Origin: an uncultured beta proteobacterium
GTDB lineage: Bacteria > Pseudomonadota > Gammaproteobacteria > Burkholderiales > Eutrophovitaceae
DNA: 64,000 bases
NCBI GenBank assembly: GCA_963792855.1
Contig: CAWBXZ010000001.1
Location: forward strand, 260,472 to 324,471
Direction of reading: 5' to 3'
Part shown: in pieces, positions 1-64,000 of the stretch
Layout of the letters: every line of letters starts with the position of its first letter
Position numbering within the stretch: the first letter of the stretch is position 1
Made by a program: the position numbers and the translations under genes
Notes under the pieces: generated by a model
Seen by the model: the letters and a program-made list of their open reading frames with translations, nothing else
Told to the model about the DNA's origin: nothing
The model's database searches: none

Positions 1-585
1 TTCGGAGTAGCCGAGCTCGGGGTCTTCAATCTGGGTTTCCCACAGTTTTGCACCGGTCTTGGCATCGAGTGCGACCAGCTTGGCGTCAAGCGTGCCCATG
101 AAGAGCCTGCCGTCGAGAGCGGCAACGCCACGGTTGTTCGGACCGCAGCAGTAAACCGTAATCGGGCCCATCGGGTGAATGTAATGCCAGTACTCTTCGC
201 CCGTTTTTGCGTCAATTGCGTAGACGTGGTTGTAGGAAGTGGTCAGGAACATGACGCCGTCCACGACCAGCGGTGCGGTTTCCATCGACTCCAGCACATC
301 GGTCTGGAAGATGAACGCCGGGCGAAGATTCTTCACGTTCCCGGTGTTGATCTGTTTGCCCGGGAAATAGCGGGTCTGTGAATAACCGCCATTGACTTGC
401 AGCCAGTTGGTTTGCTCCTTGTCGGCACCGTCCAGGCGTTTCTGGGTCACTGAGCCCAGATCGCCCGACATCGGCTTGACCGCCGTCGTGGCGCCGCCGC
501 TGATTTCCTGTGCTGAGGCCAGGTTGACGCTGCCGGCCAGCGCTATCGACGCCGCCAGCATCAGGGATTTACTGATAACTTTCAT
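1..585 (-). CDS. PQQ-dependent quinoprotein alcohol/methanol dehydrogenase family, N-terminal part (gene runs off the window start)
   Basis: Reverse translation from ATG at 585: [27 protein letters not shown] (signal peptide)...[20 protein letters not shown]...[20 protein letters not shown]. The vicinal Cys-Cys and NW..GG....RY motifs are hallmarks of MxaF/XoxF/ExaA-type enzymes. Missing from the ORF track because it is edge-truncated. Confidence 0.8.
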
Positions 586-787
586 GGTATTGAGGTCCCC
601 CGAAGAGATTGTGTTGACTTGTTGGACGAATGCGCGAGTTCGTCTTTACGGACGCCCGCTCGTGCTAGAGCGCAGTTTCGCGACGTTAATCTGTCGCAAT
701 TGCGGGACGGGGCACTATATTAGACAATCCGGGCCGCAGCAAGCGCGTGGCAAGGGCCGGCGGGTTAACGTGTGTATCGGGAGATAG

Positions 788-1462
788 ATGAAAACAGTTT
801 ATTTGACAGTCGTTGCAGCCGGCCTTCATCTGGCTTTGTTGTTGCCGCTGCCGGCGGCAGCCGATCAGGGCAATCCGGAGGTTTACACGCTCAACGCGCA
901 GTTACTCGCAAAAGCGCGCGCCGGCGACGCCGACGGTGTGCGTCGTGTCATCGAGGACGGCGCTTCGATCAATTCGCGGAACCGGGGCGGGAACACGGCA
1001 CTGTTGCTGTTCGCGGAGACCGGCGACGCCGAAATGGTCGGCTACCTGCTGGAAAAAGGTGCCAGCGTCGATCTGGCGAATCTTGAGAAAGTCACGCCGT
1101 TAATGGCGGCTGCGCACAACGGGCATGCGGATGTCGCCCGCCTGCTGATTGGCCGCGGGGCGGACCGCGATGCCGAAGATCAGGTGTTCAAGACGGCCAT
1201 GGTGTACGCGGCCGCGTCCGGCCACGGTGAGATAGTGGGCATGCTGCTCGAAGCCGGTGTTGAGGTAAACCAGCGCTATCGTCACGATCTCACCGCCCTG
1301 ATGTGGGCGGCGGGCTACGGCGAGGCGGATGCCGTGCGCGCGTTGCTGGCGGCTGGCGCCGACCCGCACCTGCGTGATGACCGGGGCAAAACCGCGCTGG
1401 ATATCGCACAGGATGGGGCACACGAGCAGGTCATCGAATTGCTGGAGGCGGCACGGCGCTGA
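788..1462 (+). CDS. secreted ankyrin-repeat protein
   Basis: ATG at 788. Signal peptide MKTVYLTVVAAGLHLALLLPLPAAA, then repeated ~33-aa units (G.TALL/M.AA..G....V..LL..GA). Confidence 0.9.
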   Translation: MKTVYLTVVAAGLHLALLLPLPAAADQGNPEVYTLNAQLLAKARAGDADGVRRVIEDGASINSRNRGGNTALLLFAETGDAEMVGYLLEKGASVDLANLEKVTPLMAAAHNGHADVARLLIGRGADRDAEDQVFKTAMVYAAASGHGEIVGMLLEAGVEVNQRYRHDLTALMWAAGYGEADAVRALLAAGADPHLRDDRGKTALDIAQDGAHEQVIELLEAARR

Positions 1463-1535
1463 CGCCGGGCGTCAGGCCTGAAGTCCTTCCGTTTTCTGCG
1501 CGGGACCGGTTGCGGTTGGCCGGCCGCGAACCGGG

Positions 1536-2435
1536 TCAGGCGTAGCGGGGGAGAATCCACAGCAGGCTTCCCACCGCGCCGAACAATATGGCCAGGTGCA
1601 GCCAGGTCCACATCCGATACCGGCGAGCAAGGCGCGATGGGTCGAGATCGGATATCAGAAACAGGCGTCCGTCGCGTGGCTTGTGCATGACGTTCGTGCC
1701 AGATTGCAGACGCACCTGACGGTGTTCCTTGCGGATGTCGCGCCGCGCCTGCTGTCGCGCCAGCATCCATTCCTGCTCGTTTATTTCACCGTCGCCATCG
1801 AGGTCGAAGCGCTCCAGCAGTTGCGCCTTGTCCTCTTTCCAGTTCGCCAGCAGGGCTGAAACATCGCGCCTTTCGTCCAGGTTGCTGTTGCTGCCGCCGA
1901 CTGTCGAGAACTGCCCGAGCGTGTATATCCTTGCCTGCGGGAGCAGCAGCCATTCGGTATAGCGATAGTCGTCCTTTATCCATTGCTCCTTGCGCTTGGC
2001 GATGACCTCCGCGTGTTCGGGGTCGACCGTGCAACGCCCCGAGCCATCGTCGAGGATGAAGCTTTCCTCGCTACGCCCGCTGTTCACGCGCTGCCATTTG
2101 TTGCCGCCTGCTCTTCTTTCGATGATGAAGCGGTACCAGATACACGGCAGCAATGTGCAGCGAGACAGAATCGGCCCTCCCGGATGATGATTTCCGCGGC
2201 CGATCAGTTCCACGTAGCCTTGCGCCGCCGAGGCGATTTTTGATGTGGGCGTGTCGCCAATGGAGCGGGCGCGCCGGTAACTCATGGCCCAGGCAGCCGC
2301 AGCGAGTATCGCGATGCTTGCCAGCGAGGCGATCCATGCTTCCCGGGTGCGCACCTGAACACCGATGAGAAGCAAAATGAGATAACCGCCGACGGTCAGC
2401 GGTTCGATGATCTTCAGACGAAGCGAATGCAGCAT
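1536..2435 (-). CDS. membrane protein with GIDE-like domain and an EF-hand Ca-binding loop
   Basis: 299 aa with N-terminal TM pair and C-terminal TM. The central region resembles bacterial GIDE-domain proteins that pair with LemA. DLDGDGEINEQE (nt 1770-1805) fits the 12-residue EF-hand loop. Confidence 0.6.
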   Translation of the reverse strand: MLHSLRLKIIEPLTVGGYLILLLIGVQVRTREAWIASLASIAILAAAAWAMSYRRARSIGDTPTSKIASAAQGYVELIGRGNHHPGGPILSRCTLLPCIWYRFIIERRAGGNKWQRVNSGRSEESFILDDGSGRCTVDPEHAEVIAKRKEQWIKDDYRYTEWLLLPQARIYTLGQFSTVGGSNSNLDERRDVSALLANWKEDKAQLLERFDLDGDGEINEQEWMLARQQARRDIRKEHRQVRLQSGTNVMHKPRDGRLFLISDLDPSRLARRYRMWTWLHLAILFGAVGSLLWILPRYA

Positions 2436-2523
2436 CGGTTCTCAGGCCGGCTCGCAAGGTATGAGCTTCCCCGGCCTGGCACCCGTCAGGTGCCGTGCGG
2501 GCCGGGGGCGGGCGGGGACAGAA

Positions 2524-3096
2524 TCAGGCGAACATTTCCTTCATGTCGACATCCTGAATCTGCTCTTTTTCGAATTCGAGCAGATCGAAGGGCCGGAAGT
2601 TGAACAGGCGTGCGACGATGATGTCGGGGAACTGTTCGATACGCACGTTATTGATGTTGACGCTTTCGTTATAGAACTCGCGCCGGTCGGCGATGCCGTT
2701 CTCCAGTCCGGTCACACGGGCCAGCAGATGCTGAAAAGTCTCGACCGCCTTCAGTTCGGGATAGGCTTCAAACGTGGCGAAGATGTTGCCAAGTCCGCCG
2801 CGCAACATGGATTCAGCCTGTCCAAGTGCCGGGATGTCCTGCTTCAGGCGGGCATCCTGAACGCGCGAACGCGCTTCAGTCACACGTTGCAACGTATCCT
2901 GTTCGAACTGTTTGTATTGCTTGCAGGTTTCGACCAGTTTCGGCAGTTCATCGTGACGCTGTTTGAGCAGCACGTCGATGTTTGACCAGGCTTTCGATAC
3001 GGCGTGCTTGATCGTCACCAGGTTGTTGTAGACCATGATGGTCCATATCAGGATAACTCCAACGATGACGAGAATAATGATGATGTTGGCGTCCAT
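2524..3096 (-). CDS. lemA: LemA family protein
   Basis: 190 aa with a single N-terminal TM (IIIILVIVGVILIWTIMVY). YNNLV...AWSNIDVLLKQRHDELPKLVE...FEAYPELKA...LENGIADRREFYNESV..NN are typical LemA motifs. Confidence 0.9.
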   Translation of the reverse strand: MDANIIIILVIVGVILIWTIMVYNNLVTIKHAVSKAWSNIDVLLKQRHDELPKLVETCKQYKQFEQDTLQRVTEARSRVQDARLKQDIPALGQAESMLRGGLGNIFATFEAYPELKAVETFQHLLARVTGLENGIADRREFYNESVNINNVRIEQFPDIIVARLFNFRPFDLLEFEKEQIQDVDMKEMFA

Positions 3097-3358
3097 TTCG
3101 TTCCCCTGAATTTGCGAAATCGGGTTGTAAGATCAGCCGTGTCCGGCAGTTTGTGCTGTGGGCAGGCAATCATCGGATCAGTAGCCAATGCAGCCGCTGC
3201 TGCATCGACGTCAAGGCCGGCCCGGTTGTCTGCGATGCCGATGCCGCCCGGCGCCATTTACGGCCCAAATGCGCGCAATTCCGGCACCTGCGCGCAGGCT
3301 GTGCGAACATAACGGAAATAATGCAGGAATCCTGCCAATACACAGGGGAACGGGGGAG

Positions 3359-4138
3359 ATGGATTACCAAACGATTGTCTTTGAAGAAGACGGCGCCATC
3401 GCGACGATTACGCTGAATCGGCCGGATGACGGCAACATGTTCAACGCGACCATGTGCCACGAGATTCGCGACTGCATCGAGTCGATCCGCCGCGAAACGC
3501 GAACCCGCGTGGTAGTGCTCACCGGTGCGGGGGAGCGGTTTTTCTGCATCGGCGGACGCAAGGAAGGCATGGAGGATACGCTGCTCTATGCCGGCGTGCT
3601 TCCGACGCTTGAAATGTACGAAGCGATTGACCGGCTGCAGAAACCGGTGATTGCCAGTGTCAACGGTTATGCCGTTGGTGGCGGCAATGTCCTGCAGATG
3701 GTGTGCGATCTGACCATCGCGAAGGAAAGCGCGGTGTTTCGCCAGGTCGGTCCGATGATGGGATCGTTCGACGCCGGCTACGGGACGTGGTACCTGGAAG
3801 ACCTCGTCGGTAAGAAGCGCGCCAAGGATATCTGGTACACCAACCCGCGGATCAGCGCTGCACAGGCACTGGAGATGGGTTTGATCAACCGCGTCGTGCC
3901 CGATGGCGAGCTTGCCGAAGCCACACGCAAGTATGCGCTCGAGGTGGCCAGTCGCGGCAGTTTCGCGCTGGCCTCGGTCAAGGCTGCATTCAATGCGCGC
4001 CACGGCGGCGTATCGGGTTTGTCGCGCGTGACGCATGACCTGCTGTTGCGGCCCTACCTGGAAACCGGTGAGTCAAAGGAACTGCGCAGCGCGTTTGCGG
4101 AAAAACGCGCGCCGGATGCCGACAAGTTTGGCAGCTAG
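3359..4138 (+). CDS. BadI/MenB-family crotonase (2-ketocyclohexanecarboxyl-CoA hydrolase / naphthoate-synthase-like)
   Basis: Start moved to ATG 3359 (MDYQTIVFEE), preceded by GGGGGAG. GYAVGGGNVLQMVCDLTI, FRQVGPMMGSFDAGYGTWYL and KKRAKDIWY align with remembered BadI/MenB sequences. Confidence 0.8.
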   Translation: MDYQTIVFEEDGAIATITLNRPDDGNMFNATMCHEIRDCIESIRRETRTRVVVLTGAGERFFCIGGRKEGMEDTLLYAGVLPTLEMYEAIDRLQKPVIASVNGYAVGGGNVLQMVCDLTIAKESAVFRQVGPMMGSFDAGYGTWYLEDLVGKKRAKDIWYTNPRISAAQALEMGLINRVVPDGELAEATRKYALEVASRGSFALASVKAAFNARHGGVSGLSRVTHDLLLRPYLETGESKELRSAFAEKRAPDADKFGS

Positions 4139-4154
4139 TCGCGGGCGTTTCTGA

Positions 4155-5777
4155 ATGCGCGCTTTTCTGACACTGCATGACCCGGCCACGGCCGCGGCGT
4201 ATTACGACGCCGGCGTATGGACGCGGGACACGTTCTATTCGCTGCTGGCAGCGCATGCAAGGCAACGTCCGGATGCGACCGCACTGCGCGATTGCCATCG
4301 CGCCATCGACTGGCAGACACTCAAGGCCTGGACCGACGCGACGGCGGCCGATTTGCGCGCACAGGGACTGGTACAGGGCGACCGGGTGTGTATCTGGATG
4401 TCGAATCGCATCGAAGCGCTCGTTATGTTTCTGGCGTGTTCGCGCGAAGGCTATGCGTGTAACCCGTCCCTGCACCGGACCTACACGTGCAGTGAAATCC
4501 TCGGCCTGCTGCAACGGCTGGATGCAAAAGCCCTCGTCACCGAACCGGACTGGGGTGCCGATCGTGGCAAGGCAGGCATTGAAACGCTGTTGGCCGGGGT
4601 TGGCAGTTTGCGCAAGGTGTACACACCGGAGGATTTTCCGCAACCTGGCATCGAGCCGTCGACGCCGGCCGTCACAAACCCCGACCTGGTCAGCTATCTG
4701 GCCTTCACCTCCGGCACGACCGGCAATCCGAAGTGCGTCATGCACTCCTGCAATACGATCATGGCCAATGCGCGTGATCTGGTGAAGGACTGGCAGGTCG
4801 GCCCGGATACACACTTGCTGACACTGAGCCCGATTTCGCACCACATCGCCTGGGTGGGCGCCAGCCAGTGGCTGTTGAGCGGTTGCAGTTTCTTCCTCGG
4901 GGATCCGCCGCCGGGAGCGACGCAACTGGACTGGATTGTGGAAACCGGGGCGACCTACGTCATGGGCGTTCCGACGCACGCGATGGACGTGCTCGAACAG
5001 TTTCGCGCTTCGGGTGCCGGCGGCCTGGGCAGGGTAAAGATCTTCTACATGGCGGGTGCGGCGATTCCGCCGAGTGTCGCGGAAGCCTTCGTGCGACTGG
5101 GTATCACACCGCAGAACGTCTACGGCATGACCGAGAACTCCTCGCATCAGTACACCCACCGCGACGACGAATTCGATGTCATCGTGAACACCTGCGGGCG
5201 CGGCGGCGGCGCTTACGAGGTTCGCATTTTCGATCAAGGCGACAGTAATCTCGAGGTAGAGCGGGGTGCCGTCGGCCAGATTGGCGGGCGTGGCGGCGCA
5301 CTGATGCTTGGCTACTATGGCAACCAGGAGGCGACGTCTGCCAGTTTTAACGACAGCGGCTGGTTTCTTTCCGGTGACCTCGGTTCGCTGGATGCGCACG
5401 GAAACCTGAAGATCGAAGGACGGCTCAAGGACCTGATCATCCGTGGCGGCCACAACATCTACCCGGCGGAGATCGAGGCGCTGGCGTTGCGGCACACGCG
5501 TGTCGACAAGGCCGCCGCGTTCCCGGTGGCTGACGAGCGCCTTGGCGAGAAGGTCTGTCTGGCGATTGTCGGTTCCGCCGACGCGCAAGAGTTGTTGCAG
5601 CACCTGGCGGCGGAAGGTTTGTCGAAATACGATATGCCGGAATATTTTCTGCGAATGGAAAAGTTTCCGCTTACCGCCAGCGGAAAGATACTCAAACGCG
5701 AACTGGTGACGATGGCAAAGCGCGGCGACATCGACCCGATTGCGATTCGTTTTCAGGCGGCAAGGGAGAGTGCTTGA
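4155..5777 (+). CDS. AMP-forming acyl-CoA synthetase (cyclohexanecarboxylate-CoA-ligase-like)
   Basis: 540 aa with AMP-binding motif LAFTSGTTGNPKCVMHS. YGMTE, GDLG...G.L.I.GR.KD and a C-terminal SGKILKR are also present. Confidence 0.85.
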   Translation: MRAFLTLHDPATAAAYYDAGVWTRDTFYSLLAAHARQRPDATALRDCHRAIDWQTLKAWTDATAADLRAQGLVQGDRVCIWMSNRIEALVMFLACSREGYACNPSLHRTYTCSEILGLLQRLDAKALVTEPDWGADRGKAGIETLLAGVGSLRKVYTPEDFPQPGIEPSTPAVTNPDLVSYLAFTSGTTGNPKCVMHSCNTIMANARDLVKDWQVGPDTHLLTLSPISHHIAWVGASQWLLSGCSFFLGDPPPGATQLDWIVETGATYVMGVPTHAMDVLEQFRASGAGGLGRVKIFYMAGAAIPPSVAEAFVRLGITPQNVYGMTENSSHQYTHRDDEFDVIVNTCGRGGGAYEVRIFDQGDSNLEVERGAVGQIGGRGGALMLGYYGNQEATSASFNDSGWFLSGDLGSLDAHGNLKIEGRLKDLIIRGGHNIYPAEIEALALRHTRVDKAAAFPVADERLGEKVCLAIVGSADAQELLQHLAAEGLSKYDMPEYFLRMEKFPLTASGKILKRELVTMAKRGDIDPIAIRFQAARESA

Positions 5778-6544
5778 TGGTTGTAGAGATTTCGCGCCGC
5801 GACGAGGCGGCGCTGATTACCCTGAACCGGCCCGAAGCGCTCAACGCGCTGTCGTTTTCGATTCTGGACGAACTCGATGCGGCGTTCGAGCAGGCCGTGT
5901 CCTCGGATGCGCGCGTGCTGTTGATCACCGGTGCGGGTGACAAGGCATTTTGCGCCGGGGCCGACATCAAGGAACTGCGTCACCGCGATCTGTTGTCGCA
6001 AAAGCGCGGCGCGGAGAAAGGCCAGCGGGTGTTCTCGAAGCTCGCGACGCTGCCAATGCCGTCGGTTGCGCTCATCAACGGTTACGCGTTCGGCGGCGGT
6101 CTCGAACTGGCAATGGCCTGCACCTTCCGGCTTGCCACACCGAATGCCCGGCTGGGGCTTCCGGAAATCAAACTGGGGCTGATTCCCGGTTATGGCGGCA
6201 CGCAGCGTTTGCCGAGACTGGTCGGCGAAGCGCGCGCACTGGAGATGATCATGACGGGTCGCGCCGTCAAGCCCGATGAAGCCGAGCGGATCGGACTGAT
6301 CAACCGTATCGTCGAGGGCGATCCCATCGAACAGGCGCTGGCATTTTCCCGGGAGTTCACCGGCTACAGCCTGCCGGCGCTGGGCTTTGCACGTTCGGCA
6401 GTGGCGCGGGCAAGGGACGTTTCCCTGGAGGAAGGATTACGGGTCGAATCCGAATTGTCGACGCTGGCGTTTCGCATGAAGGACGCGGAAGAGGGTATGG
6501 CCGCCTTCGAAGAAAAACGAAAGCCGCGCTTTGCCGATGAGTAG
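5777..6544 (+). CDS. enoyl-CoA hydratase (crotonase family)
   Basis: ATG at 5777 overlaps the upstream stop (TGATG). ITLNRPEALNAL, GAGDKAFCAGADI, INGYAFGGGLELAMAC and LGLPE..LG..PG.GGTQRLPRLVG are present. Confidence 0.9.
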   Translation: MVVEISRRDEAALITLNRPEALNALSFSILDELDAAFEQAVSSDARVLLITGAGDKAFCAGADIKELRHRDLLSQKRGAEKGQRVFSKLATLPMPSVALINGYAFGGGLELAMACTFRLATPNARLGLPEIKLGLIPGYGGTQRLPRLVGEARALEMIMTGRAVKPDEAERIGLINRIVEGDPIEQALAFSREFTGYSLPALGFARSAVARARDVSLEEGLRVESELSTLAFRMKDAEEGMAAFEEKRKPRFADE

Positions 6545-6667
6545 TCGCGTTGCAGGGCAGGTGGCGGTTACGCCGGGAGCAAGGCAGGAATGCTTTCGGT
6601 TGTCCTGTTTTGCCCCGTGGATTGAGAAAAACATTCGCGCCGAAGGCGTGCAGGGGATAACAAACTG

Positions 6668-7834
6668 ATGAAGCTTTTCGAACAACTGGCGCGCCGGCGT
6701 AACTGGCCCGAGGAAGAGCGCATCGTGCTCGATCAGGTGCGAAGAATCGCCGACGAGGTGATCGCGCCCAATGCGGCCCGGTTCGACGATACCGGCGAGT
6801 ACCCGCGCGAAAGCATCGATGCGCTGATGGCGCTTGGCCTGAACGGCATCTTTGTTCCGGCAGAGTATGGCGGCACCCCGATGTCGTATGCGCTCTATCT
6901 GGAATGCGTCAAGATCATTGCCGCTGCCTGCGCTTCCACCGGCGTGATCTACGCGACCAATTTCAACGGCGTCAGGCCGCTGGTCGATTTCGGTAACGAA
7001 GAACAGAAGCAGCGCCTGCTGCCTCGCATCACCAGAGGAGGGATCGGAGCCATTGCAATTACCGAGCAATTGGCCGGGTCGGATGCCACTGGCATGCAGA
7101 CGCGCTTTACGCCGGACGGCGACGACATCATCATCAACGGGTCCAAGACCTTCATCAGCAACGGCAGCGTCGCGGAGCTGATTTTTCTGTTCGGAAAGTG
7201 GTCGGAGATCGACGATCGCAAGGCGGCGATTTCGGCGCTGATTGTGGAGAAGGGCGCGCCTGGCTGCACGGTGCTGCGCACCGAGAAGAAAATGGGCCAT
7301 CGTGCCGCGCCGACGGTGGCGCTGTCGTTCGAAAACTGTCGTGTGCCGCGCGCCAACCTGATCGGCGAACCGGGCAGCGGCCTCGCCACACTGCTGGTTG
7401 CACTGAACAAGTCGCGACCGAGCATGGCGGCACACGCACTCGGTATCGCAAGGGCCGCTTTTGATGACATCGTCAGTTACACCAACGAACGCAAGCAGTC
7501 GGGCCGGCATGTCATCGATTTCCAGGGGAATCAGTTTCTGATAGCGGATCTTGCCAGTGAACTGGCGATGACGGAGCTATGGCTCGATTACGTGGGCGGG
7601 CTTGTGGATTCGGGTGAAACCGATTTCGGGCTGGAAGCGTCGATTGCCAAACTGCGTGCCTCGGACCTGGCCATGCGCATGGCGACCGATGCGGTGCAGA
7701 TGCATGGCGGTTACGGTTACTGTTCGGACTATCGTGTCGAGCGGCTGATGCGCGACGCGAAAGTGACGCAGATCTGGGAGGGCACCAACCAGATACACCG
7801 GCAACATATCGGACGCAGTTTCAAGATCAAATGA
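6668..7834 (+). CDS. acyl-CoA dehydrogenase
   Basis: 388 aa with ITEQLAGSDATGMQT, K.FISNG and QMHGGYGY..DY.VERLMRDAKVTQIWEGTNQI. Confidence 0.9.
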   Translation: MKLFEQLARRRNWPEEERIVLDQVRRIADEVIAPNAARFDDTGEYPRESIDALMALGLNGIFVPAEYGGTPMSYALYLECVKIIAAACASTGVIYATNFNGVRPLVDFGNEEQKQRLLPRITRGGIGAIAITEQLAGSDATGMQTRFTPDGDDIIINGSKTFISNGSVAELIFLFGKWSEIDDRKAAISALIVEKGAPGCTVLRTEKKMGHRAAPTVALSFENCRVPRANLIGEPGSGLATLLVALNKSRPSMAAHALGIARAAFDDIVSYTNERKQSGRHVIDFQGNQFLIADLASELAMTELWLDYVGGLVDSGETDFGLEASIAKLRASDLAMRMATDAVQMHGGYGYCSDYRVERLMRDAKVTQIWEGTNQIHRQHIGRSFKIK

Positions 7835-8712
7835 GCGACACGATACGCAAAGTCGGCGTGTGCGGCGCGGCCGGCACCATGGGTGCGGGCATCGCCATTG
7901 TCGCGGCGCGCGCCGGTTATGAAACGGTTTCCTACGACCTGCAGCAGCCTGCGCTCGATGCGGCACGCGAGCAGACCGCCGGATTCTTCGGAAAATCGGT
8001 TGACCGGGGCAAGATGCGCGCAGAGGAGCGCGATGCGGTGCTGGCGCGCATGCAAACCACCACCAGCCTCGATGGCCTGGCCGATTGCGATCTTGTCATC
8101 GAAGCGGTTTTCGAAGACCTGAAGACAAAACAGCAACTGTTTGCTTCGCTCGATCCGGTCTGCGGGGCGCACACCATCTTCGCGTCCAATACGTCGACGT
8201 TGTCGATTACGGAAATCGCTTCCGGGTGCGGCCGCGAAGACCGTGTTGTCGGCATGCATTTCTGCCTGCCCGCACAGCTGATGAAACTCATCGAGATGTC
8301 GCCGGGCATGAACACTTCGCAGCAGACGTTCGATGCCGCCTGGTCCTTCGCCGAGGCGGCGGGGCAGACGCCGGTGAGGACGCAGGACAAGCCGGGTTTC
8401 ATACTCAACGCGTTGCTGGTGCCATTCAACAATGACGTTATCCGCGCGGTCGAGGCCGGGGTGGCAGCGCCGGCCGACATCGACGCCGCGATCAAGACCG
8501 GACTGGGTTATCGCATGGGACCATGCGAACTGCTCGACCTGATCGGCCTGGATACGCAATTGCGACTGTGCGAGGCGTTCTACCCGGTCACGCTGGATGT
8601 GCGTTCATCGGCGCCGCCGCTGTTGCGCCGCATGGTCGCCGCGGGTCACCTGGGACGAAAGACCGGACGCGGCTTCTATACCTATGAGGGCAGCGCCATG
8701 TTTGGCGGCTGA
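7831..8712 (+). CDS. NAD-dependent 3-hydroxyacyl-CoA dehydrogenase (Hbd/PaaH type)
   Basis: ATGA overlap with the upstream gene. VGVCGAAGTMGAGIA is the Rossmann motif. AVFEDLK.K, SNTS.LSITE, GMHF..PA..MKL.E, PGF.LN and a GRKTGRGFY tail are present. Confidence 0.9.
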   Translation: MSDTIRKVGVCGAAGTMGAGIAIVAARAGYETVSYDLQQPALDAAREQTAGFFGKSVDRGKMRAEERDAVLARMQTTTSLDGLADCDLVIEAVFEDLKTKQQLFASLDPVCGAHTIFASNTSTLSITEIASGCGREDRVVGMHFCLPAQLMKLIEMSPGMNTSQQTFDAAWSFAEAAGQTPVRTQDKPGFILNALLVPFNNDVIRAVEAGVAAPADIDAAIKTGLGYRMGPCELLDLIGLDTQLRLCEAFYPVTLDVRSSAPPLLRRMVAAGHLGRKTGRGFYTYEGSAMFGG

Positions 8713-8736
8713 ACACAATGAATCGGAGTGATCGAC

Positions 8737-9402
8737 ATGGATGAATCGGTAACGTATTCGATCGTCAAGGCCGGGGAAAGCCGGTCTTTTCCGGAAGACG
8801 ATGCTTTTGTATCGGGAGCGACCAGCGGCGGTGACGTGACCGTCTGCCTCGGTGCGTTCCATTCGCCGGGCGGCCATCGGTCCGATGACGTGAAAAAAGC
8901 GATCGTGCTCGAATTGGACATCGAATGCCTTGGCGTGCACACGGGAGAACTGGCCGGGGAGGAGGGATCGAACGTAGTGGGTTTTGCGCGCTACCGTAAT
9001 GGCGACGACGCGCCGTCCGGTCTGATCGAGCTGGTGCGCCAGCCGCATACACATGCATCCTCCGTCGAGGCCGCGCGGCGCGTGTTTGAAACAGCCGGGT
9101 TCACCGTCGTTATTTGCAGTGATCAGGCCGGCCGAATCGTCGACCGCCTTGTGCGTCCCAAGTACAACGCAGCGCTGCGCTTTCTCGACGAGGGTCTGGC
9201 GAGCGCCAAGGACATGGACCTGACCTGCCGGCTCGGGCTTGGCTATGCCGACGGGCCGATCGAACGGGTTGAACGCGGCGGTTTGGCGCGCCACCACGAC
9301 ATCACACAGGCATTGTTCGAAACCTATGGCGTGCCGGGGTTCGCACCGGCGCGCCGCGCAGTGGTTGCGCGGCAGCGAAAACGGCAGGAAGAGGGGAAAT
9401 AA
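8737..9402 (+). CDS. 3-hydroxyacyl-CoA dehydrogenase-like protein lacking the NAD-binding glycine motif
   Basis: Only the C-terminal half resembles HADs (GRIVDRLVRPKYNAALRFLDEGLASAKDMDL..RLGLGY..GP). No GxGxxG is present. A GGAG lies 8 nt before ATG 8737 (the ORF track starts at GTG 8728). Confidence 0.6.
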   Translation: MDESVTYSIVKAGESRSFPEDDAFVSGATSGGDVTVCLGAFHSPGGHRSDDVKKAIVLELDIECLGVHTGELAGEEGSNVVGFARYRNGDDAPSGLIELVRQPHTHASSVEAARRVFETAGFTVVICSDQAGRIVDRLVRPKYNAALRFLDEGLASAKDMDLTCRLGLGYADGPIERVERGGLARHHDITQALFETYGVPGFAPARRAVVARQRKRQEEGK

Positions 9403-10523
9403 TGGCTGGGCCACTGGCGGACGTAAAAGTACTCGACTTCTCGACGCTGTTGCCCGGGCCGATGGCCACGTTGTTGCTGGCCGAAGCGGGCGCTGAAGTC
9501 ATCAAGGTCGAACGGCCCGGCAGCGGCGAAGACATGCGCCACTATCCGCCGTTCTGGGGGGGCGAGAGCATCAATTTCGCGATGCTCAACCGCGGCAAGA
9601 AAAGTGTTGCGGTGGATCTGAAGGATCGCGCAGAACGGGAGCGGTTGCGCCCGTTGATCGAATCCGCCGATGTACTGGTCGAACAGTTTCGCCCGGGTGT
9701 GATGCAGCGGCTCGAGCTCGATTACGAATCGGTCGTGCGCATCAATCCGAAGGTGATCTACTGTTCCATTTCCGGTTTCGGCCAGACGGGACCGAAGCGT
9801 GACCGCGCCGGCCACGACCTGAACTACATCGGCGATGCGGGACTGTTGTCACTGAGTATGGGAACGGTCGGCACGCCGGTGATACCGCCGGCGCTGATCG
9901 CCGACATTGCCGGCGGCTCGTACCCGGCCGTGGTGAACATCCTGCTGGCGCTGCGGGAACGCGATCGTACCGGTAAGGGCGTACACCTGGATATCGCCAT
10001 GACCGATGGCGTATTGCCGTTCATGTACTGGGCGATCGGTAACGGAGCGGGCACCGGAACCTGGCCCGCGAATGGCGGGGAACTGGTGACCGGCGGGTCG
10101 CCGCGCTACCGCCTCTACCCGACGGCGGACGGTAAATTCGTCGCCGCCGGCCCGCTCGAAGACAAGTTCTGGGCTGCATTTGCCGAAACCATCGGGCTCG
10201 AACCGAAATTTCGCAACGATCGCGTTGACCCCCAGGCGACTGCCGGGCGGGTTGCGGCGATTATCTCGCAGCACGATGCGGCCCACTGGGAGCCGTTACT
10301 GCTGAAGGCGGATTGCTGTTGCACCATCGTCAAGAGCGTTCAGGAGGCAATGCAGGACGAGCACTTCCGCCAGCGCGGGGTGTTCAATGCGAAACTCGTG
10401 AATGGCAAGGGCGATTCGATTCCGGCGACGCCTGTTCCAATTGCTGCGTCGCTGCGTGCACACGGCGACGACGAACTGGCCGCCCCGGCGCTCGGTTCGC
10501 ACAACCAGCAACTGCTTGAATGA
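9402..10523 (+). CDS. family III CoA-transferase (CaiB/BaiF; racemase/transferase)
   Basis: LADVKVLDFSTLLPGPMATLLLAEAGAEVIKVERP, D..R.GV..RL.LDYE and GHDLNY are typical of the family. Confidence 0.85.
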   Translation: MAGPLADVKVLDFSTLLPGPMATLLLAEAGAEVIKVERPGSGEDMRHYPPFWGGESINFAMLNRGKKSVAVDLKDRAERERLRPLIESADVLVEQFRPGVMQRLELDYESVVRINPKVIYCSISGFGQTGPKRDRAGHDLNYIGDAGLLSLSMGTVGTPVIPPALIADIAGGSYPAVVNILLALRERDRTGKGVHLDIAMTDGVLPFMYWAIGNGAGTGTWPANGGELVTGGSPRYRLYPTADGKFVAAGPLEDKFWAAFAETIGLEPKFRNDRVDPQATAGRVAAIISQHDAAHWEPLLLKADCCCTIVKSVQEAMQDEHFRQRGVFNAKLVNGKGDSIPATPVPIAASLRAHGDDELAAPALGSHNQQLLE

Positions 10524-11542
10524 AGGCAGTCATGGTCGATGCCTTCGGCCCGTTCGAGAACGCACAGCTGCGCTCGGTCCCGGATCCGGTCCCGAAGCGC
10601 GGGGAGGTGTGCCTCTCGGTCCGGGCGGCGGAAACCAATTACCCCGACGTTCTGGTGGTAACGGGCGCCTACCAGGTCAGGCCGCCGTTGCCGTTTTCCC
10701 CGGGCAAGGCCGCTGCGGGTGTCGTTGAAAGCATTGGCGCGGGCGTGAACACTGTCAAACCGGGAGACCGTATTGCGGTCCAGGTGGAATATGGTGCCTA
10801 TGCCGAGAAGGTGATCGCGCCCGCAGTGAATTGTTTTGCCATTCCCGATGACATTCCGTTCGCCACGGCCGCAGCGCTCAGTCTGACGTACCAGACTGCG
10901 CATTTCGCACTGGTTGAGCGCTGCCGCATGCAGGCAGGCGAGAACGTGCTGGTGCTGGGCGCCACCGGAGGCGTTGGACTGGCCGCGGTGCAGCTTGCCA
11001 GGGCGCTGGGCGCCGGCACTGTCATAGCCGGCACGCGTGGTGAAAACGGGATATCAATCCTGCGGCAAGCCGGTGCCGACGCGGTGATCGACCTGTCGAG
11101 AAGCGGTCTTCGTGACGGCCTGCGTGAACAGGTTCGTGATTTCACTAGGGGGCATGGCGTCGACGTCGTGGTCGACCCGGTGGGCGGCGAAGCCAATGCC
11201 GCGGCATTGCGTGCGATGGCGTGGCGCGGGCGGCTGGTGATTGTCGGGTTCGCGGCCGGGACGGTGCCGGTTATCAAGGCCAACTACCTTCTGGTCAAGA
11301 ACATCGAAGTGTCGGGCCTGCAATGGTCGGATTATCGTGACCGCGTGCCTGCGCAGGTTGCCCAGGTGCAGTCCGTCATTTTCGAGCTTTACCGGCAGGG
11401 AAAACTGGAGCCGTACATCAGCCGCACCTTGCCGTTGGCGGAGTTCGCGCAGGCACTTGCCGATCTGCGTGATGCGAGGGCGGATGGCAAGATCATCCTC
11501 ACGGCAGGAGGAGAACCGGCGCGGGATCCGGTGCCCGGATAA
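10520..11542 (+). CDS. MDR-superfamily NAD(P)H:quinone oxidoreductase-type reductase
   Basis: ATGA overlap with the upstream gene. 340 aa with G.D..G.V...G..V...K.GDRV, LVLGATGGVGLAAVQLA and GKIILT at the C-terminus. Confidence 0.85.
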   Translation: MKAVMVDAFGPFENAQLRSVPDPVPKRGEVCLSVRAAETNYPDVLVVTGAYQVRPPLPFSPGKAAAGVVESIGAGVNTVKPGDRIAVQVEYGAYAEKVIAPAVNCFAIPDDIPFATAAALSLTYQTAHFALVERCRMQAGENVLVLGATGGVGLAAVQLARALGAGTVIAGTRGENGISILRQAGADAVIDLSRSGLRDGLREQVRDFTRGHGVDVVVDPVGGEANAAALRAMAWRGRLVIVGFAAGTVPVIKANYLLVKNIEVSGLQWSDYRDRVPAQVAQVQSVIFELYRQGKLEPYISRTLPLAEFAQALADLRDARADGKIILTAGGEPARDPVPG

Positions 11543-11595
11543 AGGGTAAAGGGCAGCACGGCGCCGGAACGGTTCAAGACAAAGGGGCATTGCAC

Positions 11596-12234
11596 ATGAA
11601 CAAGGGCATATTGGCGATCTGGAACGATTGTCTTCCTGAGACCGAGAAAGAGTATGAGGACTGGTACATGGGGCAGCATTTGCCGGAGCGCGTCGGCGTG
11701 CCGGGGTTTCGCATCGGGCGGCGCTATGAAGCGCTCGGTGCGCAGCCGCGTTATTTCACTTTCTACGATACGGATACGCCCGAAGTGCTCTGGTCGAAGG
11801 CCTATCGCGACCGGCTCGCCGATCCGACACCGGAAACCGCCAGAATCATGAAATCGTTCCGCAACATGAGCCGTACCGTCTGTCGCCGCGTTTCTCAAAC
11901 GGGCCACTACGTGGCCGGAAATGTGGTGACCGCCCGCTTCGCGAGTCTGCCGGATGACGCGGCACAAATACGGGACGCCTTGTTGATCGCGACCGGTGTC
12001 ACCGGTGCCGAGATCTGGCAGGCGGTCGAAGTGCCGGGTGCGCCGGTGACGGCGGAATCGAAACTGCGTGACGGGCCGGATGAAACCATCGGTGCGGCAA
12101 TGGTATTTCACGTCATGCGCGAGCAGGACGCCCTGGATGTCAGCGACGTGCTGTCGCGCGCTTTTGGCGACCAGGCACAACTCGGCGCGTACCAGTTACT
12201 GTGTGAACTGCGTAACGAGTCGCTGCAGAAATGA
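11596..12234 (+). CDS. hypothetical protein (conserved-looking, unknown function)
   Basis: ATG 11596 lies 8 nt after AAAGGGG. 212 aa, soluble, with no motif I recognise. Its stop overlaps the next start (ATGA at 12231). Confidence 0.5.
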   Translation: MNKGILAIWNDCLPETEKEYEDWYMGQHLPERVGVPGFRIGRRYEALGAQPRYFTFYDTDTPEVLWSKAYRDRLADPTPETARIMKSFRNMSRTVCRRVSQTGHYVAGNVVTARFASLPDDAAQIRDALLIATGVTGAEIWQAVEVPGAPVTAESKLRDGPDETIGAAMVFHVMREQDALDVSDVLSRAFGDQAQLGAYQLLCELRNESLQK

Positions 12235-12689
12235 AAATCCTCCTGTTGCAGGGCGCCAACATGGTTGCACTCGGAAAAAGACAACCCGAACTGTACGGCA
12301 CCACGACAGCGGCGCAACTCGACGCGATGCTGGCCGGCGAAGCGAAGAATCTTGGCGCCTCGCTCGATATCCGTTACACCAATATCGAGGGTGAAGCCAT
12401 TGACTGGATCTATCAGGCCGAGGAGTCCGGGGTCGATGGCTTGTTGTTCAATCCGGCAGGCTTTGTTTACGCGGGTTATGCGCTGCGCGATTGTCTCAAG
12501 GCGGTAAGCTTGCCGCGGGTCGAAGTGCATATGACCAACCTCGAACGGCGCGGCATGCACTCCGTGACCGCCAGCGAAGCCGACGGCATGATCACGGGGC
12601 TGGGCGTCGATTCCTATGTTTGCGGCCTGCACGCGCTGATGCGGCTGATCCGGGACCGGGCTGGCAACATGAGGAAACAGGTGAAATGA
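12231..12689 (+). CDS. type II 3-dehydroquinate dehydratase (AroQ) family protein, divergent
   Basis: 152 aa. GKRQPELYG, NIEGE.IDWI, NPAG and RVEVHMTN match the AroQ scaffold (R/Y of R.P..YG and E-V-H retained). The canonical N..A.THTS loop reads NPAGFVYAG. Confidence 0.75.
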   Translation: MKILLLQGANMVALGKRQPELYGTTTAAQLDAMLAGEAKNLGASLDIRYTNIEGEAIDWIYQAEESGVDGLLFNPAGFVYAGYALRDCLKAVSLPRVEVHMTNLERRGMHSVTASEADGMITGLGVDSYVCGLHALMRLIRDRAGNMRKQVK

Positions 12690-12800
12690 GTGCAACCAAT
12701 GCCGTGCTGATATCCTGTGACTCCGGCGCCAACCGAATCACGCGTCCCCAGGTCGCTCATATCCTTGCGCGCCGATTGAACGAGGTTGCGAAATGCCCGC

Positions 12801-13946
12801 ATGCATGGACTTCTCCCGCCCGGGACTGATGTACTAGTGTCTACCGCGCAAAGCACGAACGATCAAGCGGATCAGGATTTTGTCCCGACGCAGCCAAGTC
12901 GCGGCAGCGGCCTGGTAAGACGCATGTATTGGCCGCGTATCGTCGGGTTGGGACTGGGTTTCCTGATGGTCGCCGGTGCGCTCCAGCAGGCTGGTGCGCC
13001 GATGTGGGTGTGGCTGGTGCTGGTGGCTAATGGTTTTGTCTGGCCCCACGTTGCTTATCAGTGGGCACTGCGCAGTGCCAGCCCCTATCACGCCGAGCAT
13101 CGCAATCTGTTGATCGATTCCGCAAGCGGCGGATTCTGGTTGGTGGCCATGGGATTCAATCTGCTGCCCTCGGTCCTGATGCTGACGATGCTCAGCATGG
13201 ACAACGTATCCATCGGCGGCGTGCGTTTGCTGCTGCGCGGTCTGGTTGCAACACTGATCGGGGCGTTGTTGGCATGGCCGCTGTTCGATGGGTACATGGG
13301 GCTGGCTTCGAATCTTTACGTCATCATTCTGTGCATTCCCTTCATGGTGACGTATCCGATCTTCGTCGGTGTGATCAGTTACCGTTTGTCGCAACAACTC
13401 AGTCAGCAGAAGCGTGAATTCGAGGCGCTTAGCCGGCGCGACGCACTGTCCGGGTTGGCGACCCGCGGCCACTGGGAGACCAGGCTTGCAGAAGAATACT
13501 GCCGCTCGCAGCGGCATGGCCGAAAGGCGGCACTGCTGCTCGCCGATATTGACCATTTCAAGCTCATCAACGACTCGCATGGTCATCTCGTCGGCGACAT
13601 GGCTATTCAGTTGATCGGACAAGCGCTGAAAGCGCAGGCGCGTGCCGAGGATTGCATCGGCCGCTATGGGGGTGAGGAATTCGCGTTGATCCTGCCCGAG
13701 ACATCGGTCGCGAACGCGGTGACGATCGCGCAGCGGATACAACGCACTCTGGCAACGGTTAAAGTGCCTGACGGACCCGACCTCAGTCTCACGGTGAGTA
13801 TCGGTATCGCCGAATTGTCGGCGCAGGTGTCCGGTCCGCGCGAGTGGATCAGCCGGGCCGACAGCGCGCTCTACCGGGCGAAGAGCAGCGGCCGCGACTG
13901 CATTCGCGTCTTCGGAGTTGACGACACCGCGCCGAAGCCTGCCTGA
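12801..13946 (+). CDS. adrA: diguanylate cyclase, MASE2 membrane domain + GGDEF (AdrA/DgcC-like)
   Basis: The N-terminal membrane region aligns with remembered E. coli AdrA (WVWLVLVANGFVWPHVAYQWA...). The GGDEF domain carries RYGGEEFALIL. Start uncertain (TTG 12786, ATG 12801 or ATG 12924). Confidence 0.85.
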   Translation: MHGLLPPGTDVLVSTAQSTNDQADQDFVPTQPSRGSGLVRRMYWPRIVGLGLGFLMVAGALQQAGAPMWVWLVLVANGFVWPHVAYQWALRSASPYHAEHRNLLIDSASGGFWLVAMGFNLLPSVLMLTMLSMDNVSIGGVRLLLRGLVATLIGALLAWPLFDGYMGLASNLYVIILCIPFMVTYPIFVGVISYRLSQQLSQQKREFEALSRRDALSGLATRGHWETRLAEEYCRSQRHGRKAALLLADIDHFKLINDSHGHLVGDMAIQLIGQALKAQARAEDCIGRYGGEEFALILPETSVANAVTIAQRIQRTLATVKVPDGPDLSLTVSIGIAELSAQVSGPREWISRADSALYRAKSSGRDCIRVFGVDDTAPKPA

Positions 13947-14121
13947 CAAGGAGAATCGGTATTACGGGTGTGCGGCGCACGTACATGGCCTGCTTCGCAC
14001 GCGTCGTCATGCGCTGTGTTCGTGCCGGCTGACACGGCACGGTTACCGGGATGGGTGTGGATGCCTGCATGCGCGGACCACAAGCCCTGATCAGAATCGT
14101 CAATGAAAGGAACAACACGAA

Positions 14122-14814
14122 ATGACTGCAGGAAAAACCATGCTCATCACTGGCGCGTCTACGGGTATCGGCGCAGCCACTGCAAGGATGGCGGCCGATG
14201 CGGGTTACCGCGTCGCACTCGCGGCGCGTTCGCTGGACAAACTGGAATCGATCGTGGCCGAACTCGGTGGCGCGGAAAAGGCGATTGCCATTCAGTGTGA
14301 CGTGACCTCATACGCAGAGCAACAGGCGATGGTCGCGAAAACCCTGAAGGCGTTCGGACGGATCGACGTCGCTTTTGCCAATGCCGGCGTCGGGGCGACC
14401 GCATCGGGCACGTTGAAAGGCGACCCGGACAATTGGCGCGACATGATCATGACGAATCTTTACGGGGTCACGCTGACCGTCAAGGTTTGCATGCCGGAGA
14501 TTCTGAAGAATCGCGGCCACTTGCTGCTGACCGGGTCGCGAGCCGGACGCGGCCCATTGAAGGGCTCCGTTTACGGTGCCACCAAGTGGGCGGTGACAGG
14601 CTACGGCTACAACCTGCGCGAAGAACTCGCGGGCACCGGAGCCCGTGTCACCCTCATCGAGCCCGGCATGGTCGACACACCGTTCTTCGATTCGCCCAAG
14701 CCGGACGTGTTGAAGGGCGAGGACGTGGCGCGAGCCGTGATGTATGCGATCTCGCAGCCTGACCATGTGGACGTGTCCGAGTTGCTGGTACTGCCGGTCA
14801 GCAAGCACGGCTAG
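14122..14814 (+). CDS. short-chain dehydrogenase/reductase (SDR)
   Basis: MLITGASTGIGAATA is the TGxxxGxG motif; NAGV and Y..TK are present. 230 aa. Confidence 0.9.
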   Translation: MTAGKTMLITGASTGIGAATARMAADAGYRVALAARSLDKLESIVAELGGAEKAIAIQCDVTSYAEQQAMVAKTLKAFGRIDVAFANAGVGATASGTLKGDPDNWRDMIMTNLYGVTLTVKVCMPEILKNRGHLLLTGSRAGRGPLKGSVYGATKWAVTGYGYNLREELAGTGARVTLIEPGMVDTPFFDSPKPDVLKGEDVARAVMYAISQPDHVDVSELLVLPVSKHG

Positions 14815-14833
14815 TCCAGGCGTGTCAGTACAC

Positions 14834-16459
14834 ATGACCGGCGGTGAGGCCATCGCACGCTCCCTTCTGGTGCACGGTGTCGACACCGTGTTCGCGATTC
14901 CCGGCGTGCAGACCTACGAGTTGTTTGACGCCTTCGCGAGGCTGGAGGGTCGCATCAACGTTATCGGACCGCGTCACGAGCAGACGACCGCCTACATGGC
15001 ATTTGGTTACGCCAGATCCACCGGCAGGCCGGGCGTCTATTCGGTCGTGCCGGGTCCCGGCGTGCTCAACACGACGGCGGCGCTTTGCTCTGCCTATGGC
15101 GCGAGCACTCCGGTACTGTGCGTCACCGGCGAAGTGCCGTCGGGATTCATTGGTTCCGGAATGGGGCATCTTCACGAGTTGCCCGACCAACTCGCGACCT
15201 TGCGCACGCTCACCAAATGGGCAGCGCGTATCGATCATCCGGAACAGGCACCGGATCTGGTTGCGCAGGCGTTCCGGCAAATGCTGACGGGTCGGCCACG
15301 CCCGGTTGCTCTGGAAATGCCGTGGGACGTGTTCGGCGAGCGGGCTCCGGTGGAATTGATGCCCGCACCAGCGAACACTCCTCAGGTTGAACCGGATACG
15401 GATGTCGTCGAACGGGCGGCGAAACTGATCGCTGATGCGCGCAACCCGATGATCATGGTCGGCAGCGGCGCGGCGCACGCCGCAGCTGAGGTGCGCGCAC
15501 TCGCCGAGCGGTTGCAGGCACCGGTCGTGTCGTTTCGTGGCGGGCGCGGGATCGTCAGCGACGAGCATCATCTCGGGTTTACCTGCGCGGCCGGTTTCAG
15601 GTGCTGGCCCCGGACCGACGTGCTGATCGGGATCGGTTCGCGGCTGGAACTCCAGTGGTTCCGCTGGCCCGACCAACCGGACGGCCTGAAGATCGTCAAC
15701 ATCGACATCGACCCGGAACAAGGCGAGCGGCTGAAGGCTGACATCGCCATTGTCGGGGATGCGCGCGCGTGCGCGGCTGAACTCGACAAGGCACTTGGCC
15801 GTGCCGCTGTGGGGCGTCGTTCCCGCCAGCCTGAATTTCAGACGATCAAGGACGAAACGCTGGCGGCCGCACAGCAGGTGCAGCCGCATATCGACTATCT
15901 GCGAGCGATCAGGGACGTGTTGCCTCGCGATGGATTCCTGGTGGAGGAGATCTGCCAGGCCGGGTTCACTTCATATTTCGGTTTTCCCGTTTATCAACCG
16001 CGCACGTTTGTCAGTTGCGGCCACCAGGGCACGCTCGGGTTCGGTTTTCCGACGGCACTGGGGGTAAAGATCGGTAATCCCGACAAGGCCGTGGTATCGA
16101 TAACGGGTGATGGCGGTTTCATGTTCGGCGTGCAGGATCTGGCAACAGCGGCACAGTACGGCATCAACGTGGTAACGGTGCTGTTCAACAACAACGCGTA
16201 TGGAAACGTACTGCGTGACCAGAAGAACCTGTTCGATGGGCGGCTGATTGGCTCGGAACTGCGTAACCCGGATTTCGTCAGGCTGGCGGAGAGTTTCGGC
16301 GTCAACGCCAGCCGCGTGTCCGCGCCAGGTGGCCTCAAGCGCGAGTTCGAACGCGCACTCGCACTCGATGCGCCGGCGTTGATAGAAGTGTGCATCGAAC
16401 GCGGCTCCGAAGTATCGCCGTGGCCCTTCTTGATGCCGCCGCCAACGGTGCGGCAATGA
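14834..16459 (+). CDS. thiamine-diphosphate-dependent enzyme (acetolactate-synthase-like family)
   Basis: Start moved to ATG 14834 (MTGGEAIARSLLVHGVDTVFAIPG). RHEQ..AYMA.GYAR.TG and the TPP motif GDGGFMF......NNNAYGN are present. Confidence 0.85.
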   Translation: MTGGEAIARSLLVHGVDTVFAIPGVQTYELFDAFARLEGRINVIGPRHEQTTAYMAFGYARSTGRPGVYSVVPGPGVLNTTAALCSAYGASTPVLCVTGEVPSGFIGSGMGHLHELPDQLATLRTLTKWAARIDHPEQAPDLVAQAFRQMLTGRPRPVALEMPWDVFGERAPVELMPAPANTPQVEPDTDVVERAAKLIADARNPMIMVGSGAAHAAAEVRALAERLQAPVVSFRGGRGIVSDEHHLGFTCAAGFRCWPRTDVLIGIGSRLELQWFRWPDQPDGLKIVNIDIDPEQGERLKADIAIVGDARACAAELDKALGRAAVGRRSRQPEFQTIKDETLAAAQQVQPHIDYLRAIRDVLPRDGFLVEEICQAGFTSYFGFPVYQPRTFVSCGHQGTLGFGFPTALGVKIGNPDKAVVSITGDGGFMFGVQDLATAAQYGINVVTVLFNNNAYGNVLRDQKNLFDGRLIGSELRNPDFVRLAESFGVNASRVSAPGGLKREFERALALDAPALIEVCIERGSEVSPWPFLMPPPTVRQ

Positions 16460-16553
16460 GTTCTTCGGCAGTCGCGGGCAGGCCGGTTGACGAAAAAATC
16501 CGGTGCATTTATTCTGCAGGCGAATTAGACGAAGCGACAATTGGAGGAAAACA

Positions 16554-16742
16554 ATGAAGGTTTTTGCACTTGCGGCGGCGCTCCTGATGGCTGTCGGGAC
16601 TCACACCGCCTTTGCCGGCGTCACACCCAATACGGCAGCCTCGGCAGCGGCGCGATCCGGCGCCAAGATTGCACCGGTCAAGAGCGATACCCAAAGCGAG
16701 ACCAACGGTAGTTCCGCGGGCCAGTCGGATACCGCCAAGTGA
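16554..16742 (+). CDS. small secreted protein (62 aa), unknown function
   Basis: GGAGGA lies 6 nt upstream of ATG 16554. Signal peptide MKVFALAAALLMAVGTHTAFA, then a low-complexity Ser/Ala tail, followed by a clean terminator. Confidence 0.55.
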   Translation: MKVFALAAALLMAVGTHTAFAGVTPNTAASAAARSGAKIAPVKSDTQSETNGSSAGQSDTAK

Positions 16743-16802
16743 GCAAACGGGGCAGGTAGACGAGGAGCGAAGTCAGTCAGACTTCGCTGCTTCGGTCCAG
16801 GA

Positions 16803-16831
16803 AAGCAGAGGAGGAATCCTCTGCTTTTTTT
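16803..16831 (+). terminator. rho-independent terminator
   Basis: GCAGAGGA-GGAA-TCCTCTGC hairpin (16805-16824) followed by TTTTTTT (16825-16831). Confidence 0.8.
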
Positions 16832-17146
16832 GTCCGGTGAAATGTTCAAGCGAGATATTTCCCGCCAGGCATTTCATCGACGGCATCATGTGCAAGCCGA
16901 TGGGTACCTCGTTCGGAAAACCGGTGCTGGCCTGTTCTGCCCGGTACAAAGTCCTGAAGACGCTGGCAGCCCGCGTCTGAACAATCCGGGCGGCACCGGG
17001 GGGCAGGATCGTTCGCGCATATACTGGGCGGTAATTCACAGGAATTGGACGAGGAGTTTTTCCGGCACCCTCGCGTCCAGATCCGGATTCACGAACGCGG
17101 CCGCATCAAACCACTTGAGTAGACCCACGCAGAAGGAGCACTGTTG

Positions 17147-18391
17147 ATGAATCAGATCATGGCGACGAGAGCCGTCGGCATTCTTATAGGCATTTGCCTC
17201 GCGAGCGTGTTGCGCGCGGGGCATGTAATGGCCGCAGACACCATACTGCAACCGTTGGCACAGACTCCGGGAACGACGACGGACGGCAGGTACTATGTGC
17301 CGTCGACGACCGACACCGTGCTATGGGGTGTATTGCCGAATCGCGATCGCAAGCCGGTACTGGCCGTGCCATCGGGATCGGTGGTGATATTCGACACCGT
17401 TTCGCACGAAGGCATGCTGGAAGACCAGGGGCGCAATCCCGTGCGTTTTTTCGAGTCGTACGGTGTCGCCATCAGTAACGTGCTCAACGATGCCAGGGCG
17501 ATCGCGGCGTCCGGCATGGCGCACGATTTCAACGCCGATGGCCCGCATGTCGTGACCGGGCCGGTGGCAATCGATGGCGCGCAGCCCGGCGACGTGCTGA
17601 AAGTCGAAGTGCTGTCGCTCGAGCCACGTGTGCCTTACGGCGTGATTTCCAACCGCCACGGCAAAGGTGCGTTGCCGGGCGAGTTTCCCGAAAACGACGG
17701 GCCGCAGCCCGGTGCCAGCGCCGCAAATCCCGAGAAGTATGGAAATGTCTCGGTGTTTACCCGTGTGCGGGAAATCAGCGGCGTACGCTACGGAATCCTT
17801 CACAATAAATCCGGTGTGGAAGTACGGTTTCCGATCGAACCATTCATGGGCATCATGGGTGTCGCGCCCGATACCAGCGATCGCGTTCATTCGGTGCCAC
17901 CGGCGGCCTATGGTGGCAACATCGACATCAAACACCTCGGGGTCGGTTCGACCCTGTATCTGCCGGTGCAGATCCCCGGCGCGAACTTCTACGTAGGCGA
18001 TCCGCATTTCGCACAGGGCAACGGTGAAGTGGCGCTCACCGCACTGGAAGCACCGCTACGCGCGAGTTTCCGCCTGACGGTCATTCGCGCCGGCGATGCG
18101 GCGATACCCGGGGGCAGCCCTTTCGTTCAGCCGTTTGCGGAGACCGAAGCGCACTGGATTCCGATTGGCCTGAACGAGGATCTCGACGAGGCGATGAAGC
18201 AGGCGGTGCGTGAAGCGATCCGTTTTCTTTCTGCCAATCTCGGCATGGACAAGGCGGTCGCTTTGGCATACCTGAGCGCTGCGGGCGACTTTGAGGTTTC
18301 TCAGGTGGTCGACAAGACCAAAGGCGTGCACGGCATGATCCGCAAACGCGATTTTGCGAAGGTAAGGCCGCAAGGCATGCGTGATCGCTGA
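17147..18391 (+). CDS. acetamidase/formamidase family amidohydrolase with N-terminal signal peptide
   Basis: AGGAG lies 8 nt before ATG 17147. MNQIMATRAVGILIGICLASVLRAGHVMAA looks like a signal peptide. GPV.I.GA.PGD.L.V, GGN.D.K.L..GS.LYLPV and GD.H..QG.GEV are family motifs. Confidence 0.8.
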   Translation: MNQIMATRAVGILIGICLASVLRAGHVMAADTILQPLAQTPGTTTDGRYYVPSTTDTVLWGVLPNRDRKPVLAVPSGSVVIFDTVSHEGMLEDQGRNPVRFFESYGVAISNVLNDARAIAASGMAHDFNADGPHVVTGPVAIDGAQPGDVLKVEVLSLEPRVPYGVISNRHGKGALPGEFPENDGPQPGASAANPEKYGNVSVFTRVREISGVRYGILHNKSGVEVRFPIEPFMGIMGVAPDTSDRVHSVPPAAYGGNIDIKHLGVGSTLYLPVQIPGANFYVGDPHFAQGNGEVALTALEAPLRASFRLTVIRAGDAAIPGGSPFVQPFAETEAHWIPIGLNEDLDEAMKQAVREAIRFLSANLGMDKAVALAYLSAAGDFEVSQVVDKTKGVHGMIRKRDFAKVRPQGMRDR

Positions 18392-18401
18392 TCGGCGGAT
18401 C

Positions 18402-18426
18402 AAAAAAAGGGCCCTCATCGGGGCCC
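18402..18426 (-). terminator. rho-independent terminator downstream of the OsmC-family gene
   Basis: GGGCCC-CGATGA-GGGCCC hairpin followed by TTTTTTT when read on the minus strand. Confidence 0.65.
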
Positions 18427-18522
18427 GATTGTCTTGCAGGGGGATGCAGGGAGGTGATTTTTTCCCTTGTTCGTCTCCAGCCGGGGAGCGCTGAAAGCGC
18501 ATGCGGTTCGCTGGACAGCCGT

Positions 18523-19050
18523 CTACGCCGCTGCGGCGGCCCGTGGCTGCGAAATGTGTACGTCCAGTTTGATCGGTACCGGTTTTGCAATGATGTCCAG
18601 TACCGGGCAATGGGCATTGACGATTTCTCGCAGTTGCTGGAGCTGTGCCTCGCTGGCGCTCGATTCCAGATGAACCGTGCCGCGGATCGCCTGATAGCCG
18701 GCGCGAACCGAATCGTCGACTGCGAAGAAGCCACGCAGGTCGATATCGCCTTCCACTGTGACTGAAACATTGTCCAGCGGAATGCCCAGGGCCGTTGCGT
18801 AGGCCCGATAGGTGATTTCCTGGCAGCTTCCGAGTGCTCCGAGAATCAGTTCGACCGGATTGGGACCGCTGTCGGATCCACCAAGGCTTTCGGGCTCATC
18901 GACGGTGAGTTTGTGTTGCCTGATTTGCACTTCGGAGCGCAATCCGTCCTGTAACGCGGAATGTGATTCGAATCTGACTTTGGCTGTGTCCGCGTTCGCC
19001 TTGAATTTTGCCTGGCTGGCCGTGATCAGTTCTTTCAACTGGTTGCTCAT
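18523..19050 (-). CDS. OsmC/Ohr family peroxiredoxin-like protein
   Basis: 175 aa. DEPESLGGSDSGPNPVELILGALGSCQ and AHCPV are the two conserved Cys motifs of the OsmC family. Confidence 0.85.
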   Translation of the reverse strand: MSNQLKELITASQAKFKANADTAKVRFESHSALQDGLRSEVQIRQHKLTVDEPESLGGSDSGPNPVELILGALGSCQEITYRAYATALGIPLDNVSVTVEGDIDLRGFFAVDDSVRAGYQAIRGTVHLESSASEAQLQQLREIVNAHCPVLDIIAKPVPIKLDVHISQPRAAAAA

Positions 19051-19339
19051 TTAATCTTCCTTCTTGTGATCGGTATCGACCGCGTTTACGTGCGAGGGTG
19101 ACAAGCTCAACGTGCTTGTCGAGTGGCGCACCTTATCCGTGCCACGCAAGGAAAGGAACTTCTTTTCAGGAATGAGCATATTCCAATTGCGATATCGCCT
19201 TGTCGCATCGTTGGTTCCGGATTATGGTCCGCGAGGCGTCCCGCCTCTGTCGAAGCAAGCGACGCAGCCATGGGCCAAGACTTGATTGGCCATGGAAATC
19301 CGGTATCCTCTCGCAGCTTTGGTCAAGGTCCCCGGGGTC

Positions 19340-20734
19340 ATGCAACGCCATCAATCAGCTTCCTTCTTCTCTAGCGCGTTGTCAGTGGCACTGCTGGCAA
19401 TTGCGCTGGCGGGCTGCGCCACCGGCACCTACAAGTACCAGCCACTCGCTGTCCCATCAGAACTCAGTGACGTACAGACCAAGTCTCTCGAAGAGGTGTC
19501 CGTCTCGGTGGCCATTCTGACCGACGAACAGGCGCGCGCGCATTTTGGCGCCGATCTTGGCAAGAAAGGCGTACAGGTGATCTGGGTCAGCGTGCGCAAT
19601 GCCTCGCCCTTCACCGTGTGGTTTCTGCGCAATTCCGTTGACCCCGATCTTTATCCGCCTGACGAGGTCGCGATACTCGTCAAGGAGGCATTGTCAGACA
19701 GTGAATTCGAACGCCTGCGGCAACGCTTTCGAGACGAATCCATTCGCCTGAAAATGCTGCCGGGCATGGTTACCGAAGGTTATGTATTCGTCACCCATGC
19801 CGTCGGCGGTCGCTACGTCGATATACGGCTGGTGCGGGACTCGTACGAAATGAGTCAGGAGCGCGCCGGTAGCGATGATGAGGCGGGCGGCTTACGCGAG
19901 CGTGCGTCGCTGCAGCTGCGCTTTGGTTTCGCGTTGCCGCTGCCGGACGGCATTTTCGACTACGAGCGGCTCGATACCGAGCGGACCTACGCGGGCATGG
20001 CGCTTCCGGACCTCGACATTGACGCGCTGCGGGCCGCACTTGAAGAACTTCCCTGTTGTGCAACCGATGACGACCGGGAGAGGAACGGCGATCCACTGAA
20101 CGTCGTTGTCATCGGCGACGGACACGATGTGCTCAACTCGTTGTCGAGAAGCGGCTGGTCGTTCACGCACCGGATTACGCTGGGCAGCGTGCGCCGCGTC
20201 ATTGGTGCCGCACTCTCTGGAGATAGCTACCCCGTCGCGCCGGTCAGCAGCCTCTACCTGTTTGGCCGCAAGCAGGACTTCGCGCTGCAACGGGCGCGTG
20301 CGTCCATCGCCCAGCGCAACCACATGCGATTGTGGCTGGCACCATTTCGCTACGAAGGCCGCCAGGTCTGGGTTGGCCAGATCAGCCGTGACATCGGCAT
20401 CAAGGTCACCCCTGAGTCGCCAACCCTCACGACGCACATTATCGACCCGGAGGTGGACGTAACGCGCGAATACCTGCTCCACAGCTTGCTGGCTGAAGGT
20501 TTTGTCGAGCGCTTCGGCTTTGTGGCCGGTGGACCCGCTGCCTCGCGCGACAAACCGCTGGAGAACCTGACCGGCGATCCGTATTTCAGTGACGGCATGC
20601 GCCTGGTCATCATGCTCTCGCCCGACCCGGTCGTGTATGACAATGTGAGAAATCTGCTATGGGAGCAATCGTCCGCGCCATTGGTCGAGGGACAGACCGG
20701 GGACGCGGAAAGGAACGTCCGTCAGATTGACTAG
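19340..20734 (+). CDS. lipoprotein with LssY-like C-terminal domain
   Basis: MQRHQSASFFSSALSVALLAIALAGC contains a lipobox (LAGC). The C-terminal half has GDPLNVV.IG...L......GW and QRNHMRLW, typical of LssY_C proteins. Confidence 0.65.
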   Translation: MQRHQSASFFSSALSVALLAIALAGCATGTYKYQPLAVPSELSDVQTKSLEEVSVSVAILTDEQARAHFGADLGKKGVQVIWVSVRNASPFTVWFLRNSVDPDLYPPDEVAILVKEALSDSEFERLRQRFRDESIRLKMLPGMVTEGYVFVTHAVGGRYVDIRLVRDSYEMSQERAGSDDEAGGLRERASLQLRFGFALPLPDGIFDYERLDTERTYAGMALPDLDIDALRAALEELPCCATDDDRERNGDPLNVVVIGDGHDVLNSLSRSGWSFTHRITLGSVRRVIGAALSGDSYPVAPVSSLYLFGRKQDFALQRARASIAQRNHMRLWLAPFRYEGRQVWVGQISRDIGIKVTPESPTLTTHIIDPEVDVTREYLLHSLLAEGFVERFGFVAGGPAASRDKPLENLTGDPYFSDGMRLVIMLSPDPVVYDNVRNLLWEQSSAPLVEGQTGDAERNVRQID

Positions 20735-20881
20735 GGTAGGGCCTGTTCGGGGATGCTCGCCTCGATTTGCACACGGGCAGCGGGGCAGTGGTATTGCGAA
20801 ATTTCCTCGTGGCGGGATGATTTGGGGCCGACCAGGCTTTTCGTGTAGCCTTTGCACGTCTTTCCTTACACCAAGGCATTG

Positions 20882-21856
20882 ATGAAAACTGTTGTCACGT
20901 TATTCGCGTTGATGCTGCTGGCCACCCCGGTCAGCGCGCAGAACGAGTCGTACACTGCAGCGCAAACCCTGCTGCCGTGGGCTTATGCGTTGAACGACCC
21001 GGCTGTCGAGCACGCGCCGGACGATGGCAAGCCAAAGCATGTACCCGGCAGTACGCAGTCTTTCACGTTGGCCGAAATCCGGAATCTGTATGGCGTGCCC
21101 GACTGGCATCCGGACGATCATCCCGAGATGCCCGACATCGTTGCCCGCGGTCGCAACCCGGGTGTGTATGCCTGCGCGTACTGCCACCTTCCGAACGGGC
21201 AAGGCCGCCCCGAGAATACGAGTCTGGCTGGTCTCCCGGCCGAATACATCGAGCAGCAAATGGCCGATTACCGGGCGGGGTTACGCCGCAGCGCGGAACC
21301 GGACTCGCTCCCGTTGTCGGTGATGCACGCCATTGGCATGGCAGCGACTGAAAGTGAAGTAGCCGTAGCGGCGGCCTATTTTTCCAGCCTCACGCCGCGA
21401 CAATGGATCAGGGTTATCGAGACCGATACCGTTCCCACAACCCGGGTTGCCGGGTGGATGTTCATAGCGGCTGAGGACGGCGGGGTCGAACCCATAGGGC
21501 AGCGGATCATTGAAATGCCCGAGGATCTTGAGCGCACCGAGCTCCGTGACGCCAGATCCGGGTTTATCGCATACGTTCCGACCGGAAGCATTGAAAAAGG
21601 AAGGAAACTCGTCGAGTCGGGCGGGGGCGGCAGGACGCAGCCGTGCGGAGTCTGCCATGGTGATGATTTACGAGGACTTGGACCGGTGCCACCGCTCGCG
21701 GGACGTTCCCCCAGTTACCTCGTGCGCCAACTCTACGACCTGCAGACCGGCGTTCGCAAAGGCCGTTGGTCGCCGCTGATGCAAGCGGCAGTCGCAAATC
21801 TTTCCGTGGCGGATTTTGTCGCGCTAGCCGCGTATGCCGCATCACTCGAACCATGA
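20882..21856 (+). CDS. dihaem c-type cytochrome
   Basis: Signal peptide MKTVVTLFALMLLATPVSAQ. Two CxxCH motifs (CAYCH and CGVCH). Confidence 0.85.
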   Translation: MKTVVTLFALMLLATPVSAQNESYTAAQTLLPWAYALNDPAVEHAPDDGKPKHVPGSTQSFTLAEIRNLYGVPDWHPDDHPEMPDIVARGRNPGVYACAYCHLPNGQGRPENTSLAGLPAEYIEQQMADYRAGLRRSAEPDSLPLSVMHAIGMAATESEVAVAAAYFSSLTPRQWIRVIETDTVPTTRVAGWMFIAAEDGGVEPIGQRIIEMPEDLERTELRDARSGFIAYVPTGSIEKGRKLVESGGGGRTQPCGVCHGDDLRGLGPVPPLAGRSPSYLVRQLYDLQTGVRKGRWSPLMQAAVANLSVADFVALAAYAASLEP

Positions 21857-22064
21857 CCCGAACCAGGCCGTCAGTCGGCTGGTCGATGAACCGAGGGCCG
21901 GTGATTTGCGCCGGGAGCTTACCCCGTCATGATGCCGCTGTTTCCGAAGCCGACAACGTCTGATTCCCAACTTTTGCGGTGCCTGCAAGGTCAGGGATTC
22001 GGCCTGGTCGACACCATGATGCTTGCAGTGGTTTCATCAGCGCTACTGATGGGCATGATTCTGA

Positions 22065-23114
22065 TTACGAATTGATGGATCTCGCGGCGTTGCGCTTCGC
22101 TCGCCAGACGGCCGGGGGCGTGCCGCTCCAGCGGCGAAACGCTCGCGTAAAGGCACTCGCATCCGAGTAGCCGAGCGACGCTGCGAGTTGGCTCACCGTC
22201 ATTGCGGTATCTGCGAGCATCTGCGTGGCAATCTCGTAGCGGACGGCATCAACGAGCTTCTGGAAGCTGGTGCCGAAGGCGTTCAGGCGGCGATCCAGAG
22301 TGCGGCTGTGCATCGAGAAGAGGGCGGCAACCTGGTTCGACTTGCCGTTTCCCGTCAACAACGCCGTTCGCAGTACGCTCCGCACCTGCTCGGGAAAGTC
22401 CTCGCGATACCTCGCCTCCAGTGCGTCGATCTGTTTCTGCAGCATGCGCCGCAGTTCGGCATCTGCGCCAGCGAGCTCGCGGCGCAAACACGAGGTGGAG
22501 AACACCAGAGCATATTGCTCCGCGTCGAAGTGCAAGGGGGCTTCGAAGAAACGCTTGAACGGGGCGATATCTTCCGGTCTACGATGGGCGAACCGGGCCT
22601 CTACCGGTTTCCATCTCGGTCCGCACAGCCCGCGCATGATGTTCATCATCACCGCCACCGCCCCGTCACCGATCTGGTCGGTGGCCGGGACTTTTGGTTC
22701 ATAGATGTAATAGCTGAGTATTGCGATGCTGCCATCCACTACCAGATTCGGTGCAGCACCACTTACATGAAGATGCAGATAACGTACGAGGTTACGCAGC
22801 GCGGTTTCTACGTCAGGGGAGTGTTGCACGAGGAAGCCGACGAGGCCGAAAGACGAAAGGCGGCCCTGTTGACCGAGCAAGAGTCCGAAGTGCTTGCAGC
22901 CGGTTCGCGCCACGCAATGGCTGAGCAGACGGCCTCGGGCGGCGTACGAGACCCGGTTGTCGGGGTCGGCAAGGACTTCCAGGTTGAATCCCGCCTCGGC
23001 CAGCACCTTTGCCGGCTCTACCCCGAGGTTGGTGAGCACCGCCGGGATAGCTGCCGCGACACCGACGCGCACGGTCCCATTCGCCTGGCTGCGTTCCTTC
23101 TGTACCGGCTGCAT
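22065..23114 (-). CDS. AraC-family transcriptional regulator (AraC-binding-like N-domain + HTH)
   Basis: The C-terminal HTH reads VSQLAASLGYSDASAFTRAFRRWSGTPPAVWR. Close paralogue of the gene at 34026-35144. Confidence 0.9.
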   Translation of the reverse strand: MQPVQKERSQANGTVRVGVAAAIPAVLTNLGVEPAKVLAEAGFNLEVLADPDNRVSYAARGRLLSHCVARTGCKHFGLLLGQQGRLSSFGLVGFLVQHSPDVETALRNLVRYLHLHVSGAAPNLVVDGSIAILSYYIYEPKVPATDQIGDGAVAVMMNIMRGLCGPRWKPVEARFAHRRPEDIAPFKRFFEAPLHFDAEQYALVFSTSCLRRELAGADAELRRMLQKQIDALEARYREDFPEQVRSVLRTALLTGNGKSNQVAALFSMHSRTLDRRLNAFGTSFQKLVDAVRYEIATQMLADTAMTVSQLAASLGYSDASAFTRAFRRWSGTPPAVWRAKRNAARSINS

Positions 23115-23165
23115 TCGTTTAATGGCCCTTCGGTCTGATGCAGGTCAATAAGCATACATGCGCAT

Positions 23166-23200
23166 GTCCGAAATTGTCTATTGGGAGTCCGAAAAGGTTA
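23166..23200. promoter_or_regulatory. candidate AraC operator: two direct repeats with 21-bp phasing
   Basis: TCCGAAATTGTCTA (23166-23179) and TCCGAAAAGGTTAA (23187-23200). A near-identical arrangement lies next to the paralogous regulator at 35185-35219. Confidence 0.45.
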
Positions 23201-23452
23201 AGTCACGCAAAGATCTAACGGGTAAGATCATTAGCGATACCAGCGACGAAAGAATTTAGCAGTTAAGAAACAATAAAGTCTCCGCTGTGTCGCCCCATGT
23301 AAACGGCGTGTGGCATGCGGAAACTGTCACATCAAGGCTCGAATCAGGAACGGCACCCGTTGGTCCCTCGCAGATTGCCGACGATGCAACGGACAAGGGT
23401 GCGGTTCAAGGTTTTGCCGTCCTCGAATTATGACAAGAGTAAGGAGTAAATC

Positions 23453-24619
23453 ATGGCAACTGAAAAAAAAGTGTCCACGACGGTACCGCTGAACTGGAAA
23501 GAAGTGTGGTTCACCAATTGCCCCATGGTATCCGCCAATAACGTCGACCAGGAGCTGGGGTGGTGCCGTGAGGAGTTCAAAAAGATCGGCGTCGAATATG
23601 CCTACTTCCGTCACGCGCCAGAGAACAACTGGTATCCGCACTACGTCCACAACCTGGACAATCTGATCCGCTTCGGTGGACTGTATCCTCCCATTCACGT
23701 TCACGCCGACATCCGCCGCACTGTGCTGCTGGGGGCGACCTGGGTCTACGAAGGCGGGGTGATGCAGGTGCGCGCCCGTGACAAGATCTTTCGCGTGAAG
23801 GACCTGAAAGGCAAGAAGATCGGCATCACCAAGAGCCTGAACACTATCAAGAATGACTGGTGGCGCATCCAGGAGCACATGGGCATCGAAAATATTCTGA
23901 TGCTCAATGACATGACCATGAAGGATATCGAACTCGTGGAGTTCCCCTATCCGGATGACTGGTATGACAAGCCGGAGATGCTGACCCCGCCGATGAACAA
24001 CCCGTCGGAGTTGTGGATGCGCCGTGACCACAAACATGATTATGCTTTCCGTCCGTTGGAAAAAGCACTGCTCGACGGTACCGTCGATGCCATCTACAAC
24101 CAGATGGGACAACTAGGACAGCTTTCCGAGGCCACGGGCAAAATCAAGTCCATCTTCGACTTGTCCAGCCATCCTGACTGGACCGTGCAGGTGGCGAACA
24201 CCCCCGCCGTCATCACCTGCAGCGATGTGATGGCAAAGGAACACCCCGAGCTGGTCATCGCCTACATGAAGGCAATGATCAAGGTCGGGATCTGGGCTAA
24301 CGAGCACAAGCACGCCGCGGCGGTGATCCTCAACCGGCAGACCTTCTATCTGGACGCCGAGCACACGTACGAAGGCATCAAGCATGTCGACATGGTGCCA
24401 AGCCTGAATGCGCAGAACATGGAATGCATCAAGATCGGCAAGGATTTCATGCTGAGTCACGGCTACATGAAGAACGATTTCGATGTAGACAAGTGGGCTG
24501 CACCGGAATTTCTGGAGGAGGCAGCAACGCAAGTGCTCAAGGAGGAGTGGGAGAAAAGGAGCTGGAGCAAACTTCCTCAAGGAGGCGGGCTCGAGGCAGA
24601 AGGCACGCGGCTCGGGTAG
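23453..24619 (+). CDS. DszB-like (2'-hydroxybiphenyl-2-sulfinate desulfinase family) cytoplasmic SsuA/NMT1-fold protein
   Basis: AAGGAG RBS; no signal peptide. WFTNCPMVSANN, IRFGGLYPP and WAAPEFLEEA match remembered DszB motifs (YSNCPVPNAL with the Cys nucleophile, TRFGGEIPP, WAAPEFLNNS). Confidence 0.65.
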   Translation: MATEKKVSTTVPLNWKEVWFTNCPMVSANNVDQELGWCREEFKKIGVEYAYFRHAPENNWYPHYVHNLDNLIRFGGLYPPIHVHADIRRTVLLGATWVYEGGVMQVRARDKIFRVKDLKGKKIGITKSLNTIKNDWWRIQEHMGIENILMLNDMTMKDIELVEFPYPDDWYDKPEMLTPPMNNPSELWMRRDHKHDYAFRPLEKALLDGTVDAIYNQMGQLGQLSEATGKIKSIFDLSSHPDWTVQVANTPAVITCSDVMAKEHPELVIAYMKAMIKVGIWANEHKHAAAVILNRQTFYLDAEHTYEGIKHVDMVPSLNAQNMECIKIGKDFMLSHGYMKNDFDVDKWAAPEFLEEAATQVLKEEWEKRSWSKLPQGGGLEAEGTRLG

Positions 24620-24857
24620 CCGGAAGGCGCTCAATTGGTGGCCACGGAGTAAAAGCAGTTCACGCTGGGTGACGGTTGAAAACGATCAACCGCGGATCAT
24701 CGGTTGCCGATCGAAAGGAAGGGACAAAAAAACTTTCAGAGAGAAGGCCCGTGGAAGAGGCTTCACCGTGGCTGAATCACCTGCTGGCAGGCTTGTCGTG
24801 TTGTTCTCGTGCGCGTTGAATTTTGACCACGCCTTGGTCGCGTGGGAGAGGCAATAA

Positions 24858-25718
24858 ATGGGTATGCCCTACAAGATGAGTATGTCCTACAATTTGGACA
24901 CAATCATCAAGGTTGATGAGGACTTGTGTATCACCTGCGGAAACTGCGTCCGGACCTGCCCGGGCGGGTTGATTGAGAAAGCGGATTTCCCGGTTCCCAC
25001 CGAAAATTCATGGGAGCTTTGCATCGACTGCGGCCATTGTGTGGCCGTTTGCCCGACCGGGGCCATGCACCACCGCGCGATGGGGCCGGAAGATTGTGCG
25101 CCGGTCGATGTTCAATCGATGCCCCGCTGGGAAGAGGCCAGGCAATTCCTGATCTCGCGTCGTTCGACCCGTGTCTACATCAACAAACCCGTCGAGAAGG
25201 AGAAAATCCTGCAGGTGCTGGACGTCGCTCGCTTCGCGCCGAGCGGTGGAAACCGGCAGGGGGGCATCCTGCGCTGGGTCGTGGTCAGTGACCCCGCGCA
25301 AGTTCATAACGTGGCCCAGATGACCATCGACTGGATGAGAAGCGTCCGTGAATCGAATCCGGCGATGCACAAGGAGGCCAAGCTCGGGCTCTTCACGAGC
25401 GCGTGGGATGAGGGTCATGACCAGATAGCCCGTGGGGCGCCGTGTTTCATTCAAGCCTGGGCTCCCAATGACGAACGCACCGCACCCCAGGCGGCCACGA
25501 TCGCCCTGGCCTACGTTCAGCTGGCCGCGCACGCCCTCGGCCTCGGCAGTAGCTGGAGCGGCGGCATCAACACCGCCGCGCAGGCGCACCCTCCCTTGAT
25601 CGAGCTCCTGGGGCTGCCGGAAGGCACCGTGTCCTTCGGAACGATCCTGCTCGGGTACCCCGCCGAAGCGTTCATGCGGATCCCGGACCGCCATCTCCCC
25701 GAGGTGAGCTGGCGTTGA
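24858..25718 (+). CDS. 2x[4Fe-4S] ferredoxin domain fused to a nitroreductase-family flavoenzyme
   Basis: CITCGNCVRTCP and CIDCGHCVAVCP, followed by RRSTR.Y....V......L...RFAPSGGN and LGLGSSW (nitroreductase fold). Confidence 0.85.
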   Translation: MGMPYKMSMSYNLDTIIKVDEDLCITCGNCVRTCPGGLIEKADFPVPTENSWELCIDCGHCVAVCPTGAMHHRAMGPEDCAPVDVQSMPRWEEARQFLISRRSTRVYINKPVEKEKILQVLDVARFAPSGGNRQGGILRWVVVSDPAQVHNVAQMTIDWMRSVRESNPAMHKEAKLGLFTSAWDEGHDQIARGAPCFIQAWAPNDERTAPQAATIALAYVQLAAHALGLGSSWSGGINTAAQAHPPLIELLGLPEGTVSFGTILLGYPAEAFMRIPDRHLPEVSWR

Positions 25719-25734
25719 GCATCAGGGGAACACC

Positions 25735-26595
25735 ATGAGCGAAAACAGGCCCAAGACGCGCATGCAGCGGATGGGTTACCGTGCGCCGACCGATGCAGCG
25801 GAGCCCGATGAGCTCGTACTTGTCGAGTATGTCTCCGACGGGCGCATTGTCATCATCACCCTCAACCGGCCGCATGCCGACAACGCCATCACGACGGAAC
25901 TGGCGGCGCGGCTCATCGAAGTCCTCGAGACCATTGCAGCCCAATCCGCCGTGCGTGTCGCCATCATTACCGGATCCGGTGACCGAGCCTTCTCCGTCGG
26001 TGGCGACCTGTACCAGCGCAAGCAGATGACGAAGGAACAGTGGCTGCGCCAGCGCCAAGTCTTCGATCGCCTGCTCTACACGCTGCGCCAATTGCGCCGG
26101 CCGATTATTGCTGCCGTAAATGGAATGGCATATGGCGGTGGCTGCGAGATCGCCATCAGCACTGACTTCATCATCGCGTCTGATGATGCCGCCTTCGGCC
26201 AGCCCGAGGCGTTGGTCGGCTTGTCTGCCGGCGGCGGCTCGCCGGTCCTGCTTCCCCGGGTACTCCCGCCTGGTAAGGCGCTCCAGATGCTGATGACAGG
26301 AGAACCGATTACTGCGCAAGAGGCGCACCGGCTCGGCATGGTCAATGAAGTCCACCCGAAGGCCGCGCTGATGGAGGCGGTGCTGCGCATTGCGGAGACG
26401 ATCGCGAACAACTCACCGACCGCGGTTCAGGCAGTCAAGCGCGCTGTTCTCATGGGCGGGGGTGAGCCCATAGAGCAGGCCAGCGCGATCATGATGGAAG
26501 CGCATTGGCGCTCGGTGGTTCATCCGGATCGCCTCGAGGGCAGCCGTGCCTTCACCGAAGACCGGGAGCCGACTTTTCAGGACCCCGAGTTCTGA
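25735..26595 (+). CDS. enoyl-CoA hydratase/isomerase family protein
   Basis: ITLNRPHADNA, TGSGDRAFSVGGDL, VNGMAYGGGCEIA and a FTEDREPTF tail. Confidence 0.85.
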   Translation: MSENRPKTRMQRMGYRAPTDAAEPDELVLVEYVSDGRIVIITLNRPHADNAITTELAARLIEVLETIAAQSAVRVAIITGSGDRAFSVGGDLYQRKQMTKEQWLRQRQVFDRLLYTLRQLRRPIIAAVNGMAYGGGCEIAISTDFIIASDDAAFGQPEALVGLSAGGGSPVLLPRVLPPGKALQMLMTGEPITAQEAHRLGMVNEVHPKAALMEAVLRIAETIANNSPTAVQAVKRAVLMGGGEPIEQASAIMMEAHWRSVVHPDRLEGSRAFTEDREPTFQDPEF

Positions 26596-26720
26596 TGCGC
26601 AATCCTCCGTCCGGTCGCAACCAAGACCTCTATCTCCCGGCGCTGCAACGCGCTGAATTCAGCTTTGGTGGCAAAACCGTTGTCCGCCACCACCGTGCCG
26701 GGTGCGCGCAGCGAGGGTGC
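26596..26720 (-). mobile_element. possible DDE-transposase internal fragment (IS scar)
   Basis: Minus-strand translation APSLRAPGTVVADNGFATKAEFSALQRREIEVLVATGRRIA resembles the ..ADaGY.S..N...L...gI...vA.gR region around the second catalytic Asp of IS4/IS5-superfamily transposases. There is no complete ORF. Confidence 0.35.
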
Positions 26721-26919
26721 AATGCCATCAAGATCGGCAAGGATTTCATGCACAGTCATGGGCTACATCAAGAACGATTTCGATGTGGACAACTGGGCGG
26801 CGCCGGAATTCCTGGAGCAGGCAGCAACGGAAGTACTAAAGGAGGAATGGGAAAGAAGGAGCTGGAGCAAGCTCCCTCAGGGAGGCGGGCTCGAGGCCGA
26901 AGGCACGCGGCTCGGGTAG
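26721..26919 (+). pseudogene. 3'-terminal remnant of a second DszB-like gene (duplicate of 24423-24619)
   Basis: Roughly 85-90% nucleotide identity by eye to the last ~200 nt of the 23453-24619 gene, including the stop codon. It encodes ..IKIGKDFM.SHGY.KNDFDVD.WAAPEFLE.AAT.VLKEEWE.RSWSKLPQGGGLEAEGTRLG with an internal 1-nt indel and no 5' part. Confidence 0.8.
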
Positions 26920-27182
26920 TCGGGAAAACGCGCCGTCCAGCGCGGGTAGCGATGCAATGTCGGCTGCTTCTTCGTGGCGAAGGAGAGGCCTGTATGTAAT
27001 TGGCAGTCTTTATCTGGATGGCGTGGTTTGGATACTAGGAGTTCGCGATCCGGCGACGGATGCGTCCATGACAATAGTGAAAAATGGGAAGGCTGTCAGT
27101 CATCGTGATACAACACAAGGTTGCCGGAAACTCGCCATTGAGCGCTGAGTATCTGAGGTTCGGTCAGAACAGGATCTCGATC

Positions 27183-27989
27183 ATGAAGAACTTCAACAGC
27201 CTGGGCCGTATCGCTCTTTTTTGGGCTGCGCTCGCTTGTTTGACCGGTGCCGCGATCGCACAGGAGAACACCACGGCGGGCGACGCAGCTCAGGCGAACA
27301 ATCCACTCGCGAACTTTACCGCGTTCAACGTTCACAACTACTACATCGGCGATGTCACCGACACCGACAAGGATGGCAATCAGTTCTGGGCACGGTTCGC
27401 GAAGCCGTTCTCGATCGGGGAGACGAACTGGATTATGCGGGCGTCGCTGCCGGTCAATACTTTCCCGGTCGGACCAGCGCTCGACGACGAAACTGGGCTT
27501 GGGGATTTGAACATCTTCGCCGCCTATCTGATCGATACCGGGAATCCAACACGCAGTTTTGGCGTCGGGCCCCAGATCACTGCGCCGACCGCCAGCAGCG
27601 ACGCGTTGGGTAGCGAGAAGTGGTCCGCGGGAATTGTGAACACACTTTTCGACTTTGCCTCCCCGTTGTTCCAGTACGGGTACTTGCTGAGCTGGCAAGC
27701 AAGCGTTGCAGGCGATGACGATCGTGACGATGTGAACGTCGGTGCGTTCCAGCCGTTCGCCTTCTATCAGCTCGGTGGTGGGGCCTATCTGCGCTCGACC
27801 GGTGTCATGGTTTACGACTTCGAGCACGATACCTACAGTGTCCCGATCGGATTGGGTATTGGCCAGGTCATTCCGAGCAAAAACTTGATCTTTAACGTAT
27901 TCATCGAACCGCAAGTGTCCATCGCGGATGACGGCGCTGGCTGGCCCGGTTGGCAAATATTCATCGGCTTGAACACGCAGTTCAAGTGA
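27183..27989 (+). CDS. outer-membrane beta-barrel protein (putative transporter)
   Basis: Start moved to ATG 27183. Signal peptide [27 protein letters not shown]. Alternating-hydrophobicity strands and Gly/aromatic-rich turns. Family assignment is uncertain. Confidence 0.6.
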
Positions 27990-28028
27990 TGCAGTGATAT
28001 CGGACTTGACGCGGTTAGGGCGATTGGC

Positions 28029-28544
28029 ATGGCAGACGCAAGCAGCATTCCAGAGGGCAAGCAAACAGTCCCTGGGCTTTATGTGACGGCGAAAGAGGCC
28101 TACGAGAAGTGGAAGGCCGATCCCGGGAAAGTCATGATCCTTGACGTTCGCACGCCCGAGGAGTACCTGTTTGTCGGTCACCCGACCATGGCGTGGAAGA
28201 TTCCAGTTGCCGCCCAGACCTACGAGTGGGACGCCGGCAAAGGGCAATTCCCGATGAAGCCACTGCCCGATTTCGTATCCCGGGTGCAGGAAGCCGCCAG
28301 GCCCGACGACACGATCCTGGTTATGTGCCGGTCCGGTGGCCGCAGTGCGCTGGCGGTCAATGCGCTAGCCAAAGCCGGATTTGCGAATGTCTACAACGTC
28401 ATCGATGGCATGGAAGGCGACAAGGTGGACGACCCTGACAGCGTGTACCACGGCATGCGAATGAAGAACGGCTGGAAGAATTCGGGGTGTCCATGGACGG
28501 ACAGGCTGACGCCCGAGCAGATGCTCCTTCCCAAAGATCGGTAG
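28029..28544 (+). CDS. single-domain rhodanese-like sulfurtransferase
   Basis: ILDVRTPEEY..GH and the active-site loop MCRSGGRS. Confidence 0.85.
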   Translation: MADASSIPEGKQTVPGLYVTAKEAYEKWKADPGKVMILDVRTPEEYLFVGHPTMAWKIPVAAQTYEWDAGKGQFPMKPLPDFVSRVQEAARPDDTILVMCRSGGRSALAVNALAKAGFANVYNVIDGMEGDKVDDPDSVYHGMRMKNGWKNSGCPWTDRLTPEQMLLPKDR

Positions 28545-28564
28545 CCAGGTGGAAGCGACACGAC

Positions 28565-28891
28565 ATGCTCAAGAAACTGGTCCGCAGTTTTTTGGAGGCC
28601 TGGAAGTTGCCCCGGTGGCGCTGGGCCCTGTTGGTTGCAGTGTTGTCCGACGCCGTTGGGTTCGGTGTGATGCTATTGCCGCCGGTGCAGTGGCTGTTGG
28701 ACGGCGTCACCGCCGTGGTGCTGTTCATGGTGCTGGGTTTCCGCTGGTCGCTGTTGTCGGCGTTGGCCATCGAAGTCGTGCCTGGTCTGCAGTTGTTCCC
28801 GGCCTGGACCCTGGTTGTGATAGCCCTTGCGACGACGGAAACACGGGCATCTCCTCACGATACGAAAGCAGTGACCGGGAGGGATAGCTAA
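28565..28891 (+). CDS. small integral membrane protein, unknown function
   Basis: ATG 28565; 108 aa with three predicted TM segments (WALLVAVLSDAVGFGVMLL, VTAVVLFMVLGF, FPAWTLVVIALA). Confidence 0.5.
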   Translation: MLKKLVRSFLEAWKLPRWRWALLVAVLSDAVGFGVMLLPPVQWLLDGVTAVVLFMVLGFRWSLLSALAIEVVPGLQLFPAWTLVVIALATTETRASPHDTKAVTGRDS

Positions 28892-28956
28892 TTCAGATCG
28901 CCGTCGATCCCGCTGTATCGACCACAGTTCGCCATGGTGATCAGTAGCGTGACAAT

Positions 28957-28992
28957 AATGAATTGGCATGCTTGAATGAATTGGCATGCTTG
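28957..28992. repeat. perfect 18-bp tandem duplication AATGAATTGGCATGCTTG x2
   Basis: 28957-28974 and 28975-28992 are identical. Each unit contains the palindrome GCATGC. It lies upstream of the porin gene. Confidence 0.9.
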
Positions 28993-29268
28993 GCCTCGAT
29001 CAGTATGACTGTTGAGTTGCAGCATCAAACAATTAGTGCCGTGCTGTTCGCGTCACGAATAATAATAAGGGCGAAATTGCCCGCTCGATCCGGTGCAGAG
29101 AAGGTCATGACCGTACGGAAGCGATTGAATGACACGGCGGATGCTGCAGAACCAGGGCGATTGTCAACTGATCGTCGCAATTTGTGTTTATTCTCTGAAA
29201 GCATCGAAGCGGCACCCCCGAAGCAGGTTGTGGTGACTGCCAGAGAAAACGCCGACGATGCGTATCGG

Positions 29269-30552
29269 GTGCGCGCCATTTGCTACAAGGGATCGAGGCA
29301 GATACAGGCGTCGTTGATACTCATCCCCGCTCTGCTGCTATCGGCTTTCGCGGCAACGTCTGCGTTCGCGCAAACTTCCGAACAAGCTTCTGCTCCCCCG
29401 GACTGGATGACGCGTCCTACCCTCACCGGAGACTGGGGAGGCGCGCGCTCATCGCTCGCCGACAAGGGCGTGACTTTCGATCTCCGGCACACCTCTTTCT
29501 ATCAAGGACTCGTGGAAGGGACCGGGGACAACGGTTTCAAGTACGGGGGCAAGTTCGATGCCTTCATCAACCTCGACAGCGCCAAGATGGGCCTGTGGGA
29601 AGGCGGCGGATTTCGCTCACATTTCGAGTACAGCCACGGTGACGCACCGGCCAATCTCGGCGGCGCCATCTTTGCGGTCAATACCGCGCTGTATTGGCCG
29701 GTCGACACGCCGGAAGAGGTGGTGGCGACGTCGCTGTACTTCACCCAGAAAGTGGGTGAACGAAGCAGCATTGCGCTCGGCAAGTTCAATCCTGTTGACC
29801 TGCTCGCCGCCGACCCTTTCTACGGCGGGTGGGGCATTGACCGTTTCATGAACCTTATCCTCGCCGCGCCGCCAAGCGGTTTGATTCCGGTGGTGTTCAT
29901 GGGCGCGATCGGCTCCATCAAGACCGAGCCCGTTAACTGGACCATCATGGTCTTCGATCCCAATGACCGCACCAACGACTATTTGCCGGGCGATTTGTTC
30001 GAAGACGGCGTAAATATCTCCGTGAGCGGCGCGCACGTCACGACGCTCGCCGGGCGCAAGACCACCTATGTGGTCACGGGCCTCTACAGCACGGCAGAGG
30101 GGGTTGACTACTCGACATTGCCTCCCGGCTTTACGACGACAACACTGGATGACTCCTACAACGTCTCCTTTGAGTTCAAACATAACCTGCAGGAGAGTCC
30201 GGCGCAGCCGAATGCCAACTGGGGTTTCTACTTCAAGCTCGCCACCGCCGACGGCAACCCCAACTATATTCAGTCGTCGGTCATTGCCGGCATCGGTGGA
30301 AGGGCATTGTTCTTCGGACGGCCGCAAGACAATTTCGGTGTCGGCGCGTACCGCTACAACCTCAGTGATGTGCTTCAGAATTCACTGTCGCCCAATACCA
30401 GGTTCAAGGACGAATCCGCCTTTGAAGCCTATTACAACTACGCAGTGGCGCCATGGCTGTATCTCGGGCCGGACATCCAGTACATCAAACCGGCCTTTGG
30501 CAGTTATGAGAACGCCCTGGTCGCAACACTCAGGACTCAGATCCGTTTCTAG
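29269..30552 (+). CDS. OprB-family carbohydrate-selective porin
   Basis: Signal peptide ..QASLILIPALLLSAFAATSAFAQ, then LTGDWGGARSSLADKGVTFDL..TSFYQG, typical of OprB, and a C-terminal ..LRTQIRF. Start uncertain: GTG 29269 is proposed, because the track's upstream ATGs would add more than 50 aa before the signal peptide. Confidence 0.75.
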   Translation: MRAICYKGSRQIQASLILIPALLLSAFAATSAFAQTSEQASAPPDWMTRPTLTGDWGGARSSLADKGVTFDLRHTSFYQGLVEGTGDNGFKYGGKFDAFINLDSAKMGLWEGGGFRSHFEYSHGDAPANLGGAIFAVNTALYWPVDTPEEVVATSLYFTQKVGERSSIALGKFNPVDLLAADPFYGGWGIDRFMNLILAAPPSGLIPVVFMGAIGSIKTEPVNWTIMVFDPNDRTNDYLPGDLFEDGVNISVSGAHVTTLAGRKTTYVVTGLYSTAEGVDYSTLPPGFTTTTLDDSYNVSFEFKHNLQESPAQPNANWGFYFKLATADGNPNYIQSSVIAGIGGRALFFGRPQDNFGVGAYRYNLSDVLQNSLSPNTRFKDESAFEAYYNYAVAPWLYLGPDIQYIKPAFGSYENALVATLRTQIRF

Positions 30553-30670
30553 ACCATGATCATGATCCAAGCGATTCCCGATGGAAATGCCAAGGAGGTT
30601 CCGAATGTTTCAGATTCGACGAATTTCAAGTGAGCAGGGACAACACCGGTGCCAATGGCACAAACGCCTC

Positions 30671-31375
30671 ATGGCGGTGTTCACCATTGCTGCCGGGTGC
30701 CTGCTCAATGCAGGCATCGTAATGGCTGCGGAAACTGCCGTCAGCCAGGAAGAGATGAGGCGGTTTCCCGCAGCGTATATCTTCACGTTTCTGGTCCTGA
30801 TGCTCGGGCCGTTCAAGATCATCGGCCCGTTCACAAGAATGACGAAAGGCGCGGATGCAGCGCTGATGCGCAAGATCGCTCTTCTGGCGATACTTTTTGC
30901 GAGTATTACGCTTCTGGTCGCGGCCTTCATCGGCGAACTGGTCCTGGCGAACTACGGTATTCCGTTGCCCATGCTGGCGCTTGCCGCGGGCATCATCCTG
31001 TTTCTCGTGGCGCTGCAGAGCACCCTCAATCAATTTGCGCCGCTCACACCCGGCAACGAAGCAGGCACCCTCCCGCCACCGGATCTTAAAATGGCGTTGA
31101 CGCCGCTGGCGTTCCCGACAATCGTCACGCCGTATGGAATTGCCGCGCTGGTGGTGTTTCTCGCACTCAGCCCCGATCTTCAGGGCCGACTTGCCATCGG
31201 TGTCATTGTGTTGGTCATCATGCTGTTAAACTTGGCTGTGATGTTTGCAGCACGGCACGTCGGCCCGGTGCTCGGCATCTCGCTGGCGATTCTCGGGGCG
31301 GTGATCGGAATCATTCAAGTCGCGTTGGGACTCCAGATCATCAATAACTCGCTCCGGGCGCTGGGCATATTGTGA
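30671..31375 (+). CDS. MarC-family (UPF0056/NAAT) integral membrane protein
   Basis: Six TM segments. FTFLVLMLGPFKIIGPF and an ALTPLAFPTIVTPYGIAAL-like motif. Start uncertain (30581, 30671 or later). Confidence 0.7.
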   Translation: MAVFTIAAGCLLNAGIVMAAETAVSQEEMRRFPAAYIFTFLVLMLGPFKIIGPFTRMTKGADAALMRKIALLAILFASITLLVAAFIGELVLANYGIPLPMLALAAGIILFLVALQSTLNQFAPLTPGNEAGTLPPPDLKMALTPLAFPTIVTPYGIAALVVFLALSPDLQGRLAIGVIVLVIMLLNLAVMFAARHVGPVLGISLAILGAVIGIIQVALGLQIINNSLRALGIL

Positions 31376-31418
31376 AGCCGCGGCTTCACTGTTACATGAT
31401 GTGAGGGAGAACAGACCG

Positions 31419-31838
31419 ATGGCCGATCATCCCGCTAGCAGTCCAACACAAGAACTTCCGCTTGGCACCAGACTGTCGATTCAGAACACGCGTCTTGCGA
31501 TCGAACGCACTCTGATGGCCTGGGTCAGGACAGGCACATCGATGATCACGTTCGGCTTCAGCGTCTACAAGTTTTTTCAGATGGAGGTTACGAAGACGGG
31601 GATTACGCCGCACGCGCCCCTCATACAGAAGACACTCCTCGGGCCGCGCGAGTTTGGACTCGTATTGATCGGCATCGGCTTGCTGTCGATCCTGCTCGGC
31701 GCGTTCGAGCAGCGGCGGGACCTGAGAGCGTTACGCCAGGTGTATCCTGACCTGCCACAATCCGGTACGCGTCTGATAGCGCTGGTAGTCGGCGTACTCG
31801 GGATACTCGCGCTGGTAGGGGTGATCTACCGCTTCTAG
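31419..31838 (+). CDS. DUF202 (YidH-like) membrane protein
   Basis: GAGGGAGA lies 8 nt before ATG 31419. NTRLAIERTLMAWVRTGTSMITFG is the DUF202 signature. Confidence 0.75.
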   Translation: MADHPASSPTQELPLGTRLSIQNTRLAIERTLMAWVRTGTSMITFGFSVYKFFQMEVTKTGITPHAPLIQKTLLGPREFGLVLIGIGLLSILLGAFEQRRDLRALRQVYPDLPQSGTRLIALVVGVLGILALVGVIYRF

Positions 31839-31904
31839 TGAAACGGATCGGCCCAACTGCAACTTTCCTCGCCTCTGTGCCCGGAAACCAGACTTCAAAC
31901 TTCC

Positions 31905-33107
31905 ATGCCTGATTCATCGTCGAAAATGCCACGCCGGGAGCCGCCGGGTTTCTCCCTGGTTGGCGGCGGGCCACTTCAACGGTTTCTGCGTTGGGTAAAC
32001 CTCAGCACAGACATATCGGGCGAATCGAAGCGGCGCATGATTGTTATCGCGCTGCTTGCCTGGTTGCCTCTGCTGGTGCTATCAGCGGTGGACGGCAACA
32101 TGCTGGGGGCGGGCATGGGCGTTCCGTTCTTGCTTGACGTCGAGGTTCACGTCCGCTTGCTGGTGGCGTTGCCGCTGTTGATCTTTGCGGAAGTCGAGGT
32201 GCACCGGCGTATCCCGCCACTGCTGCGACAGTTTCGGGAACGGGGGTTGATACCCGAGCGCGCAATTGCGCGTTTCGAAGCCGCGCTTGTGTCGGCAACA
32301 CGGTTACGAAACTCCACGCTTGCTGAGGTGCTGCTGATCGGTACAGTGTATGGATTCGGCATCCTGGTTGTTTGGCGGAATTACGTCGCGCTCGACACGG
32401 ACACCTGGTATACGACAGTTTCACCGGACGGAGTAAAACTGACGCTCGCCGGGTTCTGGTACGCCATTGTGAGCGTGCCGATCTTTCAGTTCCTGTTACT
32501 GCGATGGTACTTTCGATTGTTCATCTGGGCGCGTCTTCTCTGGCAGATATCGCGCATCAGGCTGCAACTGATTCCCGTGCACCCGGATCGCAGCGGCGGT
32601 CTGGGGTTTTTATCGACTGTGGGATATGCATTCGGCATGCTCGCTCTGGCACATGGCGCACTGGCGGCCGGGCATTTTGCGAGTTTGATTTTCTATGACG
32701 AGGCCACTTTGCCGGAATTCTCAGGTGCAATAGCCTTGATAGTCGTTGTCATGCTTTGTCTCGTGCTGGTGCCGCTTCTGGTCTTCTCGCCACAGCTCGC
32801 CGACCTCAGGCAGCAGGGATTGCTCGAGTACGGAGCGCTGGCGGACCGGTACGTGCGTGAATTCGACGCAAAGTGGTTGCGTGACACTGCGGTTTCCAGC
32901 GAGCCGCTCGTGGGCAGTGCTGATATTCAGTCGCTGGCGGATCTGGGCAACAGTTACGAAGTCTTGCGGTCGATGCGCATCGCGCCGATAACAAGCCAGG
33001 CGATCTTTCGCATTGCGATAGTGACACTCCTTCCCATCTTGCCTTTGTCGCTTACCATGATCTCATTCGATGATCTCTTGAAAGGGTTAGTGAGTTTGCT
33101 GTTCTAG
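31905..33107 (+). CDS. polytopic membrane protein, unknown function
   Basis: 400 aa with at least 6 hydrophobic segments and no motif I recognise. Confidence 0.5.
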   Translation: MPDSSSKMPRREPPGFSLVGGGPLQRFLRWVNLSTDISGESKRRMIVIALLAWLPLLVLSAVDGNMLGAGMGVPFLLDVEVHVRLLVALPLLIFAEVEVHRRIPPLLRQFRERGLIPERAIARFEAALVSATRLRNSTLAEVLLIGTVYGFGILVVWRNYVALDTDTWYTTVSPDGVKLTLAGFWYAIVSVPIFQFLLLRWYFRLFIWARLLWQISRIRLQLIPVHPDRSGGLGFLSTVGYAFGMLALAHGALAAGHFASLIFYDEATLPEFSGAIALIVVVMLCLVLVPLLVFSPQLADLRQQGLLEYGALADRYVREFDAKWLRDTAVSSEPLVGSADIQSLADLGNSYEVLRSMRIAPITSQAIFRIAIVTLLPILPLSLTMISFDDLLKGLVSLLF

Positions 33108-33420
33108 GGGGGGCTATTCGGCCCGCGGTGCTGATTGCTGCCAGGTGGCGTCGGCAATCCGCCGGTACCGGTCAAGACGAGTCTGTATCTACGTGGCCCG
33201 ATAGGTGATTTTTTGACGCGCGGCGTTTCCAAATCTGCCCCTGCGCCAAATAGTACGGTAGACGGAAAATACGAATATGATGCAGGTAATGGCCTTGTCA
33301 TAATGCAGGACATCGGCATTCGCTCTCGAACACTGCCAGCCCGCCTGCTTCAAGGGTTTGAGGAGTTGGAGCGGGCAGGTGAAAGCGTAATAGCGATTAA
33401 ACCAACACGGGGGGATTTGC

Positions 33421-33999
33421 ATGCTTTCGAAACTGATGTTGGACTACTGGTGGGTTCTGCTCCTGCGGGGCGTGGTGGCAATCCTGTTCGGAATCGCGGC
33501 CTTTGCGTGGCCGGGCCTGACGCTGGTCACGCTGATATCGCTTTTTGGTGCCTTTGCACTGGTAGACGGGATCTTCAACACGGTTCAGGCGTTCGGTGGA
33601 CGCAAGGAGCACGAGTACTGGTGGGTGGTGCTGCTCGAAGGGCTGCTCGGTATAGTCATTGGGATCATCGCGTTCCTGGCACCCGGAATCACCGCGACCG
33701 TTCTGATTCTTTACATTGGTTTCTGGGCCATGGCCACCGGGGTATTGCGTATTATTCTCGCGGTACGCCTGCGCAAGGAGATCGAAGGCGAGTGGTGGAT
33801 GGTGTTGGCCGGTCTTGCGGGTATCGTCTTTGGCGTGTTCATGGTGGCGCGTCCGGGCGTGGGTGCAATTGGCGCCCTGTGGGTGGTGGCAACCTGGGCG
33901 ATCGTGGCTGGAGTCTTTCTGGTCATCCTCTCCTTCAAAGTGAAAGGGCTCGGCGGGAGGCTGGACGACGTGAAGCGAAGGCTCGCAAATCAGGGATAG
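33421..33999 (+). CDS. HdeD/DUF308 family membrane protein
   Basis: WWVLLLRGVVAILFGIAAFAWPG.TL..L..LFGAFALVDGIF and a repeated 6-TM architecture. Confidence 0.8.
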   Translation: MLSKLMLDYWWVLLLRGVVAILFGIAAFAWPGLTLVTLISLFGAFALVDGIFNTVQAFGGRKEHEYWWVVLLEGLLGIVIGIIAFLAPGITATVLILYIGFWAMATGVLRIILAVRLRKEIEGEWWMVLAGLAGIVFGVFMVARPGVGAIGALWVVATWAIVAGVFLVILSFKVKGLGGRLDDVKRRLANQG

Positions 34000-34025
34000 G
34001 AAGAACGATCAACTCGTGCCGATGG

Positions 34026-35144
34026 TCACGGATTCTCGGTTCTTCTTTTCGCTGCTGGTGTCTTCGATGCAAGTCCGCCCTTATGTGAGAGGTGGCGATT
34101 CGAGTTCTGTTTCGTTCGCCAGAGTGCGGGCGTTATTCCGCTCCATCGCCGGAACGCGCGTGTGAATGCGCTGGCGTCGGCATAGTCGAGCGCTGCGGCG
34201 ATTTCGCGCACCGGCAATTCCGAGGTTTCGAGCATCTGCCGGGCAACTTCGTAGCGGGTCTCGTCCGCGAGTTTCTGGAAGCTGGTGCCGAAATCCATCA
34301 GGCGGCGATTGAGGGTACGACTGTGCATCGAGAAAAGCACCGCGACCTGATCGGCCTTGAGATGCCCGACCTGCACGGTAGTTCGCAGCACGTTACGCAC
34401 CTGTTCGGGGAAATCGCTCTTGTGCCTGGCCGTGAGTCCATCGATCTGCTTCTGCAGCAGACTGCGCAGCACGGGATCGGCCGCGGTAACGGCTTCTTCC
34501 AGCCAATGGGAGGAGAACGCCAGCGCGTTCTCCTCGGCGTCGAAACGCAACGACGTCCGGAAAAACTGGCGCAACGGTTCGGTATCCGCCGGCCTGCGAT
34601 GGGTCAGCAGAACCTCGACCGGCTTCCACTTGGCGCCGCACAGTTGGCGCATCACGTTGAAAGCGGTGGCCATTGCGCCATCGGCTATCTGGTCGGCCGC
34701 ATCGGCCTCTGGCGAGTAACCAGCGTAGCCGAAGAAAGCGATGTCGCGCTCCTCGCGCAGAGTCAGTACCGCGCTTCGGGTGTGCAGATGCATAAAGCGC
34801 ACGAGGTTACGCAGCGCGGTTCCCACGTCGGGCGAGTGTTGCGCGAGGTATCCGACCAGACCCAGCGACGACAGGCCGCCTTGCTGGCCGATGAGCAGCC
34901 CGAAATGGTTGCAACCGGTCCGCTCCACGCACAAGCGAATGAGACGGCTCCGCGCCGCGTACGACATGACGTTGTCGGGATCGTCGAACAACCGCGGGTT
35001 CAACCCTGCCTCGGCAAGCAACTTCGCTGGATCCAAACCGAAGCCCCTGAGTAAAGCCGGAATTGCGAACGTCCCGCCGACCCGGACGGTCTCGCTGCCG
35101 TTCGTGCTCGTTTCGCGCCTTTTCACGTCGATACCTCTTTCCAA
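34026..35144 (-). CDS. AraC-family transcriptional regulator, paralogue of 22065-23114
   Basis: DPDN..SYAARSRLI..CVERTGC.HFGLL.GQQG.LSS.GLVGYL.QHSPDV.TALRNLVR is shared with the other copy. The C-terminal HTH reads LDYADASAFTRAFRRWSGITPALWR. Non-ATG start (TTG 35144 or GTG 35126). Confidence 0.9.
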   Translation of the reverse strand: MERGIDVKRRETSTNGSETVRVGGTFAIPALLRGFGLDPAKLLAEAGLNPRLFDDPDNVMSYAARSRLIRLCVERTGCNHFGLLIGQQGGLSSLGLVGYLAQHSPDVGTALRNLVRFMHLHTRSAVLTLREERDIAFFGYAGYSPEADAADQIADGAMATAFNVMRQLCGAKWKPVEVLLTHRRPADTEPLRQFFRTSLRFDAEENALAFSSHWLEEAVTAADPVLRSLLQKQIDGLTARHKSDFPEQVRNVLRTTVQVGHLKADQVAVLFSMHSRTLNRRLMDFGTSFQKLADETRYEVARQMLETSELPVREIAAALDYADASAFTRAFRRWSGITPALWRTKQNSNRHLSHKGGLASKTPAAKRRTENP

Positions 35145-35184
35145 GCCCCAAGTTGATTTAGCGCAAACAAGATAATGGCATCGG

Positions 35185-35219
35185 TCCGAAAATGTCTAGC
35201 CTATGTCTGAATTTGTCCA
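35185..35219. promoter_or_regulatory. candidate AraC operator: two direct repeats with 21-bp phasing
   Basis: TCCGAAAATGTCTA (35185-35198) and TCTGAATTTGTCCA (35206-35219). The first repeat matches 23166-23179 at 13 of 14 positions. Confidence 0.45.
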
Positions 35220-35315
35220 GTTGAGTTCCAAGCGCAGATATATATTGAGCCACTGACCGACCGTCACTGCGGACGGTGAAGTTAAAACTGAGGATTTCCA
35301 CAAAAGGGCCCGGCA

Positions 35316-36419
35316 ATGGCGAGACGCCAGTTCGATCACGAAATTATGGTTTTGCAAGGTGGCGGCGCGCTAGGCGCTTATCACGCGGGGGTATATGAGG
35401 GCCTGGCGGAAGCCGGCCATACGCCAACCTGGGTAGTGGGCGTTTCCATTGGCGCCATCACGTCGGCGCTGATCGCCGGCAACCCGCCCGAGAAGAGAGT
35501 TGAGCGGCTGCGGGTCTTCTGGGAGCGTGTGTCGGGCTACGCGCCATTCACCTGGCCAACCTGGTTTGATGCGATGCGCCCGGCGCTCAATGCAATGAGC
35601 GCGGGGAGCGTGGCGGCATTCGGAAGCCCGGGGTTCTTCACGCCGCGTGTGCCCGCACCGTTCTTCGCGCCGGATGGCAGCGCTGGTGCAACGAGCTTTT
35701 ACGACACGACGCCGCTCAGGGACACCCTCGAGGAACTGGTCGACTTCGAGCTGCTCAACAACGGAGATATGCGCACCTCGCTCGGCGCGGTTAACGTGCG
35801 CACCGGTGAATCCGTTTATTTCGACAGCCGGAATATGCGCATCGGACCTGAGCACGTGATGGCCAGTGGCTCGCTGCCGCCAGGGTTCCCGGCGGTGGAA
35901 ATCGACGGCGAGTTCTACTGGGATGGCGGCATCGTATCCAACACGCCGCTCAACTACGTAGTTGACCAGAAGCCGCTGACCACCGCACTCATCCTGCAAG
36001 TGGACCTGTTCAAGGCAATCGGTGAGTTGCCTCGCAATCTCGACGAGGTGCTCGAGCGGCACAAGGACATCCAGTACTCCAGCAAGCAGCGCTTCAACAC
36101 CGAGCGCGTCAGGGAAATCGGCGAACTGCGCGTGGCGCTGAAGCATCTGCTCGCCAAACTGCCGGCCAACCTGAAGTCCGGCGCCGAAGCGAAGAAGCTC
36201 GCCACACTGTGCGACGACCGGCAGTGGACGATTGCGCGCCTGGTCAACGAGCGCCTGGAGCACGTCTCGCGTACCAAGGACTACGAGTTCTCGCGCGCCA
36301 CGATGGTGGAGCACTGGGCGGCCGGCCTTGATGATATTCGCCGCTCCGTCGCCGCGCGCGACTGGATCGAGCCGACGCTTGCAGGCGAGGGCGTCGAGTT
36401 CTACGAACTGCCCGCGTGA
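35316..36419 (+). CDS. patatin-like phospholipase family protein
   Basis: [14 protein letters not shown] is the oxyanion G-G-G-x-x-G motif and GVSIGA is the GxSxG nucleophile. The long C-terminal extension is typical of the patatin+DUF3734 architecture. Confidence 0.85.
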
Positions 36420-36450
36420 CCAACTCAGTTTTAACTCGAGAGAAGAAAAC

Positions 36451-37206
36451 ATGACCGAAGACGAAGTCCGGGAACGGGCTTTTGCGATGCCGCTCACCAG
36501 CCCGGCGTACCCGCCCGGGCCGTATCGCTTCTACAACCGCGAGTTCTTCATCATCAACTACCGTACCGATCCGGATGCATTGAGGGCGGTGATCCCCGCG
36601 CCGCTGGAGTTTACCGAACCGGTCGTCAAGTACGAATTCATCCGCATGCCCGACTCGACCGGATTCGGCGACTACACCGAAAGCGGGCAGGTTATCCCGG
36701 TCAGTTTCCGCGGCGAACGCGGCAACTATGTGCACTCGATGTACCTGGACTGCGATCCGCCGATTGCCGGTGGGCGCGAACTATGGGGTTTTCCGAAGAA
36801 GCTGGCTTCGCCGGTCCTCAAAGTCGAGAAAGACACGCTCGGCGGCGTGCTGCGGTTCGGCCCGGTGCCGGTCGCGGTGGCCACGATGGGCTACAAGCAT
36901 CGGGCGCTGGACAACGAAAAGATCCGTGAGTCTCTGGAGGCGCCGGGCTATCTGCTGAAAATTATCCCGCACGTCGATGGCACGCCGCGTATCTGCGAAA
37001 TCGTGCGTTATGTCTGCGGCGACGTAGTTGTCCACGGTGCCTGGAGCGGACCGGCGGCCCTTGAATTGTTCCATCACGCGCTCGCCCCGGTCGCTGCCTT
37101 GCCGGTGCTGGAAGTGCTTTCCGCATCGCACATCGTGTCGGACCTGACGCTCAATCTGGGCACCGTCGTCCATGATTACCTCGCACCTGAAAGGAAGAAG
37201 CAATGA
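36451..37206 (+). CDS. adc: acetoacetate decarboxylase
   Basis: [29 protein letters not shown] (the Lys-Lys pair of the Schiff-base site), ATMGYKH.ALD and [16 protein letters not shown] closely parallel the remembered clostridial Adc. Confidence 0.9.
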
Positions 37207-37985
37207 AGCTCGAGGGCAAGACTGCCATCATCACCGGCGCCGCCAGCGGCATTGGCAAAAGCATTGCGTTGTACTTCGCCCGCGAGGGCGCCAACGTCGC
37301 CATCGCCGACCTCAAGCTTGATGCTGCAGAAGCGGCAGCGAAGGAAATCCGCGCTGCCAAAGGCGTCGCGATGGGCGTGGCGATGGACGTGAGCGACGAG
37401 AAGGCCGTCAACGACGGGGTCGCGGCAGTCGTCAACGAATTCGGCGGTGTCGACATCCTGGTCAGCAATGCCGGCATCCAGATCGTGCATCCGATCGAAG
37501 CGTTTCCGTTCGCCGACTGGAAGAAGATGCTCGCCATCCACCTCGACGGCGCCTTTCTGACGACCAAGGCCTGTCTGCCGCACATGTACAAGTCGGGCCG
37601 TGGCGGCAGCATCATTTACATGGGTTCGGTGCACTCGAAGGAGGCTTCGCTGCTGAAGTCCGCCTATGTCACGGCAAAGCACGGGCTGATCGGGCTCGCC
37701 AAGGTGGTGGCCAAGGAGGGAGCCGAGCACGGCGTGCGCGCCAATGTGATCTGCCCCGGTTTCGTGCGCACGCCGCTCGTCGACAAGCAGATCCCCGAGC
37801 AGGCAAAGGAACTCGGCATTTCCGAACAGGAAGTTATCAAGAATGTCATGCTCAAGGAGACGGTAGACGGTGAATTCACCACGGTCGAGGACGTCGCCGA
37901 GGCGACGCTGTTCTGCGCTGCGTTCCCGTCCAATGCCATGACCGGCCAGTCCTTTGTTGTCAGCCACGGCTGGTTCATGCAGTAG
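37203..37985 (+). CDS. bdhA: 3-hydroxybutyrate dehydrogenase (SDR)
   Basis: ATGA overlap with adc. [28 protein letters not shown]...W, S.HS...S..KSAYV.AKHG and ICPG.V.TPLV are the classic BdhA pattern. Confidence 0.9.
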
Positions 37986-38043
37986 CAGGACGCGGGCGAT
38001 AGTATCCGGGGTTTATTCGAAAAATTTGTCTGGAGAAAGAAAT

Positions 38044-39741
38044 ATGAAAGTCATCATCGTAGGTGGCGTAGCCGGTGGCGCATCGTGCGCGGCGCGCTTG
38101 CGCAGGCTGGACGAGAATGCCGAGATACTGATGGTCGAGCGCGGGCCGTACGTCTCGTACGCGAATTGCGGGCTGCCTTACCATGTCGGCGGTGTGATCG
38201 AACAGGAATCGAGTCTGCTGGTGGCGGACGAAAACACATTCCGTTCGCAATTCGCCATTGATGTAAGGACGAACTGCGAATGCGTCAATATTTCGCCAGA
38301 CAAGAAGACCGTCGACCTGCGCGATGTAAAGACCGGCAAGGTCACGACCGAGTCCTACGACAAGCTGGTGCTCTCGCCCGGTGCGGAATCGATCCGCCCA
38401 CCACTGCCCGGCATTGATCTGCCGGGCATCTTTCCGGTGCGCACTGTGCCCGACGCGAGAACGATTCGGCAGTGGATCGAGAAGGGTTCGGCGTTCCTGT
38501 CGGGCATGCATCGCTACTCGGGTTTCCAGACGGTGCGGCCGAAGACACGTGCCGTCGTCATTGGCGGCGGTTTCATCGGCCTGGAAACAGCGGAGAACCT
38601 CATCCACCGCGGCTTCGACGTGACGCTGGTCGAAATGGGTGATCAGATTCTGGGGCCGATCGACCCCGAGATGGCGCGCATCGCCGAAGGCTATCTTGAA
38701 CGTCACGGTCTACGGCTGGCGCTCAATGACGGTGTATCCGGCTTCGAACAGGGCGAGAACAACACGCTGAAGGTGCTCACGAAATCGGGCAAGGTGCATC
38801 CGGCCGACATCGTAATCCTCGCCATCGGTGTGCGTCCGGATACCGCGCTGGCGAAAAAAGCCGGCCTGGAGATCGGCAAACGCGGCGGCATCCGCGTCGA
38901 TGATCACATGCGCACCAGCAAGCCGGACATCTTCGCGGTCGGTGATGTGGTCGAGGTCAAGGACAGCGTGACCGGCGAATGGGGTCTGGTCGCGTTGGCC
39001 GGCCCGGCCAACCGGCAGGGACGCATCGCAGCGGACGTCATTGCCGGGCGCGACTCGCGCTTCCGCGGCACCCAGGGCACGGCGATCATCGGCTTCTTTG
39101 GCGGTGTCGCGGCCTGGACCGGCGTCAGCGAGAAAGCGCTCAAGCGCAACGGTGACACCGACTACGAAAAAATCTACCTGTACCCGAACTCGCACGCCGG
39201 CTATTACCCGGGCGCGAAGCCGATCGCGATGAAGGTGCTGTTCCGCAAATCGAACGGCAAACTGCTCGGCGCGCAGGCACTGGGTGAGGACATGGTGGAC
39301 AAGCGCGTCAGCGCGCTGGCCATGGCGCTGCAGATGGGCGCGACGATCTATGATCTGGAGGAAGCCGAGCTGTGTTACGCACCGCAATTCGGCAGCGCGA
39401 AGGACCCGGTGAATTTCGCGGGGATGATCGCAGCGGATGTCCTGCGCGGTGATATGCCACTCAGCCACTGGGACAGTGAGGAGCAGGGCTTCCTGCTCGA
39501 TGTGCGCTCGCCGGTGGAACTGGCGGTGGAGAGCGAGCCGAACGCGGTCAATATTCCGCTCGGAGAATTGCGCGCGCGGCTCAGCGAACTGCCGCGCGAC
39601 AAGGAGATTCTGGTCATCTGCCGTTCCGGGCAGCGTGCCTACTACGCGACACGGATGCTGTTGCAAAAAGGCTTCAAGGCCAGGACGCTGTCCGGCGGCA
39701 TGTTGTCGCGCACGCACGCGACGACGTTCTGGACGAGTTGA
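38044..39741 (+). CDS. CoA-disulfide/persulfide-reductase-type FAD oxidoreductase with C-terminal rhodanese domain
   Basis: MKVIIVGGVAGGASCAARLRR is the FAD motif and SYANCGLPY carries the redox Cys. The C-terminal rhodanese has the CRSGQRA loop. 565 aa. Confidence 0.85.
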   Translation: MKVIIVGGVAGGASCAARLRRLDENAEILMVERGPYVSYANCGLPYHVGGVIEQESSLLVADENTFRSQFAIDVRTNCECVNISPDKKTVDLRDVKTGKVTTESYDKLVLSPGAESIRPPLPGIDLPGIFPVRTVPDARTIRQWIEKGSAFLSGMHRYSGFQTVRPKTRAVVIGGGFIGLETAENLIHRGFDVTLVEMGDQILGPIDPEMARIAEGYLERHGLRLALNDGVSGFEQGENNTLKVLTKSGKVHPADIVILAIGVRPDTALAKKAGLEIGKRGGIRVDDHMRTSKPDIFAVGDVVEVKDSVTGEWGLVALAGPANRQGRIAADVIAGRDSRFRGTQGTAIIGFFGGVAAWTGVSEKALKRNGDTDYEKIYLYPNSHAGYYPGAKPIAMKVLFRKSNGKLLGAQALGEDMVDKRVSALAMALQMGATIYDLEEAELCYAPQFGSAKDPVNFAGMIAADVLRGDMPLSHWDSEEQGFLLDVRSPVELAVESEPNAVNIPLGELRARLSELPRDKEILVICRSGQRAYYATRMLLQKGFKARTLSGGMLSRTHATTFWTS

Positions 39742-40095
39742 TCCGGTCCGTGGTCCGATCATGATCAGCGTATTGGAGTCTCATGCGGAGTGCGCCAAGT
39801 TCCGATCGGTTGAACTCCACCGTTGCACCGCACCCGGCCCGAACCGGGTCGGACCGCGGCGTGTCATGCCGACCGCATATACGGAAGGCTTGTCGGTCCA
39901 AGAAGGCTTGAGAGATGCTGATGCGCTGGGTCAGTGCATATGAGCAGGCTATGCAGTGCAGTGCTCGGCCTGGTCGATGTTGGCGACAGTGCGGTGCGCG
40001 AGTTTCTGCACGGCACCTGCTTGTGACGACAGAGGGAAACCTGCCGCGAAGCAGAGGAAGGCCGGTGAGGTTGCTGCGAGGGAGTGGGACGGATC

Positions 40096-40638
40096 ATGGC
40101 GAAGCCTGACGAGAAGAAAAGGACGTGGAAGGAAAAGATTCTTCACGAGATGGTGGAGTACTGGATAGCTGTCATCTATCTGGCACTCGTCTTTGCCGCT
40201 TTCACGCAGTACCGGAGAATCGTTCTGGCTGCCTATGACATCACGTACGAGAATTACTGGGTGGCCCTGATCAAGGCGTTGATTCTTGCAAAGGTCATCT
40301 CACTCGGGATCGTGATCCGCCTCGGCCGACGCCTTGATCACAAGCCCTTGATATTTCCCACCGTTTACAAAGCCGCCGTGTTCACCCTCTTCGTCATCGC
40401 TTTTACCGTTGTCGAGCATTTGGTCATCGGCCTTTGGAGTGGAAAGGGGCTCACGGGCGGCCTCCTTGAACTGTATGGCGAGCAGATCCATGAATTGCTC
40501 GCGGGGACTCTGGTCATCTTCGTCGCTTTGATACCCTTCTTCGGTGTCAAGGAACTGGGGCGGGTGCTGGGGGAGGAAAGAATAAGGGCGCTGTTCTTCC
40601 GCGGCAGATCCGCGGATTCATCGCCGCCGGAGCGCTGA
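40096..40638 (+). CDS. membrane protein, unknown function
   Basis: About 180 aa with four hydrophobic segments; ATG 40096. Confidence 0.45.
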   Translation: MAKPDEKKRTWKEKILHEMVEYWIAVIYLALVFAAFTQYRRIVLAAYDITYENYWVALIKALILAKVISLGIVIRLGRRLDHKPLIFPTVYKAAVFTLFVIAFTVVEHLVIGLWSGKGLTGGLLELYGEQIHELLAGTLVIFVALIPFFGVKELGRVLGEERIRALFFRGRSADSSPPER

Positions 40639-40723
40639 TGCGCCGCGCACACACGTAACAACGTTCTGGACACGCTGATCGATACAACGCGAGTTTCATT
40701 ATTCCCGATTGCAGGAGGTACCC

Positions 40724-41968
40724 ATGCTTGCCGAAAGCCACGTCTATTTTCACAAAGCTGCCGATGTCCTCGGCTTGTCAGACAAGATTCGAACCATCCT
40801 GTTGACGCCGCGACGCACCGTCAAGGTGGGAATCACCATCGAAGGCGAAGATGGCACGCTGCAGTCTTATGAGGGTTACCGCGTTCAGCACAACGCGGCC
40901 CGCGGCCCGATGAAGGGCGGCTTGCGCTATCACCCGGCGATGGATGAGGACCATGCGGGCGCGTTGGCCAACCTCATGACCTGGAAGACTGCGGTGGTCG
41001 ATGTTCCTTACGGCGGCGCCAAGGGCGGCATCAACTGCGACCCGCGTTCCATGTCGGAGAAGGATCTGTTCGCGGTCACCGTGCGCTTTGTCGAGCAAAT
41101 GAAGGAGGTCATCGGGCCGACCACTGACATTCCCGCACCGGACGTCAACACCAATGCCAAGGTCATGGGCTGGATCATGCACGAATATTCGAAGTACGCG
41201 GGTTTCTCGCCCGGTGTCGTTACCGGCAAACCTCTGGACCTGTTCGGCTCTGAAGGAAGAGAGGCGGCAACGGGCCGTGGCGTCATGGACGTTCTGGCCG
41301 AAGCGTTGAGCGAGCAGGGCAAGAGTTTTGGTGACATCACGGTAGCAGTGCAGGGATTTGGCAATGTTGGTAGCAACGCCGCCCGGCTGATCGCAGAACG
41401 CGGGGCCCGGGTCGTCGCGGTCGCCGATCACACGGGTGGGGTTTCCAAAGAAGAAGGGCTAGACATTCCGGCGCTGGTGGCGTGGGCGGCTGAGCGTGGC
41501 GGCGTCAAGGGTTTCCCGGGAGCAGAGGCTTTTGCCAGTTCGGAGATCATCACCTGGAAAGCCGATGTGCTGGTGCCGGCTGCTCTGGAAGACGCAATCA
41601 ACAAGGACAATGCGGCGGACGTCAAAGCCGGCATCATTGTCGAAGGCGCCAACGGCCCGACGACACCGGAGGCCGATCAGATACTCAACGAGCGCGGCAT
41701 CCTGATTATTCCGGACATTCTCGCCAACGCCGGTGGTGTGACCGTGAGCTACTTCGAATGGGCTCAGAACATCCAGCAGTTCAGATGGGATGAAGAGAAG
41801 GTCAATCTCGAACTGGACAAGAAAATGAGTAAGGCCTACCGTGCAGTGCATGAGGAGGCGACTGCGCGCAACATTGACATGCGAACGGCGGCCTTTGTAT
41901 TGGCCATCCGCAGAGTCGGAAAGGCGGCGCTCGCACGACAGCACATCAAGGCCGAGCTTCCGTTCTAA
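40724..41968 (+). CDS. Glu/Leu/Phe/Val dehydrogenase family (glutamate dehydrogenase-like)
   Basis: AGGAGG RBS before ATG 40724. GPMKGGLRYHP, MTWKTAVVDVPYGGAKGG, VQGFGNVG and GANGPTT are present. Confidence 0.9.
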   Translation: MLAESHVYFHKAADVLGLSDKIRTILLTPRRTVKVGITIEGEDGTLQSYEGYRVQHNAARGPMKGGLRYHPAMDEDHAGALANLMTWKTAVVDVPYGGAKGGINCDPRSMSEKDLFAVTVRFVEQMKEVIGPTTDIPAPDVNTNAKVMGWIMHEYSKYAGFSPGVVTGKPLDLFGSEGREAATGRGVMDVLAEALSEQGKSFGDITVAVQGFGNVGSNAARLIAERGARVVAVADHTGGVSKEEGLDIPALVAWAAERGGVKGFPGAEAFASSEIITWKADVLVPAALEDAINKDNAADVKAGIIVEGANGPTTPEADQILNERGILIIPDILANAGGVTVSYFEWAQNIQQFRWDEEKVNLELDKKMSKAYRAVHEEATARNIDMRTAAFVLAIRRVGKAALARQHIKAELPF

Positions 41969-42113
41969 CCTCACGGGTGGCTCTTGAAGGGACGGTGCGG
42001 GCTTGGCAGGAAGCGACAAGGCGCAGGGGATTCACGGGCGGCGCGACGCTACTTGTCAGATCCATCTCGGGGTGATGCGGGAATGCAATCCTGGTGTTCG
42101 GGAAATGCCGAGC

Positions 42114-42135
42114 CACCTTGATCGCGATCAAGGTG
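42114..42135. promoter_or_regulatory. perfect FNR/CRP-family box inside a 22-bp perfect palindrome
   Basis: CACCTTGATCGCGATCAAGGTG. The core TTGAT-CGCG-ATCAA (42118-42131) equals the FNR consensus TTGAT-N4-ATCAA. It lies about 220 bp upstream of the GRE start codon. Confidence 0.7.
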
Positions 42136-42350
42136 ACAGGCGCGAGGAACGCCGATTGTTGGAATCGGTCAATTACGGTTACCGGTGAGCCGGCGTGGAG
42201 ACATCCGCCCCGTTGAGAATGGAATGGCAGCGTGTGCAGCTAAAGAATCCGACACATGGTGGGCGGCACCGCACTCGCTGTCCGATGACGCAGGCAGGGT
42301 TTTGAACGAGCTAACTAACTAATAGCGATGGATTGGATGGGGGACAGTAA

Positions 42351-44823
42351 ATGAAGACCGCAACGAAATCTGCAACAAGAAAAACTGCAACAAAAAAAAC
42401 CGCAAGTGATCTTAGGGGTAGTTCTACAGCACGGGTTACGGCGGATGACGAGCGCATTGATACGCTGAAGGAACTGCTCAGGAGCACTCCGCAGGATCTC
42501 GACTTCGAGCGAGTCAAGATCATGCGCGAGATTTACGAAGAATCCGCAGGCGATAATTCGCTCCTCCAACGAGCCAAGTTCCTGGCCGCCGTCCTGGAGC
42601 GCAAGAAACTGTATATCGACGACAACCTCTTCGTCGGTGCCATGGCAGGCAAACAAAACGCGCTCTACACCTATCCCGAATGGCAGGTGGACTGGATGAT
42701 CGAGGAAAAGACGGTCGAAAACTCGCCGACGCCGGAAGACAAGGCGGCGAACCAGTGGGCGATCGACTACTGGGGCCCGCGTGGGATGAAACTCCGCACC
42801 GAAGCCATCTTTGAGAAGCGCTTTGGATACGACCCCAAAATCAGTTACGACGCCGGACTCATTGCCGCGTTCCATGACTGGCCGGCCGGTGGTGGCAACC
42901 TGAACTACCCGCGGGTGTACCGCGAGGGCCTCGCCAGCATGATCAAGGAGGTGGAGGAGCGACAGATGGCCCTCGAGATGCGGATGCCGAACATGACCAA
43001 GTTCTACTTCTATGAGTCATCCCTCATCGTGATGCGGGCGGCGATTCGCTATGCCCATCGCTATGCCGAGTTGGCTCGGGAGATGGCCGCCAAGGAAAAG
43101 GACAAGACCCGCAAGGCGGAGCTGATCTCCCTCGCGGAAACCTGCGAGTGGGTTCCCGAGAATCCTGCCCGTAACCTGCGGGAAGCCATCCAGAGTCACT
43201 TCTTCTGTCACATCATTGCAGAACTTGAGCAGATCGGCTGCGGGTACTCCGAGGCCTACCTGGGTCAGAACCTCGAGCCTTTTTACCAGGCCGACAAGGC
43301 GGCCGGACTCATTACCTACGAAGACGCAGTCTTCATGTTCAAGAACCTCACCATCAAGTTGAACGAGATCAACTACTACTACGGTGAGAAGATCGCTCTG
43401 CAGAACTCCGCCGACCTGGGACAGAGTATTACCCTTGCGGGATTTTCCGAGGACGGTGGGGATGCCACGGCGGAAATGGACTACGTGATTCTTGATTCCT
43501 CGCTTTATCTCTCACTGCCCCAGCCGCCGCTCTCGGTTGCGCTTACTCCGCAAACTCCGGGCAAGTTCATCGAGAAAGTGCTCGATGTGATTGGGACCGG
43601 CATCGGTCTCCCGCAATTCCTCAACGCGGACGTTATGATGAAGCGGGCTCTGCACCTCTGGGGCCACAACGACCGGGTCGGCGATCTCCCATTGGAGAAA
43701 GCGCGACGCACCTGTGTCGGGGCCTGCGTGGGAAGCTATATCCCGTATGAGACCGGTCACCCGGTGGAGGGGCAGCCCAACCTCGGCAAGATCATCGAGT
43801 TGACCATGAACGATGGCTTCGATCCGCGAACCCAAAAGCAGGTCGGTCCCAAGACCGGCGATCCCGTTAATTTCAAGGACTTCGAGGAACTGTACGCGGC
43901 GTTCGAGAAGCAGCTTCAATTCTGCGAAGACACACTGCGTCACGCGGCCTGGATTTCGAACATCCTGCAGGCGGATTTCCTCCCCTGTAGCTTGGCGCTC
44001 GATCCTGACCGGAGGATGCATCGAGACCGGCACCGAGACCTGGGCCGGCGGAGCCAACTACTACACGGTCGCCCAGATCTCCGTCGGCCAGGTGGATGCC
44101 GCCAACTGCCTAATGGCGGTGAAGGACTTGGTGTTCGACAAGAAGAAGCTGACCATGGCCGAACTGAAGGCGGCTCTGGCGGCCAACTTCGAAGGCAAAT
44201 ACGAGAAGGTCAGGAAGATGTGTTACGAGGACGCGCCGAAGCACGGAAACGACATCCCGGAGGTGAACCAAATACTCCTCAGGGTGAACAACAGTATCCT
44301 GACGGCCTTCAACAACGTCGATGGCGGCGGCAACTACATCACCAAAGACACCAAGACCTCGCTCGACCAATACACCAAGAGTGTTCACAACCTGATGGGC
44401 CTGGTGACCGGCGCGTTACCCAACGGCAAGAAGGCCGGCGTGGCCCTCACCGATGGCAGCCTGTCGGCGATGCCGGGCACGGATGTCAACGGACCGACCG
44501 CGCTGGTGATGTCTGCGGCCAAAGGCCAGGATGCCGTGAAGTGGTGTGCCACGCACATGAACATGAAACTCCCGCCGGACCAACTCAAGTCGCGCAAGGG
44601 TCGGGAAAACGTGATGAACCTGGTCAGGACCTTGTTCACCAACGGGGGCTATCACATCCAGTTCAATGTGCTGGATACCGAGAAGCTGAGAGACGCGCAG
44701 AAGCACCCTGAGAACTACCGTGACCTCGTGGTCCGAGTCGCCGGTTTCAGCGCGTTCTTCACCAAGCTGCATGTGGGTGTTCAGAACGAGATCATCGAGC
44801 GGACCTTGCAGAAATTCGGGTGA
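42351..44823 (+). pseudogene. glycyl-radical enzyme (PFL2/PflD-like family), reading frame broken by one extra base in a C4 run (true pseudogene or assembly error)
   Basis: Frame 0 (42351...) is GRE-like up to ..AAWISNILQADFLP. Frame +1 continues VAWRSILTGGCIETGTETWAGGANYY... and ends with the glycyl-radical motif DLVVRVAGFSAFFTKL. The junction is at CCCC 43982-43985. The 786-aa track ORF ends in out-of-frame Arg/Gly-rich sequence. Confidence 0.9.
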
Positions 44824-44920
44824 CGAACAACGGAGCTGGTACGGCGTGGCGTTTCGTCACGCCGTACCGGAAATTCCTCGAAGAACAGCAAACAACCCCA
44901 GTACAACGGGATATCAGATC

Positions 44921-46078
44921 ATGAGTAAGCACACGAAACGCATCGCAATCAATGTGGGTGCCGGCTACGTCCCGGGCATGAATGCCGTGGTAACGGGAGC
45001 CGCGCTCGCAGCGGTTAAACTGGGGTGGGAAATCGTCGGCATACGCGACGGTTTCGACGGGCTCCTCCATGGAGACCGTTACCCGAACGGCGGCGTGGTA
45101 ACGCTCTCGCCGCAATTCATCGCGGATATGGACCCGGCGGCGAGTGGCGCGCTCGGACAGTCGCCGTGGGTAGATCCTTTTCATGTCCGGCGAGTCGACG
45201 ATGACGAGTATGTCCAGGAAGTCGATGTCTCGGACGAGATCCTGGACAAGCTGAAATCCGAGGGAGTCGATGCACTGATCTCGGTCGTTGGCGGGCGCGG
45301 ACTCAGCATTCTTTACAAACTCCATCGAAAAGGCCTGAATGCCGTGTGCATCCCGCGCTCGCTCGAGAATGACATTGCCAGCACGACGGTGTCATTCGGC
45401 TTCAACAGCGCGTTGACCTTCACGATCGACATGCTGGACCGGAGCCGGCAGGCGGCGCGGGCTTCCCGCCAGATCGCTGTCGTTGAGGTGCTGGGAGCAC
45501 AGTCCGGCTGGCTGGCATTGCAAGCCGGGATCGCGGCCGGCGCCGATGCGATCCTGATTCCTGAAATTCCCAGTGACCTTGATGTGATCGCCGCGCAACT
45601 GAAGGAGAAGATGGACCCCGATCGACCTGCGGCGCTCGTCGTCGTGGCGGAGGGTGTGCGGCTCGTGGGAGGATCGAACAAGGAAGAGAGATCGTCGTCA
45701 TTCAGGGCGTCCTTGTCGCCGCTGGCAACGGGGGGTTCCGGTGAGCACGTCATCGCACGCTCGGGCCGGGCAGCGAATGACGTTGCCAATGGACTGCAGC
45801 GACGGCTTGCCGAGGACACCTATGCGCTCGCGCTGGGGCCATGGGTTCGAGGCGGTACGCCGAGTGCCGTTGACCGGCAGCTCGGCATCGGCTACGGGGC
45901 CGGTGCCGTACAGGCACTCAGTGCCGGCAAAAGCGGTGTGATGGTTGCTTTCCAACCGCCGGACATCGAATCGGTACCGCTTGCGCAGGCGATCAACAAG
46001 GTGCGTACGGTGCCTGCTGATAGCGAGATGATGCAAATCGCCCGATCCATCGGCATCTGCCTGGGAGAAGCGTCATGA
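44921..46078 (+). CDS. phosphofructokinase-fold protein with degenerate catalytic motifs
   Basis: ATG 44921 (MSKHTKRIAINVGAGYVPGMNA). PFK scaffold, but GGDGS reads GGRGL, TIDND reads SLEND and MGR reads LGA. Confidence 0.7.
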   Translation: MSKHTKRIAINVGAGYVPGMNAVVTGAALAAVKLGWEIVGIRDGFDGLLHGDRYPNGGVVTLSPQFIADMDPAASGALGQSPWVDPFHVRRVDDDEYVQEVDVSDEILDKLKSEGVDALISVVGGRGLSILYKLHRKGLNAVCIPRSLENDIASTTVSFGFNSALTFTIDMLDRSRQAARASRQIAVVEVLGAQSGWLALQAGIAAGADAILIPEIPSDLDVIAAQLKEKMDPDRPAALVVVAEGVRLVGGSNKEERSSSFRASLSPLATGGSGEHVIARSGRAANDVANGLQRRLAEDTYALALGPWVRGGTPSAVDRQLGIGYGAGAVQALSAGKSGVMVAFQPPDIESVPLAQAINKVRTVPADSEMMQIARSIGICLGEAS

Positions 46079-47031
46079 GCAGCAATTCAAAAGATGCGAT
46101 CACGGGCACGGTACTGAACATCCAGCGCTACTGCAGCCATGATGGGCCTGGCATTCGCACGACCGTTTTCCTGAAGGGCTGCTCACTGCGTTGCAAGTGG
46201 TGCAGCAATCCGGAAAGCATCTACCCGAAACCTGAGCTTGCCTACGATCGCTCGAAGTGCAGCGGTGCGAAGAAGTGTGGCCTTTGCCTGAAGCCGCCAT
46301 TTCCGGAAGGGGCGTTCTACATCGCCGATGGGGCCGACGACACGATCAACGTCAATTGGGACCTGGCTTCGGAATGCGATAAGGCGCTCACATCCCAATG
46401 CCCGACCGACGCGCTGTACATGTTCGGTGACAGCATGACGGTGGACGAGGTTCTGGAGGAGGTGGAAAAGGACGCCTCTTTCTACAGGAACACCGGAGGC
46501 GGGATGACGCTAAGTGGCGGCGAGTGCCTGTTGCAACCTGATTTCGCCGAGGCACTGCTGAAGGGCGCGCACGAGCGTGGCATCAACACGGCGATCGAAA
46601 CTGCGGGCAACTATCCCTGGCGCTTCATGGAGCAGGTGTTACCCCATGTTGATACCGTGCTTCACGATCTCAAGGTGACTGACCCGGAGCGGCACAAGAA
46701 ATGGACCGCCGTCAAGAACGAAAGGATCATGGCGAACTTCAAGAAAGCCTACGAAACTTTTCCCGATGCGGACTTTATCGCGCGCACGCCGGTGATTCCT
46801 GGCGTTAATGACGACGAGGAACATATCCGGGCGGTGCTTGAGTTCATTCGTCCCCACAAGAATGTGATCGACTATGAGCTGCTGCCGTACATGCGTTTCG
46901 GCATGGGCAAGTACGACCTCTTGGGCGAGCTGTACGAGTTGAAGGACTTTAAACCCCCGACTGAAGAGTCGATGGAGCGGCTGCAGGCGATTATCGATGA
47001 GGCTTTCGGCCGCAATAAGCAAGATAGATGA
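46075..47031 (+). CDS. glycyl-radical enzyme activating protein (radical SAM)
   Basis: ATGA overlap with the upstream gene. GPGIRTTVFLKGCSLRCKWCSNPES is the CxxxCxxC motif. Additional Cys-rich ferredoxin-like insert (CSGAKKCGLC...QCP). Confidence 0.9.
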   Translation: MSSNSKDAITGTVLNIQRYCSHDGPGIRTTVFLKGCSLRCKWCSNPESIYPKPELAYDRSKCSGAKKCGLCLKPPFPEGAFYIADGADDTINVNWDLASECDKALTSQCPTDALYMFGDSMTVDEVLEEVEKDASFYRNTGGGMTLSGGECLLQPDFAEALLKGAHERGINTAIETAGNYPWRFMEQVLPHVDTVLHDLKVTDPERHKKWTAVKNERIMANFKKAYETFPDADFIARTPVIPGVNDDEEHIRAVLEFIRPHKNVIDYELLPYMRFGMGKYDLLGELYELKDFKPPTEESMERLQAIIDEAFGRNKQDR

Positions 47032-47931
47032 CAGAGACCAGCGAACAAGAATCACGCCTCATCGAAACGGGCTGGTTGGCGGAGCATCTGGATAGTCCCA
47101 GTCTCAGGATTCTGGATTGCTCTGTTGTGGTTCGTGATGCGGATGACGGTAGCCGCACCTACCCAGTGGAAGATCTGAATGGGACAGGGCCACATCCCCG
47201 GTAGCGTGTTTGTTGACTTCCTGGCAGATCTTAATGCCAGGCAGCCGATACCGTATAACATGCCACCACTGGATGAATTTGCAGCAACGATGGAATCTAT
47301 CGGAGTCGCTGATGACAACCGGGTTGTGCTCTACGACAATTCGAACCATGCATGGGCGGCCCGTGTCTGGTGGATGTTACGGGTTATCGGTTTCGACAGC
47401 GCGGCCGTGCTAAACGGCGGCTGGCAGAAGTGGAAGGCGGAAGGGCGGCCGGTTTCCGCCGGGGAAACATGTTATCCAGCTGGCAAGCTTACGATCAGGC
47501 ATCGCCCGGGGCTGATGGTAGACAAGCAGTACGTATTGTCATCGCTATCGGACGACAGGATCACGATCATCAATGCTTTGACGGCAGACGAACACAGCGG
47601 CAAGGTGAGCCGGTTTCCGAGAGCCGGCCACATTTCGGGAAGTGTAAACGTTGACTGTGAGACGCTGGTCGACCCGAATCAGCACGTCTTTCTGCCGAAG
47701 GAAGAACTGCGCGCGATTTTCGACTCTGCCAGTGCGCTGAACGGAGACAGTGTCATCACTTATTGCGGCGGAGGCGTTGCTGCGAGCAGCGATGCTTTAG
47801 CGTTAACGTTGCTCGGTATGGATGATGTCGCCGTTTACGATGGCGGATTGATTGAATGGACCGCCGATTCAAGTTTGCCGATGGAAGAGGATCGTCATGG
47901 TCAGAAAACAAGGTCGACCCAGCCTGGTTGA
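47028..47931 (+). pseudogene. tandem-rhodanese sulfurtransferase (SseA/MST-like), frame broken by one extra G (true pseudogene or assembly error)
   Basis: ATG 47028 (ATGA overlap with the activase) gives MTETSEQESRLIETGWLAEHLDSPSLRILDCS...YPVEDLN, then a stop. Frame +1 continues GQGHIPGSVFVDF... to 47931 with the active loop YCGGGVAAS. The junction is at GGG 47181-47183. Confidence 0.8.
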
Positions 47932-48194
47932 GCAAGACCAAGGGACTCAAGTGCCATGTCAATGTGTCCAAAGAGTGTGTTCTTTACATCGGAATCAGTG
48001 ATCGCAAGTCGTCGGGACAAGTTCTGCGATCAGATATCGGACGTAGTGCCCGACGAATGCCTGAGGCAGGATTCGATCGCGCATATCGCCTGATCGCCAA
48101 CTGCCACAGGTTCAGGATTTGCGACGACGTTGGAGAAATTGTGATCGAAGCGCGAGCATGAACGCCATCTGAAACCGGCGGAATCCAGTCCCGC

Positions 48195-49748
48195 TCAATC
48201 CATTACGAGCGATGCGAGATGCTCGATCAGGTCACGTGAGTCAATGATGCCGACGGGCCTTTGCCGATCGTCGACCAGCGGAAGATAGCGCAGATCACTA
48301 ACCACCATCAGGTGGACCGCATGAGCCAGCGGATGGTCCGGGTGAACCGTGTGCGGGTCGGGCGTCATCACCTCGCGCACAATAGTCGCGGCGGGATCGA
48401 GTTGTGCCGCGGCGACGCGCACGAGCGCGTCCGTCTCGGTGAAGATGCCGGTGAGTCTCCCGTCTTCTCCGGTGACGAGCACACTACCGATGCGTCGCTC
48501 ACGCAGAATTCCGAGCGCGACTTCCACGGTAGACGTCTCGGCGAGCGAAATGGGCACAGCCGGATTCAACTTCTCCACAGTGTCGTCACGCAGACTGCGC
48601 TCGATCATACTCTGGGCTTCGCCGGGCGCGACTTCCTCGTGCGTAAGACTGGCGAGGCACAGTTCGCACTCGTCGGCACCGGGCAGATTCGGATGGTCGC
48701 AAACAGGGCAGGGCGTGCCTTCCAGGGCGGCAGCGGGAATCGCCCACGTGTCGCCCTGGCGATAGAGCGCGTTCAGGTCCGGCGCATGCGCTTCCCGGGC
48801 GCTTTGCACCTGCGCCATTAACTGCTGGTCGTAGACAGGCTTCCGGATTGCACGGAATACCCCTACGGGAGTCGGAAAGTCCGGCGGCCCCATGCGGCTC
48901 AAAAAGTAGGCCAAAGTCGGTTGCGTTGCGCATTCGTCGTGTACCAGAAGCTCTTGTTCGTCAACATCGGCGACGTTGACCACTTCGGGCGTGAGTCCGT
49001 TAAGGCGAATGCCTTTTTCCATCGCCTTGCCGAAGCGCATTGGTTGCCCGTGCTCGAGGAAGAGCACATTGTCGGGCTTGGTGTCGGGATCAGTCAGATG
49101 GGCCCAGGCCCCATTGTTGAAGATCATGCAATTCTGCGCGACCTCAATCAACGTGGCGCCCGAATGCTGCGCTGCCCGCCTCAACACACCCGCCATATGC
49201 TCCTGGAAGGTATCTACCGTGCGCGCGATGAAGCTGGCCTCGGCCCCGATGGCCACGCCAATGGGATTGACGGGGTTCTCGATCGAGCCGTCGGGACTTG
49301 ATTTGGTACGCTTGCCGATCTCGGACGTCGGCGAGTACTGTCCTTTGGTAAGGCCGTAGATCCGATTATTGAACAACACAATATTGATGTCGATATTGCG
49401 TCGAAGAGCGTGCAGGAAATGATTGCCGCCAATCGCCAGGGCGTCACCGTCACCGGTCGTGACCCAAATCTGTAACTCGGGACGTGCACACTTGAGACCG
49501 GTCGCCAAGGTCGGCGCCCGACCGTGAATCGAGTGAATCCCGTAAGTGTTCATGTAATACGGGAAGCGGCTTGAGCAGCCGATGCCCGCAATCACCACAA
49601 TGTTCTCGCGCGGAATTCCCAGTTCGGGGAGTGTCTTCTGGACTTGTGCGAGGATCGCATAGTCGCCGCATCCGGGGCACCAGCGGACGGTCTGGTCCGA
49701 AACAAAATCCCGGCGGGTGAGTTTGATCGACTGGATATTCGCGTTCAT
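48195..49748 (-). CDS. korB: 2-oxoacid:ferredoxin oxidoreductase beta subunit fused to a C-terminal Cys4 ribbon + CBS pair
   Basis: VRWCPGCGDY and GIGCSSRFPYY...TTGDGD are the TPP/FeS motifs (aa 1 to ~335). They are followed by CPVCDHPNLPGADECELC and two CBS motifs (aa ~345-517; nt 48195-48731). Confidence 0.85.
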   Translation of the reverse strand: MNANIQSIKLTRRDFVSDQTVRWCPGCGDYAILAQVQKTLPELGIPRENIVVIAGIGCSSRFPYYMNTYGIHSIHGRAPTLATGLKCARPELQIWVTTGDGDALAIGGNHFLHALRRNIDINIVLFNNRIYGLTKGQYSPTSEIGKRTKSSPDGSIENPVNPIGVAIGAEASFIARTVDTFQEHMAGVLRRAAQHSGATLIEVAQNCMIFNNGAWAHLTDPDTKPDNVLFLEHGQPMRFGKAMEKGIRLNGLTPEVVNVADVDEQELLVHDECATQPTLAYFLSRMGPPDFPTPVGVFRAIRKPVYDQQLMAQVQSAREAHAPDLNALYRQGDTWAIPAAALEGTPCPVCDHPNLPGADECELCLASLTHEEVAPGEAQSMIERSLRDDTVEKLNPAVPISLAETSTVEVALGILRERRIGSVLVTGEDGRLTGIFTETDALVRVAAAQLDPAATIVREVMTPDPHTVHPDHPLAHAVHLMVVSDLRYLPLVDDRQRPVGIIDSRDLIEHLASLVMD

Positions 49749-51586
49749 GACAACATCTCCTCGATCTTTCTCTCGATTTCGGCAATGGTGAAAGGCCGAC
49801 CCTGTATCTTTGACAGGGAGACCACGTCGATCATGAAACGCGCGCGCAGTAGCAGCGCCAGTTGACCGGCATTCAACTCGGGGACGAGGACACTGGAGTA
49901 ACGGGCCAGCAGGGAACCGAGGTTGCGTGGAAAAGGGTTCAGGTAACGAAGGTGCGCACAGGCCACCGAGTAACCCCGTTCACGGCAATTGCTGACAGCG
50001 GCCGATGCGACGCCGCGAGTACTGCCCCAACTGAGCACCAGCAGGTCGGCGTCGTCGTCGCCTTCGACCGACTGTTCGGGTACGAACTCCGCGACACGCT
50101 CGACCTTTTGGGCTCGCAATCGAGACATGCGCTCGTGATTGTCGGGGTCATAACTGACATTGCCCGTCTCATGCTCCTTCTCGAGTCCGCCGAGGCGATG
50201 CTCGAGACCCGGAGTGCCGGGCACGGCCCATGGACGTGCCAGCGTCGAGTCGTCGCGGCCGTATGGTCGAAAGCCCTCCGCCTCGCAGGGGTGCGTCACG
50301 CGAATTGGATCCAGCGCCTCGACGACGGGAATGCGCCAGCGCTCCGCGCTGTTGGCCACCTGTGAGTCCGAGAGCACGATGACCGGTGTGGTATGCCGCA
50401 CCGCGATGCGGAACGCATCGATGGCGACGTCATAGCAATCCGCTGGGCCCGAGGCCGCCAGCACCGGTATCGGGCTCTCACCATTGCGGCCGAAAGCGGC
50501 CTGGAGCAGATCCGATTGTTCCGTTTTGGTTGGCAGACCGGTGGAGGGGCCGCCGCGTTGAACGTTGAGAATGACCAGCGGCAACTCAAGCATGATTGCA
50601 AGGCCGATGGCTTCGCTTTTCAGGCAAATTCCGGGACCACTCGTCCCGGTTAGCGAAAATGCACCTCCAAAAGCCGCCCCGATGGCAGACCCCATTGCCG
50701 CGATCTCGTCCTCGGCCTGGAATGTACGCACATCGAGATATTTGAGCCGCGCCAGATGATGCAATACGTCGGAGGCCGGCGTAATTGGATAGCTGCTGTA
50801 GACCAACGGCTTGCCAGCCAGGTGCGCAGCCGTGACGCTTCCCAGGGCGAACGCTTCGTTGCCGTTGATGATCCGATAATCGCCCGGTTCTGCCGGTGCC
50901 GGGGGTACCCGGTATTGCACCAGAAAGTTGTCGCTGTCCTCAGGGTAACGGTATCCCGCCTCGAGCGCATGGCGGTTTCCTTCAGCGATCTGCGGCGCAC
51001 GCGCGAATTTTCTGTCGATCCACGCGCGACTGTGTTCCATAGGCCGATCGTAAAGCCAGTAGAGAAGCCCGAGTGCGAAGAAGTTCTTGCAGCGCCGCTT
51101 CTGGCGAGTCTCGAGACCGGTGCCGTCCAAAGCTGCATCGGTTAGTGAAGTGATCGATACGCGGTGCAGCCGATACCGGGTCGCCAGATCCGGATCCTCC
51201 AGCGGGTTCTCTGCGTAGCCGGCCTTGCGCAGGTTGCCCTTGCTGAAAGCGTCGCTGTCAACCAGCAGCACACCGCCAGGATCCAGTCGCGGCAGGTAGA
51301 CTTTGAGCGCGGCCGGGTTCATCGCAACCAATGCTCCCAGGCGGTCGCCGGGGGCCCGGATCTTGTGGCTGGCGACGCTCAGCTGAAAGGCAGAGACGCC
51401 GGCGACGGAGCCCGCCGGGGCGCGAATTTCAGATGGATAATCGGGCAGTGTACTGATGTCGTTGCCGAACATCGCCGAGGCGGAGGTGAACTGCGTTCCG
51501 ATCAATTGCATGCCGTCCCCGGAATCACCGGAGAATAGAATCGTCACGTTATCGAGTTCACGTTGCTCCCGATTGTTGAGACGCAT
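49745..51586 (-). CDS. korA: 2-oxoacid:ferredoxin oxidoreductase alpha (gamma-alpha fused) subunit
   Basis: Start moved to ATG 51586 (MRLNNREQRELDNVTILFSGDSGDGMQLIG). ATGA overlap with the beta subunit. Confidence 0.85.
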   Translation of the reverse strand: MRLNNREQRELDNVTILFSGDSGDGMQLIGTQFTSASAMFGNDISTLPDYPSEIRAPAGSVAGVSAFQLSVASHKIRAPGDRLGALVAMNPAALKVYLPRLDPGGVLLVDSDAFSKGNLRKAGYAENPLEDPDLATRYRLHRVSITSLTDAALDGTGLETRQKRRCKNFFALGLLYWLYDRPMEHSRAWIDRKFARAPQIAEGNRHALEAGYRYPEDSDNFLVQYRVPPAPAEPGDYRIINGNEAFALGSVTAAHLAGKPLVYSSYPITPASDVLHHLARLKYLDVRTFQAEDEIAAMGSAIGAAFGGAFSLTGTSGPGICLKSEAIGLAIMLELPLVILNVQRGGPSTGLPTKTEQSDLLQAAFGRNGESPIPVLAASGPADCYDVAIDAFRIAVRHTTPVIVLSDSQVANSAERWRIPVVEALDPIRVTHPCEAEGFRPYGRDDSTLARPWAVPGTPGLEHRLGGLEKEHETGNVSYDPDNHERMSRLRAQKVERVAEFVPEQSVEGDDDADLLVLSWGSTRGVASAAVSNCRERGYSVACAHLRYLNPFPRNLGSLLARYSSVLVPELNAGQLALLLRARFMIDVVSLSKIQGRPFTIAEIERKIEEMLS

Positions 51587-51590
51587 CGGT

Positions 51591-52058
51591 TCAGCCTCCT
51601 TCCCGCTCAAGCGCTGTCTGATCAGGATCGGGCGGCAGGTTGAGCACCTGCGCGGAGTGATGCTCGGCGAGGTAGTTGAGAATGTCCTTATGTCTGACAC
51701 AGCCGATCACGCGGTCAACGTTGTCCACGATCGGGACGTTCCGGAATCCGCCGCGCCGCATTAGCCGAACTGCCTTGCGTATAGAGTCAGTTTGAGTGAC
51801 TTTGGCGGGATTGGGTGTCATCCAGTCGGTGGCGGGCTGGTCGAAGGCCTCGGCGTTTCCCAGGACACGCGCAACAAGGTCGCGCTCCGTGAAAATTCCG
51901 GCGAGCCGATCGTCGCACGTCAGCAACGCATAGCCGGAGTTTCTGTCGACCATCTGACGGATCACCTCACGTAGTGGCCTTGCCGCGTCGAGCACCACCG
52001 GCCGCGTTGTCGCCACCGTCATGACCTCGATCATCTTGATGCTTTGTTCAAACCGCAT
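51591..52058 (-). CDS. stand-alone CBS-pair protein
   Basis: 155 aa with two CBS motifs (..ALLTCDDRLAGIFTERDL.. and ..NVPIVDNVDRVIGCVRHKDIL..). Its stop codon ends 5 nt before the korA start. Confidence 0.8.
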   Translation of the reverse strand: MRFEQSIKMIEVMTVATTRPVVLDAARPLREVIRQMVDRNSGYALLTCDDRLAGIFTERDLVARVLGNAEAFDQPATDWMTPNPAKVTQTDSIRKAVRLMRRGGFRNVPIVDNVDRVIGCVRHKDILNYLAEHHSAQVLNLPPDPDQTALEREGG

Positions 52059-52715
52059 GGCGGTTGACCTCCGTGGAATCCGGCAACGAACAACTGCATT
52101 CTGCCGGCTTTGCGTGTCGGTGCGGCATGGGTATTCAAACCGTTAGAGATTGTTACGGGATTCGACCGGCACCCGTTTTCGTCGAGGCGACGTTTCAGAC
52201 AATGAGTTCCTGGTCGAACCGAATCCAGGCAGCGCTCGCGAGTGTACCGGTTCTGCAATGGGTCCGCTTGAAAACGAGGCTGCAATCGCGCCGGGCAGGT
52301 TAACCCCGGTCATGCGGAATTCGTAAGGTGCCCGATCCGTATTGGGAGCGTGGCTCTGCCTGCAATGGGGCTGCGTACCACTTTATGTGGTGACACTTCC
52401 TTCGGTGGCACCGTCTGCTAGAATCAATCGGAAAAGACAAGCGCTGCTCCATTTAACTCGTCATGCTGTCGCGGTGTCCCGTCATAAAGACGGACCGGCG
52501 TTGTCCAAGACCGACGCAAAGAAGGAAGGCACTCGAGATGCGTGACGTGAGTGTCCTGCTGGAGGTGTACAGCCCGTGACGATGCTGGATGTCTATGACG
52601 TGGTTGTGGAGATTATGGCCGTGACTGAACTGGTGCCGTTGGTGACATTGCCGGCGCCTGGAGCGGCAAGCGTTTTTCCCGAGCTTTCCCCCAACATGGC
52701 TGAGACAGGTCCGAC

Positions 52716-54368
52716 ATGAAAGCATCCGATCTACTCGTACGCTGCCTGGAAGAAGAGGGCATTGAATACATCTTCGGCGTGCCCGGTGAGGAAAACGCCG
52801 ACTTCATGATGTCGTTGCAGAAGAGTGAAACAATCCGTTTCATTCTGACTCGCCACGAACAGGGTGCCGCCTTCATGGCGGAGATCTATGGCCGACTTAC
52901 GGGCACGCCGGCGGGTGCGCTCGGTACGCTGGGCCCCGGCGCGACGAACCTGATTACCGGCGTCGCGGACTCGAACATGGATCGTGCGCCGATGCTGGTG
53001 CTGACCGGCCAGGGATCGACCAACCGTTTACACAAGGAATCTCACCAGATCATGGATGTTGTCGCCATGTTCAAGCCGGTGACCAAGTGGGCGACAACGA
53101 TTCACAATCCAGACACGATACCGGAGATCGTCAGAAAGGCGGTTCGACTCGCGCGAACGGAAAAACCGGGGGCAGTTCACATCGAACTTCCGGTCGATGT
53201 GGCCAAAATGGAAGCCGGCACCACGCCGATGACGCCGCATCGATTCCGTCGTCCTGTTCCTGATGACAAGATCATCGATCAGGCATTCGCGATGCTTCGC
53301 GAAGCGAAACGACCGGTGATTCTCGCCGGCAACGGGTGTATTCGACGAAGGGCGAGCAAGCAGTTACGGCTGCTTTGCGAAAAAACGGGCATCGGTGTCA
53401 TCAGCACTTTCATGGCGAAAGGCTGTGTTGATATGGATGCGGACTATTGTCTTTTCACCGTGGGCCTGGGAAGCAAGGATCGCGTCTCGGCGGCTATCGA
53501 TGACGCCGATCTCGTCATTACGCTCGGCTTCGACATGGTCGAGTACCATCCGCATTTGTGGAATCCGCAGATGAACAAGCGCATTTTGCACATGGACTTT
53601 CTGCCGGCGGAAATCGATGCACATTATCATCCTGAAACCGAGGTCGTCGGTGATCTCGCACACGCCTTGTGGATGCTCAATGCGCGCATCGATACGCATG
53701 GCGTGCATGCGTTCGACTTGTCGCTACAGCGTAAATGCCGGACCGAAATGACTGGTGATTTCTCCGAACACCAGGATGACCGGACCGAGGGCTCGATTCG
53801 TCCACAGAAGGCCGTGTGGGATGCTCGGCAGGTGATGGGGCCAGAGGATATTCTGTTATCCGACGTCGGTGCGCACAAGATGTGGGTTGCACGCTATTAC
53901 CAATGCCATGAACCAAATACCTGTCTGATTCCGAACGGGTTCTGTTCGATGGGATTCGCGCTGCCGGGCGCGATCGCGGCAAGCATCGTGTATCCGGATC
54001 GGCGTATTCTGGCGATTGCCGGGGACGCGAGCTTTCTGATGAATGTGCAGGAAATGGAGACCGCGAAGCGCATCGGCAGCAACATCGTGGTCATGGTGTG
54101 GGAAGACAACGCCTATGGCCTCATTGCGTGGAAACAGCAAAAGGAATTTGGTGCTCATACCGATCTCTCGTTTGGCAATCCCAACTGGACCACCTTGGCG
54201 GACGCATTCGGCTGGCATGGCCATTACGTTGAAAAGTCGGTCGATCTCAAGGGCACTTTGGAGGCAGCCTTCGCGGAGAATGGGCCAAGTCTGGTAGTCA
54301 TCCCGATCGATTATCGTGAAAATGCCTTGCTCGCCAGGAAGATGGGCGAGATTACGATGACGATCTGA
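52716..54368 (+). CDS. acetolactate-synthase (AlsS)-like TPP enzyme
   Basis: ASDLLVRCLEEEGIEYIFGVPGEEN, RHEQGAAFMAE.YGR.TG, LGPGATNL..G.A....DR.P and GDASFLMN.QE..TA.R are present. 550 aa. Confidence 0.8.
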   Translation: MKASDLLVRCLEEEGIEYIFGVPGEENADFMMSLQKSETIRFILTRHEQGAAFMAEIYGRLTGTPAGALGTLGPGATNLITGVADSNMDRAPMLVLTGQGSTNRLHKESHQIMDVVAMFKPVTKWATTIHNPDTIPEIVRKAVRLARTEKPGAVHIELPVDVAKMEAGTTPMTPHRFRRPVPDDKIIDQAFAMLREAKRPVILAGNGCIRRRASKQLRLLCEKTGIGVISTFMAKGCVDMDADYCLFTVGLGSKDRVSAAIDDADLVITLGFDMVEYHPHLWNPQMNKRILHMDFLPAEIDAHYHPETEVVGDLAHALWMLNARIDTHGVHAFDLSLQRKCRTEMTGDFSEHQDDRTEGSIRPQKAVWDARQVMGPEDILLSDVGAHKMWVARYYQCHEPNTCLIPNGFCSMGFALPGAIAASIVYPDRRILAIAGDASFLMNVQEMETAKRIGSNIVVMVWEDNAYGLIAWKQQKEFGAHTDLSFGNPNWTTLADAFGWHGHYVEKSVDLKGTLEAAFAENGPSLVVIPIDYRENALLARKMGEITMTI

Positions 54369-54399
54369 CAGCGCGGTGGCCTTGACCAGCGGGCTGTGC

Positions 54400-54840
54400 T
54401 TGCTGGTGTGACTGTCTCGCCTTGTGGCGATCCAGTCATCCCTCCCTGTGGTCGGGACCGCCCTTGGGGCGTCCTGCGCGAGCGGTGCTCGCTGGTGTGT
54501 CCGGGCCGCCGTATGGCGACCGGCCATCCTTCACCGCATGCGGCTCAGGACCGCCGCTGCGCTTGTGGCGCACGGCGTCCAACACGAATGTCCACTGAGA
54601 ATACGGTTGTCGAACCCACGAAGGTTCTCAGCCTCGGCACCGCGCCAAAAATAAAAGGACCGGCTTGTGAACTGTGGTGCAGAGTTCTTTGAGGGAGGGG
54701 CAACATGCCCGCAGGGTTTGTTGTGGCGTAGGCTAATGCTTCGCGAAGCGCAGCGTTTTGCCGGAGGCAATGTGTCCGGATCGTCTTATAGGTGACCGGC
54801 CATGGTGTGACGCGCTCACGCGACTGCTGACCCGCCATCT
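54400..54840. repeat. degenerate copies of the ~175-bp structured repeat family (see 55983-56613)
   Basis: 54406-54494 aligns with the repeat core (..GTCTCGCCTTGTGGCGATCC..GGGACCGCCCTTGGGGCGTCCTGCGCGAGCGGTGCTCGCTGG). A second longer variant spans 54495-54700, and a third partial copy spans 54768-54836. Confidence 0.75.
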
Positions 54841-54890
54841 TGCCAGTCAGACCCTTCAACCGGAACGCCAGCGCGATCACCGGTGGCATT

Positions 54891-55785
54891 TCAGAACGAC
54901 ACTGTCATCACTGCGGTCGGACCCGTGAACACTGTCCGTGCTGCGCCTCGCCAATCCGGATCGTCGACTTGGAGGTCTACCACGAGGTTGCGCATGCCCA
55001 ATGCGAACCCGACATGGCGAAAAGGCTGATAAAGAACGTCGATAGCCATGCTGCGCACGTCACCAGAGTATTCACCATAGGTGAGCGACAGCCAATCCGC
55101 TCGCAGCCGAAGTGCCCACTCGTCTGTAAGCCCAAACGACCCGTAGAAATTCAGCACTGGCAAGGGGGCCAGCACGTCCCCCGCTTCAGCAACGCCACCT
55201 CCCGCCGACTGGATCGACGCTTCGATGCCTGCAACGTGCAGGCCGATGCCGATGCCAAGTTCCTTGTCCGACCGTTTGTAGAACGAATAACCGGCGCTTA
55301 CGCGAGTGTCGTAAAAATTGTATGTCGCATCGATCGAAGTGCCGATATTGAAAGTCTCATCGCCCCAATCGATAGTCGCTGTCAGCGTCTTGGTCGCGCT
55401 GCGGTTCACCCGGAAGTACTCGACATCAAGTCGCCAACGGTTGGTAATACGCCAGACAAAACCCCCGATTCCGGTCGTGTTCTGGTCATCGAGCCCAAGC
55501 ACGTTCTCGAAATCGATGACCACGCCGGTCCCGCCACCGGACCCGGACAGTCCGGCCTGGGTGCTGGTCCTGGCATGGAATCCACCGATTTCAATCAGGA
55601 ATCGATCGGAACGATCGGTGGCGCCGGAGGTCGTATCCGTTGACGCGGTCTCGGCGCGCGCTGCTGCTGCCGTCAATGCGCTAAATCAGGCTGAGCACGA
55701 GTGTCACTGCCGTGAGTGCACATCCTGTCGTGCCCTTCGATCGCCTGGTCGTTGTGGTCACGCTTGGCTTCCTGTCAGTTGTCAT
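54891..55785 (-). pseudogene. outer-membrane beta-barrel protein, signal peptide separated from the barrel by a 1-nt frameshift (true pseudogene or assembly error)
   Basis: ATG 55785 gives MTTDRKPSVTTTTRRSKGTTGCALTAVTLVLSLI, then TAG. The barrel ORF (54891-55676, ending ..TAVMTVSF) starts in the next frame as (S)ALTAAAARAETAS. Removing one T of the TTT run (plus-strand AAA 55683-55685) restores a normal signal peptide. Confidence 0.75.
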
Positions 55786-55982
55786 GTCAGTATTCTCGCC
55801 ATTGGCGCGGGAGCTAAGGCTTCACGACCATGAAGGGGGTAGCTTAAACTGAATTCTCAATGCTGTCGTACCCTTGGACGCCATGGCGAGGCGCAGCCGA
55901 GCGGACCCAAACAGGCGCAGCTGCTGTTTGCTGTCGAATAGAATCGACAAATGTGACGCCAGGCAATCCGAGTCCTAATTCG

Positions 55983-56613
55983 CCCGGCGTCCCAAAACGC
56001 AATGCGTTTTGGTCGAACCCGGGAGGGTGCTCACGCTCGACGCCGCGCCAACCAAAAAAAAGGCTCGTTACGGCGGTGGCAACTTTCTGAGAGAGGGATT
56101 GTGTCCGGATCGCCTTATGGCGACCGGCCATCCCGGGCGTTGCCCGGGACCGCCCTTCGGGCGTCCTGCGCGAGCGGTGCTCGCTGGTCGAACCCAGAGG
56201 GGTCTCACCCTCCGCACTTCGCCAAATAAAAAGGCCTCGCATTACGGGGGTGCAGAGTTATGCGAGAGAGGGATTGTGTCCGGATCGCCTTATGGCGACC
56301 GGCCATCCCTCCCTGCGGTCGGGACCGCCCTCCGGGCGTCCTGCGCGAGACATGCTCGCTGGTCGAACCCACGAGGGTTCTCACCCTCATCGCTCCGCCA
56401 ACTAAAAAGGACCCGAGTTATGAACGGGGGTGCCCATTGTCCGAGAGAGGGATTGTGTCCGGATCGCCTTATGGCGACCGGCCATCCCGGGCGTTGCCCG
56501 GGACCGCCACTCGGTCGGCGTCCTGCGCGAGCGGTGCTCGCTGGTCGAACCCAGAGGGTTCTCACCCTCGTAACTTCACCAAATAAAAAGGCCCCTGATG
56601 GGGCCCTTTTATT
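55983..56613 (-). repeat. tandem array (about 3.5 units of 171-179 bp) directly downstream of tRNA-Ser; each unit carries tRNA-Ser-like segments and a terminator-like hairpin
   Basis: Plus-strand unit starts are at 56089, 56264 and 56443, with a partial unit at 55983-56088. Each begins GAGAGAGGGATT, like the complement of the tRNA 3' end GGAGAGAGAGGGATTCGAACC at 56614. Confidence 0.9.
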
Positions 56614-56706
56614 TGGCGGAGAGAGAGGGATTCGAACCCTCGATACGGGTTGACCCCGTATAACGCCTTAGCAGGGCGCCGCCTTCAGCCACTCGGCCAT
56701 CTCTCC
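56614..56706 (-). tRNA. tRNA-Ser (anticodon GCU), CCA encoded
   Basis: GGAGAGATGGCCGAGTGGCTGAAGGCGGCGCCCTGCTAAGGCGTTATACGGGGTCAACCCGTATCGAGGGTTCGAATCCCTCTCTCTCCGCCA. Class II tRNA with a long variable arm and anticodon loop CUGCUAA. Near-collinear with E. coli tRNA-Ser(GCU). Confidence 0.95.
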
Positions 56707-56776
56707 GGTAAATCTGCTCGCGCCGGGCTGTGCCCGGTCCGATGGCGCACAGGATAGTCTTTGTTGCCGTCCCCGG

Positions 56777-58045
56777 TCAAACCGGCAGCGCCGGCTCGGC
56801 CGGTTCGTCCAGGCCAAAGGCCTTGTGCAGGGTGCGGACGGCGAGTTCCATGTATTTCTCGTCGATGACGACTGTGATCTTGATTTCCGAGGTCGACACC
56901 ATCTGGATGTTGATTCCCTCACCCGACAACGCTTCGAACATCTTGCTCGCCACGCCGACATGAGAGCGCATGCCGACGCCGACCAGTCCAAGCTTGCAGA
57001 TCTTGGAATCGCCGACTACTTCGCGCGCCCCGATTTCCTTTTGTACCTTGGCCAGGAGGTCCAGGGTTCGTTTCAGGTCGTTGCGGTGGACGGTAAACGA
57101 GAAGTCCGTGGCACCCTCGCTGCCGACGTTCTGTACGATCACGTCGACCTCGATATTGGCCTTCGCGATCGGGTCGAGAATCGCGAACGCGATTCCCGGC
57201 TTGTCGGGCACGCCAAGCACGGTGATTTTTGCTTCATCGCGGTTGAACGCGATGCCTGAGACGAGAGCGTGTTCCATCTGTGCGTCTTCCTCGTAAGTAA
57301 TCAGTGTGCCGGAGCCGGCCTCTTCATCGACGGGAATGTCGGGTTCGGTCAGACTCGACAATACGCGCAACCGTACCTTGTATTTGCCGGCAAATTCTAC
57401 CGACCGGATCTGCAGGACCTTCGAGCCCAGGCCGGCCATCTCCAGCATTTCCTCAAACGTGATCCTTTGCAGCCTGCGCGCCCCGGCGACGATTCGCGGG
57501 TCCGTTGTATACACTCCGTCGACGTCGGTGAAGATCTGGCACTCGTCGGCCTGCATTGCAGCGGCAATCGCCACGCCTGAGGTGTCCGACCCTCCGCGGC
57601 CAAGTGTGGTGATGTTGCCGTCGGCATCCACGCCCTGGAATCCCGCCACCACCACCACGCGTCCTGCTTCCAGGTCGGCACGCACATTGTGCTCGTCGAT
57701 GCTGAGGATACGGGCTTTGGTGTGCGCGCTGTCCGTCATTAACCGGATCTGACCGCCGGTATACGAGCGCGCCGGTACGCCCAGTTCCATCAAAGCCATG
57801 GAAAGCAGGCCGATGGTGACTTGCTCGCCGGTCGATGCGACCACGTCGAGCTCGCGCGGGTCCGGTTGCGACTGGATTGCCTTGGCCAGATCGATCAGCC
57901 GGTTGGTCTCGCCGGACATCGCGGAGACCACCACGATCAGGTCATTGCCGGCGCGTTTCCACTTTGCCACGCGCCGGGCGACGTTCTGGATTCGCTCGAT
58001 CGAACCGACCGAAGTGCCGCCGTATTTTTGAACGATCAGAGCCAT
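56777..58045 (-). CDS. lysC: aspartate kinase
   Basis: MALIVQKYGGTSVGS is the KYGGTS motif. VVSAMSGETNRL and two C-terminal ACT domains are present. 422 aa. Confidence 0.95.
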   Translation of the reverse strand: MALIVQKYGGTSVGSIERIQNVARRVAKWKRAGNDLIVVVSAMSGETNRLIDLAKAIQSQPDPRELDVVASTGEQVTIGLLSMALMELGVPARSYTGGQIRLMTDSAHTKARILSIDEHNVRADLEAGRVVVVAGFQGVDADGNITTLGRGGSDTSGVAIAAAMQADECQIFTDVDGVYTTDPRIVAGARRLQRITFEEMLEMAGLGSKVLQIRSVEFAGKYKVRLRVLSSLTEPDIPVDEEAGSGTLITYEEDAQMEHALVSGIAFNRDEAKITVLGVPDKPGIAFAILDPIAKANIEVDVIVQNVGSEGATDFSFTVHRNDLKRTLDLLAKVQKEIGAREVVGDSKICKLGLVGVGMRSHVGVASKMFEALSGEGINIQMVSTSEIKITVVIDEKYMELAVRTLHKAFGLDEPAEPALPV

Positions 58046-58327
58046 GCAGGCGTACCACCCCCGAAAAATCGCAGCATTTTAAAGGAAAAGAGTGGGCGGG
58101 TCGCCCGCGAGGGCCATTTACTATCGGCAAGGTTTGCTATAATTCGCGCCGCTCGCCCTGACGGGGGAGAGCGGGAAGAGCGAAAGCACTGCTTTCGCCC
58201 GCCCGAACGCCACGAGCCTGACGGCGAGTGGCCGGGGCCGAAACTCATTTGAGTTGAGGCGAGTACCGGCAGCGCGAAGCGCTGCCTGGTTGAGATGCCC
58301 AGCGCGTCTCAGGATGTGACAGACAAT

Positions 58328-58404
58328 GCGCCCGTAGCTCAGCTGGATAGAGTACCTGGCTACGAACCAGGGGGTCGGGAGTTCGAATCTCTCCGGGCGT
58401 GCCA
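58328..58404 (+). tRNA. tRNA-Arg (anticodon ACG), CCA encoded
   Basis: GCGCCCGTAGCTCAGCTGGATAGAGTACCTGGCTACGAACCAGGGGGTCGGGAGTTCGAATCTCTCCGGGCGTGCCA. Anticodon loop CUACGAA. Near-identical layout to E. coli tRNA-Arg(ACG). Confidence 0.95.
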
Positions 58405-58407
58405 GCA

Positions 58408-58441
58408 CAAAAAAGGCCTGCAGCAATGCAGGCCTTTTTTT
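58408..58441. terminator. bidirectional rho-independent terminator
   Basis: AAAAAA-GGCCTGCA-GCAA-TGCAGGCC-TTTTTTT. It serves the tRNA-Arg on the plus strand and the convergent minus-strand ORF. Confidence 0.85.
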
Positions 58442-58473
58442 GCTCGCGTGTTTGTGCCCCCGGGAACCAAACG

Positions 58474-58857
58474 CTAACGCGAGAGCAATCGCGATGGGGT
58501 GTAGTAGACGTGACGGAAGTCGAGTCCGTCTTTCTGTCCGTTATAGCGCGTCTTGTTCTGCGCATACTGTTCACAGCGTCTGCCAACCATTCGATCCTCA
58601 TCGTAGCTCATGGTCTTGATCACACTTCCGTCGTCGGCGAGGAATGTGGTATCGAATACGTTTTTCTTGCTGATGACGCCCTTGCGCACCACGACATCGA
58701 CTCTTACGGTATCGTCAGTCAGGTCGTGATAGACGGCGCGGGGAAACCAGGCCGTCAAGATATGCTGGAGATGTTTTGCGCCCGCGCTGGTCAGTTCGTA
58801 ATTTTCGGTCACGCGTGAACTGATGATCAGGAGTCTGTCGGGTTTCTTGTTCAGCAT
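58474..58857 (-). CDS. hypothetical protein (127 aa)
   Basis: ATG 58857 (MLNKKPDRLL...). Visibly lower GC than the surroundings. No recognisable motif. Confidence 0.45.
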   Translation of the reverse strand: MLNKKPDRLLIISSRVTENYELTSAGAKHLQHILTAWFPRAVYHDLTDDTVRVDVVVRKGVISKKNVFDTTFLADDGSVIKTMSYDEDRMVGRRCEQYAQNKTRYNGQKDGLDFRHVYYTPSRLLSR

Positions 58858-59212
58858 TGATCTCGCAGCACACCTAACGATTTGTTTCTGATGGAAGCAA
58901 TTGCGGCGATCGGGCAACGTTCCACAACAATGCGGTACCCTAAGGCGGTAGGCTATCCGTGTCCAGTGCTTTGGCAAGCGACACTGATCCCCAACCGAGC
59001 GGTAGTTTACTGCAATTCCTTCGGCCAACTACCGGTTTCGGGCGGATTCACCCGGCTGTGCCGTGGAGGCGAGGCATGTCCGTTTTTCGGGTGGCCGTGG
59101 TACGAATGGCTCGAAGGGGCGAGGGTACGTTGACGGTGTGCATACGGGACATGATCCGCTGGGCGACCGGCAACGGCGTAATTCCAACGATTGAGAGACA
59201 GGACAAGAAACA

Positions 59213-59917
59213 ATGAACGTAGCGGGAAAGAAGGCAATCATTTTTGGCGGGACCTCGGGCATCGGGCTTGCGGCGGCGAAGCAACTCGCTGCACTCGGTG
59301 CGCAGGTGATCGCGGTCAGCCGTAATCCGGAAAAAGCGGGGGATGTGCCGGCGGGCATCACCTTGAAGAAGTGCGATGTGCTGGACCGGGAAGCTCTTCA
59401 GGCGTTTTTCAACGAGTGCGCCCCGTACGACATACTGGTGAATGCCGCCACGGGCGGAAAGCGCGCACTCGGGCCATTTCTTGAAATGGATATGGACGGT
59501 TACCAGGCATCGTTTGCCAAGCTGTGGGGCTATGCCAATGTTGTCCGGTACGGAGCGGGTCAACTTGCAGACGATGGCTGCATCGTGTTGGTCAGCGGCT
59601 CTCCGGCGCGAAAGACCCGGCCGGGGCAGGTGGCGCTCGGTTCGGTTGGCGGCGCGGTGGAAGCCCTGGTTCGTGGTGTCACGAGAGAGCTTGCGCCCAA
59701 ACGCATCAATGTCGTTTCGCCCGGTGTCATCGATACGCCGATGATTCCCAAACAAGGTCAGGAACGCACCGAGTATTACGCCAAGACGACGGCAGGAAAC
59801 ATCATTCCGCGTGCGGGCACGCCCGATGAGGTTGCGATGGGAATCGTGTTCGTAATCCAGAATGACTTCGTAACCGGCACGACAGTTGATGTCGACGGTG
59901 GCTTGTTGTTGTCCTAG
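59213..59917 (+). CDS. short-chain dehydrogenase/reductase (SDR)
   Basis: GKKAIIFGGTSGIGLAAA and a C-terminal VDGG typical of classical SDRs. 234 aa. Confidence 0.85.
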   Translation: MNVAGKKAIIFGGTSGIGLAAAKQLAALGAQVIAVSRNPEKAGDVPAGITLKKCDVLDREALQAFFNECAPYDILVNAATGGKRALGPFLEMDMDGYQASFAKLWGYANVVRYGAGQLADDGCIVLVSGSPARKTRPGQVALGSVGGAVEALVRGVTRELAPKRINVVSPGVIDTPMIPKQGQERTEYYAKTTAGNIIPRAGTPDEVAMGIVFVIQNDFVTGTTVDVDGGLLLS

Positions 59918-60052
59918 GGGATTGTGGGCCGGGCAGTTCGCCGGTCCGGGCGTCCGGTGCACTGCCATGAAGACTTTCCGGATCAGATCGGTTTGACTTT
60001 GTTTCTCTCATGTGATGTATTGCTGATATATCACAGACAGGGGCGTGCAACC

Positions 60053-60826
60053 ATGATGAACGAACGGCAAAAGGCGTATCGGCAGGAATACCGCTCACGG
60101 TTATCGAATTGGTACAACGGCCCGGTGCATGTTTTCGTGATTTACGCCATCGGGTTCACCGCATTGTGGATCTACGCCCAGCACCTCGAGAACGTGCAGC
60201 CATGGGAATGGCTGGCGGTGCCGGTTGTCTGGCTGGCGTGCAACATTTTCGAGTGGTACCTCCATCTATACGTGATGCACCGGCCGCAGAAATCGAAGGC
60301 GCTGCGTGCCATATACAACCGGCACACCCTGCAGCATCACCAGTTCTTTACCGACCGCGAGATGCGATTCCGTGACCAGAAGGACTGGCGGGTCACTTTC
60401 TTTCCGCCCTATGCGCTGGTGGTTTTTACGCTGATATCCATCCCCGGTGCGGCGTTGCTGCATTTTCTCGTCAGTCCGAACGTCGGCTGGCTGTTCATTT
60501 CCACCACGACCAGCGTCTATCTGGTGTACGAATTCATGCATTTCTGTTGTCACGTCGAGGAAAACTGGTTCGTGCGCAACATGCCATTCGTGAACACGAT
60601 CCGGCGCCACCACACGGCGCATCACAATTCCCGGTTGATGATGGAAAAGAACATGAACCTGACATTTCCGGTGGCAGACTGGATGTTCGGTACCTCGGAC
60701 CTCGACCGCGGACTGCTGGGCCACATATTCAATGGTTACAACGACAAATACCTGAAGACTGACCTGCGCGGGCGGCCTCTCAGACCGGACATGGCTGCCG
60801 CCGAACCTCTCGTTTCGGAAGCTTGA
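60053..60826 (+). CDS. fatty-acid hydroxylase / sterol-desaturase superfamily membrane enzyme
   Basis: His boxes HLYVMH, HTLQHH and HHTAHH, with 3-4 TM segments. Confidence 0.8.
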   Translation: MMNERQKAYRQEYRSRLSNWYNGPVHVFVIYAIGFTALWIYAQHLENVQPWEWLAVPVVWLACNIFEWYLHLYVMHRPQKSKALRAIYNRHTLQHHQFFTDREMRFRDQKDWRVTFFPPYALVVFTLISIPGAALLHFLVSPNVGWLFISTTTSVYLVYEFMHFCCHVEENWFVRNMPFVNTIRRHHTAHHNSRLMMEKNMNLTFPVADWMFGTSDLDRGLLGHIFNGYNDKYLKTDLRGRPLRPDMAAAEPLVSEA

Positions 60827-60853
60827 GCGCAGTTCCGTACAGGTAACGAAATC

Positions 60854-61036
60854 ATGCCTACCCACATCAAGATCGTTGTCTCGGTTCTTACTCTCATCGT
60901 CGGTGCGCTTTTTTACTACTTTGAAGCACAGTACGGTCAGGGGCGGGTCGCAACCGTCGGTGCGTTTCTGAGTGTCTTCATGGTGCTGGCGATGTGGATA
61001 TTTCCGGAAGCGGGGGATCGGGCGAAGAAGAAATAG
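60854..61036 (+). CDS. small two-TM membrane protein (60 aa)
   Basis: IKIVVSVLTLIVGALFYYF and VGAFLSVFMVLAMWIF. It lies 27 nt after the hydroxylase gene. Confidence 0.5.
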   Translation: MPTHIKIVVSVLTLIVGALFYYFEAQYGQGRVATVGAFLSVFMVLAMWIFPEAGDRAKKK

Positions 61037-61221
61037 CGGACAAGCCGGTTGCTCCGGCTTTGTTGCCTCCGCTGTTCGTTCTTCGATCATTTTCCTGTTT
61101 GCCCGCCGCGAATTCGCGTGCAAGCCTCACCCGCGATACGCCATCTGTCGTCGGACGGAAAATTCGGGCGGCACGGTTTGCGGAAGCGGTGCCCGGGAAA
61201 CGAAAGGCGCACAAACAAGTC

Positions 61222-61890
61222 ATGCAACTGAAAATCGCGACTCGCGAAAGTCTCACCGACAAGGCTTACAAGCAACTGGAAGAAATGATCGTCACGCTGC
61301 AACTGAAGCCCGGTTCAGTGCTGGCCGAAGGGGAGTTGGGCGAGCGTCTGCAAATTGGCCGTACGCCAATACGCGAAGCCTTGCATCGCCTGGCACGTGA
61401 GGGGTTGGTTACGGTCCTTCCGCGCAAGGGAATCCTGGTGACCGAGATCAACCCCGGCAAGCAGTTTCTCGTCCTTGAAGTGCGGCGTGAACTGGAACGC
61501 CTGATGGCGAGGACCAGCGCGGCACGCAGCACCGATGCCGAACGCAAGGCGTTCCGCCGGATCGCAAAAGGCATGCAGCAGGCTGCCGGCAAGAACGACG
61601 ACCTGAAGTTCATGCGCCACGACAGCGAGTTGAATAGGCTCGTCGCGCAGGCGTCGCACAACGAATACGCGGCGATGGCAATACAGGCCATACAGGGACT
61701 TTCGCGCAGATTCTGGTACGTGCACTACAAGCAGGCTGCAGACATGCCGCTATGTGCGCGCCTGCACGCCGAGTTGGCGCAAAAGATTGCTGACGGCGAT
61801 GCCCGCGGCGCCGCGGAAGCGAGCGACCGCCTTGTGGATTACGTGGAGGATTTCACCCGGCTTGCATTCAGTCCGGCGATCGCTGCCTAG
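61222..61890 (+). CDS. GntR-family (FadR/FCD subfamily) transcriptional regulator
   Basis: ATG 61222. LKPGSVLAEGELGERLQIGRTPIREALHRLAREGLV is the winged HTH, followed by a helical FCD-like C-terminal domain. Confidence 0.9.
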   Translation: MQLKIATRESLTDKAYKQLEEMIVTLQLKPGSVLAEGELGERLQIGRTPIREALHRLAREGLVTVLPRKGILVTEINPGKQFLVLEVRRELERLMARTSAARSTDAERKAFRRIAKGMQQAAGKNDDLKFMRHDSELNRLVAQASHNEYAAMAIQAIQGLSRRFWYVHYKQAADMPLCARLHAELAQKIADGDARGAAEASDRLVDYVEDFTRLAFSPAIAA

Positions 61891-62101
61891 GGCCTGCGGG
61901 CTCGCGCGGCTTCGGTGTCCGGAGAGGCATGGCTCGACGAAGTGTCATAGCTTGAAGAAGTGGTATCGCTGGAGGAGCGGGTAACGAGGGTCCCGGGGAA
62001 GGAGTTGGGGTTCGCGTTTACAAGGCAATCGCGTATCGGTAGTGCTGCGGCGGATGGCGATGAGACAATGCAATTCCGGTAAAGGATCATGGGTGCGGTG
62101 A

Positions 62102-62386
62102 ATGAAGCAATATGAAGGCAGGCGAACCATCGACGGCATCGTTGTGACGGTTGACAGCGCGCCGCTTGATCAACGATTCGATATCCGTACCTTTGATGAA
62201 AAGGGTTTCGAGTGGAGCTATGAAGGCAGCGCACCGCGCCAACTCGCGCTGGCAATTCTTGCAGATCACTTCGGCGACGCCGATCGGGCACTCGCACAGG
62301 TTGAGCCGTTCATGAAGTCGGTCATCGCGAATCTCGACAACGACTGGACGTTGACCAGCGGCGATATCGACGCAGCACTGGCTTGA
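62102..62386 (+). CDS. hypothetical small protein (94 aa)
   Basis: GFEWSYEGSAPRQLALAILADHFGD looks like a conserved DUF-type motif. No function is known to me. Confidence 0.45.
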   Translation: MKQYEGRRTIDGIVVTVDSAPLDQRFDIRTFDEKGFEWSYEGSAPRQLALAILADHFGDADRALAQVEPFMKSVIANLDNDWTLTSGDIDAALA

Positions 62387-62872
62387 TTCGACTGCCGTGG
62401 CGAGCGTTCGCGCGGCGACAGTTCGACAGGCAGCGCAATAATCCGTGTTTCGTTCGAAACCAGGGTAAATCGCTTCCGGTCGACTGCCGGATCGATGGCC
62501 CTCGCTTCCACTTCGTCCATTAACCGGCTGGCTGGCAGCGTGATGCAGGAGCTCGCAGAGCCGGGTCATGCGTTCTGAGGGCATTCACGAGACCGGATTG
62601 CTTGTGATGAGAGCGCTGTAGCGAAGCCGTAACATCGTAACGTTACACTGGACGGTTGGGAGGTTTCGACGCGAGAATCCAGGCGAGTCGAAGCTGGGCG
62701 CTCTGGTGCGCCAGGGCGTTTCTCAAATGCAGGAAGATTTCTCCGGAATACGTCGGCAACCGGGATTGCCCGATCCGCATTGCCGAGAGGAGGGCGTTGC
62801 CAACGGCCGTTTGGCAAGCGCTCGAAACACGAATTTTGTTCAACCGCTGAAGCGTTTTGGAAAACACAACCG

Positions 62873-63901
62873 ATGGGACTTTTTGAGCGCTATCTTTCCG
62901 TGTGGGTTGGCCTGTGCATTGTCGCGGGTGTCCTGCTTGGCAATCTGATGCCCGGTGCGTTCCAGTTCATCGCAAGACTGGAATACGCGCACGTCAATCT
63001 TGCGGTCGCGCTGCTCATCTGGGTCATGATCTATCCGATGATGGTGCAGATCGACTTCTCTGCCGTCAGGGATGTCGGCAAGAGACCGGGGGGGCTTGTG
63101 TTGACCCTGGTCGTCAACTGGTTGATCAAGCCGTTCACCATGGCGGCCCTCGGCTGGTTGTTTTTCAGAGTGATCTTTGCCGACTGGGTCGATCCGCAAT
63201 CGGCCACCGAGTACATCGCCGGGATGATCCTGCTGGGGGTGGCGCCGTGTACGGCGATGGTTTTCGTGTGGAGCCAGCTCACCAAAGGCGACCCGAACTA
63301 TACGCTCGTGCAGGTATCCGTAAACGACATCATCATGGTGTTCGCCTTTGCGCCAATTGCGGCTTTTCTCCTGGGGGTGAGCGATATCGCCGTGCCGTGG
63401 GAAACCTTGCTGCTCTCCGTCGTTTTGTATGTCGTGTTACCACTCATTGCCGGCGCGGTCACCAGGCATCGACTGGAGCGCAACGGTACCGGCGAGCGGC
63501 TGAATGCCTTCGTTCATGGGCTCAAGCCGTGGTCGGTGGTTGGCCTGCTCGCCACGGTGGTTTTGCTGTTCGGCTTCCAGGCCGAAAAGATCATCGCAAA
63601 TCCATTGGCGATCGTGCTGATCGCCATCCCGCTGTTATTCCAGGCCTACGGCATCTTCGCGATCGCCTATGCGGCGGCCCGGGCAATGAAACTGCCGCAC
63701 AACATCGCCGCACCGGCTTGTTTGATCGGCACCTCGAATTTTTTCGAACTCGCCGTTGCCGTCGCCATTTCGCTCTTTGGGCTGAATTCGGGCGCAGCAC
63801 TGGCCACCGTCGTCGGCGTGCTGGTCGAGGTGCCCGTGATGCTCTCACTGGTTGCCGTCGTCAATCGCACGAGTGGCTGGTTCGGCAACGGCGAGTCATG
63901 A
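62873..63901 (+). CDS. acr3: ACR3-family arsenite efflux permease
   Basis: [53 protein letters not shown] and [19 protein letters not shown] are the classic ACR3 pattern. Confidence 0.9.
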
Positions 63902-64000
63902 GTGCGTGTGTTCCGGTGGTTTCTTGTCGCCCCGGGGCGGTCTGAATCTGCGCCGGGAGGAGCGGGTGGAACGTCGCGTCCGGGCGCGATCAGGATTGAC

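What the first reader, a model, noticed from the sequence alone, without database searches (positions are those of the whole stretch)
23453..26595. DszB-like desulfinase operon without DszA/DszC, partnered with a ferredoxin::nitroreductase fusion and a crotonase
The first gene encodes a signal-less SsuA/NMT1-fold protein. Its N-terminal TNCP motif, RFGG motif and C-terminal WAAPEFL match, from memory, the catalytic Cys27 region, Arg70 region and C-terminus of Rhodococcus DszB, a C-S-cleaving sulfinate desulfinase. No flavin monooxygenases of the 4S pathway are present. Instead it is followed by a 2x[4Fe-4S]-nitroreductase fusion and an enoyl-CoA hydratase. I do not know this combination from any described pathway. 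The region looks lower in GC than its surroundings. It could be a sulfinate or other C-X hydrolase acting on a CoA-activated or redox-activated substrate.
Basis: partly seen in the sequence, partly recalled or inferred. Interest (0 to 1): 0.65.

Follow-up and report, generated by a model that had tools for sequence, protein, structure and literature searches.

The report
Conserved DszB-like enzyme in sulfur operon
The gene encodes a cytoplasmic relative of the oil-desulfurizing enzyme DszB that keeps DszB's catalytic residues; it belongs to an unstudied, very highly conserved clade found in many bacterial phyla and in archaeon-labelled MAGs, usually next to sulfur-transfer enzymes rather than the classic desulfurization genes.

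Summary
Gene 1 (23453-24619) is a leaderless NMT1/SsuA-fold protein. Its only significant match among solved structures is DszB, by sequence (E 7e-12) and by fold (Foldseek E 1e-19). The residues matching DszB Cys27, His60, Arg70 and Gly73 (C23, H63, R73, G76) are invariant across the superfamily. A 2x[4Fe-4S]-nitroreductase fusion and a crotonase with both catalytic Glu follow it. No DszA or DszC is present.

Gene 1 belongs to a very strongly conserved clade. Relatives occur in 483 species genomes, and the best 80 are 84-94% identical across more than 10 phyla, although synonymous sites are far more diverged (39-65% identity).

The usual partners are a rhodanese (about 56 of 83 loci), a CoA-disulfide-reductase-rhodanese fusion (Npsr-type persulfide reductase; about 35), and SulP and SBF anion transporters. 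The nitroreductase-crotonase pair is an optional sub-module in about 27% of loci, but that crotonase subfamily almost always sits beside a DszB-like gene.

In this window a cassette (AraC, DszB-like, Fdx-NTR, ECH) appears to have displaced a resident copy and left a 3' remnant.

My best reading is a desulfinase-type C-S hydrolase working in a sulfinate/thiosulfonate and sulfane-sulfur pathway. The substrate is unknown, and I found no literature on this clade.

The parts
22065..23114 (-). AraC-family regulator (Arabinose_bd + HTH_18), divergent from gene 1
   Evidence: Pfam. The nearest NCBIfam model is QhpR, below its cutoff. A divergent AraC gene sits next to the DszB-like gene in 10-11 other loci, for example Chelatococcus L001/L047. 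A paralogue lies at 34107-35093.
23115..23452 (.). Low-GC (0.485) divergent intergenic region with the RBS of gene 1
   Evidence: AAGGAG lies 8 nt before the ATG, and an in-frame TAA lies at 23447-23449. GC. No Rfam match.
23453..24619 (+). DszB-family cytoplasmic enzyme (388 aa). Catalytic-site equivalents are C23, H63, R73, G75/G76. It has a clade-specific C-terminal helix and tail (about residues 351-388).
   Evidence: Sequence match to DszB: PDB phmmer, 2DE2, E 7e-12. Structure: AF2 model with pLDDT 86.3 and pTM 0.85, and DszB is the top Foldseek hit at E 1e-19. Conservation: the site residues are invariant in alignments A1 and A2. Distribution: more than 3000 90%-identity clusters and 483 species genomes.
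24858..25718 (+). 2x[4Fe-4S] ferredoxin domain fused to a nitroreductase-family flavoprotein domain (accessory module)
   Evidence: Pfam Fer4 families plus Nitroreductase. The motifs CITCGNCVRTCP and CIDCGHCVAVCP are read from the translation. Orthologues at 60-85% identity lie directly beside the DszB-like gene or the ECH gene in 22-26 of 82 loci.
25735..26595 (+). Crotonase / enoyl-CoA hydratase with both catalytic glutamates (GGGCE138, GQPE158) (accessory module)
   Evidence: Pfam ECH_1, 199.6 bits. Alignment to solved hydratases. Orthologues are 78-83% identical across phyla. This subfamily is nearly always next to a DszB-like gene.
26692..26923 (+). Frameshifted 3' remnant of a second DszB-like gene (pseudogene fragment)
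   Evidence: Direct repeat of 24427-24623 at 89-92% nt identity. tblastn match to residues 318-401. An extra G causes a frameshift. It is positionally equivalent, and 84.7% identical, to the 3' end of the single DszB-like gene in the syntenic contig L065.
28029..28544 (+). Single-domain rhodanese sulfurtransferase with active-site loop CRSGGRS; the most frequent partner of the DszB-like gene
   Evidence: Pfam Rhodanese, 57.5 bits. Orthologues are present in 56-58 of 82-83 loci, usually adjacent and on the same strand.
38041..39741 (+). CoA-disulfide-reductase-rhodanese fusion (Npsr-type persulfide reductase), distal copy of a core partner
   Evidence: 76% identical to the cluster representative. 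TIGR03385 scores 445 bits, below its 578.8 cutoff. The motifs SYANCGLPY and C-terminal ICRSGQR are read from the translation. Present in 35-41 of 82 loci.

Best explanation
Shown: Gene 1 is a cytoplasmic enzyme of the DszB (2'-hydroxybiphenyl-2-sulfinate desulfinase) family. It has the complete DszB oxyanion-binding catalytic site (Cys23, His63, Arg73, Gly76).

Shown: It belongs to an uncharacterised and exceptionally conserved clade that is not part of a 4S (DszA/DszC) pathway. This clade travels in a horizontally spread, co-directional operon with a rhodanese, an Npsr-type CoA-persulfide reductase-rhodanese fusion, and SulP and SBF anion transporters.

Inferred mechanism: An anionic organosulfur compound at the sulfinate or thiosulfonate oxidation level is taken up or formed in the cell. 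Rhodanese strips any sulfane sulfur (R-SO2-S- gives R-SO2- plus an enzyme persulfide). The Npsr-type enzyme reduces that persulfide to H2S using NAD(P)H. The DszB-like enzyme holds the -SO2- group with His63, Arg73 and Gly76 and uses Cys23 to cleave the C-S bond hydrolytically, releasing sulfite. One of the transporters may import the substrate or export sulfite or thiosulfate.

The Fdx-nitroreductase and crotonase pair present in this window is a facultative sub-module. It probably processes the carbon skeleton as a CoA thioester, or makes the sulfinate. It arrived here together with this gene copy on a cassette.
For: Family and catalytic site:
- DszB is the only significant match among solved structures by sequence and the top match by fold.
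- C23, H63, R73, G75 and G76 are invariant in 27 representatives at 24-62% identity and in 39 further homologues.
- The literature names Cys27, His60, Arg70 and Gly73 as the DszB active site, where His60 and Arg70 anchor the sulfinate (PMC12168087).
- A sister subfamily at about 42% identity sits in a cluster like DszA + DszC + flavin reductase (L084). This suggests that desulfinase chemistry is the family theme.

Cytoplasmic location:
- No leader is possible.

Sulfur context:
- Rhodanese occurs in about 56 of 83 loci, CoADR-Rhd in 35-41, SulP in 33-39 and SBF in 26, mostly on the same strand and adjacent.
- The link to CoADR-Rhd or rhodanese persists at 64-72% identity, in a MAG labelled Methanomicrobiales (L085) and on a Rhizobium plasmid (L167).
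- Active-site Cys residues of the rhodanese and of the Npsr-type protein are intact.
- Npsr enzymes reduce persulfides and polysulfides to H2S (PMC7969121).
- Sulfurtransferases interconvert sulfinates and thiosulfonates (PMC7545470).

Strong selection:
- Amino-acid identity is 85-94%, while identity at four-fold degenerate sites is 0.39-0.65.
Against: - No substrate is identified, and no enzyme that generates a sulfinate (dioxygenase or monooxygenase) is conserved in the neighbourhood.
- DszB chemistry is ipso-protonation of an aryl carbon. Common biological sulfinates (hypotaurine, cysteine sulfinate, 3-sulfinopropionate) are aliphatic, and known enzymes desulfinate them by other mechanisms.
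- Many host lineages appear, from their names, to be anaerobes, in which sulfinates are not obviously formed.
- Rhodanese plus the Npsr-type enzyme could work on thiosulfate or polysulfide without any desulfinase.
- The near-total conservation of the sequence is more than an ordinary catabolic hydrolase needs, which hints at extra constraints such as a complex or a self-modification.
- The neighbourhoods also contain many general stress and ion-homeostasis genes, so operon logic alone is weak.
- The 80 loci were chosen as the most similar, which inflates the apparent conservation.
Confidence: 0.45

Rival explanations
1. Gene 1 is a sulfane-sulfur or sulfite-handling enzyme rather than a C-S hydrolase. 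Cys23 receives a persulfide from the adjacent rhodanese, and the His/Arg/Gly pocket binds sulfite or thiosulfate (the DszB product site). The protein would then make or split thiosulfate or S-sulfonates, or act as a sulfur relay or donor. The very high conservation would reflect protein-protein docking or a self-modifying (single-turnover) role, as in the structurally related Thi5.
For: - The tightest and most frequent partners are sulfurtransferases.
- The accessory carbon-handling modules are interchangeable, as expected if the core deals with a common inorganic sulfur species.
- Thi5, a suicide enzyme of the same fold, is among the top structural matches.
- Conservation is extreme across the whole length of the protein.
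Against: - Rhodaneses already catalyse sulfite/thiosulfate exchange on their own.
- The invariant site is shared with subfamilies located in 4S-like organosulfur clusters, which argues for shared C-S chemistry.
- There is no precedent for this activity in the DszB family.
Confidence: 0.2
2. Gene 1 is a non-catalytic cytoplasmic ligand-binding protein. It would be a binding-protein fold reused as a sensor or regulator, for example gating the neighbouring SulP/STAS transporter, like the NrtA-like regulatory domains of the Cmp and Nrt transporters.
For: - The fold is that of type II binding proteins. The CmpC regulatory domain (9UAK, 9UAI) and SsuA, TauA and NrtA appear among the Foldseek matches.
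- SulP/STAS transporters are frequent neighbours.
Against: - DszB, an enzyme, is by far the closest relative by both sequence and fold.
- The invariant residues are exactly the catalytic ones, including the Cys.
- SulP is present in fewer than half of the loci, whereas rhodanese is more frequent.
Confidence: 0.1
3. Gene 1 has DszB-like chemistry on a non-sulfur oxyanion, for example protodecarboxylation of an aromatic or vinylic carboxylate (possibly after CoA-dependent steps by the crotonase). The sulfur genes would be neighbours only by co-transfer.
For: - Protodesulfination and protodecarboxylation are mechanistically analogous (my own knowledge).
- Carbon-metabolising accessory genes recur: ECH, Zn-ADH, a glycyl radical enzyme, and a 2-hydroxyacyl-CoA-dehydratase-like pair.
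Against: Rhodanese and the Npsr-type gene are linked far more consistently than any carbon-metabolism gene, across phyla and over a 64-94% identity range.
Confidence: 0.1
4. Gene 1 is an ordinary periplasmic SsuA/TauA-type sulfonate-binding protein whose leader was lost through a miscalled start codon.
For: Public annotations call the homologues 'ABC transporter substrate-binding protein'. Pfam NMT1 gives a weak hit of 24.9 bits.
Against: - An in-frame stop lies two codons upstream of a start with a good RBS.
- Where homologues have N-terminal extensions, these are Lys/Ala-rich and not hydrophobic.
- The SsuA_fam score is far below its cutoff.
- No SsuA or TauA chain is found in the PDB by sequence, even at E up to 10.
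- No ABC permease or ATPase genes are adjacent.
Confidence: 0.01

Closest known systems
DszB / TdsB / BdsB, 2'-hydroxybiphenyl-2-sulfinate desulfinase of the 4S dibenzothiophene pathway (PDB 2DE2, 2DE3)
   Same: - Same fold, and the top match by both sequence and structure.
- Cytoplasmic, with no leader.
- Cys27, His60, Arg70 and Gly73 equivalents are all present and invariant.
- The RFGG and WAAPEFL motifs are shared.
   Different: - Only about 20-25% identical.
- No DszA, DszC or DszD partners; instead rhodanese, an Npsr-type reductase, and SulP and SBF transporters.
- An extra C-terminal helix and tail of about 30 residues.
- Found in many phyla, including lineages that are anaerobes judging by their names, and in archaeon-labelled MAGs.
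- Far more conserved than a niche xenobiotic enzyme would be.
- The substrate is unlikely to be a hydroxybiphenyl sulfinate.
SsuA / TauA / NMT1-THI5 family (periplasmic sulfonate-binding proteins; the HMP synthase Thi5)
   Same: Type II binding-protein fold. Weak Pfam NMT1 and TIGR01728 matches. These proteins are structural neighbours ranked after DszB.
   Different: No signal peptide, no ABC transporter partners, and scores below the family cutoffs. It carries the DszB catalytic residues, which these proteins lack.
Npsr / CoADR-RHD with rhodanese systems for persulfide and polysulfide reduction (Shewanella, Bacillus anthracis, Archaeoglobus; the CstR-type regulons of Enterococcus)
   Same: The operon partners here have the same architecture: a CoADR domain with the SxxNCGLPY cysteine plus a C-terminal rhodanese cysteine, accompanied by stand-alone rhodaneses.
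   Different: I found no description of such a system with a DszB-like protein. The Npsr-type protein here scores below the CoADR equivalog cutoffs.
3-sulfinopropionyl-CoA desulfinase (AcdDPN7) and cysteine sulfinate desulfinase (CsdA)
   Same: They release sulfite from a sulfinate. The former acts on a CoA thioester, which would fit a crotonase partner (my own knowledge).
   Different: Their folds and cofactors are unrelated (acyl-CoA dehydrogenase fold with FAD; PLP enzyme). No homologue of either is in this operon.

Membership tests
DszB desulfinase family | Type II binding-protein (NMT1-like) fold that is closer to DszB than to binding proteins | tested here: met
   phmmer against the PDB finds only DszB as significant (E 7e-12). 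An AF2 model (pLDDT 86.3) gives DszB 2DE3/2DE2 as the top Foldseek hits (E 1e-19 to 3e-18, TM 0.64-0.74), ahead of SsuA and Thi5.
DszB desulfinase family | Active-site Cys27, His60, Arg70 and Gly73 (PMC12168087) | tested here: met
   C23, H63, R73 and G76 align with them. They are invariant in A1 (27 sequences at 24-62% identity) and in A2 (39 sequences).
DszB desulfinase family | Cytoplasmic, with no signal peptide | tested here: met
   The maximal ORF starts MATEKKVSTT. An in-frame TAA lies two codons upstream, and there is an AAGGAG RBS.
DszB desulfinase family | Encoded with DszA-type (luciferase-like) and DszC-type (acyl-CoA-dehydrogenase-like) monooxygenases (4S operon) | tested here: not met
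   None is conserved in the 83 surveyed loci, and none was found among the window ORFs examined. By contrast, a sister subfamily locus, L084, has Bac_luciferase + Acyl-CoA_dh + FMN_red.
DszB desulfinase family | Hydrolyses an aryl sulfinate to the arene plus sulfite | not testable with these tools
   Needs an enzyme assay.
SsuA/TauA periplasmic sulfonate-binding proteins | Reaches the family model cutoff (TIGR01728) | tested here: not met
   55.7 bits against a cutoff of 163.5.
SsuA/TauA periplasmic sulfonate-binding proteins | Signal peptide or lipobox, and adjacent ABC permease and ATPase genes | tested here: not met
   No leader is possible. No ABC transporter genes are conserved beside the gene in the window or in the 82 loci.
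Crotonase / enoyl-CoA hydratase (gene 3) | ECH_1 fold with the two catalytic glutamates of hydratases | tested here: met
   Pfam ECH_1 at 199.6 bits. GGGCE and GQPE align with the catalytic Glu of solved hydratases. No NCBIfam equivalog cutoff is reached.
Ferredoxin-nitroreductase fusion (gene 2) | Two CxxCxxCxxxCP motifs plus a nitroreductase FMN domain | tested here: met
   Both motifs are read in the translation. Pfam Fer4 families and Nitroreductase at 96.7 bits. No characterised equivalog was found.
Npsr / CoADR-RHD persulfide reductase (38041-39741) | CoADR domain with the redox Cys in an xxNCGLPY motif, plus a C-terminal rhodanese domain with its Cys | tested here: inconclusive
   Both motifs are present (SYANCGLPY and ICRSGQR), and Pfam finds Pyr_redox_2 plus Rhodanese in the orthologue. 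However, TIGR03385 scores 445 bits, below its 578.8 cutoff. Activity was not tested.

The most novel reading that the evidence does not exclude
The DszB-like clade is the catalytic core of an unrecognised, horizontally mobile pathway, widespread in soil, sediment and marine bacteria and in archaeon-labelled MAGs. The pathway would mineralise or detoxify a common sulfinate- or thiosulfonate-level sulfur compound without oxygen. Sulfite would leave through the desulfinase, and sulfane sulfur would leave through rhodanese and the Npsr-type reductase. Lineage-specific radical or low-potential modules (Fdx-nitroreductase with crotonase, a glycyl radical enzyme, a 2-hydroxyacyl-CoA-dehydratase-like enzyme) would feed it. 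This would be a new branch of the organosulfur cycle and the first physiological role for DszB-type chemistry outside fuel desulfurization.
Probability: 0.3. Interest if true: 0.8.

Novelty: new variant of a known kind. Interest (0 to 1): 0.62.

Why it matters
DszB is known almost only as the slow final step of dibenzothiophene desulfurization in a few actinomycetes. This analysis shows that its closest-knit relatives form a clade annotated everywhere as 'ABC transporter substrate-binding protein'.

This clade is present in at least 483 species-level genomes from more than ten phyla. It is under very strong purifying selection, and it is wired to sulfurtransferases and a persulfide reductase instead of oxygenases.

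If it is a desulfinase, there is a common natural sulfinate or thiosulfonate substrate and a pathway that nobody has described. If it is not, the DszB active site supports a second kind of sulfur chemistry.

Either way, thousands of database annotations are wrong. Cultured, tractable hosts make the question directly testable: Chelatococcus asaccharovorans DSM 6462, Kaistia dalseonensis, Rhizobium leguminosarum ATCC 14479 (on a plasmid), and Nitrospira sp. NS4.

Tried and rejected
- Start-codon miscall or lost leader: rejected, because of the in-frame stop and the RBS.
- Fusions of the DszB-like protein with rhodanese (P0091, P0357), which might have shown physical coupling: they look like frameshift artefacts of noisy assemblies, with garbled linker sequence and fragmented neighbouring genes.
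- Recent horizontal transfer alone as the explanation for 85-94% identity: rejected, because identity at four-fold degenerate sites is only 0.39-0.65.
- Riboswitch or other known RNA element that might reveal a ligand: none in the window 21800-29000 at E up to 1, and none in 8 loci at gathering thresholds.
- Literature: searches for DszB + rhodanese, 'DszB-like', desulfinase + glycyl radical, desulfinase + metagenome, CoA persulfide reductase + rhodanese + operon, and CoADR + rhodanese + SulP found nothing on this clade.
- A conserved neighbour that generates sulfinates (dioxygenase or monooxygenase): none found among neighbour clusters present in at least 3 loci.
- The 2-hydroxyacyl-CoA-dehydratase-like pair with activases seen on the Rhizobium plasmid: absent from all other 170 loci and from the window, apart from one weak 26%-identity hit, so it is a rare accessory.
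- Several frequent 'neighbour clusters' (c4, c5, c10 and others) were opposite-strand shadow ORFs of real genes and were discarded.
- Assigning the remnant to a donor lineage by nucleotide identity was inconclusive. Synteny with L065 settled its positional origin.


Full report
**1. What is in the sequence**

The region holds three co-directional ORFs.
- Gene 1 is 23453-24619 (388 aa).
- Gene 2 is 24858-25718 (286 aa).
- Gene 3 is 25735-26595 (286 aa).
- A divergent AraC-family regulator lies upstream at 22065-23114.

Gene 1 gives only weak family matches. Pfam NMT1 scores 24.9 bits, and TIGR01728 SsuA_fam scores 55.7 bits against a cutoff of 163.5. Gene 2 carries two complete CxxCxxCxxxCP motifs followed by a nitroreductase domain (96.7 bits). 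Gene 3 is a crotonase (ECH_1, 199.6 bits), and both catalytic glutamates of true hydratases are in place (GGGCE, GQPE).

The start of gene 1 is secure. AAGGAG lies 8 nt upstream, and an in-frame TAA lies two codons before the ATG. A lost signal peptide is therefore impossible.

**2. The DszB resemblance is real**

- A phmmer search against every PDB sequence returns DszB as the only significant hit (2DE2, E 7e-12), aligned nearly end to end.
- TNCP aligns with SNCP (Cys27), H63 with His60, RFGG with RFGG (Arg70/Gly73), and WAAPEFL with WAAPEFL.
- An AlphaFold2 model (pLDDT 86.3, pTM 0.85) finds DszB 2DE3/2DE2 as the top Foldseek matches (E about 1e-19, TM 0.64-0.74). SsuA and Thi5 rank behind it.
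- The literature gives Cys27, His60, Arg70 and Gly73 as the DszB active site, with His60 and Arg70 anchoring the sulfinate (PMC12168087).
- In an alignment of 27 representatives of 50%-identity clusters (24-62% identical to gene 1), the only invariant positions are C23, H63, R73, G75, G76, G120, L149 and P251.
- The same residues are invariant in a second set of 39 homologues.

It does not group with binding proteins, it has not lost a leader, and its Cys is conserved.

**3. The clade is very highly conserved and widespread**
- The word-indexed search gave more than 3000 90%-identity clusters. The best 120 are 77-92% identical and come from Chloroflexota, Alphaproteobacteria (Chelatococcus, Aliisedimentitalea), Cyanobacteria (Synechococcus), Thermoleophilia and Bacteroidota (Lutimonas). 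All are annotated 'ABC transporter substrate-binding protein'.
- A scan of one genome per GTDB species found relatives in 483 species. The best 80 are 84-94% identical. They carry labels from Nitrospiraceae, Chloroflexia, Actinomycetota, delta-, gamma- and alphaproteobacteria, Acidobacteriota, Planctomycetota, Calditrichia and Ignavibacteria, and from MAGs labelled Methanoregulaceae and Methanosarcinales.
- Four-fold degenerate sites are only 39-65% identical. The amino-acid conservation therefore reflects strong purifying selection and is not merely recent transfer. The patchy, cross-phylum distribution still implies horizontal spread.
- An exhaustive HMMER search of 1.84 billion representatives found 964 50%-identity clusters related at E up to 1e-3. 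The DszB superfamily is thus modest in diversity but has this one very populous clade.

**4. Genomic context**

I called ORFs in 82 loci plus the window, clustered them all-against-all, and cross-checked with tblastn. Counts are loci out of 83 (or out of 82 where only tblastn was used).

| Neighbour | Loci | Notes |
|---|---|---|
| Single-domain rhodanese (loop CRSGGRS) | 56-58 | Usually directly adjacent |
| CoA-disulfide-reductase-rhodanese fusion | 35-41 | Median pairwise identity 71% |
| SulP/STAS transporter | 33-39 | |
| SBF-family transporter | 26 | |
| Fdx-nitroreductase | 22-26 | |
| Crotonase | 22-23 | Median pairwise identity 81% |
| LuxR/MalT-type regulator | 26 | Mainly Chloroflexia-labelled MAGs |
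| AraC regulator | 10-11 | |

- The typical order is regulator, DszB-like, (Fdx-NTR, ECH), Rhd, CoADR-Rhd, SBF, SulP.
- From the other side, I scanned metagenome contigs with the crotonase. Its close relatives (76-91% identical) carry a DszB-like gene in 20 of 23 loci with at least 2 kb of upstream sequence, and in 25 of 30 loci of at least 5 kb. This crotonase subfamily is a dedicated partner.
- The pair is nevertheless facultative, and other accessory sets replace or join it:
  - An uncharacterised glycyl radical enzyme with its activase, a PfkA-like kinase and sometimes MetK, in about 9 loci.
  - A Zn-ADH with a cyclase in the MAG labelled Methanomicrobiales.
  - Two 2-hydroxyacyl-CoA-dehydratase-family proteins and two activases flanking the DszB-like gene on a conjugative Rhizobium leguminosarum plasmid. 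There an SBF transporter, two rhodaneses and SulP follow. That arrangement was unique in my sample.
- A sister subfamily at about 42% identity lies in a cluster with a luciferase-like monooxygenase, an acyl-CoA-dehydrogenase-like protein and a flavin reductase, which is a 4S-like context. This supports desulfinase chemistry as the ancestral theme. It also underlines that the window's clade has left that context.

**5. The window itself**
- The rhodanese partner is at 28029-28544.
- An Npsr-type CoADR-Rhd gene is at 38041-39741, and both of its active-site cysteines are intact.
- The glycyl radical enzyme module is at 42351-47931.
- A frameshifted 3' fragment of a second DszB-like gene lies just after the crotonase (26692-26923). 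It is 89-92% identical in nucleotides to the end of gene 1.
- Contig L065 (a Burkholderiales MAG) is collinear with the window's flanks at 77-87% nucleotide identity. It has only a single DszB-like gene between the cytochrome c gene and the OprB porin gene.
- The window's remnant matches the 3' end of that gene, including bases past the stop codon, at 84.7%.
- I infer that an incoming AraC, DszB-like, Fdx-NTR, ECH cassette displaced the resident copy. This fits the low GC of gene 1 (0.554, in the lowest 3.3% of windows) and of its upstream spacer (0.485). Genes 2 and 3 are not low in GC.

**6. How it most likely works**

Shown:
- It is a cytoplasmic DszB-family protein with the full oxyanion-binding and catalytic site.
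- It is tightly linked in operons to sulfurtransferases, an Npsr-type reductase and anion transporters.

From established knowledge:
- Npsr enzymes reduce persulfides and polysulfides to H2S through a rhodanese cysteine and bound CoA (PMC7969121).
- Sulfurtransferases interconvert sulfinates and thiosulfonates, and the sulfane sulfur of thiosulfonates is reducible to H2S (PMC7545470).

Inferred:
- The core handles a compound at the sulfinate or thiosulfonate oxidation level.
- Rhodanese removes the sulfane sulfur, and the Npsr-type enzyme reduces it.
- The DszB-like enzyme cleaves the C-SO2- bond to release sulfite.
- The transporters move the substrate or the products.
- The variable radical or CoA-dependent modules deal with the lineage-specific carbon skeleton.

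I give this explanation about 0.45. The main rival, at 0.2, is that the conserved Cys and oxyanion pocket act on inorganic sulfur (persulfide with sulfite or thiosulfate) or act as a sulfur relay. That would better explain the interchangeable carbon modules and the extreme conservation. Lesser rivals are a non-catalytic sensor role (0.1) and non-sulfur protodecarboxylase-type chemistry (0.1). The idea of a mis-started periplasmic binding protein is refuted.

**7. Comparison with known systems, and novelty**
- By fold and active site, gene 1 is a member of the DszB family.
- It is not a member of the 4S pathway, because that feature was tested and not met.
- It is not an SsuA/TauA binding protein.
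- I found no publication on this clade or on a DszB-like, rhodanese, Npsr-type operon.
- I rate it a new variant of a known kind: a known enzyme family in a new, conserved system with an unknown substrate.

**8. Caveats**
- The 80 genome loci were selected as the most similar, which inflates the identity statistics.
- ORF calling was mechanical.
- Flanks were limited to 8 kb.
- The archaeal labels on MAGs were not verified.
- No enzymatic evidence exists.

Noticed in passing
window 26692-26923: A frameshifted 3' remnant of a second DszB-like gene lies after the crotonase. Contig L065 (a Burkholderiales MAG) is syntenic with the window's flanks and has a single DszB-like gene at this position. 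The AraC, DszB-like, Fdx-NTR, ECH cassette therefore seems to have displaced a resident copy.
   Followed up: yes
window 42351-48090: A glycyl radical enzyme module lies here. It consists of a GRE with no NCBIfam equivalog (best matches are HypD and HpsG models, below cutoff), which appears frameshifted near 43985-43991 at a CCCC run; a PfkA-like kinase (44720-46078); a GRE activase closest to HpsH (46075-47031); a two-domain rhodanese (47179-47931); and a 45-residue MetK remnant (47956-48090). The same module lies next to the DszB-like gene in about 9 other loci, for example L003 and L010.
   Followed up: partly
window 34107-41968: A second AraC paralogue (34107-35093, minus strand) is divergent from a run of genes: patatin-like phospholipase, acetoacetate decarboxylase, SDR, CoADR-rhodanese (Npsr-type) and glutamate dehydrogenase. 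The first three are collinear with L065. The meaning of the acetoacetate decarboxylase, SDR and patatin set next to a persulfide reductase is unexplained.
   Followed up: partly
homologues P0088, P0025, P0119 (N-termini); window gene 1 residues about 351-388: Some orthologues carry a 60-100-residue Lys/Ala-rich N-terminal extension with a conserved motif (L..IAELVA.KPHL.DELGE). The whole clade has a C-terminal helix plus a conserved tail (WSKLP.GGGLEAEGTRLG) that DszB and the distant subfamilies lack. The AF2 model predicts the tail to be disordered. It may be a docking or targeting signal.
   Followed up: no
L167 (Rhizobium leguminosarum ATCC 14479 plasmid NZ_CP030763.1, locus 6484-15795): On a conjugative plasmid, a 66%-identical DszB-like gene sits between two 2-hydroxyacyl-CoA-dehydratase-family genes and two activase genes. 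An SBF transporter, two rhodaneses and SulP follow. This is a third kind of radical or low-potential partner, in a cultured and tractable host.
   Followed up: partly
window 28963-31838; L065 2847-5389; L169 6347-10469: An OprB-family porin, a MarC-family membrane protein and a DUF202 protein recur next to the DszB-like gene in the window, in L065, and in a locus whose DszB-like protein is 67% identical to gene 1 (L169). Stress-type membrane proteins (DUF6325, DUF308, SHOCT, TMEM175, a Na/H exchanger) and GH15- or MGH1-like glycosidases also recur in other loci.
   Followed up: partly
L008 13249-14430; L083 3508-10194: Some genomes carry paralogues. L008 has a second DszB-like gene (68% identity) after the Fdx-NTR and ECH genes, the same position as the window's remnant. 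The Opitutaceae locus L083 has about five NMT1/DszB-like genes interleaved with ABC transporter genes, followed by a nitroreductase.
   Followed up: no
DszB-like genes in L001-L082: GC content of the DszB-like gene stays within 0.53-0.64 while its flanks range from 0.45 to 0.72. GC3 is high (0.68-0.86) in all hosts examined. The gene's composition is largely uncoupled from that of the host.
   Followed up: partly
L060, L062, L068, L085: MAGs labelled Methanoregulaceae, Methanosarcinales and Methanomicrobiales encode 72-87%-identical copies. If the binning is correct, the clade crosses the boundary between the domains. The taxonomy of these contigs was not checked.
   Followed up: no
window 27084-27989: A 301-residue ORF between the remnant and the rhodanese has no Pfam match. 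It has a hydrophobic N-terminal stretch that looks like a signal peptide, and its C-terminus ends in F-K. It may be an outer-membrane protein. A 70%-identical relative lies next to the DszB-like gene in L056.
   Followed up: no

What the first reader, a model, noticed from the sequence alone, without database searches (positions are those of the whole stretch)
42351..47931. Orphan glycyl-radical-enzyme operon: GRE + degenerate PFK-fold protein + activase + tandem rhodanese
The operon has four co-directional genes. The last three are translationally coupled (ATGA at 46075 and 47028). The GRE (about 824 aa after frame repair) has the C-terminal RVAGFSAFF glycine loop. Its putative Cys loop reads RRTCVGACVGSYIPYETGH (Cys455/Cys459, about 340 residues before the Gly). 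That lacks both the Cys-Cys doublet of pyruvate formate-lyase and the G-C-V-E signature, as I remember it, of the eliminase clade (glycerol/propanediol dehydratase, CutC, HypD, IslA). No X-succinate-synthase small subunits are present. I do not know a PFK-fold gene between a GRE and its activase from any characterised GRE system. In E. coli the orphan GREs PflD and YbiW sit beside fructose-type PTS and F6P-aldolase genes, so a sugar-phosphate substrate is conceivable. The rhodanese points to sulfur chemistry, for example a sulfo-sugar or sulfonate. The neighbours (OFOR, AlsS-like, FNR box) fit an anaerobic module.
Basis: partly seen in the sequence, partly recalled or inferred. Interest (0 to 1): 0.8.

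Follow-up and report, generated by a model that had tools for sequence, protein, structure and literature searches.

The report
Orphan glycyl-radical enzyme with PFK-like partner
This operon encodes an uncharacterised but widespread and very conserved oxygen-sensitive radical enzyme that is always followed by a disabled phosphofructokinase look-alike and its activating enzyme, an arrangement no studied enzyme of this class has.

Summary
Window 42351-47931 carries four co-directional genes: a PFL-like glycyl radical enzyme (GRE, 823 aa once one extra T at 43991/2 is removed), a PFK-fold protein, a radical-SAM activase and a tandem rhodanese. ATGA overlaps sit at 46075 and 47028.

The GRE fits no characterised class. 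It scores below every NCBIfam equivalog cut-off. Its best solved relative is HypD, at 383 bits. Its Cys loop reads A-C-V-G, where eliminases and isomerases have C-X-E and PFL has C-C.

It belongs to a family that is 71-95% identical across at least ten phyla, with hits in 227 representative genomes. In 67 of 67 informative loci the order is GRE, then PFK-like, then activase. The nearest sister clade (48% identity) has no PFK-like gene.

The PFK-like protein has lost its Mg/ATP and fructose-6-phosphate residues in a conserved pattern, so it is probably not a kinase.

The tandem rhodanese is unique to this window. However, 53 of 83 loci carry a separate sulfur module (DszB-like protein, rhodanese, CoA-disulfide-reductase-rhodanese). 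That module also occurs without the GRE.

The substrate is unknown. All three indels lie in homopolymer runs and are probably read errors.

Verdict: a real, new variant of a known enzyme kind.

The parts
42351..44823 (+). Glycyl radical enzyme, 823 aa after removing one extra T at 43991/43992. Catalytic C459 sits in the loop A-C-V-G. The radical site is G798 in RVAGFSAFF. C297 is an invariant second Cys.
43991..43992 (+). One-base insertion (TT where close relatives have T) that splits the GRE reading frame.
   Evidence: The flanks are 98% identical to L006 and L007. The gene has no private substitutions at family-invariant columns.
44921..46078 (+). PFK-fold protein, 385 aa. It matches PF00365, but the catalytic, Mg, ATP and F6P residues are replaced in a pattern conserved across the family.
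46075..47031 (+). Radical-SAM GRE activase, 318 aa. It has the C-S-L-R-C-K-W-C (CX3CX2C) motif and a Cys-rich ferredoxin-like insert. Its start overlaps the PFK-like stop (ATGA).
47028..47931 (+). Tandem rhodanese of the 3-mercaptopyruvate-sulfurtransferase type, with active loop CGGGVAAS. It is broken by two one-base deletions in homopolymer runs (near 47162-64 and 47186-88). It is present only in this window, not in related loci.
47956..48090 (+). Remnant of the N-terminal 45 residues of SAM synthetase (metK). An intact metK follows the operon in 11 related loci.
42118..42131 (.). Perfect FNR/CRP-type palindrome TTGATCGCGATCAA, about 220 nt upstream of the GRE start. It is the only perfect match in the window and is not conserved in related loci.
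38044..39741 (+). CoA-disulfide-reductase-like flavoprotein fused to a rhodanese domain (CoADR-Rhd). This is a recurrent neighbour of the GRE operon, found in 34 loci.
40724..41968 (+). Glutamate dehydrogenase, a neighbour in 8 related loci, mostly proteobacterial.
48195..51700 (-). Two-subunit 2-oxoacid:ferredoxin oxidoreductase, whose beta subunit carries a C-terminal CBS pair. The same enzyme lies directly downstream of the activase in L007 and L009. It is a likely source of low-potential electrons.
23453..24619 (+). DszB-like protein that keeps the Y-x-N-C-P and R-F-G-G motifs. It belongs to an independent sulfur module (AraC regulator at 22065-23114, Rhd179 at 28023-28541, MarC at 30773-31375, DUF202 at 31401-31838) that often sits beside the GRE operon.

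Best explanation
The locus encodes a functional member of an uncharacterised family of PFL-like glycyl radical enzymes. The invariant operon core of this family is GRE, then a PFK-fold protein, then a radical-SAM activase.

Shown:
- The activase has the CX3CX2C site and sits next to its GRE.
- The GRE has the complete glycyl-radical fingerprint (G798).
- The GRE has a single Cys-loop cysteine (C459) at the position of the catalytic Cys of HypD, glycerol dehydratase and CutC.
- The Cys loop is invariantly A-C-V-G-S-Y-x-P-Y-E-T-G-H-P-x-E-G-Q-P-N. It lacks the Glu of the CXE motif and the Cys-Cys pair of PFL.
- An invariant second cysteine (C297) occupies the barrel position where HypD has D278 and CutC has T334.
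- The PFK-fold protein has exchanged the Mg-binding Asp, the GGD Asp, the catalytic Asp127 (to Glu), R171, R243 and H249 in one conserved pattern.
- Its gene is tightly or translationally coupled to the activase gene across phyla.

Inferred:
- The activase uses SAM and a low-potential electron to put a radical on G798. Ferredoxins, a Cys-rich 2x[4Fe-4S] protein, FNR-like reductases, OFOR and metK recur just downstream and could supply these.
- In turnover the G798 radical makes a thiyl radical on C459, which abstracts a hydrogen atom from the substrate.
- There is no Glu base and no Cys pair. The enzyme therefore cannot work like the 1,2-eliminases and isomerases (ketyl formation on an alpha-hydroxy substrate) or like PFL. 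It performs a different radical reaction on a small, probably anionic, metabolite.
- The PFK-fold protein is not a phosphofructokinase. It is a non-catalytic ligand-binding or scaffolding partner of the GRE/activase pair, and so would be a new type of GRE accessory protein.
- The frequent company of a rhodanese, CoA-persulfide-reductase-like and DszB-like module suggests that the reaction, or protection of the radical enzyme, is tied to sulfur compounds in anoxic habitats.
- The three indels in this window are most likely homopolymer read errors.
For: The GRE is outside known classes:
- It falls below all NCBIfam equivalog cut-offs. The best is HypD, 466 bits against a cut-off of 1100. The family model TIGR01774 gives 437 against 678.
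- The best PDB match is HypD at 383 bits.
- The alignment to HypD and glycerol dehydratase puts ACVG on GCVE.
- The 2026 review PMC13450708 states that all eliminases and isomerases keep CXE, that only PFL and TdcE have two Cys, and that the known accessory subunits are HiPIP-like or rubredoxin-like.

The family is coherent and widespread:
- More than 120 database proteins are 73-95% identical.
- The Cys loop and C297 are invariant.
- There are 227 species-level genome hits in Proteobacteria, Bacteroidota, Acidobacteriota, Chloroflexota, Planctomycetota, Verrucomicrobiota, Nitrospirota, Ignavibacteria and Hydrogenedentes. They include the cultured Eudoraea adriatica and Flavihumibacter profundi.

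Synteny is strict:
- GRE, PFK-like and activase occur in that order in 67 of 67 loci with enough sequence. The same order is seen in L001-L005.
- The PFK-like stop and the activase start overlap in 34 of 71 loci and lie within 13 nt in 31 more.
- The sister clade at 48% identity has GRE and activase without a PFK-like gene.

The PFK-like protein is degenerate:
- The substitution pattern is conserved in 63 primary copies and 23 paralogues.
- It scores below the NCBIfam PFK cut-offs.

Electron-supply genes lie directly after the activase. Sulfur-module genes occur in 53 of 83 loci across at least ten lineages.

The gene is intact. It has a single extra T relative to L006 and L007 and no private changes at invariant columns.
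Against: - No substrate, product or complex has been shown. All mechanism steps beyond sequence features are inference.
- Both AlphaFold models were of low confidence (pLDDT 48 and 56). The placement of C297, N183 and K676 in the active site rests on pairwise sequence alignment to solved GREs only.
- The PFK-like protein keeps E127, D129, K162 and R252 and a well-conserved cleft. A changed catalytic activity therefore cannot be excluded.
- The sulfur module exists without the GRE in Chelatococcus, Synechococcus and Aliisedimentitalea. It is absent near the GRE in the two cultured carriers (L038, L049), so it is not required for GRE function.
- Three indels fall within 5.6 kb, while about ten neighbouring genes compared with relatives gave single unbroken matches. 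This clustering is also what recent gene decay would give.
Confidence: 0.55

Rival explanations
1. The GRE is an oxygen-independent C-S bond-cleaving enzyme for an organosulfur anion, such as a sulfonate, sulfone or thioether that lacks an alpha-hydroxyl. A carbon radical beta to the sulfur group fragments without needing a Glu base. The sulfite, sulfinate or persulfide released is then processed by the neighbouring DszB-like desulfinase, rhodaneses and CoADR-rhodanese, and moved by the SulP and SBF transporters.
For: - DszB-like protein is found in 32 loci, CoADR-Rhd in 34, Rhd179 in 19-20, SBF in 35 and SulP in 20. At least one of the first three occurs in 53 of 83 loci, in at least ten phylum-level lineages and almost always on the GRE strand.
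- The DszB-like protein keeps all four DszB catalytic residues, and DszB is its only PDB match.
- The sister clade without the PFK-like gene also has a Rhd179-type rhodanese.
- K676 and V678 lie in the segment of the barrel where IslA is reported to use Arg678 and V680 for the sulfonate (PMC13450708). The correspondence itself was not tested.
Against: - The sulfur module is self-standing and occurs in aerobes without any GRE.
- The cultured carriers Eudoraea and Flavihumibacter have GRE, PFK-like and activase with no sulfur genes nearby.
- The Arg-Gln-Arg sulfonate triad of the known C-S lyases is not evident. The position of the first Arg is Ala or Gly by my alignment.
- No sulfite reductase or sulfite exporter recurs in the neighbourhoods.
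Confidence: 0.25
2. The PFK-fold protein is a working kinase or phosphotransferase with a changed donor or acceptor. It makes the phosphorylated substrate of the GRE. This is the first reader's sugar-phosphate idea, by analogy with PflD and YbiW acting on anhydro-sugar phosphates.
For: - The protein gives a strong PF00365 match over its full length.
- The motif P-R-S-[LI]-E-N-D, K162, R252 and many cleft residues are invariant in the subfamily, which indicates a maintained binding site.
- Known GRE isomerases act on sugar phosphates (PMC13450708).
Against: - The Mg-binding Asp of GGDGS is replaced by Arg, Gln or Lys. The Asp of the GGD ATP loop is Tyr or Phe. R72, R171, R243 and H249 are replaced.
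- It scores below all NCBIfam PFK cut-offs.
- PflD and YbiW keep CXE, and this GRE does not.
- No sugar transporters, isomerases or aldolases recur in the 83 neighbourhoods.
- Paralogues pair with Fe-S proteins rather than with sugar genes.
Confidence: 0.15
3. In this particular genome the operon is a recently inactivated pseudogene cluster. The frameshifts in the GRE and the rhodanese are real mutations, and the metK remnant marks local decay.
For: - Three indels fall within 5.6 kb, while CoADR-Rhd, GDH, DszB-like, ADC, SDR and OFOR each gave single unbroken matches.
- A truncated metK (47956-48090) and a DszB-like fragment (26761-26916) show that rearrangement has happened in this region.
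Against: - All three indels are one-base length changes in homopolymer runs (TT, CCC, GGG), the typical long-read error.
- The closest relatives come from long-read metagenome assemblies, judging by their contig_N names.
- The GRE has no private substitution at any family-invariant column, and its flanks are 98% identical to intact relatives.
Confidence: 0.2
4. The GRE is a CoA-dependent 2-oxoacid-cleaving enzyme, a functional analogue of PFL with a different cysteine arrangement (C459 plus C297). The CoADR-type reductase keeps CoA reduced and free of persulfide. GDH and OFOR belong to the same fermentative node.
For: - The very high conservation is typical of central fermentative enzymes.
- A second invariant active-site Cys is present.
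- The loop A-C-V-G-S resembles PFL's C-C-V-S-P. The PFL sequence here is from my own recollection and was not tested.
- CoADR-Rhd, GDH, OFOR, ADC and SDR are neighbours.
Against: - The PFL-specific Cys-Cys pair is absent.
- The match to the PFL model is confined to the C-terminal radical domain.
- GDH, OFOR and ADC are neighbours in only 4-8 loci.
- No phosphotransacetylase, acetate kinase or formate genes recur.
Confidence: 0.08

Closest known systems
trans-4-hydroxy-L-proline dehydratase HypD and the other GRE 1,2-eliminases (glycerol and propanediol dehydratases, CutC, IslA, HpsG)
   Same: These are the best sequence relatives, at about 33% identity (HypD 6vxc 383 bits, GDH 1r8w 355 bits). 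They share the PFL2-type barrel, a single catalytic Cys on the Cys loop, the Gly-radical domain, and an activase of the type with extra ferredoxin-like clusters (TIGR02494, 321 bits against a cut-off of 174).
   Different: The defining C-X-E motif is C-V-G here, invariantly. Substrate-contact positions also differ: HypD H160 corresponds to G182/N183, D278 to C297, and the aromatic F340 to G357. The score is below all equivalog cut-offs. This family has an obligatory PFK-fold gene that none of the eliminases have.
Pyruvate formate-lyase / TdcE
   Same: Both belong to the GRE superfamily, share the glycyl fingerprint, and have no Glu after the catalytic Cys.
   Different: There is no Cys-Cys pair (the loop is A458-C459). 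The PFL model matches only the C-terminal radical domain (TIGR01255, 85 bits against a cut-off of 994).
Multisubunit GREs (benzylsuccinate and alkylsuccinate synthases, HPAD) with accessory subunits
   Same: In both, a GRE is encoded together with an extra, non-activase protein in the same operon. The proposed role of that protein is regulatory or structural.
   Different: The known accessory subunits are small HiPIP-like [4Fe-4S] or rubredoxin-like proteins (PMC13450708). Here the partner is a 385-aa PFK-fold protein without Cys clusters, and no small Cys-rich ORFs are present. The scores to TutD and MasD are lower than to HypD.
ATP- and PPi-dependent 6-phosphofructokinases (PF00365), including the non-catalytic alpha subunits of PPi-PFK
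   Same: The protein gives a full-length PFK-domain match and retains PGMN, E/D at positions 127 and 129, and R252.
   Different: The Mg, ATP and F6P residues are replaced. The protein scores below the NCBIfam cut-offs. It always lies between a GRE and its activase. Its paralogues pair with Fe-S proteins.
Uncharacterised sister GRE clades (representatives P0241 and P0242)
   Same: They are 43-48% identical to this family. They also lack the CXE Glu (G-C-V-S-T), keep the G-C-G cysteine that corresponds to C297, and have RVAGFSA[FY]F. The P0241 loci carry a Rhd179-type rhodanese and a sigma-54 activator nearby.
   Different: They have no PFK-like gene. Their neighbours are different (TRAP transporter, acyl-CoA dehydrogenase, thiolase).

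Membership tests
PFL-like glycyl radical enzyme superfamily | PFL-like barrel domain plus a C-terminal glycyl radical domain with the fingerprint RVxG[FWY]x6-8[FL]x4Qx2[IV]x2R | tested here: met
   PF02901 scores 459 bits and PF01228 scores 98 bits. RVAGFSAFFTKLHVGVQNEIIER fits the fingerprint quoted in PMC13450708.
PFL-like glycyl radical enzyme superfamily | Conserved catalytic Cys on the Cys loop | tested here: met
   C459 aligns with the catalytic Cys of HypD and GDH and is invariant in the family.
PFL-like glycyl radical enzyme superfamily | Cognate radical-SAM activase with CX3CX2C encoded nearby | tested here: met
   The gene at 46075-47031 scores 321 bits on TIGR02494 against a cut-off of 174. 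The motif CSLRCKWC is present.
GRE 1,2-eliminases and isomerases | C-X-E motif on the Cys loop, with Glu as the base for the substrate hydroxyl | tested here: not met
   The loop is A-C-V-G. G461 aligns to the Glu of GCVE and is invariant in 18 diverse members.
GRE 1,2-eliminases and isomerases | Score above the curated equivalog cut-off of a characterised member | tested here: not met
   HypD scores 466 against 1100, HpsG 387 against 1000, CutC 361 against 1050, and PRK09983 324 against 1109.
Formate-lyases (PFL, TdcE) | Two adjacent cysteines on the Cys loop | tested here: not met
   The residue before C459 is an invariant Ala. C455, four residues upstream, is Ala in one member, P0117.
X-succinate synthases | Small [4Fe-4S] beta and gamma subunits encoded with the catalytic subunit | tested here: not met
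   No small Cys-rich ORF lies in the operon or recurs next to the GRE in 83 loci.
X-succinate synthases | Fumarate-binding active-site residues | not tested
   Only pairwise scores are available. TutD scores 253 bits and MasD 283 bits, both lower than HypD.
GRE decarboxylases (HPAD, IAD, PAD, AAD) | Score above the equivalog cut-off; a small gamma subunit for HPAD | tested here: not met
   Indoleacetate decarboxylase scores 403 against 1100 and the HPAD large subunit 335 against 1150. No small subunit gene is present.
6-phosphofructokinase (ATP or PPi) | PFK fold and domain | tested here: met
   PF00365 scores 203 bits over residues 7-333.
6-phosphofructokinase (ATP or PPi) | Catalytic and substrate residues: GGD loop, GGDGS Mg site, D127 base, R162, R171, R243 and H249 for F6P | tested here: not met
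   The GGD Asp is Y/F. The GGDGS Asp is R/Q/K. D127 is E. R162 is K. R171 is E/A. R243 is F/Y. H249 is P. This holds in 63 primary copies and 23 paralogues and is visible in the alignments to solved PFKs.
6-phosphofructokinase (ATP or PPi) | Score above the curated NCBIfam cut-off | tested here: not met
   TIGR02483 scores 240 against 430, NF002872 229 against 253, and TIGR02482 164 against 371.
3-mercaptopyruvate sulfurtransferase (tandem rhodanese) | Two rhodanese domains and an active loop of the C-G-[ST]-G-V-T type | tested here: inconclusive
   Two rhodanese stretches are found. The best PDB match is SseA 1urh at 143 bits. The loop is CGGGVAAS. NF008557 scores 171, below its cut-off of 250. 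The gene carries two indels.
DszB-type desulfinase (neighbour gene 23453-24619) | Catalytic Cys27, His60, Arg70 and Gly73 in a periplasmic-binding-protein-like fold | tested here: met
   The only PDB matches are DszB 2de2 and 2de3, aligned over the full length with Y-x-N-C-P, the His and R-F-G-G matching. Desulfinase activity itself cannot be tested here.

The most novel reading that the evidence does not exclude
The PFK-fold protein is an obligatory, non-kinase subunit or regulator of the GRE/activase pair. That would make it the first GRE accessory protein that is not a small iron protein. In this reading the enzyme also founds a new reaction class of glycyl radical enzymes: it has a single Cys-loop Cys with no Glu, plus a second barrel Cys. 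It is used by many soil, freshwater and marine-sediment bacteria usually regarded as aerobes, and is possibly tied to sulfur compounds.
Probability: 0.35. Interest if true: 0.85.

Novelty: new variant of a known kind. Interest (0 to 1): 0.72.

Why it matters
Glycyl radical enzymes carry out the hardest oxygen-free reactions known in microbial metabolism. Each newly assigned clade has so far revealed new chemistry, for example choline, hydroxyproline, isethionate and anhydro-sugar phosphates.

Four features set this clade apart:
- It is present in at least 227 species-level genomes from at least ten phyla.
- It is more conserved than most metabolic enzymes, at 71-95% identity.
- It lacks the catalytic Glu that defines the two largest reaction classes.
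- It always comes with a disabled phosphofructokinase homologue whose gene is coupled to the activase gene.

If the PFK-like protein is a subunit or regulator, it changes the picture of how these enzymes are built and controlled. If it is a kinase, it points to a new phosphorylated substrate.

Two cultured carriers make the question directly testable: Eudoraea adriatica DSM 19308 and Flavihumibacter profundi KCTC 62290.

The work also exposes a second conserved, uncharacterised module (DszB-like protein, rhodanese, CoADR-rhodanese) that deserves its own study.

Tried and rejected
- AlphaFold2 of the repaired GRE with an 18-sequence alignment gave pLDDT 48. The PFK-like protein with 20 sequences gave pLDDT 56. 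Both are too poor for fold searches or active-site inspection, so no Foldseek job was run. Only window sequences and homologous-protein hits could be used in the alignments, and those hits are at least 68% identical to the query.
- Conservation of the FNR box was tested and rejected. No box with one mismatch or fewer lies upstream of the GRE in 77 loci, against 12 of 425 in random windows of the same loci.
- The sigma-70 promoter and terminator scans of the operon were at chance level.
- Literature searches found nothing on this system. The term pairs tried were GRE with phosphofructokinase, rhodanese, desulfinase, CoA-disulfide reductase, and sulfinate/sulfone/persulfide.
- A plasmid search found no family member. 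The best hit was 32.5% identical, the Clostridium butyricum glycerol dehydratase.
- I first took the DszB-like, rhodanese and CoADR genes to be part of the GRE pathway. The reciprocal look-up showed that they form a module that also exists without the GRE, so I lowered that reading to a rival.
- I considered joining the rhodanese with a single frameshift (...EDLNGQGHIPGS...). I rejected it in favour of two one-base deletions, because the third frame encodes the conserved R-x-E-[YW] segment.

Full report
**What is there.** Window 42351-47931 holds four co-directional genes.
- The first is a glycyl radical enzyme (GRE). It is read in two frames that join at ...FLPCS | W/L | RSILTGGCIE....
- A 97-nt gap follows, then a PFK-fold gene (44921-46078).
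- Next is a radical-SAM activase (46075-47031) whose ATG overlaps the PFK-like stop as ATGA.
- Last is a tandem rhodanese (47028-47931) whose ATG overlaps the activase stop in the same way.

Pfam confirms PFL-like plus Gly_radical, PFK, Radical_SAM plus Fer4_12, and two rhodanese domains.

**The frameshifts.** The GRE frameshift is one extra T (AGCTTGGCG against AGCT-GGCG). It sits in a stretch 98% identical to the relatives L006 and L007. Removing it restores the family-invariant Trp548.

The rhodanese needs two one-base deletions to be undone, in a C run and a G run about 25 nt apart. The restored segment RTYPSGRSEWDRGHIPGS then matches SseA and bovine rhodanese.

All three indels are homopolymer length errors. 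The repaired GRE has no private substitution at any column that is invariant in 17 diverse relatives. I therefore read the gene as intact and the indels as probable long-read errors. Recent inactivation is a minority alternative.

**The GRE does not belong to a characterised class.**
- NCBIfam places it in the broad PFL2/glycerol-dehydratase family, below that model's cut-off (437 against 678). It is far below every equivalog: HypD 466 against 1100, HpsG 387 against 1000, CutC 361 against 1050, indoleacetate decarboxylase 403 against 1100.
- The best solved relative is HypD (383 bits, about one third identical). Glycerol dehydratase, CutC and about thirty other GRE structures follow at similar distance.
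- The glycyl fingerprint is complete (RVAGFSAFFTKLHVGVQNEIIER, G798).
- In the alignments to HypD and glycerol dehydratase, C459 falls on the catalytic Cys and G461 falls on the Glu of GCVE.
- A June 2026 review of the superfamily (PMC13450708) states three relevant points. All 1,2-eliminases and the isomerases retain C-X-E. Only PFL and TdcE carry two Cys-loop cysteines. The known accessory subunits are HiPIP-like or rubredoxin-like.
- This enzyme therefore fails the defining motif of eliminases, isomerases and formate-lyases. It also has no small-subunit genes.

**It is one member of a large, tight family.**
- The protein database holds more than 120 clusters at 73-95% identity.
- In an alignment of 18 members from different lineages the segment RRT-x-x-G-A-C-V-G-S-Y-x-P-Y-E-T-G-H-P-x-E-G-Q-P-N is invariant. 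C455 is replaced by Ala in one member, so it is dispensable.
- Also invariant are W-P-x-G-G-G-N-L-x-Y-P and E-Q-x-G-C-G-Y-S.
- By the pairwise alignments, N183 lies where CutC has D216 and HypD has H160. C297 lies where HypD has D278 and CutC has T334, and appears to match S282 of glycerol dehydratase. G357 replaces an aromatic residue. These are substrate-contact positions in the solved enzymes according to my knowledge of those structures. The 3D placement could not be verified here.
- A scan of one genome per species found 227 carriers. The 80 best come from Gamma-, Alpha-, Beta- and Deltaproteobacteria, Bacteroidota, Acidobacteriota, Chloroflexota, Planctomycetota, Verrucomicrobiota, Nitrospirota, Ignavibacteria and Hydrogenedentes.
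- They include the cultured Eudoraea adriatica DSM 19308 and Flavihumibacter profundi KCTC 62290.
- The closest relatives of the window are uncultured Gammaproteobacteria, at 94-95% protein identity for the GRE.

**The PFK-like gene is the hallmark of the family.**
- In every one of 67 genome loci with at least 2.6 kb of sequence after the GRE, a PFK-like gene follows the GRE and the activase follows that. The same order is seen in the metagenome contigs L001-L005.
- The PFK-like stop and the activase start overlap by 4 nt in 29 of 71 loci and by 1 nt in 5. They are within 13 nt in 31 more.
- A search of 1.8 billion cluster representatives shows the next GRE clades at 48%, 43% and 40% identity or less. 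These also lack the Glu (G-C-V-S-T, S-C-V-P-T, G-C-V-Q-S). The nearest ones keep the G-C-G cysteine.
- Loci of the 48% clade have a sigma-54 activator, the GRE and the activase, with no PFK-like gene. The PFK-like gene is thus an acquisition specific to this family.

**The PFK-like protein is not a phosphofructokinase.**
- It matches PF00365 over its full length (203 bits). It falls below all NCBIfam PFK cut-offs.
- I compared 63 primary copies and 23 paralogues with E. coli PfkA. The PfkA sequence and residue roles are from my own knowledge. The alignments to solved PFKs show the same changes.
- The substitution pattern is conserved. The GGD Asp becomes Tyr or Phe. The Mg-binding Asp of GGDGS becomes Arg, Gln or Lys. 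G124 becomes Arg. T125 becomes Ser. D127 becomes Glu. R162 becomes Lys. R171 becomes Glu or Ala. R243 becomes Phe or Tyr. H249 becomes Pro. D129 and R252 are kept.
- This is a maintained but different cleft, not random decay.
- In Bacteroidales one or two further PFK-like paralogues follow. Each is paired with a protein of about 390 aa that carries a CNCC[SG]CCCG motif and two ferredoxin-type clusters.
- With the activase, that gives up to three PFK-like/Fe-S-protein pairs in one locus.
- My preferred reading is a non-catalytic ligand-binding or scaffolding partner of the activase/GRE system. A kinase of new specificity remains possible.

**Surroundings.**
- The gene directly after the activase is most often an electron-transfer protein. 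The Cys-rich Fe-S protein holds that position in 16 loci. Others are a small ferredoxin, an FNR-like reductase, or OFOR as in L007 and L009. metK follows in 11 loci. This fits supply of SAM and low-potential electrons for activation.
- In the window the OFOR lies on the opposite strand (48195-51700), and only a 45-residue metK remnant is left (47956-48090).
- A second theme is sulfur. CoADR-rhodanese occurs in 34 loci, a DszB-like protein in 32, a 179-aa rhodanese in 19-20, SBF transporters in 35 and SulP in 20. At least one of the first three occurs in 53 of 83 non-redundant loci, in at least ten lineages and nearly always on the GRE strand.
- The DszB-like protein has DszB as its only PDB match and keeps the residues matching Cys27, His60, Arg70 and Gly73.
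- The window carries these genes too: DszB-like at 23453-24619, Rhd179 at 28023-28541 and CoADR-Rhd at 38044-39741.
- The reciprocal test changes the reading. DszB-like proteins are 77-92% identical across phyla. In Chelatococcus, Synechococcus and Aliisedimentitalea they sit with an AraC regulator, a rhodanese, SulP, CoADR-Rhd, MarC and DUF202, with no GRE nearby.
- The sulfur genes are therefore an independent module that often lies beside the GRE operon. They are not part of its core.
- The perfect FNR-type box at 42118-42131 is the only one in the window and is not conserved elsewhere.

**How it most likely works.**
- Shown by sequence: an activase with the radical-SAM site; a GRE with the Gly and Cys loops; no Glu base and no Cys pair; a second invariant barrel Cys; a degenerate PFK-fold partner whose gene is coupled to the activase gene.
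- Inferred: activation by SAM cleavage places the radical on G798. C459 then forms the thiyl radical that abstracts hydrogen from the substrate. The following steps cannot use ketyl formation by a Glu, so the substrate probably lacks the alpha-hydroxyl typical of eliminase substrates.
- C297, K676, E467, H470 and E473 are candidates for substrate binding or proton and hydrogen transfer.
- A link to sulfur chemistry is plausible (about 0.25). It could be C-S fragmentation of a beta-sulfonyl or beta-thio radical, or a need to keep persulfides away from a radical enzyme. It is not established.

**Verdict.** The system is an uncharacterised, strictly conserved GRE/PFK-like/activase triad. It is a new variant of a known enzyme kind, and it can be tested in two cultured bacteria.

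Noticed in passing
window 22065-31838; L140, L141, L142: A second conserved, uncharacterised module is present. It comprises an AraC regulator, a DszB-like protein with all catalytic residues kept, a single-domain rhodanese, MarC and DUF202, and elsewhere also SulP and CoADR-rhodanese. Its proteins are 77-92% identical across phyla. It also occurs without any GRE in Chelatococcus asaccharovorans, Synechococcus sp. RedBA-s and Aliisedimentitalea scapharcae.
   Followed up: partly
window 24858-25718 (and 24676-24689): A fusion of a 2x[4Fe-4S] ferredoxin domain with a nitroreductase domain lies directly after the DszB-like gene. It is preceded by a one-mismatch FNR-type box, TTGAAAACGATCAA.
   Followed up: no
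window 26761-26916 and 47956-48090: Two gene remnants are present: the C-terminal 52 residues of a second DszB-like gene and the N-terminal 45 residues of metK. They indicate past rearrangement around the GRE and sulfur modules.
   Followed up: partly
window 36451-39741; L009, L017, L024: A trio of acetoacetate-decarboxylase-family protein, short-chain dehydrogenase and CoADR-rhodanese is conserved in Alphaproteobacteria and Planctomycetota loci. The first two proteins are about 85% identical to their counterparts there.
   Followed up: no
window 48195-49748 (- strand) and 51591-52058 (- strand): The beta subunit of the 2-oxoacid:ferredoxin oxidoreductase carries a C-terminal CBS pair. A stand-alone CBS-pair protein is encoded just upstream of the alpha subunit.
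   Followed up: no
L013, L044, L048, L068 (Bacteroidales), L018; also L086, L128: Extra PFK-like paralogues are present, each followed by a Cys-rich protein of about 390 aa (CNCC[SG]CCCG plus two ferredoxin motifs, no Pfam match for the N-terminal part). The same Fe-S protein also accompanies sister-clade GREs that have no PFK-like gene.
   Followed up: partly
L094-L125 (metagenome contigs): More distant GRE clades with C-V-Q or C-V-S Cys loops (about 40% identical) sit next to an iron-type alcohol dehydrogenase, aldehyde:ferredoxin oxidoreductase, an aldehyde dehydrogenase, TRAP transporters and an AIG2-like protein. These are further unassigned non-CXE GREs.
   Followed up: no
window 42351-47031 against L001, L006, L007: The window's GRE gene is 95% identical in DNA to L001. 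The PFK-like and activase genes that follow are only about 69% identical to L001. The operon is therefore mosaic, which suggests recombination or transfer of the GRE gene alone.
   Followed up: no

What the first reader, a model, noticed from the sequence alone, without database searches (positions are those of the whole stretch)
44921..46078. PFK-fold protein with most catalytic and substrate residues replaced
Compared from memory with E. coli PfkA: TSGGDAPGMNA becomes NVGAGYVPGMNA and GGDGS becomes GGRGL. TIDND becomes SLEND, so the catalytic Asp is now Glu. MGR becomes LGA, and GHIQRGG becomes GPWVRGG. The fold and length are kept, but the ATP/Mg and fructose-6-P contacts are largely lost. 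It is probably not a phosphofructokinase. It may be a kinase of new specificity, a pseudo-kinase, or a structural partner of the GRE or activase, to which it is translationally coupled.
Basis: partly seen in the sequence, partly recalled or inferred. Interest (0 to 1): 0.6.

Follow-up and report, generated by a model that had tools for sequence, protein, structure and literature searches.

The report
Non-kinase PFK-fold partner of GRE activase
This gene encodes a protein with the phosphofructokinase shape whose sugar-kinase residues are replaced in a strongly conserved way, and in many bacteria it sits directly in front of the activating enzyme of an oxygen-sensitive radical enzyme, so it is most likely an undescribed helper of that activation step and not a glycolytic enzyme.

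Summary
ORF 44921-46078 (385 aa) has a full PFK fold: Pfam PFK 203 bits, AlphaFold pLDDT 88.6, TM 0.92 to bacterial ATP-PFKs. It lacks the Mg-binding Asp103, both transition-state arginines (R72W, R171A) and the 6-phosphate ligands (R162Q, R243Y, H249P). The catalytic Asp127 is Glu.

This is not decay. The changes are fixed across a large family (dN/dS about 0.07), and the former active-site loops are its most conserved parts.

The stop codon overlaps the activase start (ATGA). A 98-nt spacer with a strong hairpin separates the gene from the GRE.

In all 33 related loci whose sequence reaches past it, a PFK-like gene lies directly upstream of a radical-SAM activase. This holds even where other genes separate it from the GRE, and where the GREs are only about 30% identical. 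Extra paralogues always precede a ferredoxin-domain protein. Other GRE-activase pairs in the same genomes have none.

The genome also has a normal PPi-PFK elsewhere. Metatranscriptome contigs cover the gene.

Best reading: a remodelled, probably ligand-binding, non-kinase partner of a particular activase clade. The mechanism is inferred, not shown. I found no description in the searched literature. Earlier notes of this scan reached the same reading on relatives.

The parts
44921..46078 (+). PFK-like protein (PFKL), 385 aa: PFK fold with remodelled catalytic cleft. The family-specific insert at residues 252-281 (SLSPLATG...VIxRSG) is the only part predicted with low confidence.
46075..46078 (+). 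ATGA overlap: the PFKL stop TGA overlaps the activase start ATG (translational coupling).
46075..47031 (+). Glycyl-radical-enzyme activase (radical SAM with ferredoxin-like insert), 318 aa. It belongs to a distinct clade, 55-76% identical among PFKL-linked loci.
42351..43985 (+). GRE, N-terminal 545 codons (PFL-like domain, model positions 3-517).
43982..43985 (+). C4 run where the GRE reading frame shifts by +1. Relatives read through in one frame.
43984..44823 (+). GRE, C-terminal part in the +1 frame: Cys loop GGCIETG, glycyl radical motif RVAGFSAFF, true stop at 44821-44823.
44832..44872 (+). 16-bp stem-loop just after the GRE stop, with no U-run (111-nt stretch 44815-44925: -40 kcal/mol, z -3.5). 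Possibly an mRNA 3' stabiliser or attenuator that sets GRE output above that of PFKL and activase.
42118..42131 (.). FNR-type box TTGATCGCGATCAA about 230 nt before the GRE start.
47179..47931 (+). Rhodanese / 3-mercaptopyruvate sulfurtransferase-like gene downstream of the activase.
37954..39741 (+). CoA-disulfide reductase fused to a rhodanese domain. Homologues lie next to the GRE-PFKL-activase unit in 10 related loci.

Best explanation
PFKL is a neofunctionalised member of the PfkA fold that no longer phosphorylates fructose-6-phosphate. It works as a dedicated partner of one clade of GRE activases.

Shown:
- It has the PFK fold.
- The Mg/ATP, transition-state and 6-phosphate residues are replaced by a different, fixed set. 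Basic residues sit at 104 and 124, Glu at 127, and aromatic residues at 12, 175, 243 and 250.
- It is under strong purifying selection.
- It is encoded immediately before the activase, and its stop overlaps the activase start.
- The pairing is kept across GRE subfamilies that are only about 30% identical.
- Duplicated copies pair with another ferredoxin-domain protein (FER).

Inferred:
- PFKL and the activase are made in matched amounts and form a complex, probably through the ferredoxin-like domain that the activase and FER share.
- The remodelled cleft binds a small ligand and does not catalyse phosphoryl transfer.
- The conserved insert (residues 252-281), predicted disordered, is a partner-recognition element.
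- The complex supports or gates reductive SAM cleavage and glycyl-radical installation on the GRE, for example by stabilising the activase, docking an electron donor, or making activation depend on a metabolite.

Which of these last roles applies is not known.
For: Fold: Pfam PFK 1-277/277. AlphaFold2 with a 115-sequence alignment gives pLDDT 88.6 and pTM 0.87. Foldseek gives TM 0.92-0.93 and rmsd 2.2-3.1 A to Bacillus and Lactobacillus ATP-PFKs.

Residues: see the table. Canonical representatives keep GGDG / PKTIDND / MGR / GHLQRGG, and every PFKL lacks them.

Selection: median dN/dS is 0.075 over 146 pairs. Conservation peaks at the old active-site loops: blocks 11-20, 41-50, 121-130, 141-150, 191-200 and 311-330.

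Linkage:
- GRE-PFKL-activase order holds in 27/27 loci that extend far enough.
- Five divergent subfamilies (43-52% identical; L033, L036/37, L038, L039/40, L041) again have PFKL -4 to +81 nt before a radical-SAM activase.
- This holds even with epimerase, MFS, YeiH-like or SDR genes between GRE and PFKL.
- Their GREs are about 30% identical to ours, the activases 55-67%, the PFKLs 42-53%.
- PFKL and activase pairwise distances correlate at r = 0.97.

Specificity: in five genomes, 8 of 10 full-length TIGR02494 activases have PFKL upstream. The 2 without it belong to ordinary GRE-activase pairs and are only 34-35% identical to the linked ones.

Paralogues: 24 extra PFKL copies are each followed directly by FER. 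They form one clade nested within the activase-linked PFKLs (100/98 support), with a partner-type-specific insert.

Not needed for glycolysis: a canonical PPi-PFK lies next to the H+-PPase gene and adk on contig 24.

Expression: metatranscriptome contigs with 0-2 mismatches span the GRE end into PFKL, PFKL itself, and the PFKL/activase junction.
Against: - No physical interaction was tested. Gene order, coupling and co-divergence are what any co-inherited operon shows.
- High conservation of the cleft, with Glu127, Asn128, Asp129, Glu222 and Arg252 kept, also fits a real enzyme of unknown chemistry.
- The activase is an ordinary-looking TIGR02494 member (321 bits). By model score it is closest to the HpsH type of DHPS-dehydratase activase, which to my knowledge is described without a third protein. 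PFKL therefore cannot be part of the core chemistry.
- The window's own protein departs from the family consensus at R72 (W) and at E171 (A).
- The adjacent GRE is frame-broken in this assembly, so function of this particular locus rests on the break being an assembly error.
Confidence: 0.55

Rival explanations
1. PFKL is a true enzyme of the GRE pathway: a kinase or phosphotransferase (or other group-transfer enzyme) with a new substrate and possibly a new donor. Glu127 would act as base, and the new basic residues 104 and 124 would hold an anionic donor without Mg-Asp103.
For: - The old active-site loops are the most conserved parts.
- Glu127, Asn128, Asp129, Glu222 and Arg252 are kept, and position 124 is basic as in PPi-PFKs.
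- GRE substrates can be sugar phosphates (YbiW and PflD, review PMC13450708).
- Transporters and dehydrogenases accompany the clusters.
Against: - No acidic residue replaces Asp103, and Arg171 is Glu, Ala or Gly.
- The same module serves GREs that are only about 30% identical and sit among different accessory enzymes.
- The gene follows the activase, not the GRE or the pathway genes.
- Up to three paralogues occur in one operon, each in front of an Fe-S protein. That is hard to explain for a pathway kinase.
Confidence: 0.2
2. PFKL is mainly an oligomeric scaffold. PFK-type dimer and tetramer contacts between PFKL copies or paralogues would bring the activase and FER-type ferredoxin proteins together into an electron-delivery complex. 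The conserved cleft would be structural or would bind a partner peptide, not a metabolite.
For: - PFKL:Fe-S gene pairing is one to one, and paralogues share an operon.
- The FER-linked clade is nested within the activase-linked PFKLs.
- The insert is partner-type specific.
- L003 and L028 have the order PFKL-activase-FER.
Against: - The window's genome has no FER homologue at all, so the scaffold would have nothing to bridge here.
- The oligomeric state is unknown.
- Arg162 and Arg243, which complete the site across the PfkA dimer interface, are lost.
Confidence: 0.15
3. PFKL is an ordinary ATP- or PPi-dependent phosphofructokinase with unusual residues, placed here by chance or for carbon flux.
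For: Full-length Pfam PFK match. Public sources name relatives '6-phosphofructokinase'.
Against: - All catalytic and most substrate residues are changed.
- It scores below all NCBIfam cut-offs.
- A 1.33 substitutions/site branch separates it from canonical PFKs.
- A canonical PPi-PFK is present elsewhere.
- Context is strictly GRE plus activase.
Confidence: 0.03
4. PFKL is a decaying relic (pseudogene-like) without function.
For: Loss of catalytic residues. The neighbouring GRE is frame-broken in this assembly.
Against: - dN/dS is about 0.07.
- Identity is about 70% across phyla.
- The ORF is intact, and the replaced residues are themselves invariant.
- Transcript contigs cover it.
Confidence: 0.02

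Closest known systems
Group III 'mixed-substrate' bacterial PfkA-family phosphofructokinases (NCBIfam TIGR02483; structures such as 1zxx, 3u39, 4a3s)
   Same: Same fold and length class. Best sequence-model hit (240 bits) and best structural matches (TM 0.92-0.93). Shares the PGxN loop, Asn128/Asp129, Glu222, Arg252 and a basic residue at 124.
   Different: Lacks Asp103, Asp127 (Glu), Arg171, Arg162, Arg243 and His249. Carries new fixed Tyr/Phe12, Arg/Gln104, Trp175, Tyr243 and Trp250, plus a roughly 30-residue insert. Never sits in a glycolytic context. A long branch separates it from the canonical enzymes.
Non-catalytic PFK-fold regulatory units (alpha subunit of plant PPi-PFK; C-terminal half of eukaryotic PFK-1). 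From general knowledge, not tested here.
   Same: Precedent for a PFK fold that lost catalysis and kept its cleft as a ligand-binding regulatory site.
   Different: Those pair with an active PFK paralogue and regulate glycolysis. PFKL pairs with a radical-SAM activase or a ferredoxin-domain protein and has no active PFK partner nearby.
Accessory subunits of multisubunit GREs (HPAD gamma, BSS beta/gamma, MASS beta/gamma/delta; review PMC13450708)
   Same: A third protein encoded in a GRE operon whose role in activation or activity is debated.
   Different: Those are small HiPIP- or rubredoxin-like metal proteins bound to the GRE catalytic subunit. PFKL is 385 aa, has no cluster-binding cysteines, and tracks the activase and not the GRE.
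HpsH-type GRE activases (NF048010, the best model for the neighbouring activase at 368 bits)
   Same: The partner activase is of this general type: radical SAM with two auxiliary [4Fe-4S] motifs.
   Different: The score is below the equivalog cut-off (430). To my knowledge the HpsG/HpsH system is described without a PFK-like gene. PFKL-linked activases form their own conserved clade.

Membership tests
6-phosphofructokinase (PfkA family, ATP- or PPi-dependent) | PFK fold / Pfam PF00365 domain over its full length | tested here: met
   Pfam 202.7 bits, positions 1-277/277. AF2 pLDDT 88.6. Foldseek TM 0.92-0.93 to ATP-PFKs.
6-phosphofructokinase (PfkA family, ATP- or PPi-dependent) | Score above the curated NCBIfam cut-off of any PFK model | tested here: not met
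   Best hits are TIGR02483 at 240 against 430 and NF002872 at 229 against 253 bits. All ten hits fall below their cut-offs.
6-phosphofructokinase (PfkA family, ATP- or PPi-dependent) | Mg2+-binding Asp103 in the GGDG motif | tested here: not met
   The motif is VVGGRGL with no acidic residue. The family has G in 118/121 at position 103.
6-phosphofructokinase (PfkA family, ATP- or PPi-dependent) | Catalytic base Asp127 in T-I-D-N-D | tested here: not met
   The motif is SLEND, with Glu in 108/121 of the family. A carboxylate is kept, so chemistry cannot be excluded.
6-phosphofructokinase (PfkA family, ATP- or PPi-dependent) | Transition-state arginines Arg72 and Arg171 | tested here: not met
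   The window has W72 and A171. The family has R72 in 104/121, but position 171 is E, A, G or S.
6-phosphofructokinase (PfkA family, ATP- or PPi-dependent) | F6P ligands Arg162, Arg243, His249 and Arg252 | tested here: not met
   The window has Q162, Y243 and P249. Only R252 (and E222) is kept.
6-phosphofructokinase (PfkA family, ATP- or PPi-dependent) | F6P 1-phosphotransferase activity | not testable with these tools
   Needs an enzyme assay.
GRE small accessory subunits (HPAD gamma, BSS beta/gamma, MASS delta) | Small Fe-S or rubredoxin-like protein bound to the GRE catalytic subunit | tested here: not met
   PFKL is 385 aa with a PFK fold and only two Cys (C143, C380), so it has no cluster motif. 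It tracks the activase and not the GRE.
Non-catalytic PFK regulatory subunits (plant PFP alpha type) | Pairs with a catalytically competent PFK paralogue | tested here: not met
   No canonical PFK lies in any of the loci. The genome's only canonical PFK is on another contig.
Activase-linked PFK-like family (PFKL; not defined in the literature I could search) | Signature G[AS]G[YF]xPGxN, VG(x)[RKQ]G, P[RK]S[IVL]EN[DE], GW, [YF]P, G[PSA]W[VA]RGG | tested here: met
   The window has GAGYVPGMN, VGGRG, PRSLEND, GW, YA and GPWVRGG.
Activase-linked PFK-like family (PFKL; not defined in the literature I could search) | Encoded directly upstream of a TIGR02494-type radical-SAM activase (or a FER-type ferredoxin-domain protein) | tested here: met
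   The window has the ATGA overlap. All 33 related loci that extend past the PFK-like gene show the same arrangement.

The most novel reading that the evidence does not exclude
PFKL is the founding member of a new class of GRE-activation factor. In this reading it is a ligand-gated PFK-fold subunit that docks on the ferredoxin-like domain of a special activase clade, and its paralogues dock on FER polyferredoxins.

The former ATP/F6P cleft is rebuilt with four aromatic and three acidic residues. It would bind an adenosyl or cationic ligand such as SAM, 5'-deoxyadenosine or the pathway substrate. Radical installation on the GRE would then be licensed only when that ligand and a reductant are present.
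Probability: 0.3. Interest if true: 0.8.

Novelty: new variant of a known kind. Interest (0 to 1): 0.6.

Why it matters
GRE activation is usually described as a two-protein affair, activase plus GRE, supplied by a general reductant. How activases are reduced and controlled in vivo is an open question, and many activases are hard to handle in vitro.

A strongly conserved third protein travels with one activase clade through several phyla and at least two GRE subfamilies. It would be a concrete handle on that question.

It would also be a practical requirement for reconstituting these uncharacterised GREs. It corrects a systematic mis-annotation too: thousands of database entries call these proteins '6-phosphofructokinase', which can create false glycolysis calls in metabolic reconstructions of MAGs.

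Finally, it is a clear case of a central-metabolism fold recruited to radical enzymology.

Tried and rejected
1. First AlphaFold run with a shallow 38-sequence alignment (pLDDT 69.8, pTM 0.56). I superseded it with a 115-sequence alignment.

2. A stand-in for AlphaFold-multimer. In L003 the PFKL and activase genes are in frame, so reading the TAA stop as Q gives one 718-aa chain (P0509).
   - MAFFT placed the half-length PFKL rows over the activase half, or the reverse, in every configuration tried, including duplicated bridge rows.
   - No usable alignment could be made, so I abandoned the test. No interaction evidence came from it.

3. Search for natural PFKL-activase fusions among the 150 best 50%-representatives. 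The long hits were canonical or tandem PFKs, an RNase H fusion, and one GRE-tail/PFKL read-through that is probably an artefact.

4. Apparent exceptions to the adjacency rule. G004:C18 (378 bits) and G371:C40 (368 bits) proved to be canonical PFKs with GGDG, PKTIDND and MGR.

5. ORF184 (40084-40638) as a homologue of the 180-aa protein that precedes the GRE in Bacteroidales. There is no similarity; it is a small membrane protein.

6. FER function. Only the C-terminal 2x[4Fe-4S] domain is recognised by Pfam, NCBIfam and PDB sequences.

7. Literature. Five full-text searches and the 2026 GRE review found no PFK-like GRE partner.

8. Read depth as a measure of relative expression of GRE against PFKL. 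I rejected it because contigs of many relatives pile up on the conserved GRE part.

Full report
**The gene and its neighbours.** On the + strand the region reads as follows:
- a GRE from 42351 to 44823, with a frame break;
- a 98-nt spacer;
- the PFK-like ORF 44921-46078 (P0001, 385 aa);
- a radical-SAM GRE activase at 46075-47031;
- a rhodanese gene at 47179-47931.

The PFK-like stop overlaps the activase start: GCG TCA TGA against ATG AGC.

The GRE is not one ORF in this assembly. Pfam finds PFL-like positions 3-517 in the frame that starts at 42351. It finds the rest, plus the glycine-radical domain (RVAGFSAFF), in the +1 frame ending at 44823. The switch lies at a C4 run, 43982-43985. All relatives read through in one frame. 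Contigs of close relatives in public DNA and RNA runs lack one base there. The break is therefore most likely a homopolymer assembly error or a strain-specific lesion.

A 16-bp hairpin without a U-run follows the GRE stop. An FNR-type box lies about 230 nt before the GRE start.

**Check of the observation.** P0001 matches Pfam PFK over the whole model (202.7 bits) but misses every curated NCBIfam PFK cut-off.

G11, N128, D129, E222 and R252 are kept.

AlphaFold2 with a deep alignment gives a confident model (pLDDT 88.6, pTM 0.87). Only residues 252-279 fall below 50. Foldseek places it on bacterial ATP-PFKs at TM 0.92-0.93, rmsd 2.2-3.1 A and 24-27% identity.

**Remodelled, not decayed.**
- The word-indexed search scored 6196 relatives, and the best 120 clusters are about 70% identical.
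- The exhaustive 50%-representative search shows full-length relatives falling from 63% to about 40% identity. After that come canonical PFKs, which score about 336 bits on Pfam PFK against about 200 for this family.
- Within the family the replacement residues are themselves fixed: G103 in 118/121, R/Q104, R124 in 121/121, E127 in 108/121, and W175, W250 and R252 each in 121/121, with Y/F243 in 117/121.
- Median dN/dS is 0.075, against 0.05 for the activase.
- Conservation is highest in the old active-site loops.
- In a tree the family sits behind a 1.33 substitutions/site branch from canonical PFKs, with 100/100 support.

The genome also has an intact PPi-PFK (GGGDS, PKTVDND, MGRHAG, GHAQLGG) next to an H+-pyrophosphatase gene and adk on another contig.

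**What it travels with.**
- In 28 loci found with P0001 (Bacteroidales, Ignavibacteriota, deltaproteobacterial and Pseudomonadota MAGs), the order GRE-PFKL-activase holds in all 27 that extend far enough.
- Twenty-four additional PFKL paralogues occur in these operons. Each is followed within 24-96 nt by FER, a roughly 380-aa protein of which only the C-terminal 2x[4Fe-4S] domain is recognisable.
- The FER-linked PFKLs form one clade nested within the activase-linked ones, so activase linkage is ancestral.
- Five more divergent PFKL subfamilies (43-52% identical) again lie -4 to +81 nt before a radical-SAM activase. In L036, L038 and L041 an epimerase, transporters or an SDR separate PFKL from the GRE, while the activase stays adjacent.
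- The GREs of those loci are only about 30% identical to the window type and have their Cys loop about 70 residues earlier. Yet the activases are 55-67% and the PFKLs 42-53% identical.
- PFKL and activase distances correlate at r = 0.97.

**Specificity.** In five genomes carrying the system, 8 of 10 full-length TIGR02494 activases have PFKL upstream. The other two belong to ordinary GRE-activase pairs, lack PFKL, and are only 34-35% identical to the linked activases.

The system is rare. It occurs in 2 of 200 other genomes sampled evenly from the order of the Bacteroidales MAG behind L009. It occurs in 0 of 200 other genomes sampled from the window's own order. That fits horizontal spread of the module.

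The window's genome holds a second, frame-broken GRE-PFKL-activase copy on contig 6 and has no FER homologue.

**The insert.** Residues 252-281 are absent from classical PFKs, are predicted with low confidence, and are nevertheless conserved. The sequence reads SLSPLAT...VIx(K/S/R)SGQAA in activase-linked proteins. It differs in one FER-linked type (SLPPxATGEA...P.EKTA) and is half deleted in the other. That is the behaviour expected of a partner-recognition segment, but this is inference.

**Expression.** Sediment metatranscriptome contigs with 0-2 mismatches cover 44630-45133 (GRE end, spacer and PFKL start on one contig), 45738-46028, 45907-46107 (PFKL/activase junction) and 46178-46604. 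DNA carry-over in such libraries cannot be excluded.

**Interpretation.** The evidence excludes an ordinary PFK and a decaying relic. It favours a protein whose function is tied to the activase and not to the GRE's substrate chemistry.

The cleft keeps a carboxylate triad region (E127, D129, often E171). It gains basic residues at 104 and 124 and four aromatic residues. So I expect ligand binding, not phosphoryl transfer. What the ligand is remains open. An adenosyl or cationic ligand such as SAM is attractive because metK closes the operon in four loci, but this is speculation.

A pathway enzyme of new specificity remains the main rival. A pure oligomeric scaffold linking activase and FER is a second rival, weakened here by the absence of FER in this genome.

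**Comparison with what is known.** The closest sequence and structure relatives are group III PfkA enzymes. The closest functional precedents are non-catalytic PFK-fold regulatory units (general knowledge) and the small accessory subunits of HPAD, BSS and MASS (PMC13450708). PFKL fails the defining features of each.

Five full-text searches and that 2026 review gave no description of a PFK-like GRE or activase partner.

Earlier notes of this scan on relatives in other genomes reached the same reading. I treated them as leads and re-derived the linkage independently. I added:
- the contrast between 30%-identical GREs and conserved activases;
- the activase-anchored specificity test;
- the partner-type tree and the insert;
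- the selection estimate and the transcript evidence.

Noticed in passing
window 43982-43985: A single extra C in a C4 run splits the GRE into two frames. Relatives and related public contigs lack the extra base, so it is probably a long-read homopolymer error.
   Followed up: partly
own genome contig C6:2-8732 (outside the window): A second GRE-PFKL-activase cluster (GRE 72-83%, PFKL 61%, activase about 77% identical to the window copy). It has several frame breaks and is followed by SBF-like and SulP-like transporter ORFs, identified by eye only. The same order is seen in L028.
   Followed up: partly
window 35316-37985 and L041:251-2979: The patatin/DUF3734 - acetoacetate decarboxylase-family - SDR trio upstream in the window also lies directly before a different GRE-PFKL-activase cluster (GRE about 30% identical) in a Burkholderiales MAG. 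This suggests a functional link between the trio and these GREs.
   Followed up: no
L009:11614-12801 and 14088-15221; L028:10135-11283; L003:5225-6406: The FER family is about 380 aa: an N-terminal region with no family match, a CxC...CxxCC(C)C cysteine run, and a C-terminal 2x[4Fe-4S] domain. It always follows a PFKL paralogue or the activase. Its function is unknown.
   Followed up: partly
L007, L009, L021, L027 (e.g. L009:15278-16621): A SAM synthetase gene (metK) directly follows the last FER gene of the operon in four Bacteroidales loci.
   Followed up: no
window 44832-44872: A strong 16-bp hairpin sits immediately after the GRE stop, with no U-run. It could set higher GRE output than PFKL and activase output.
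   Followed up: partly
own genome contig C24:20407-21672 (L031:1207-2472, minus strand): A canonical 421-aa PPi-dependent PFK lies between a membrane H+-pyrophosphatase gene and adenylate kinase.
   Followed up: partly
L009:4856-5398 and 20 other Bacteroidota loci: A conserved 180-aa protein with no family match precedes the GRE in Bacteroidota loci. It has no homologue in the window's genome.
   Followed up: partly
L028 GRE residue ~538 against L036/L039/L041 GRE residue ~468: The window-type GRE has its catalytic Cys loop (GCIE) about 70 residues later than the second PFKL-linked GRE subfamily. It also scores only about 440 bits on the Pfam PFL-like model, against 760-780 for ordinary GREs in the same genomes.
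   Followed up: no
L003:6462-7775: Downstream of FER in the deltaproteobacterial locus lies a 437-aa ORF that by eye resembles 2-hydroxyacyl-CoA dehydratase / benzoyl-CoA reductase D-type subunits. I did not check this with any tool.
   Followed up: no
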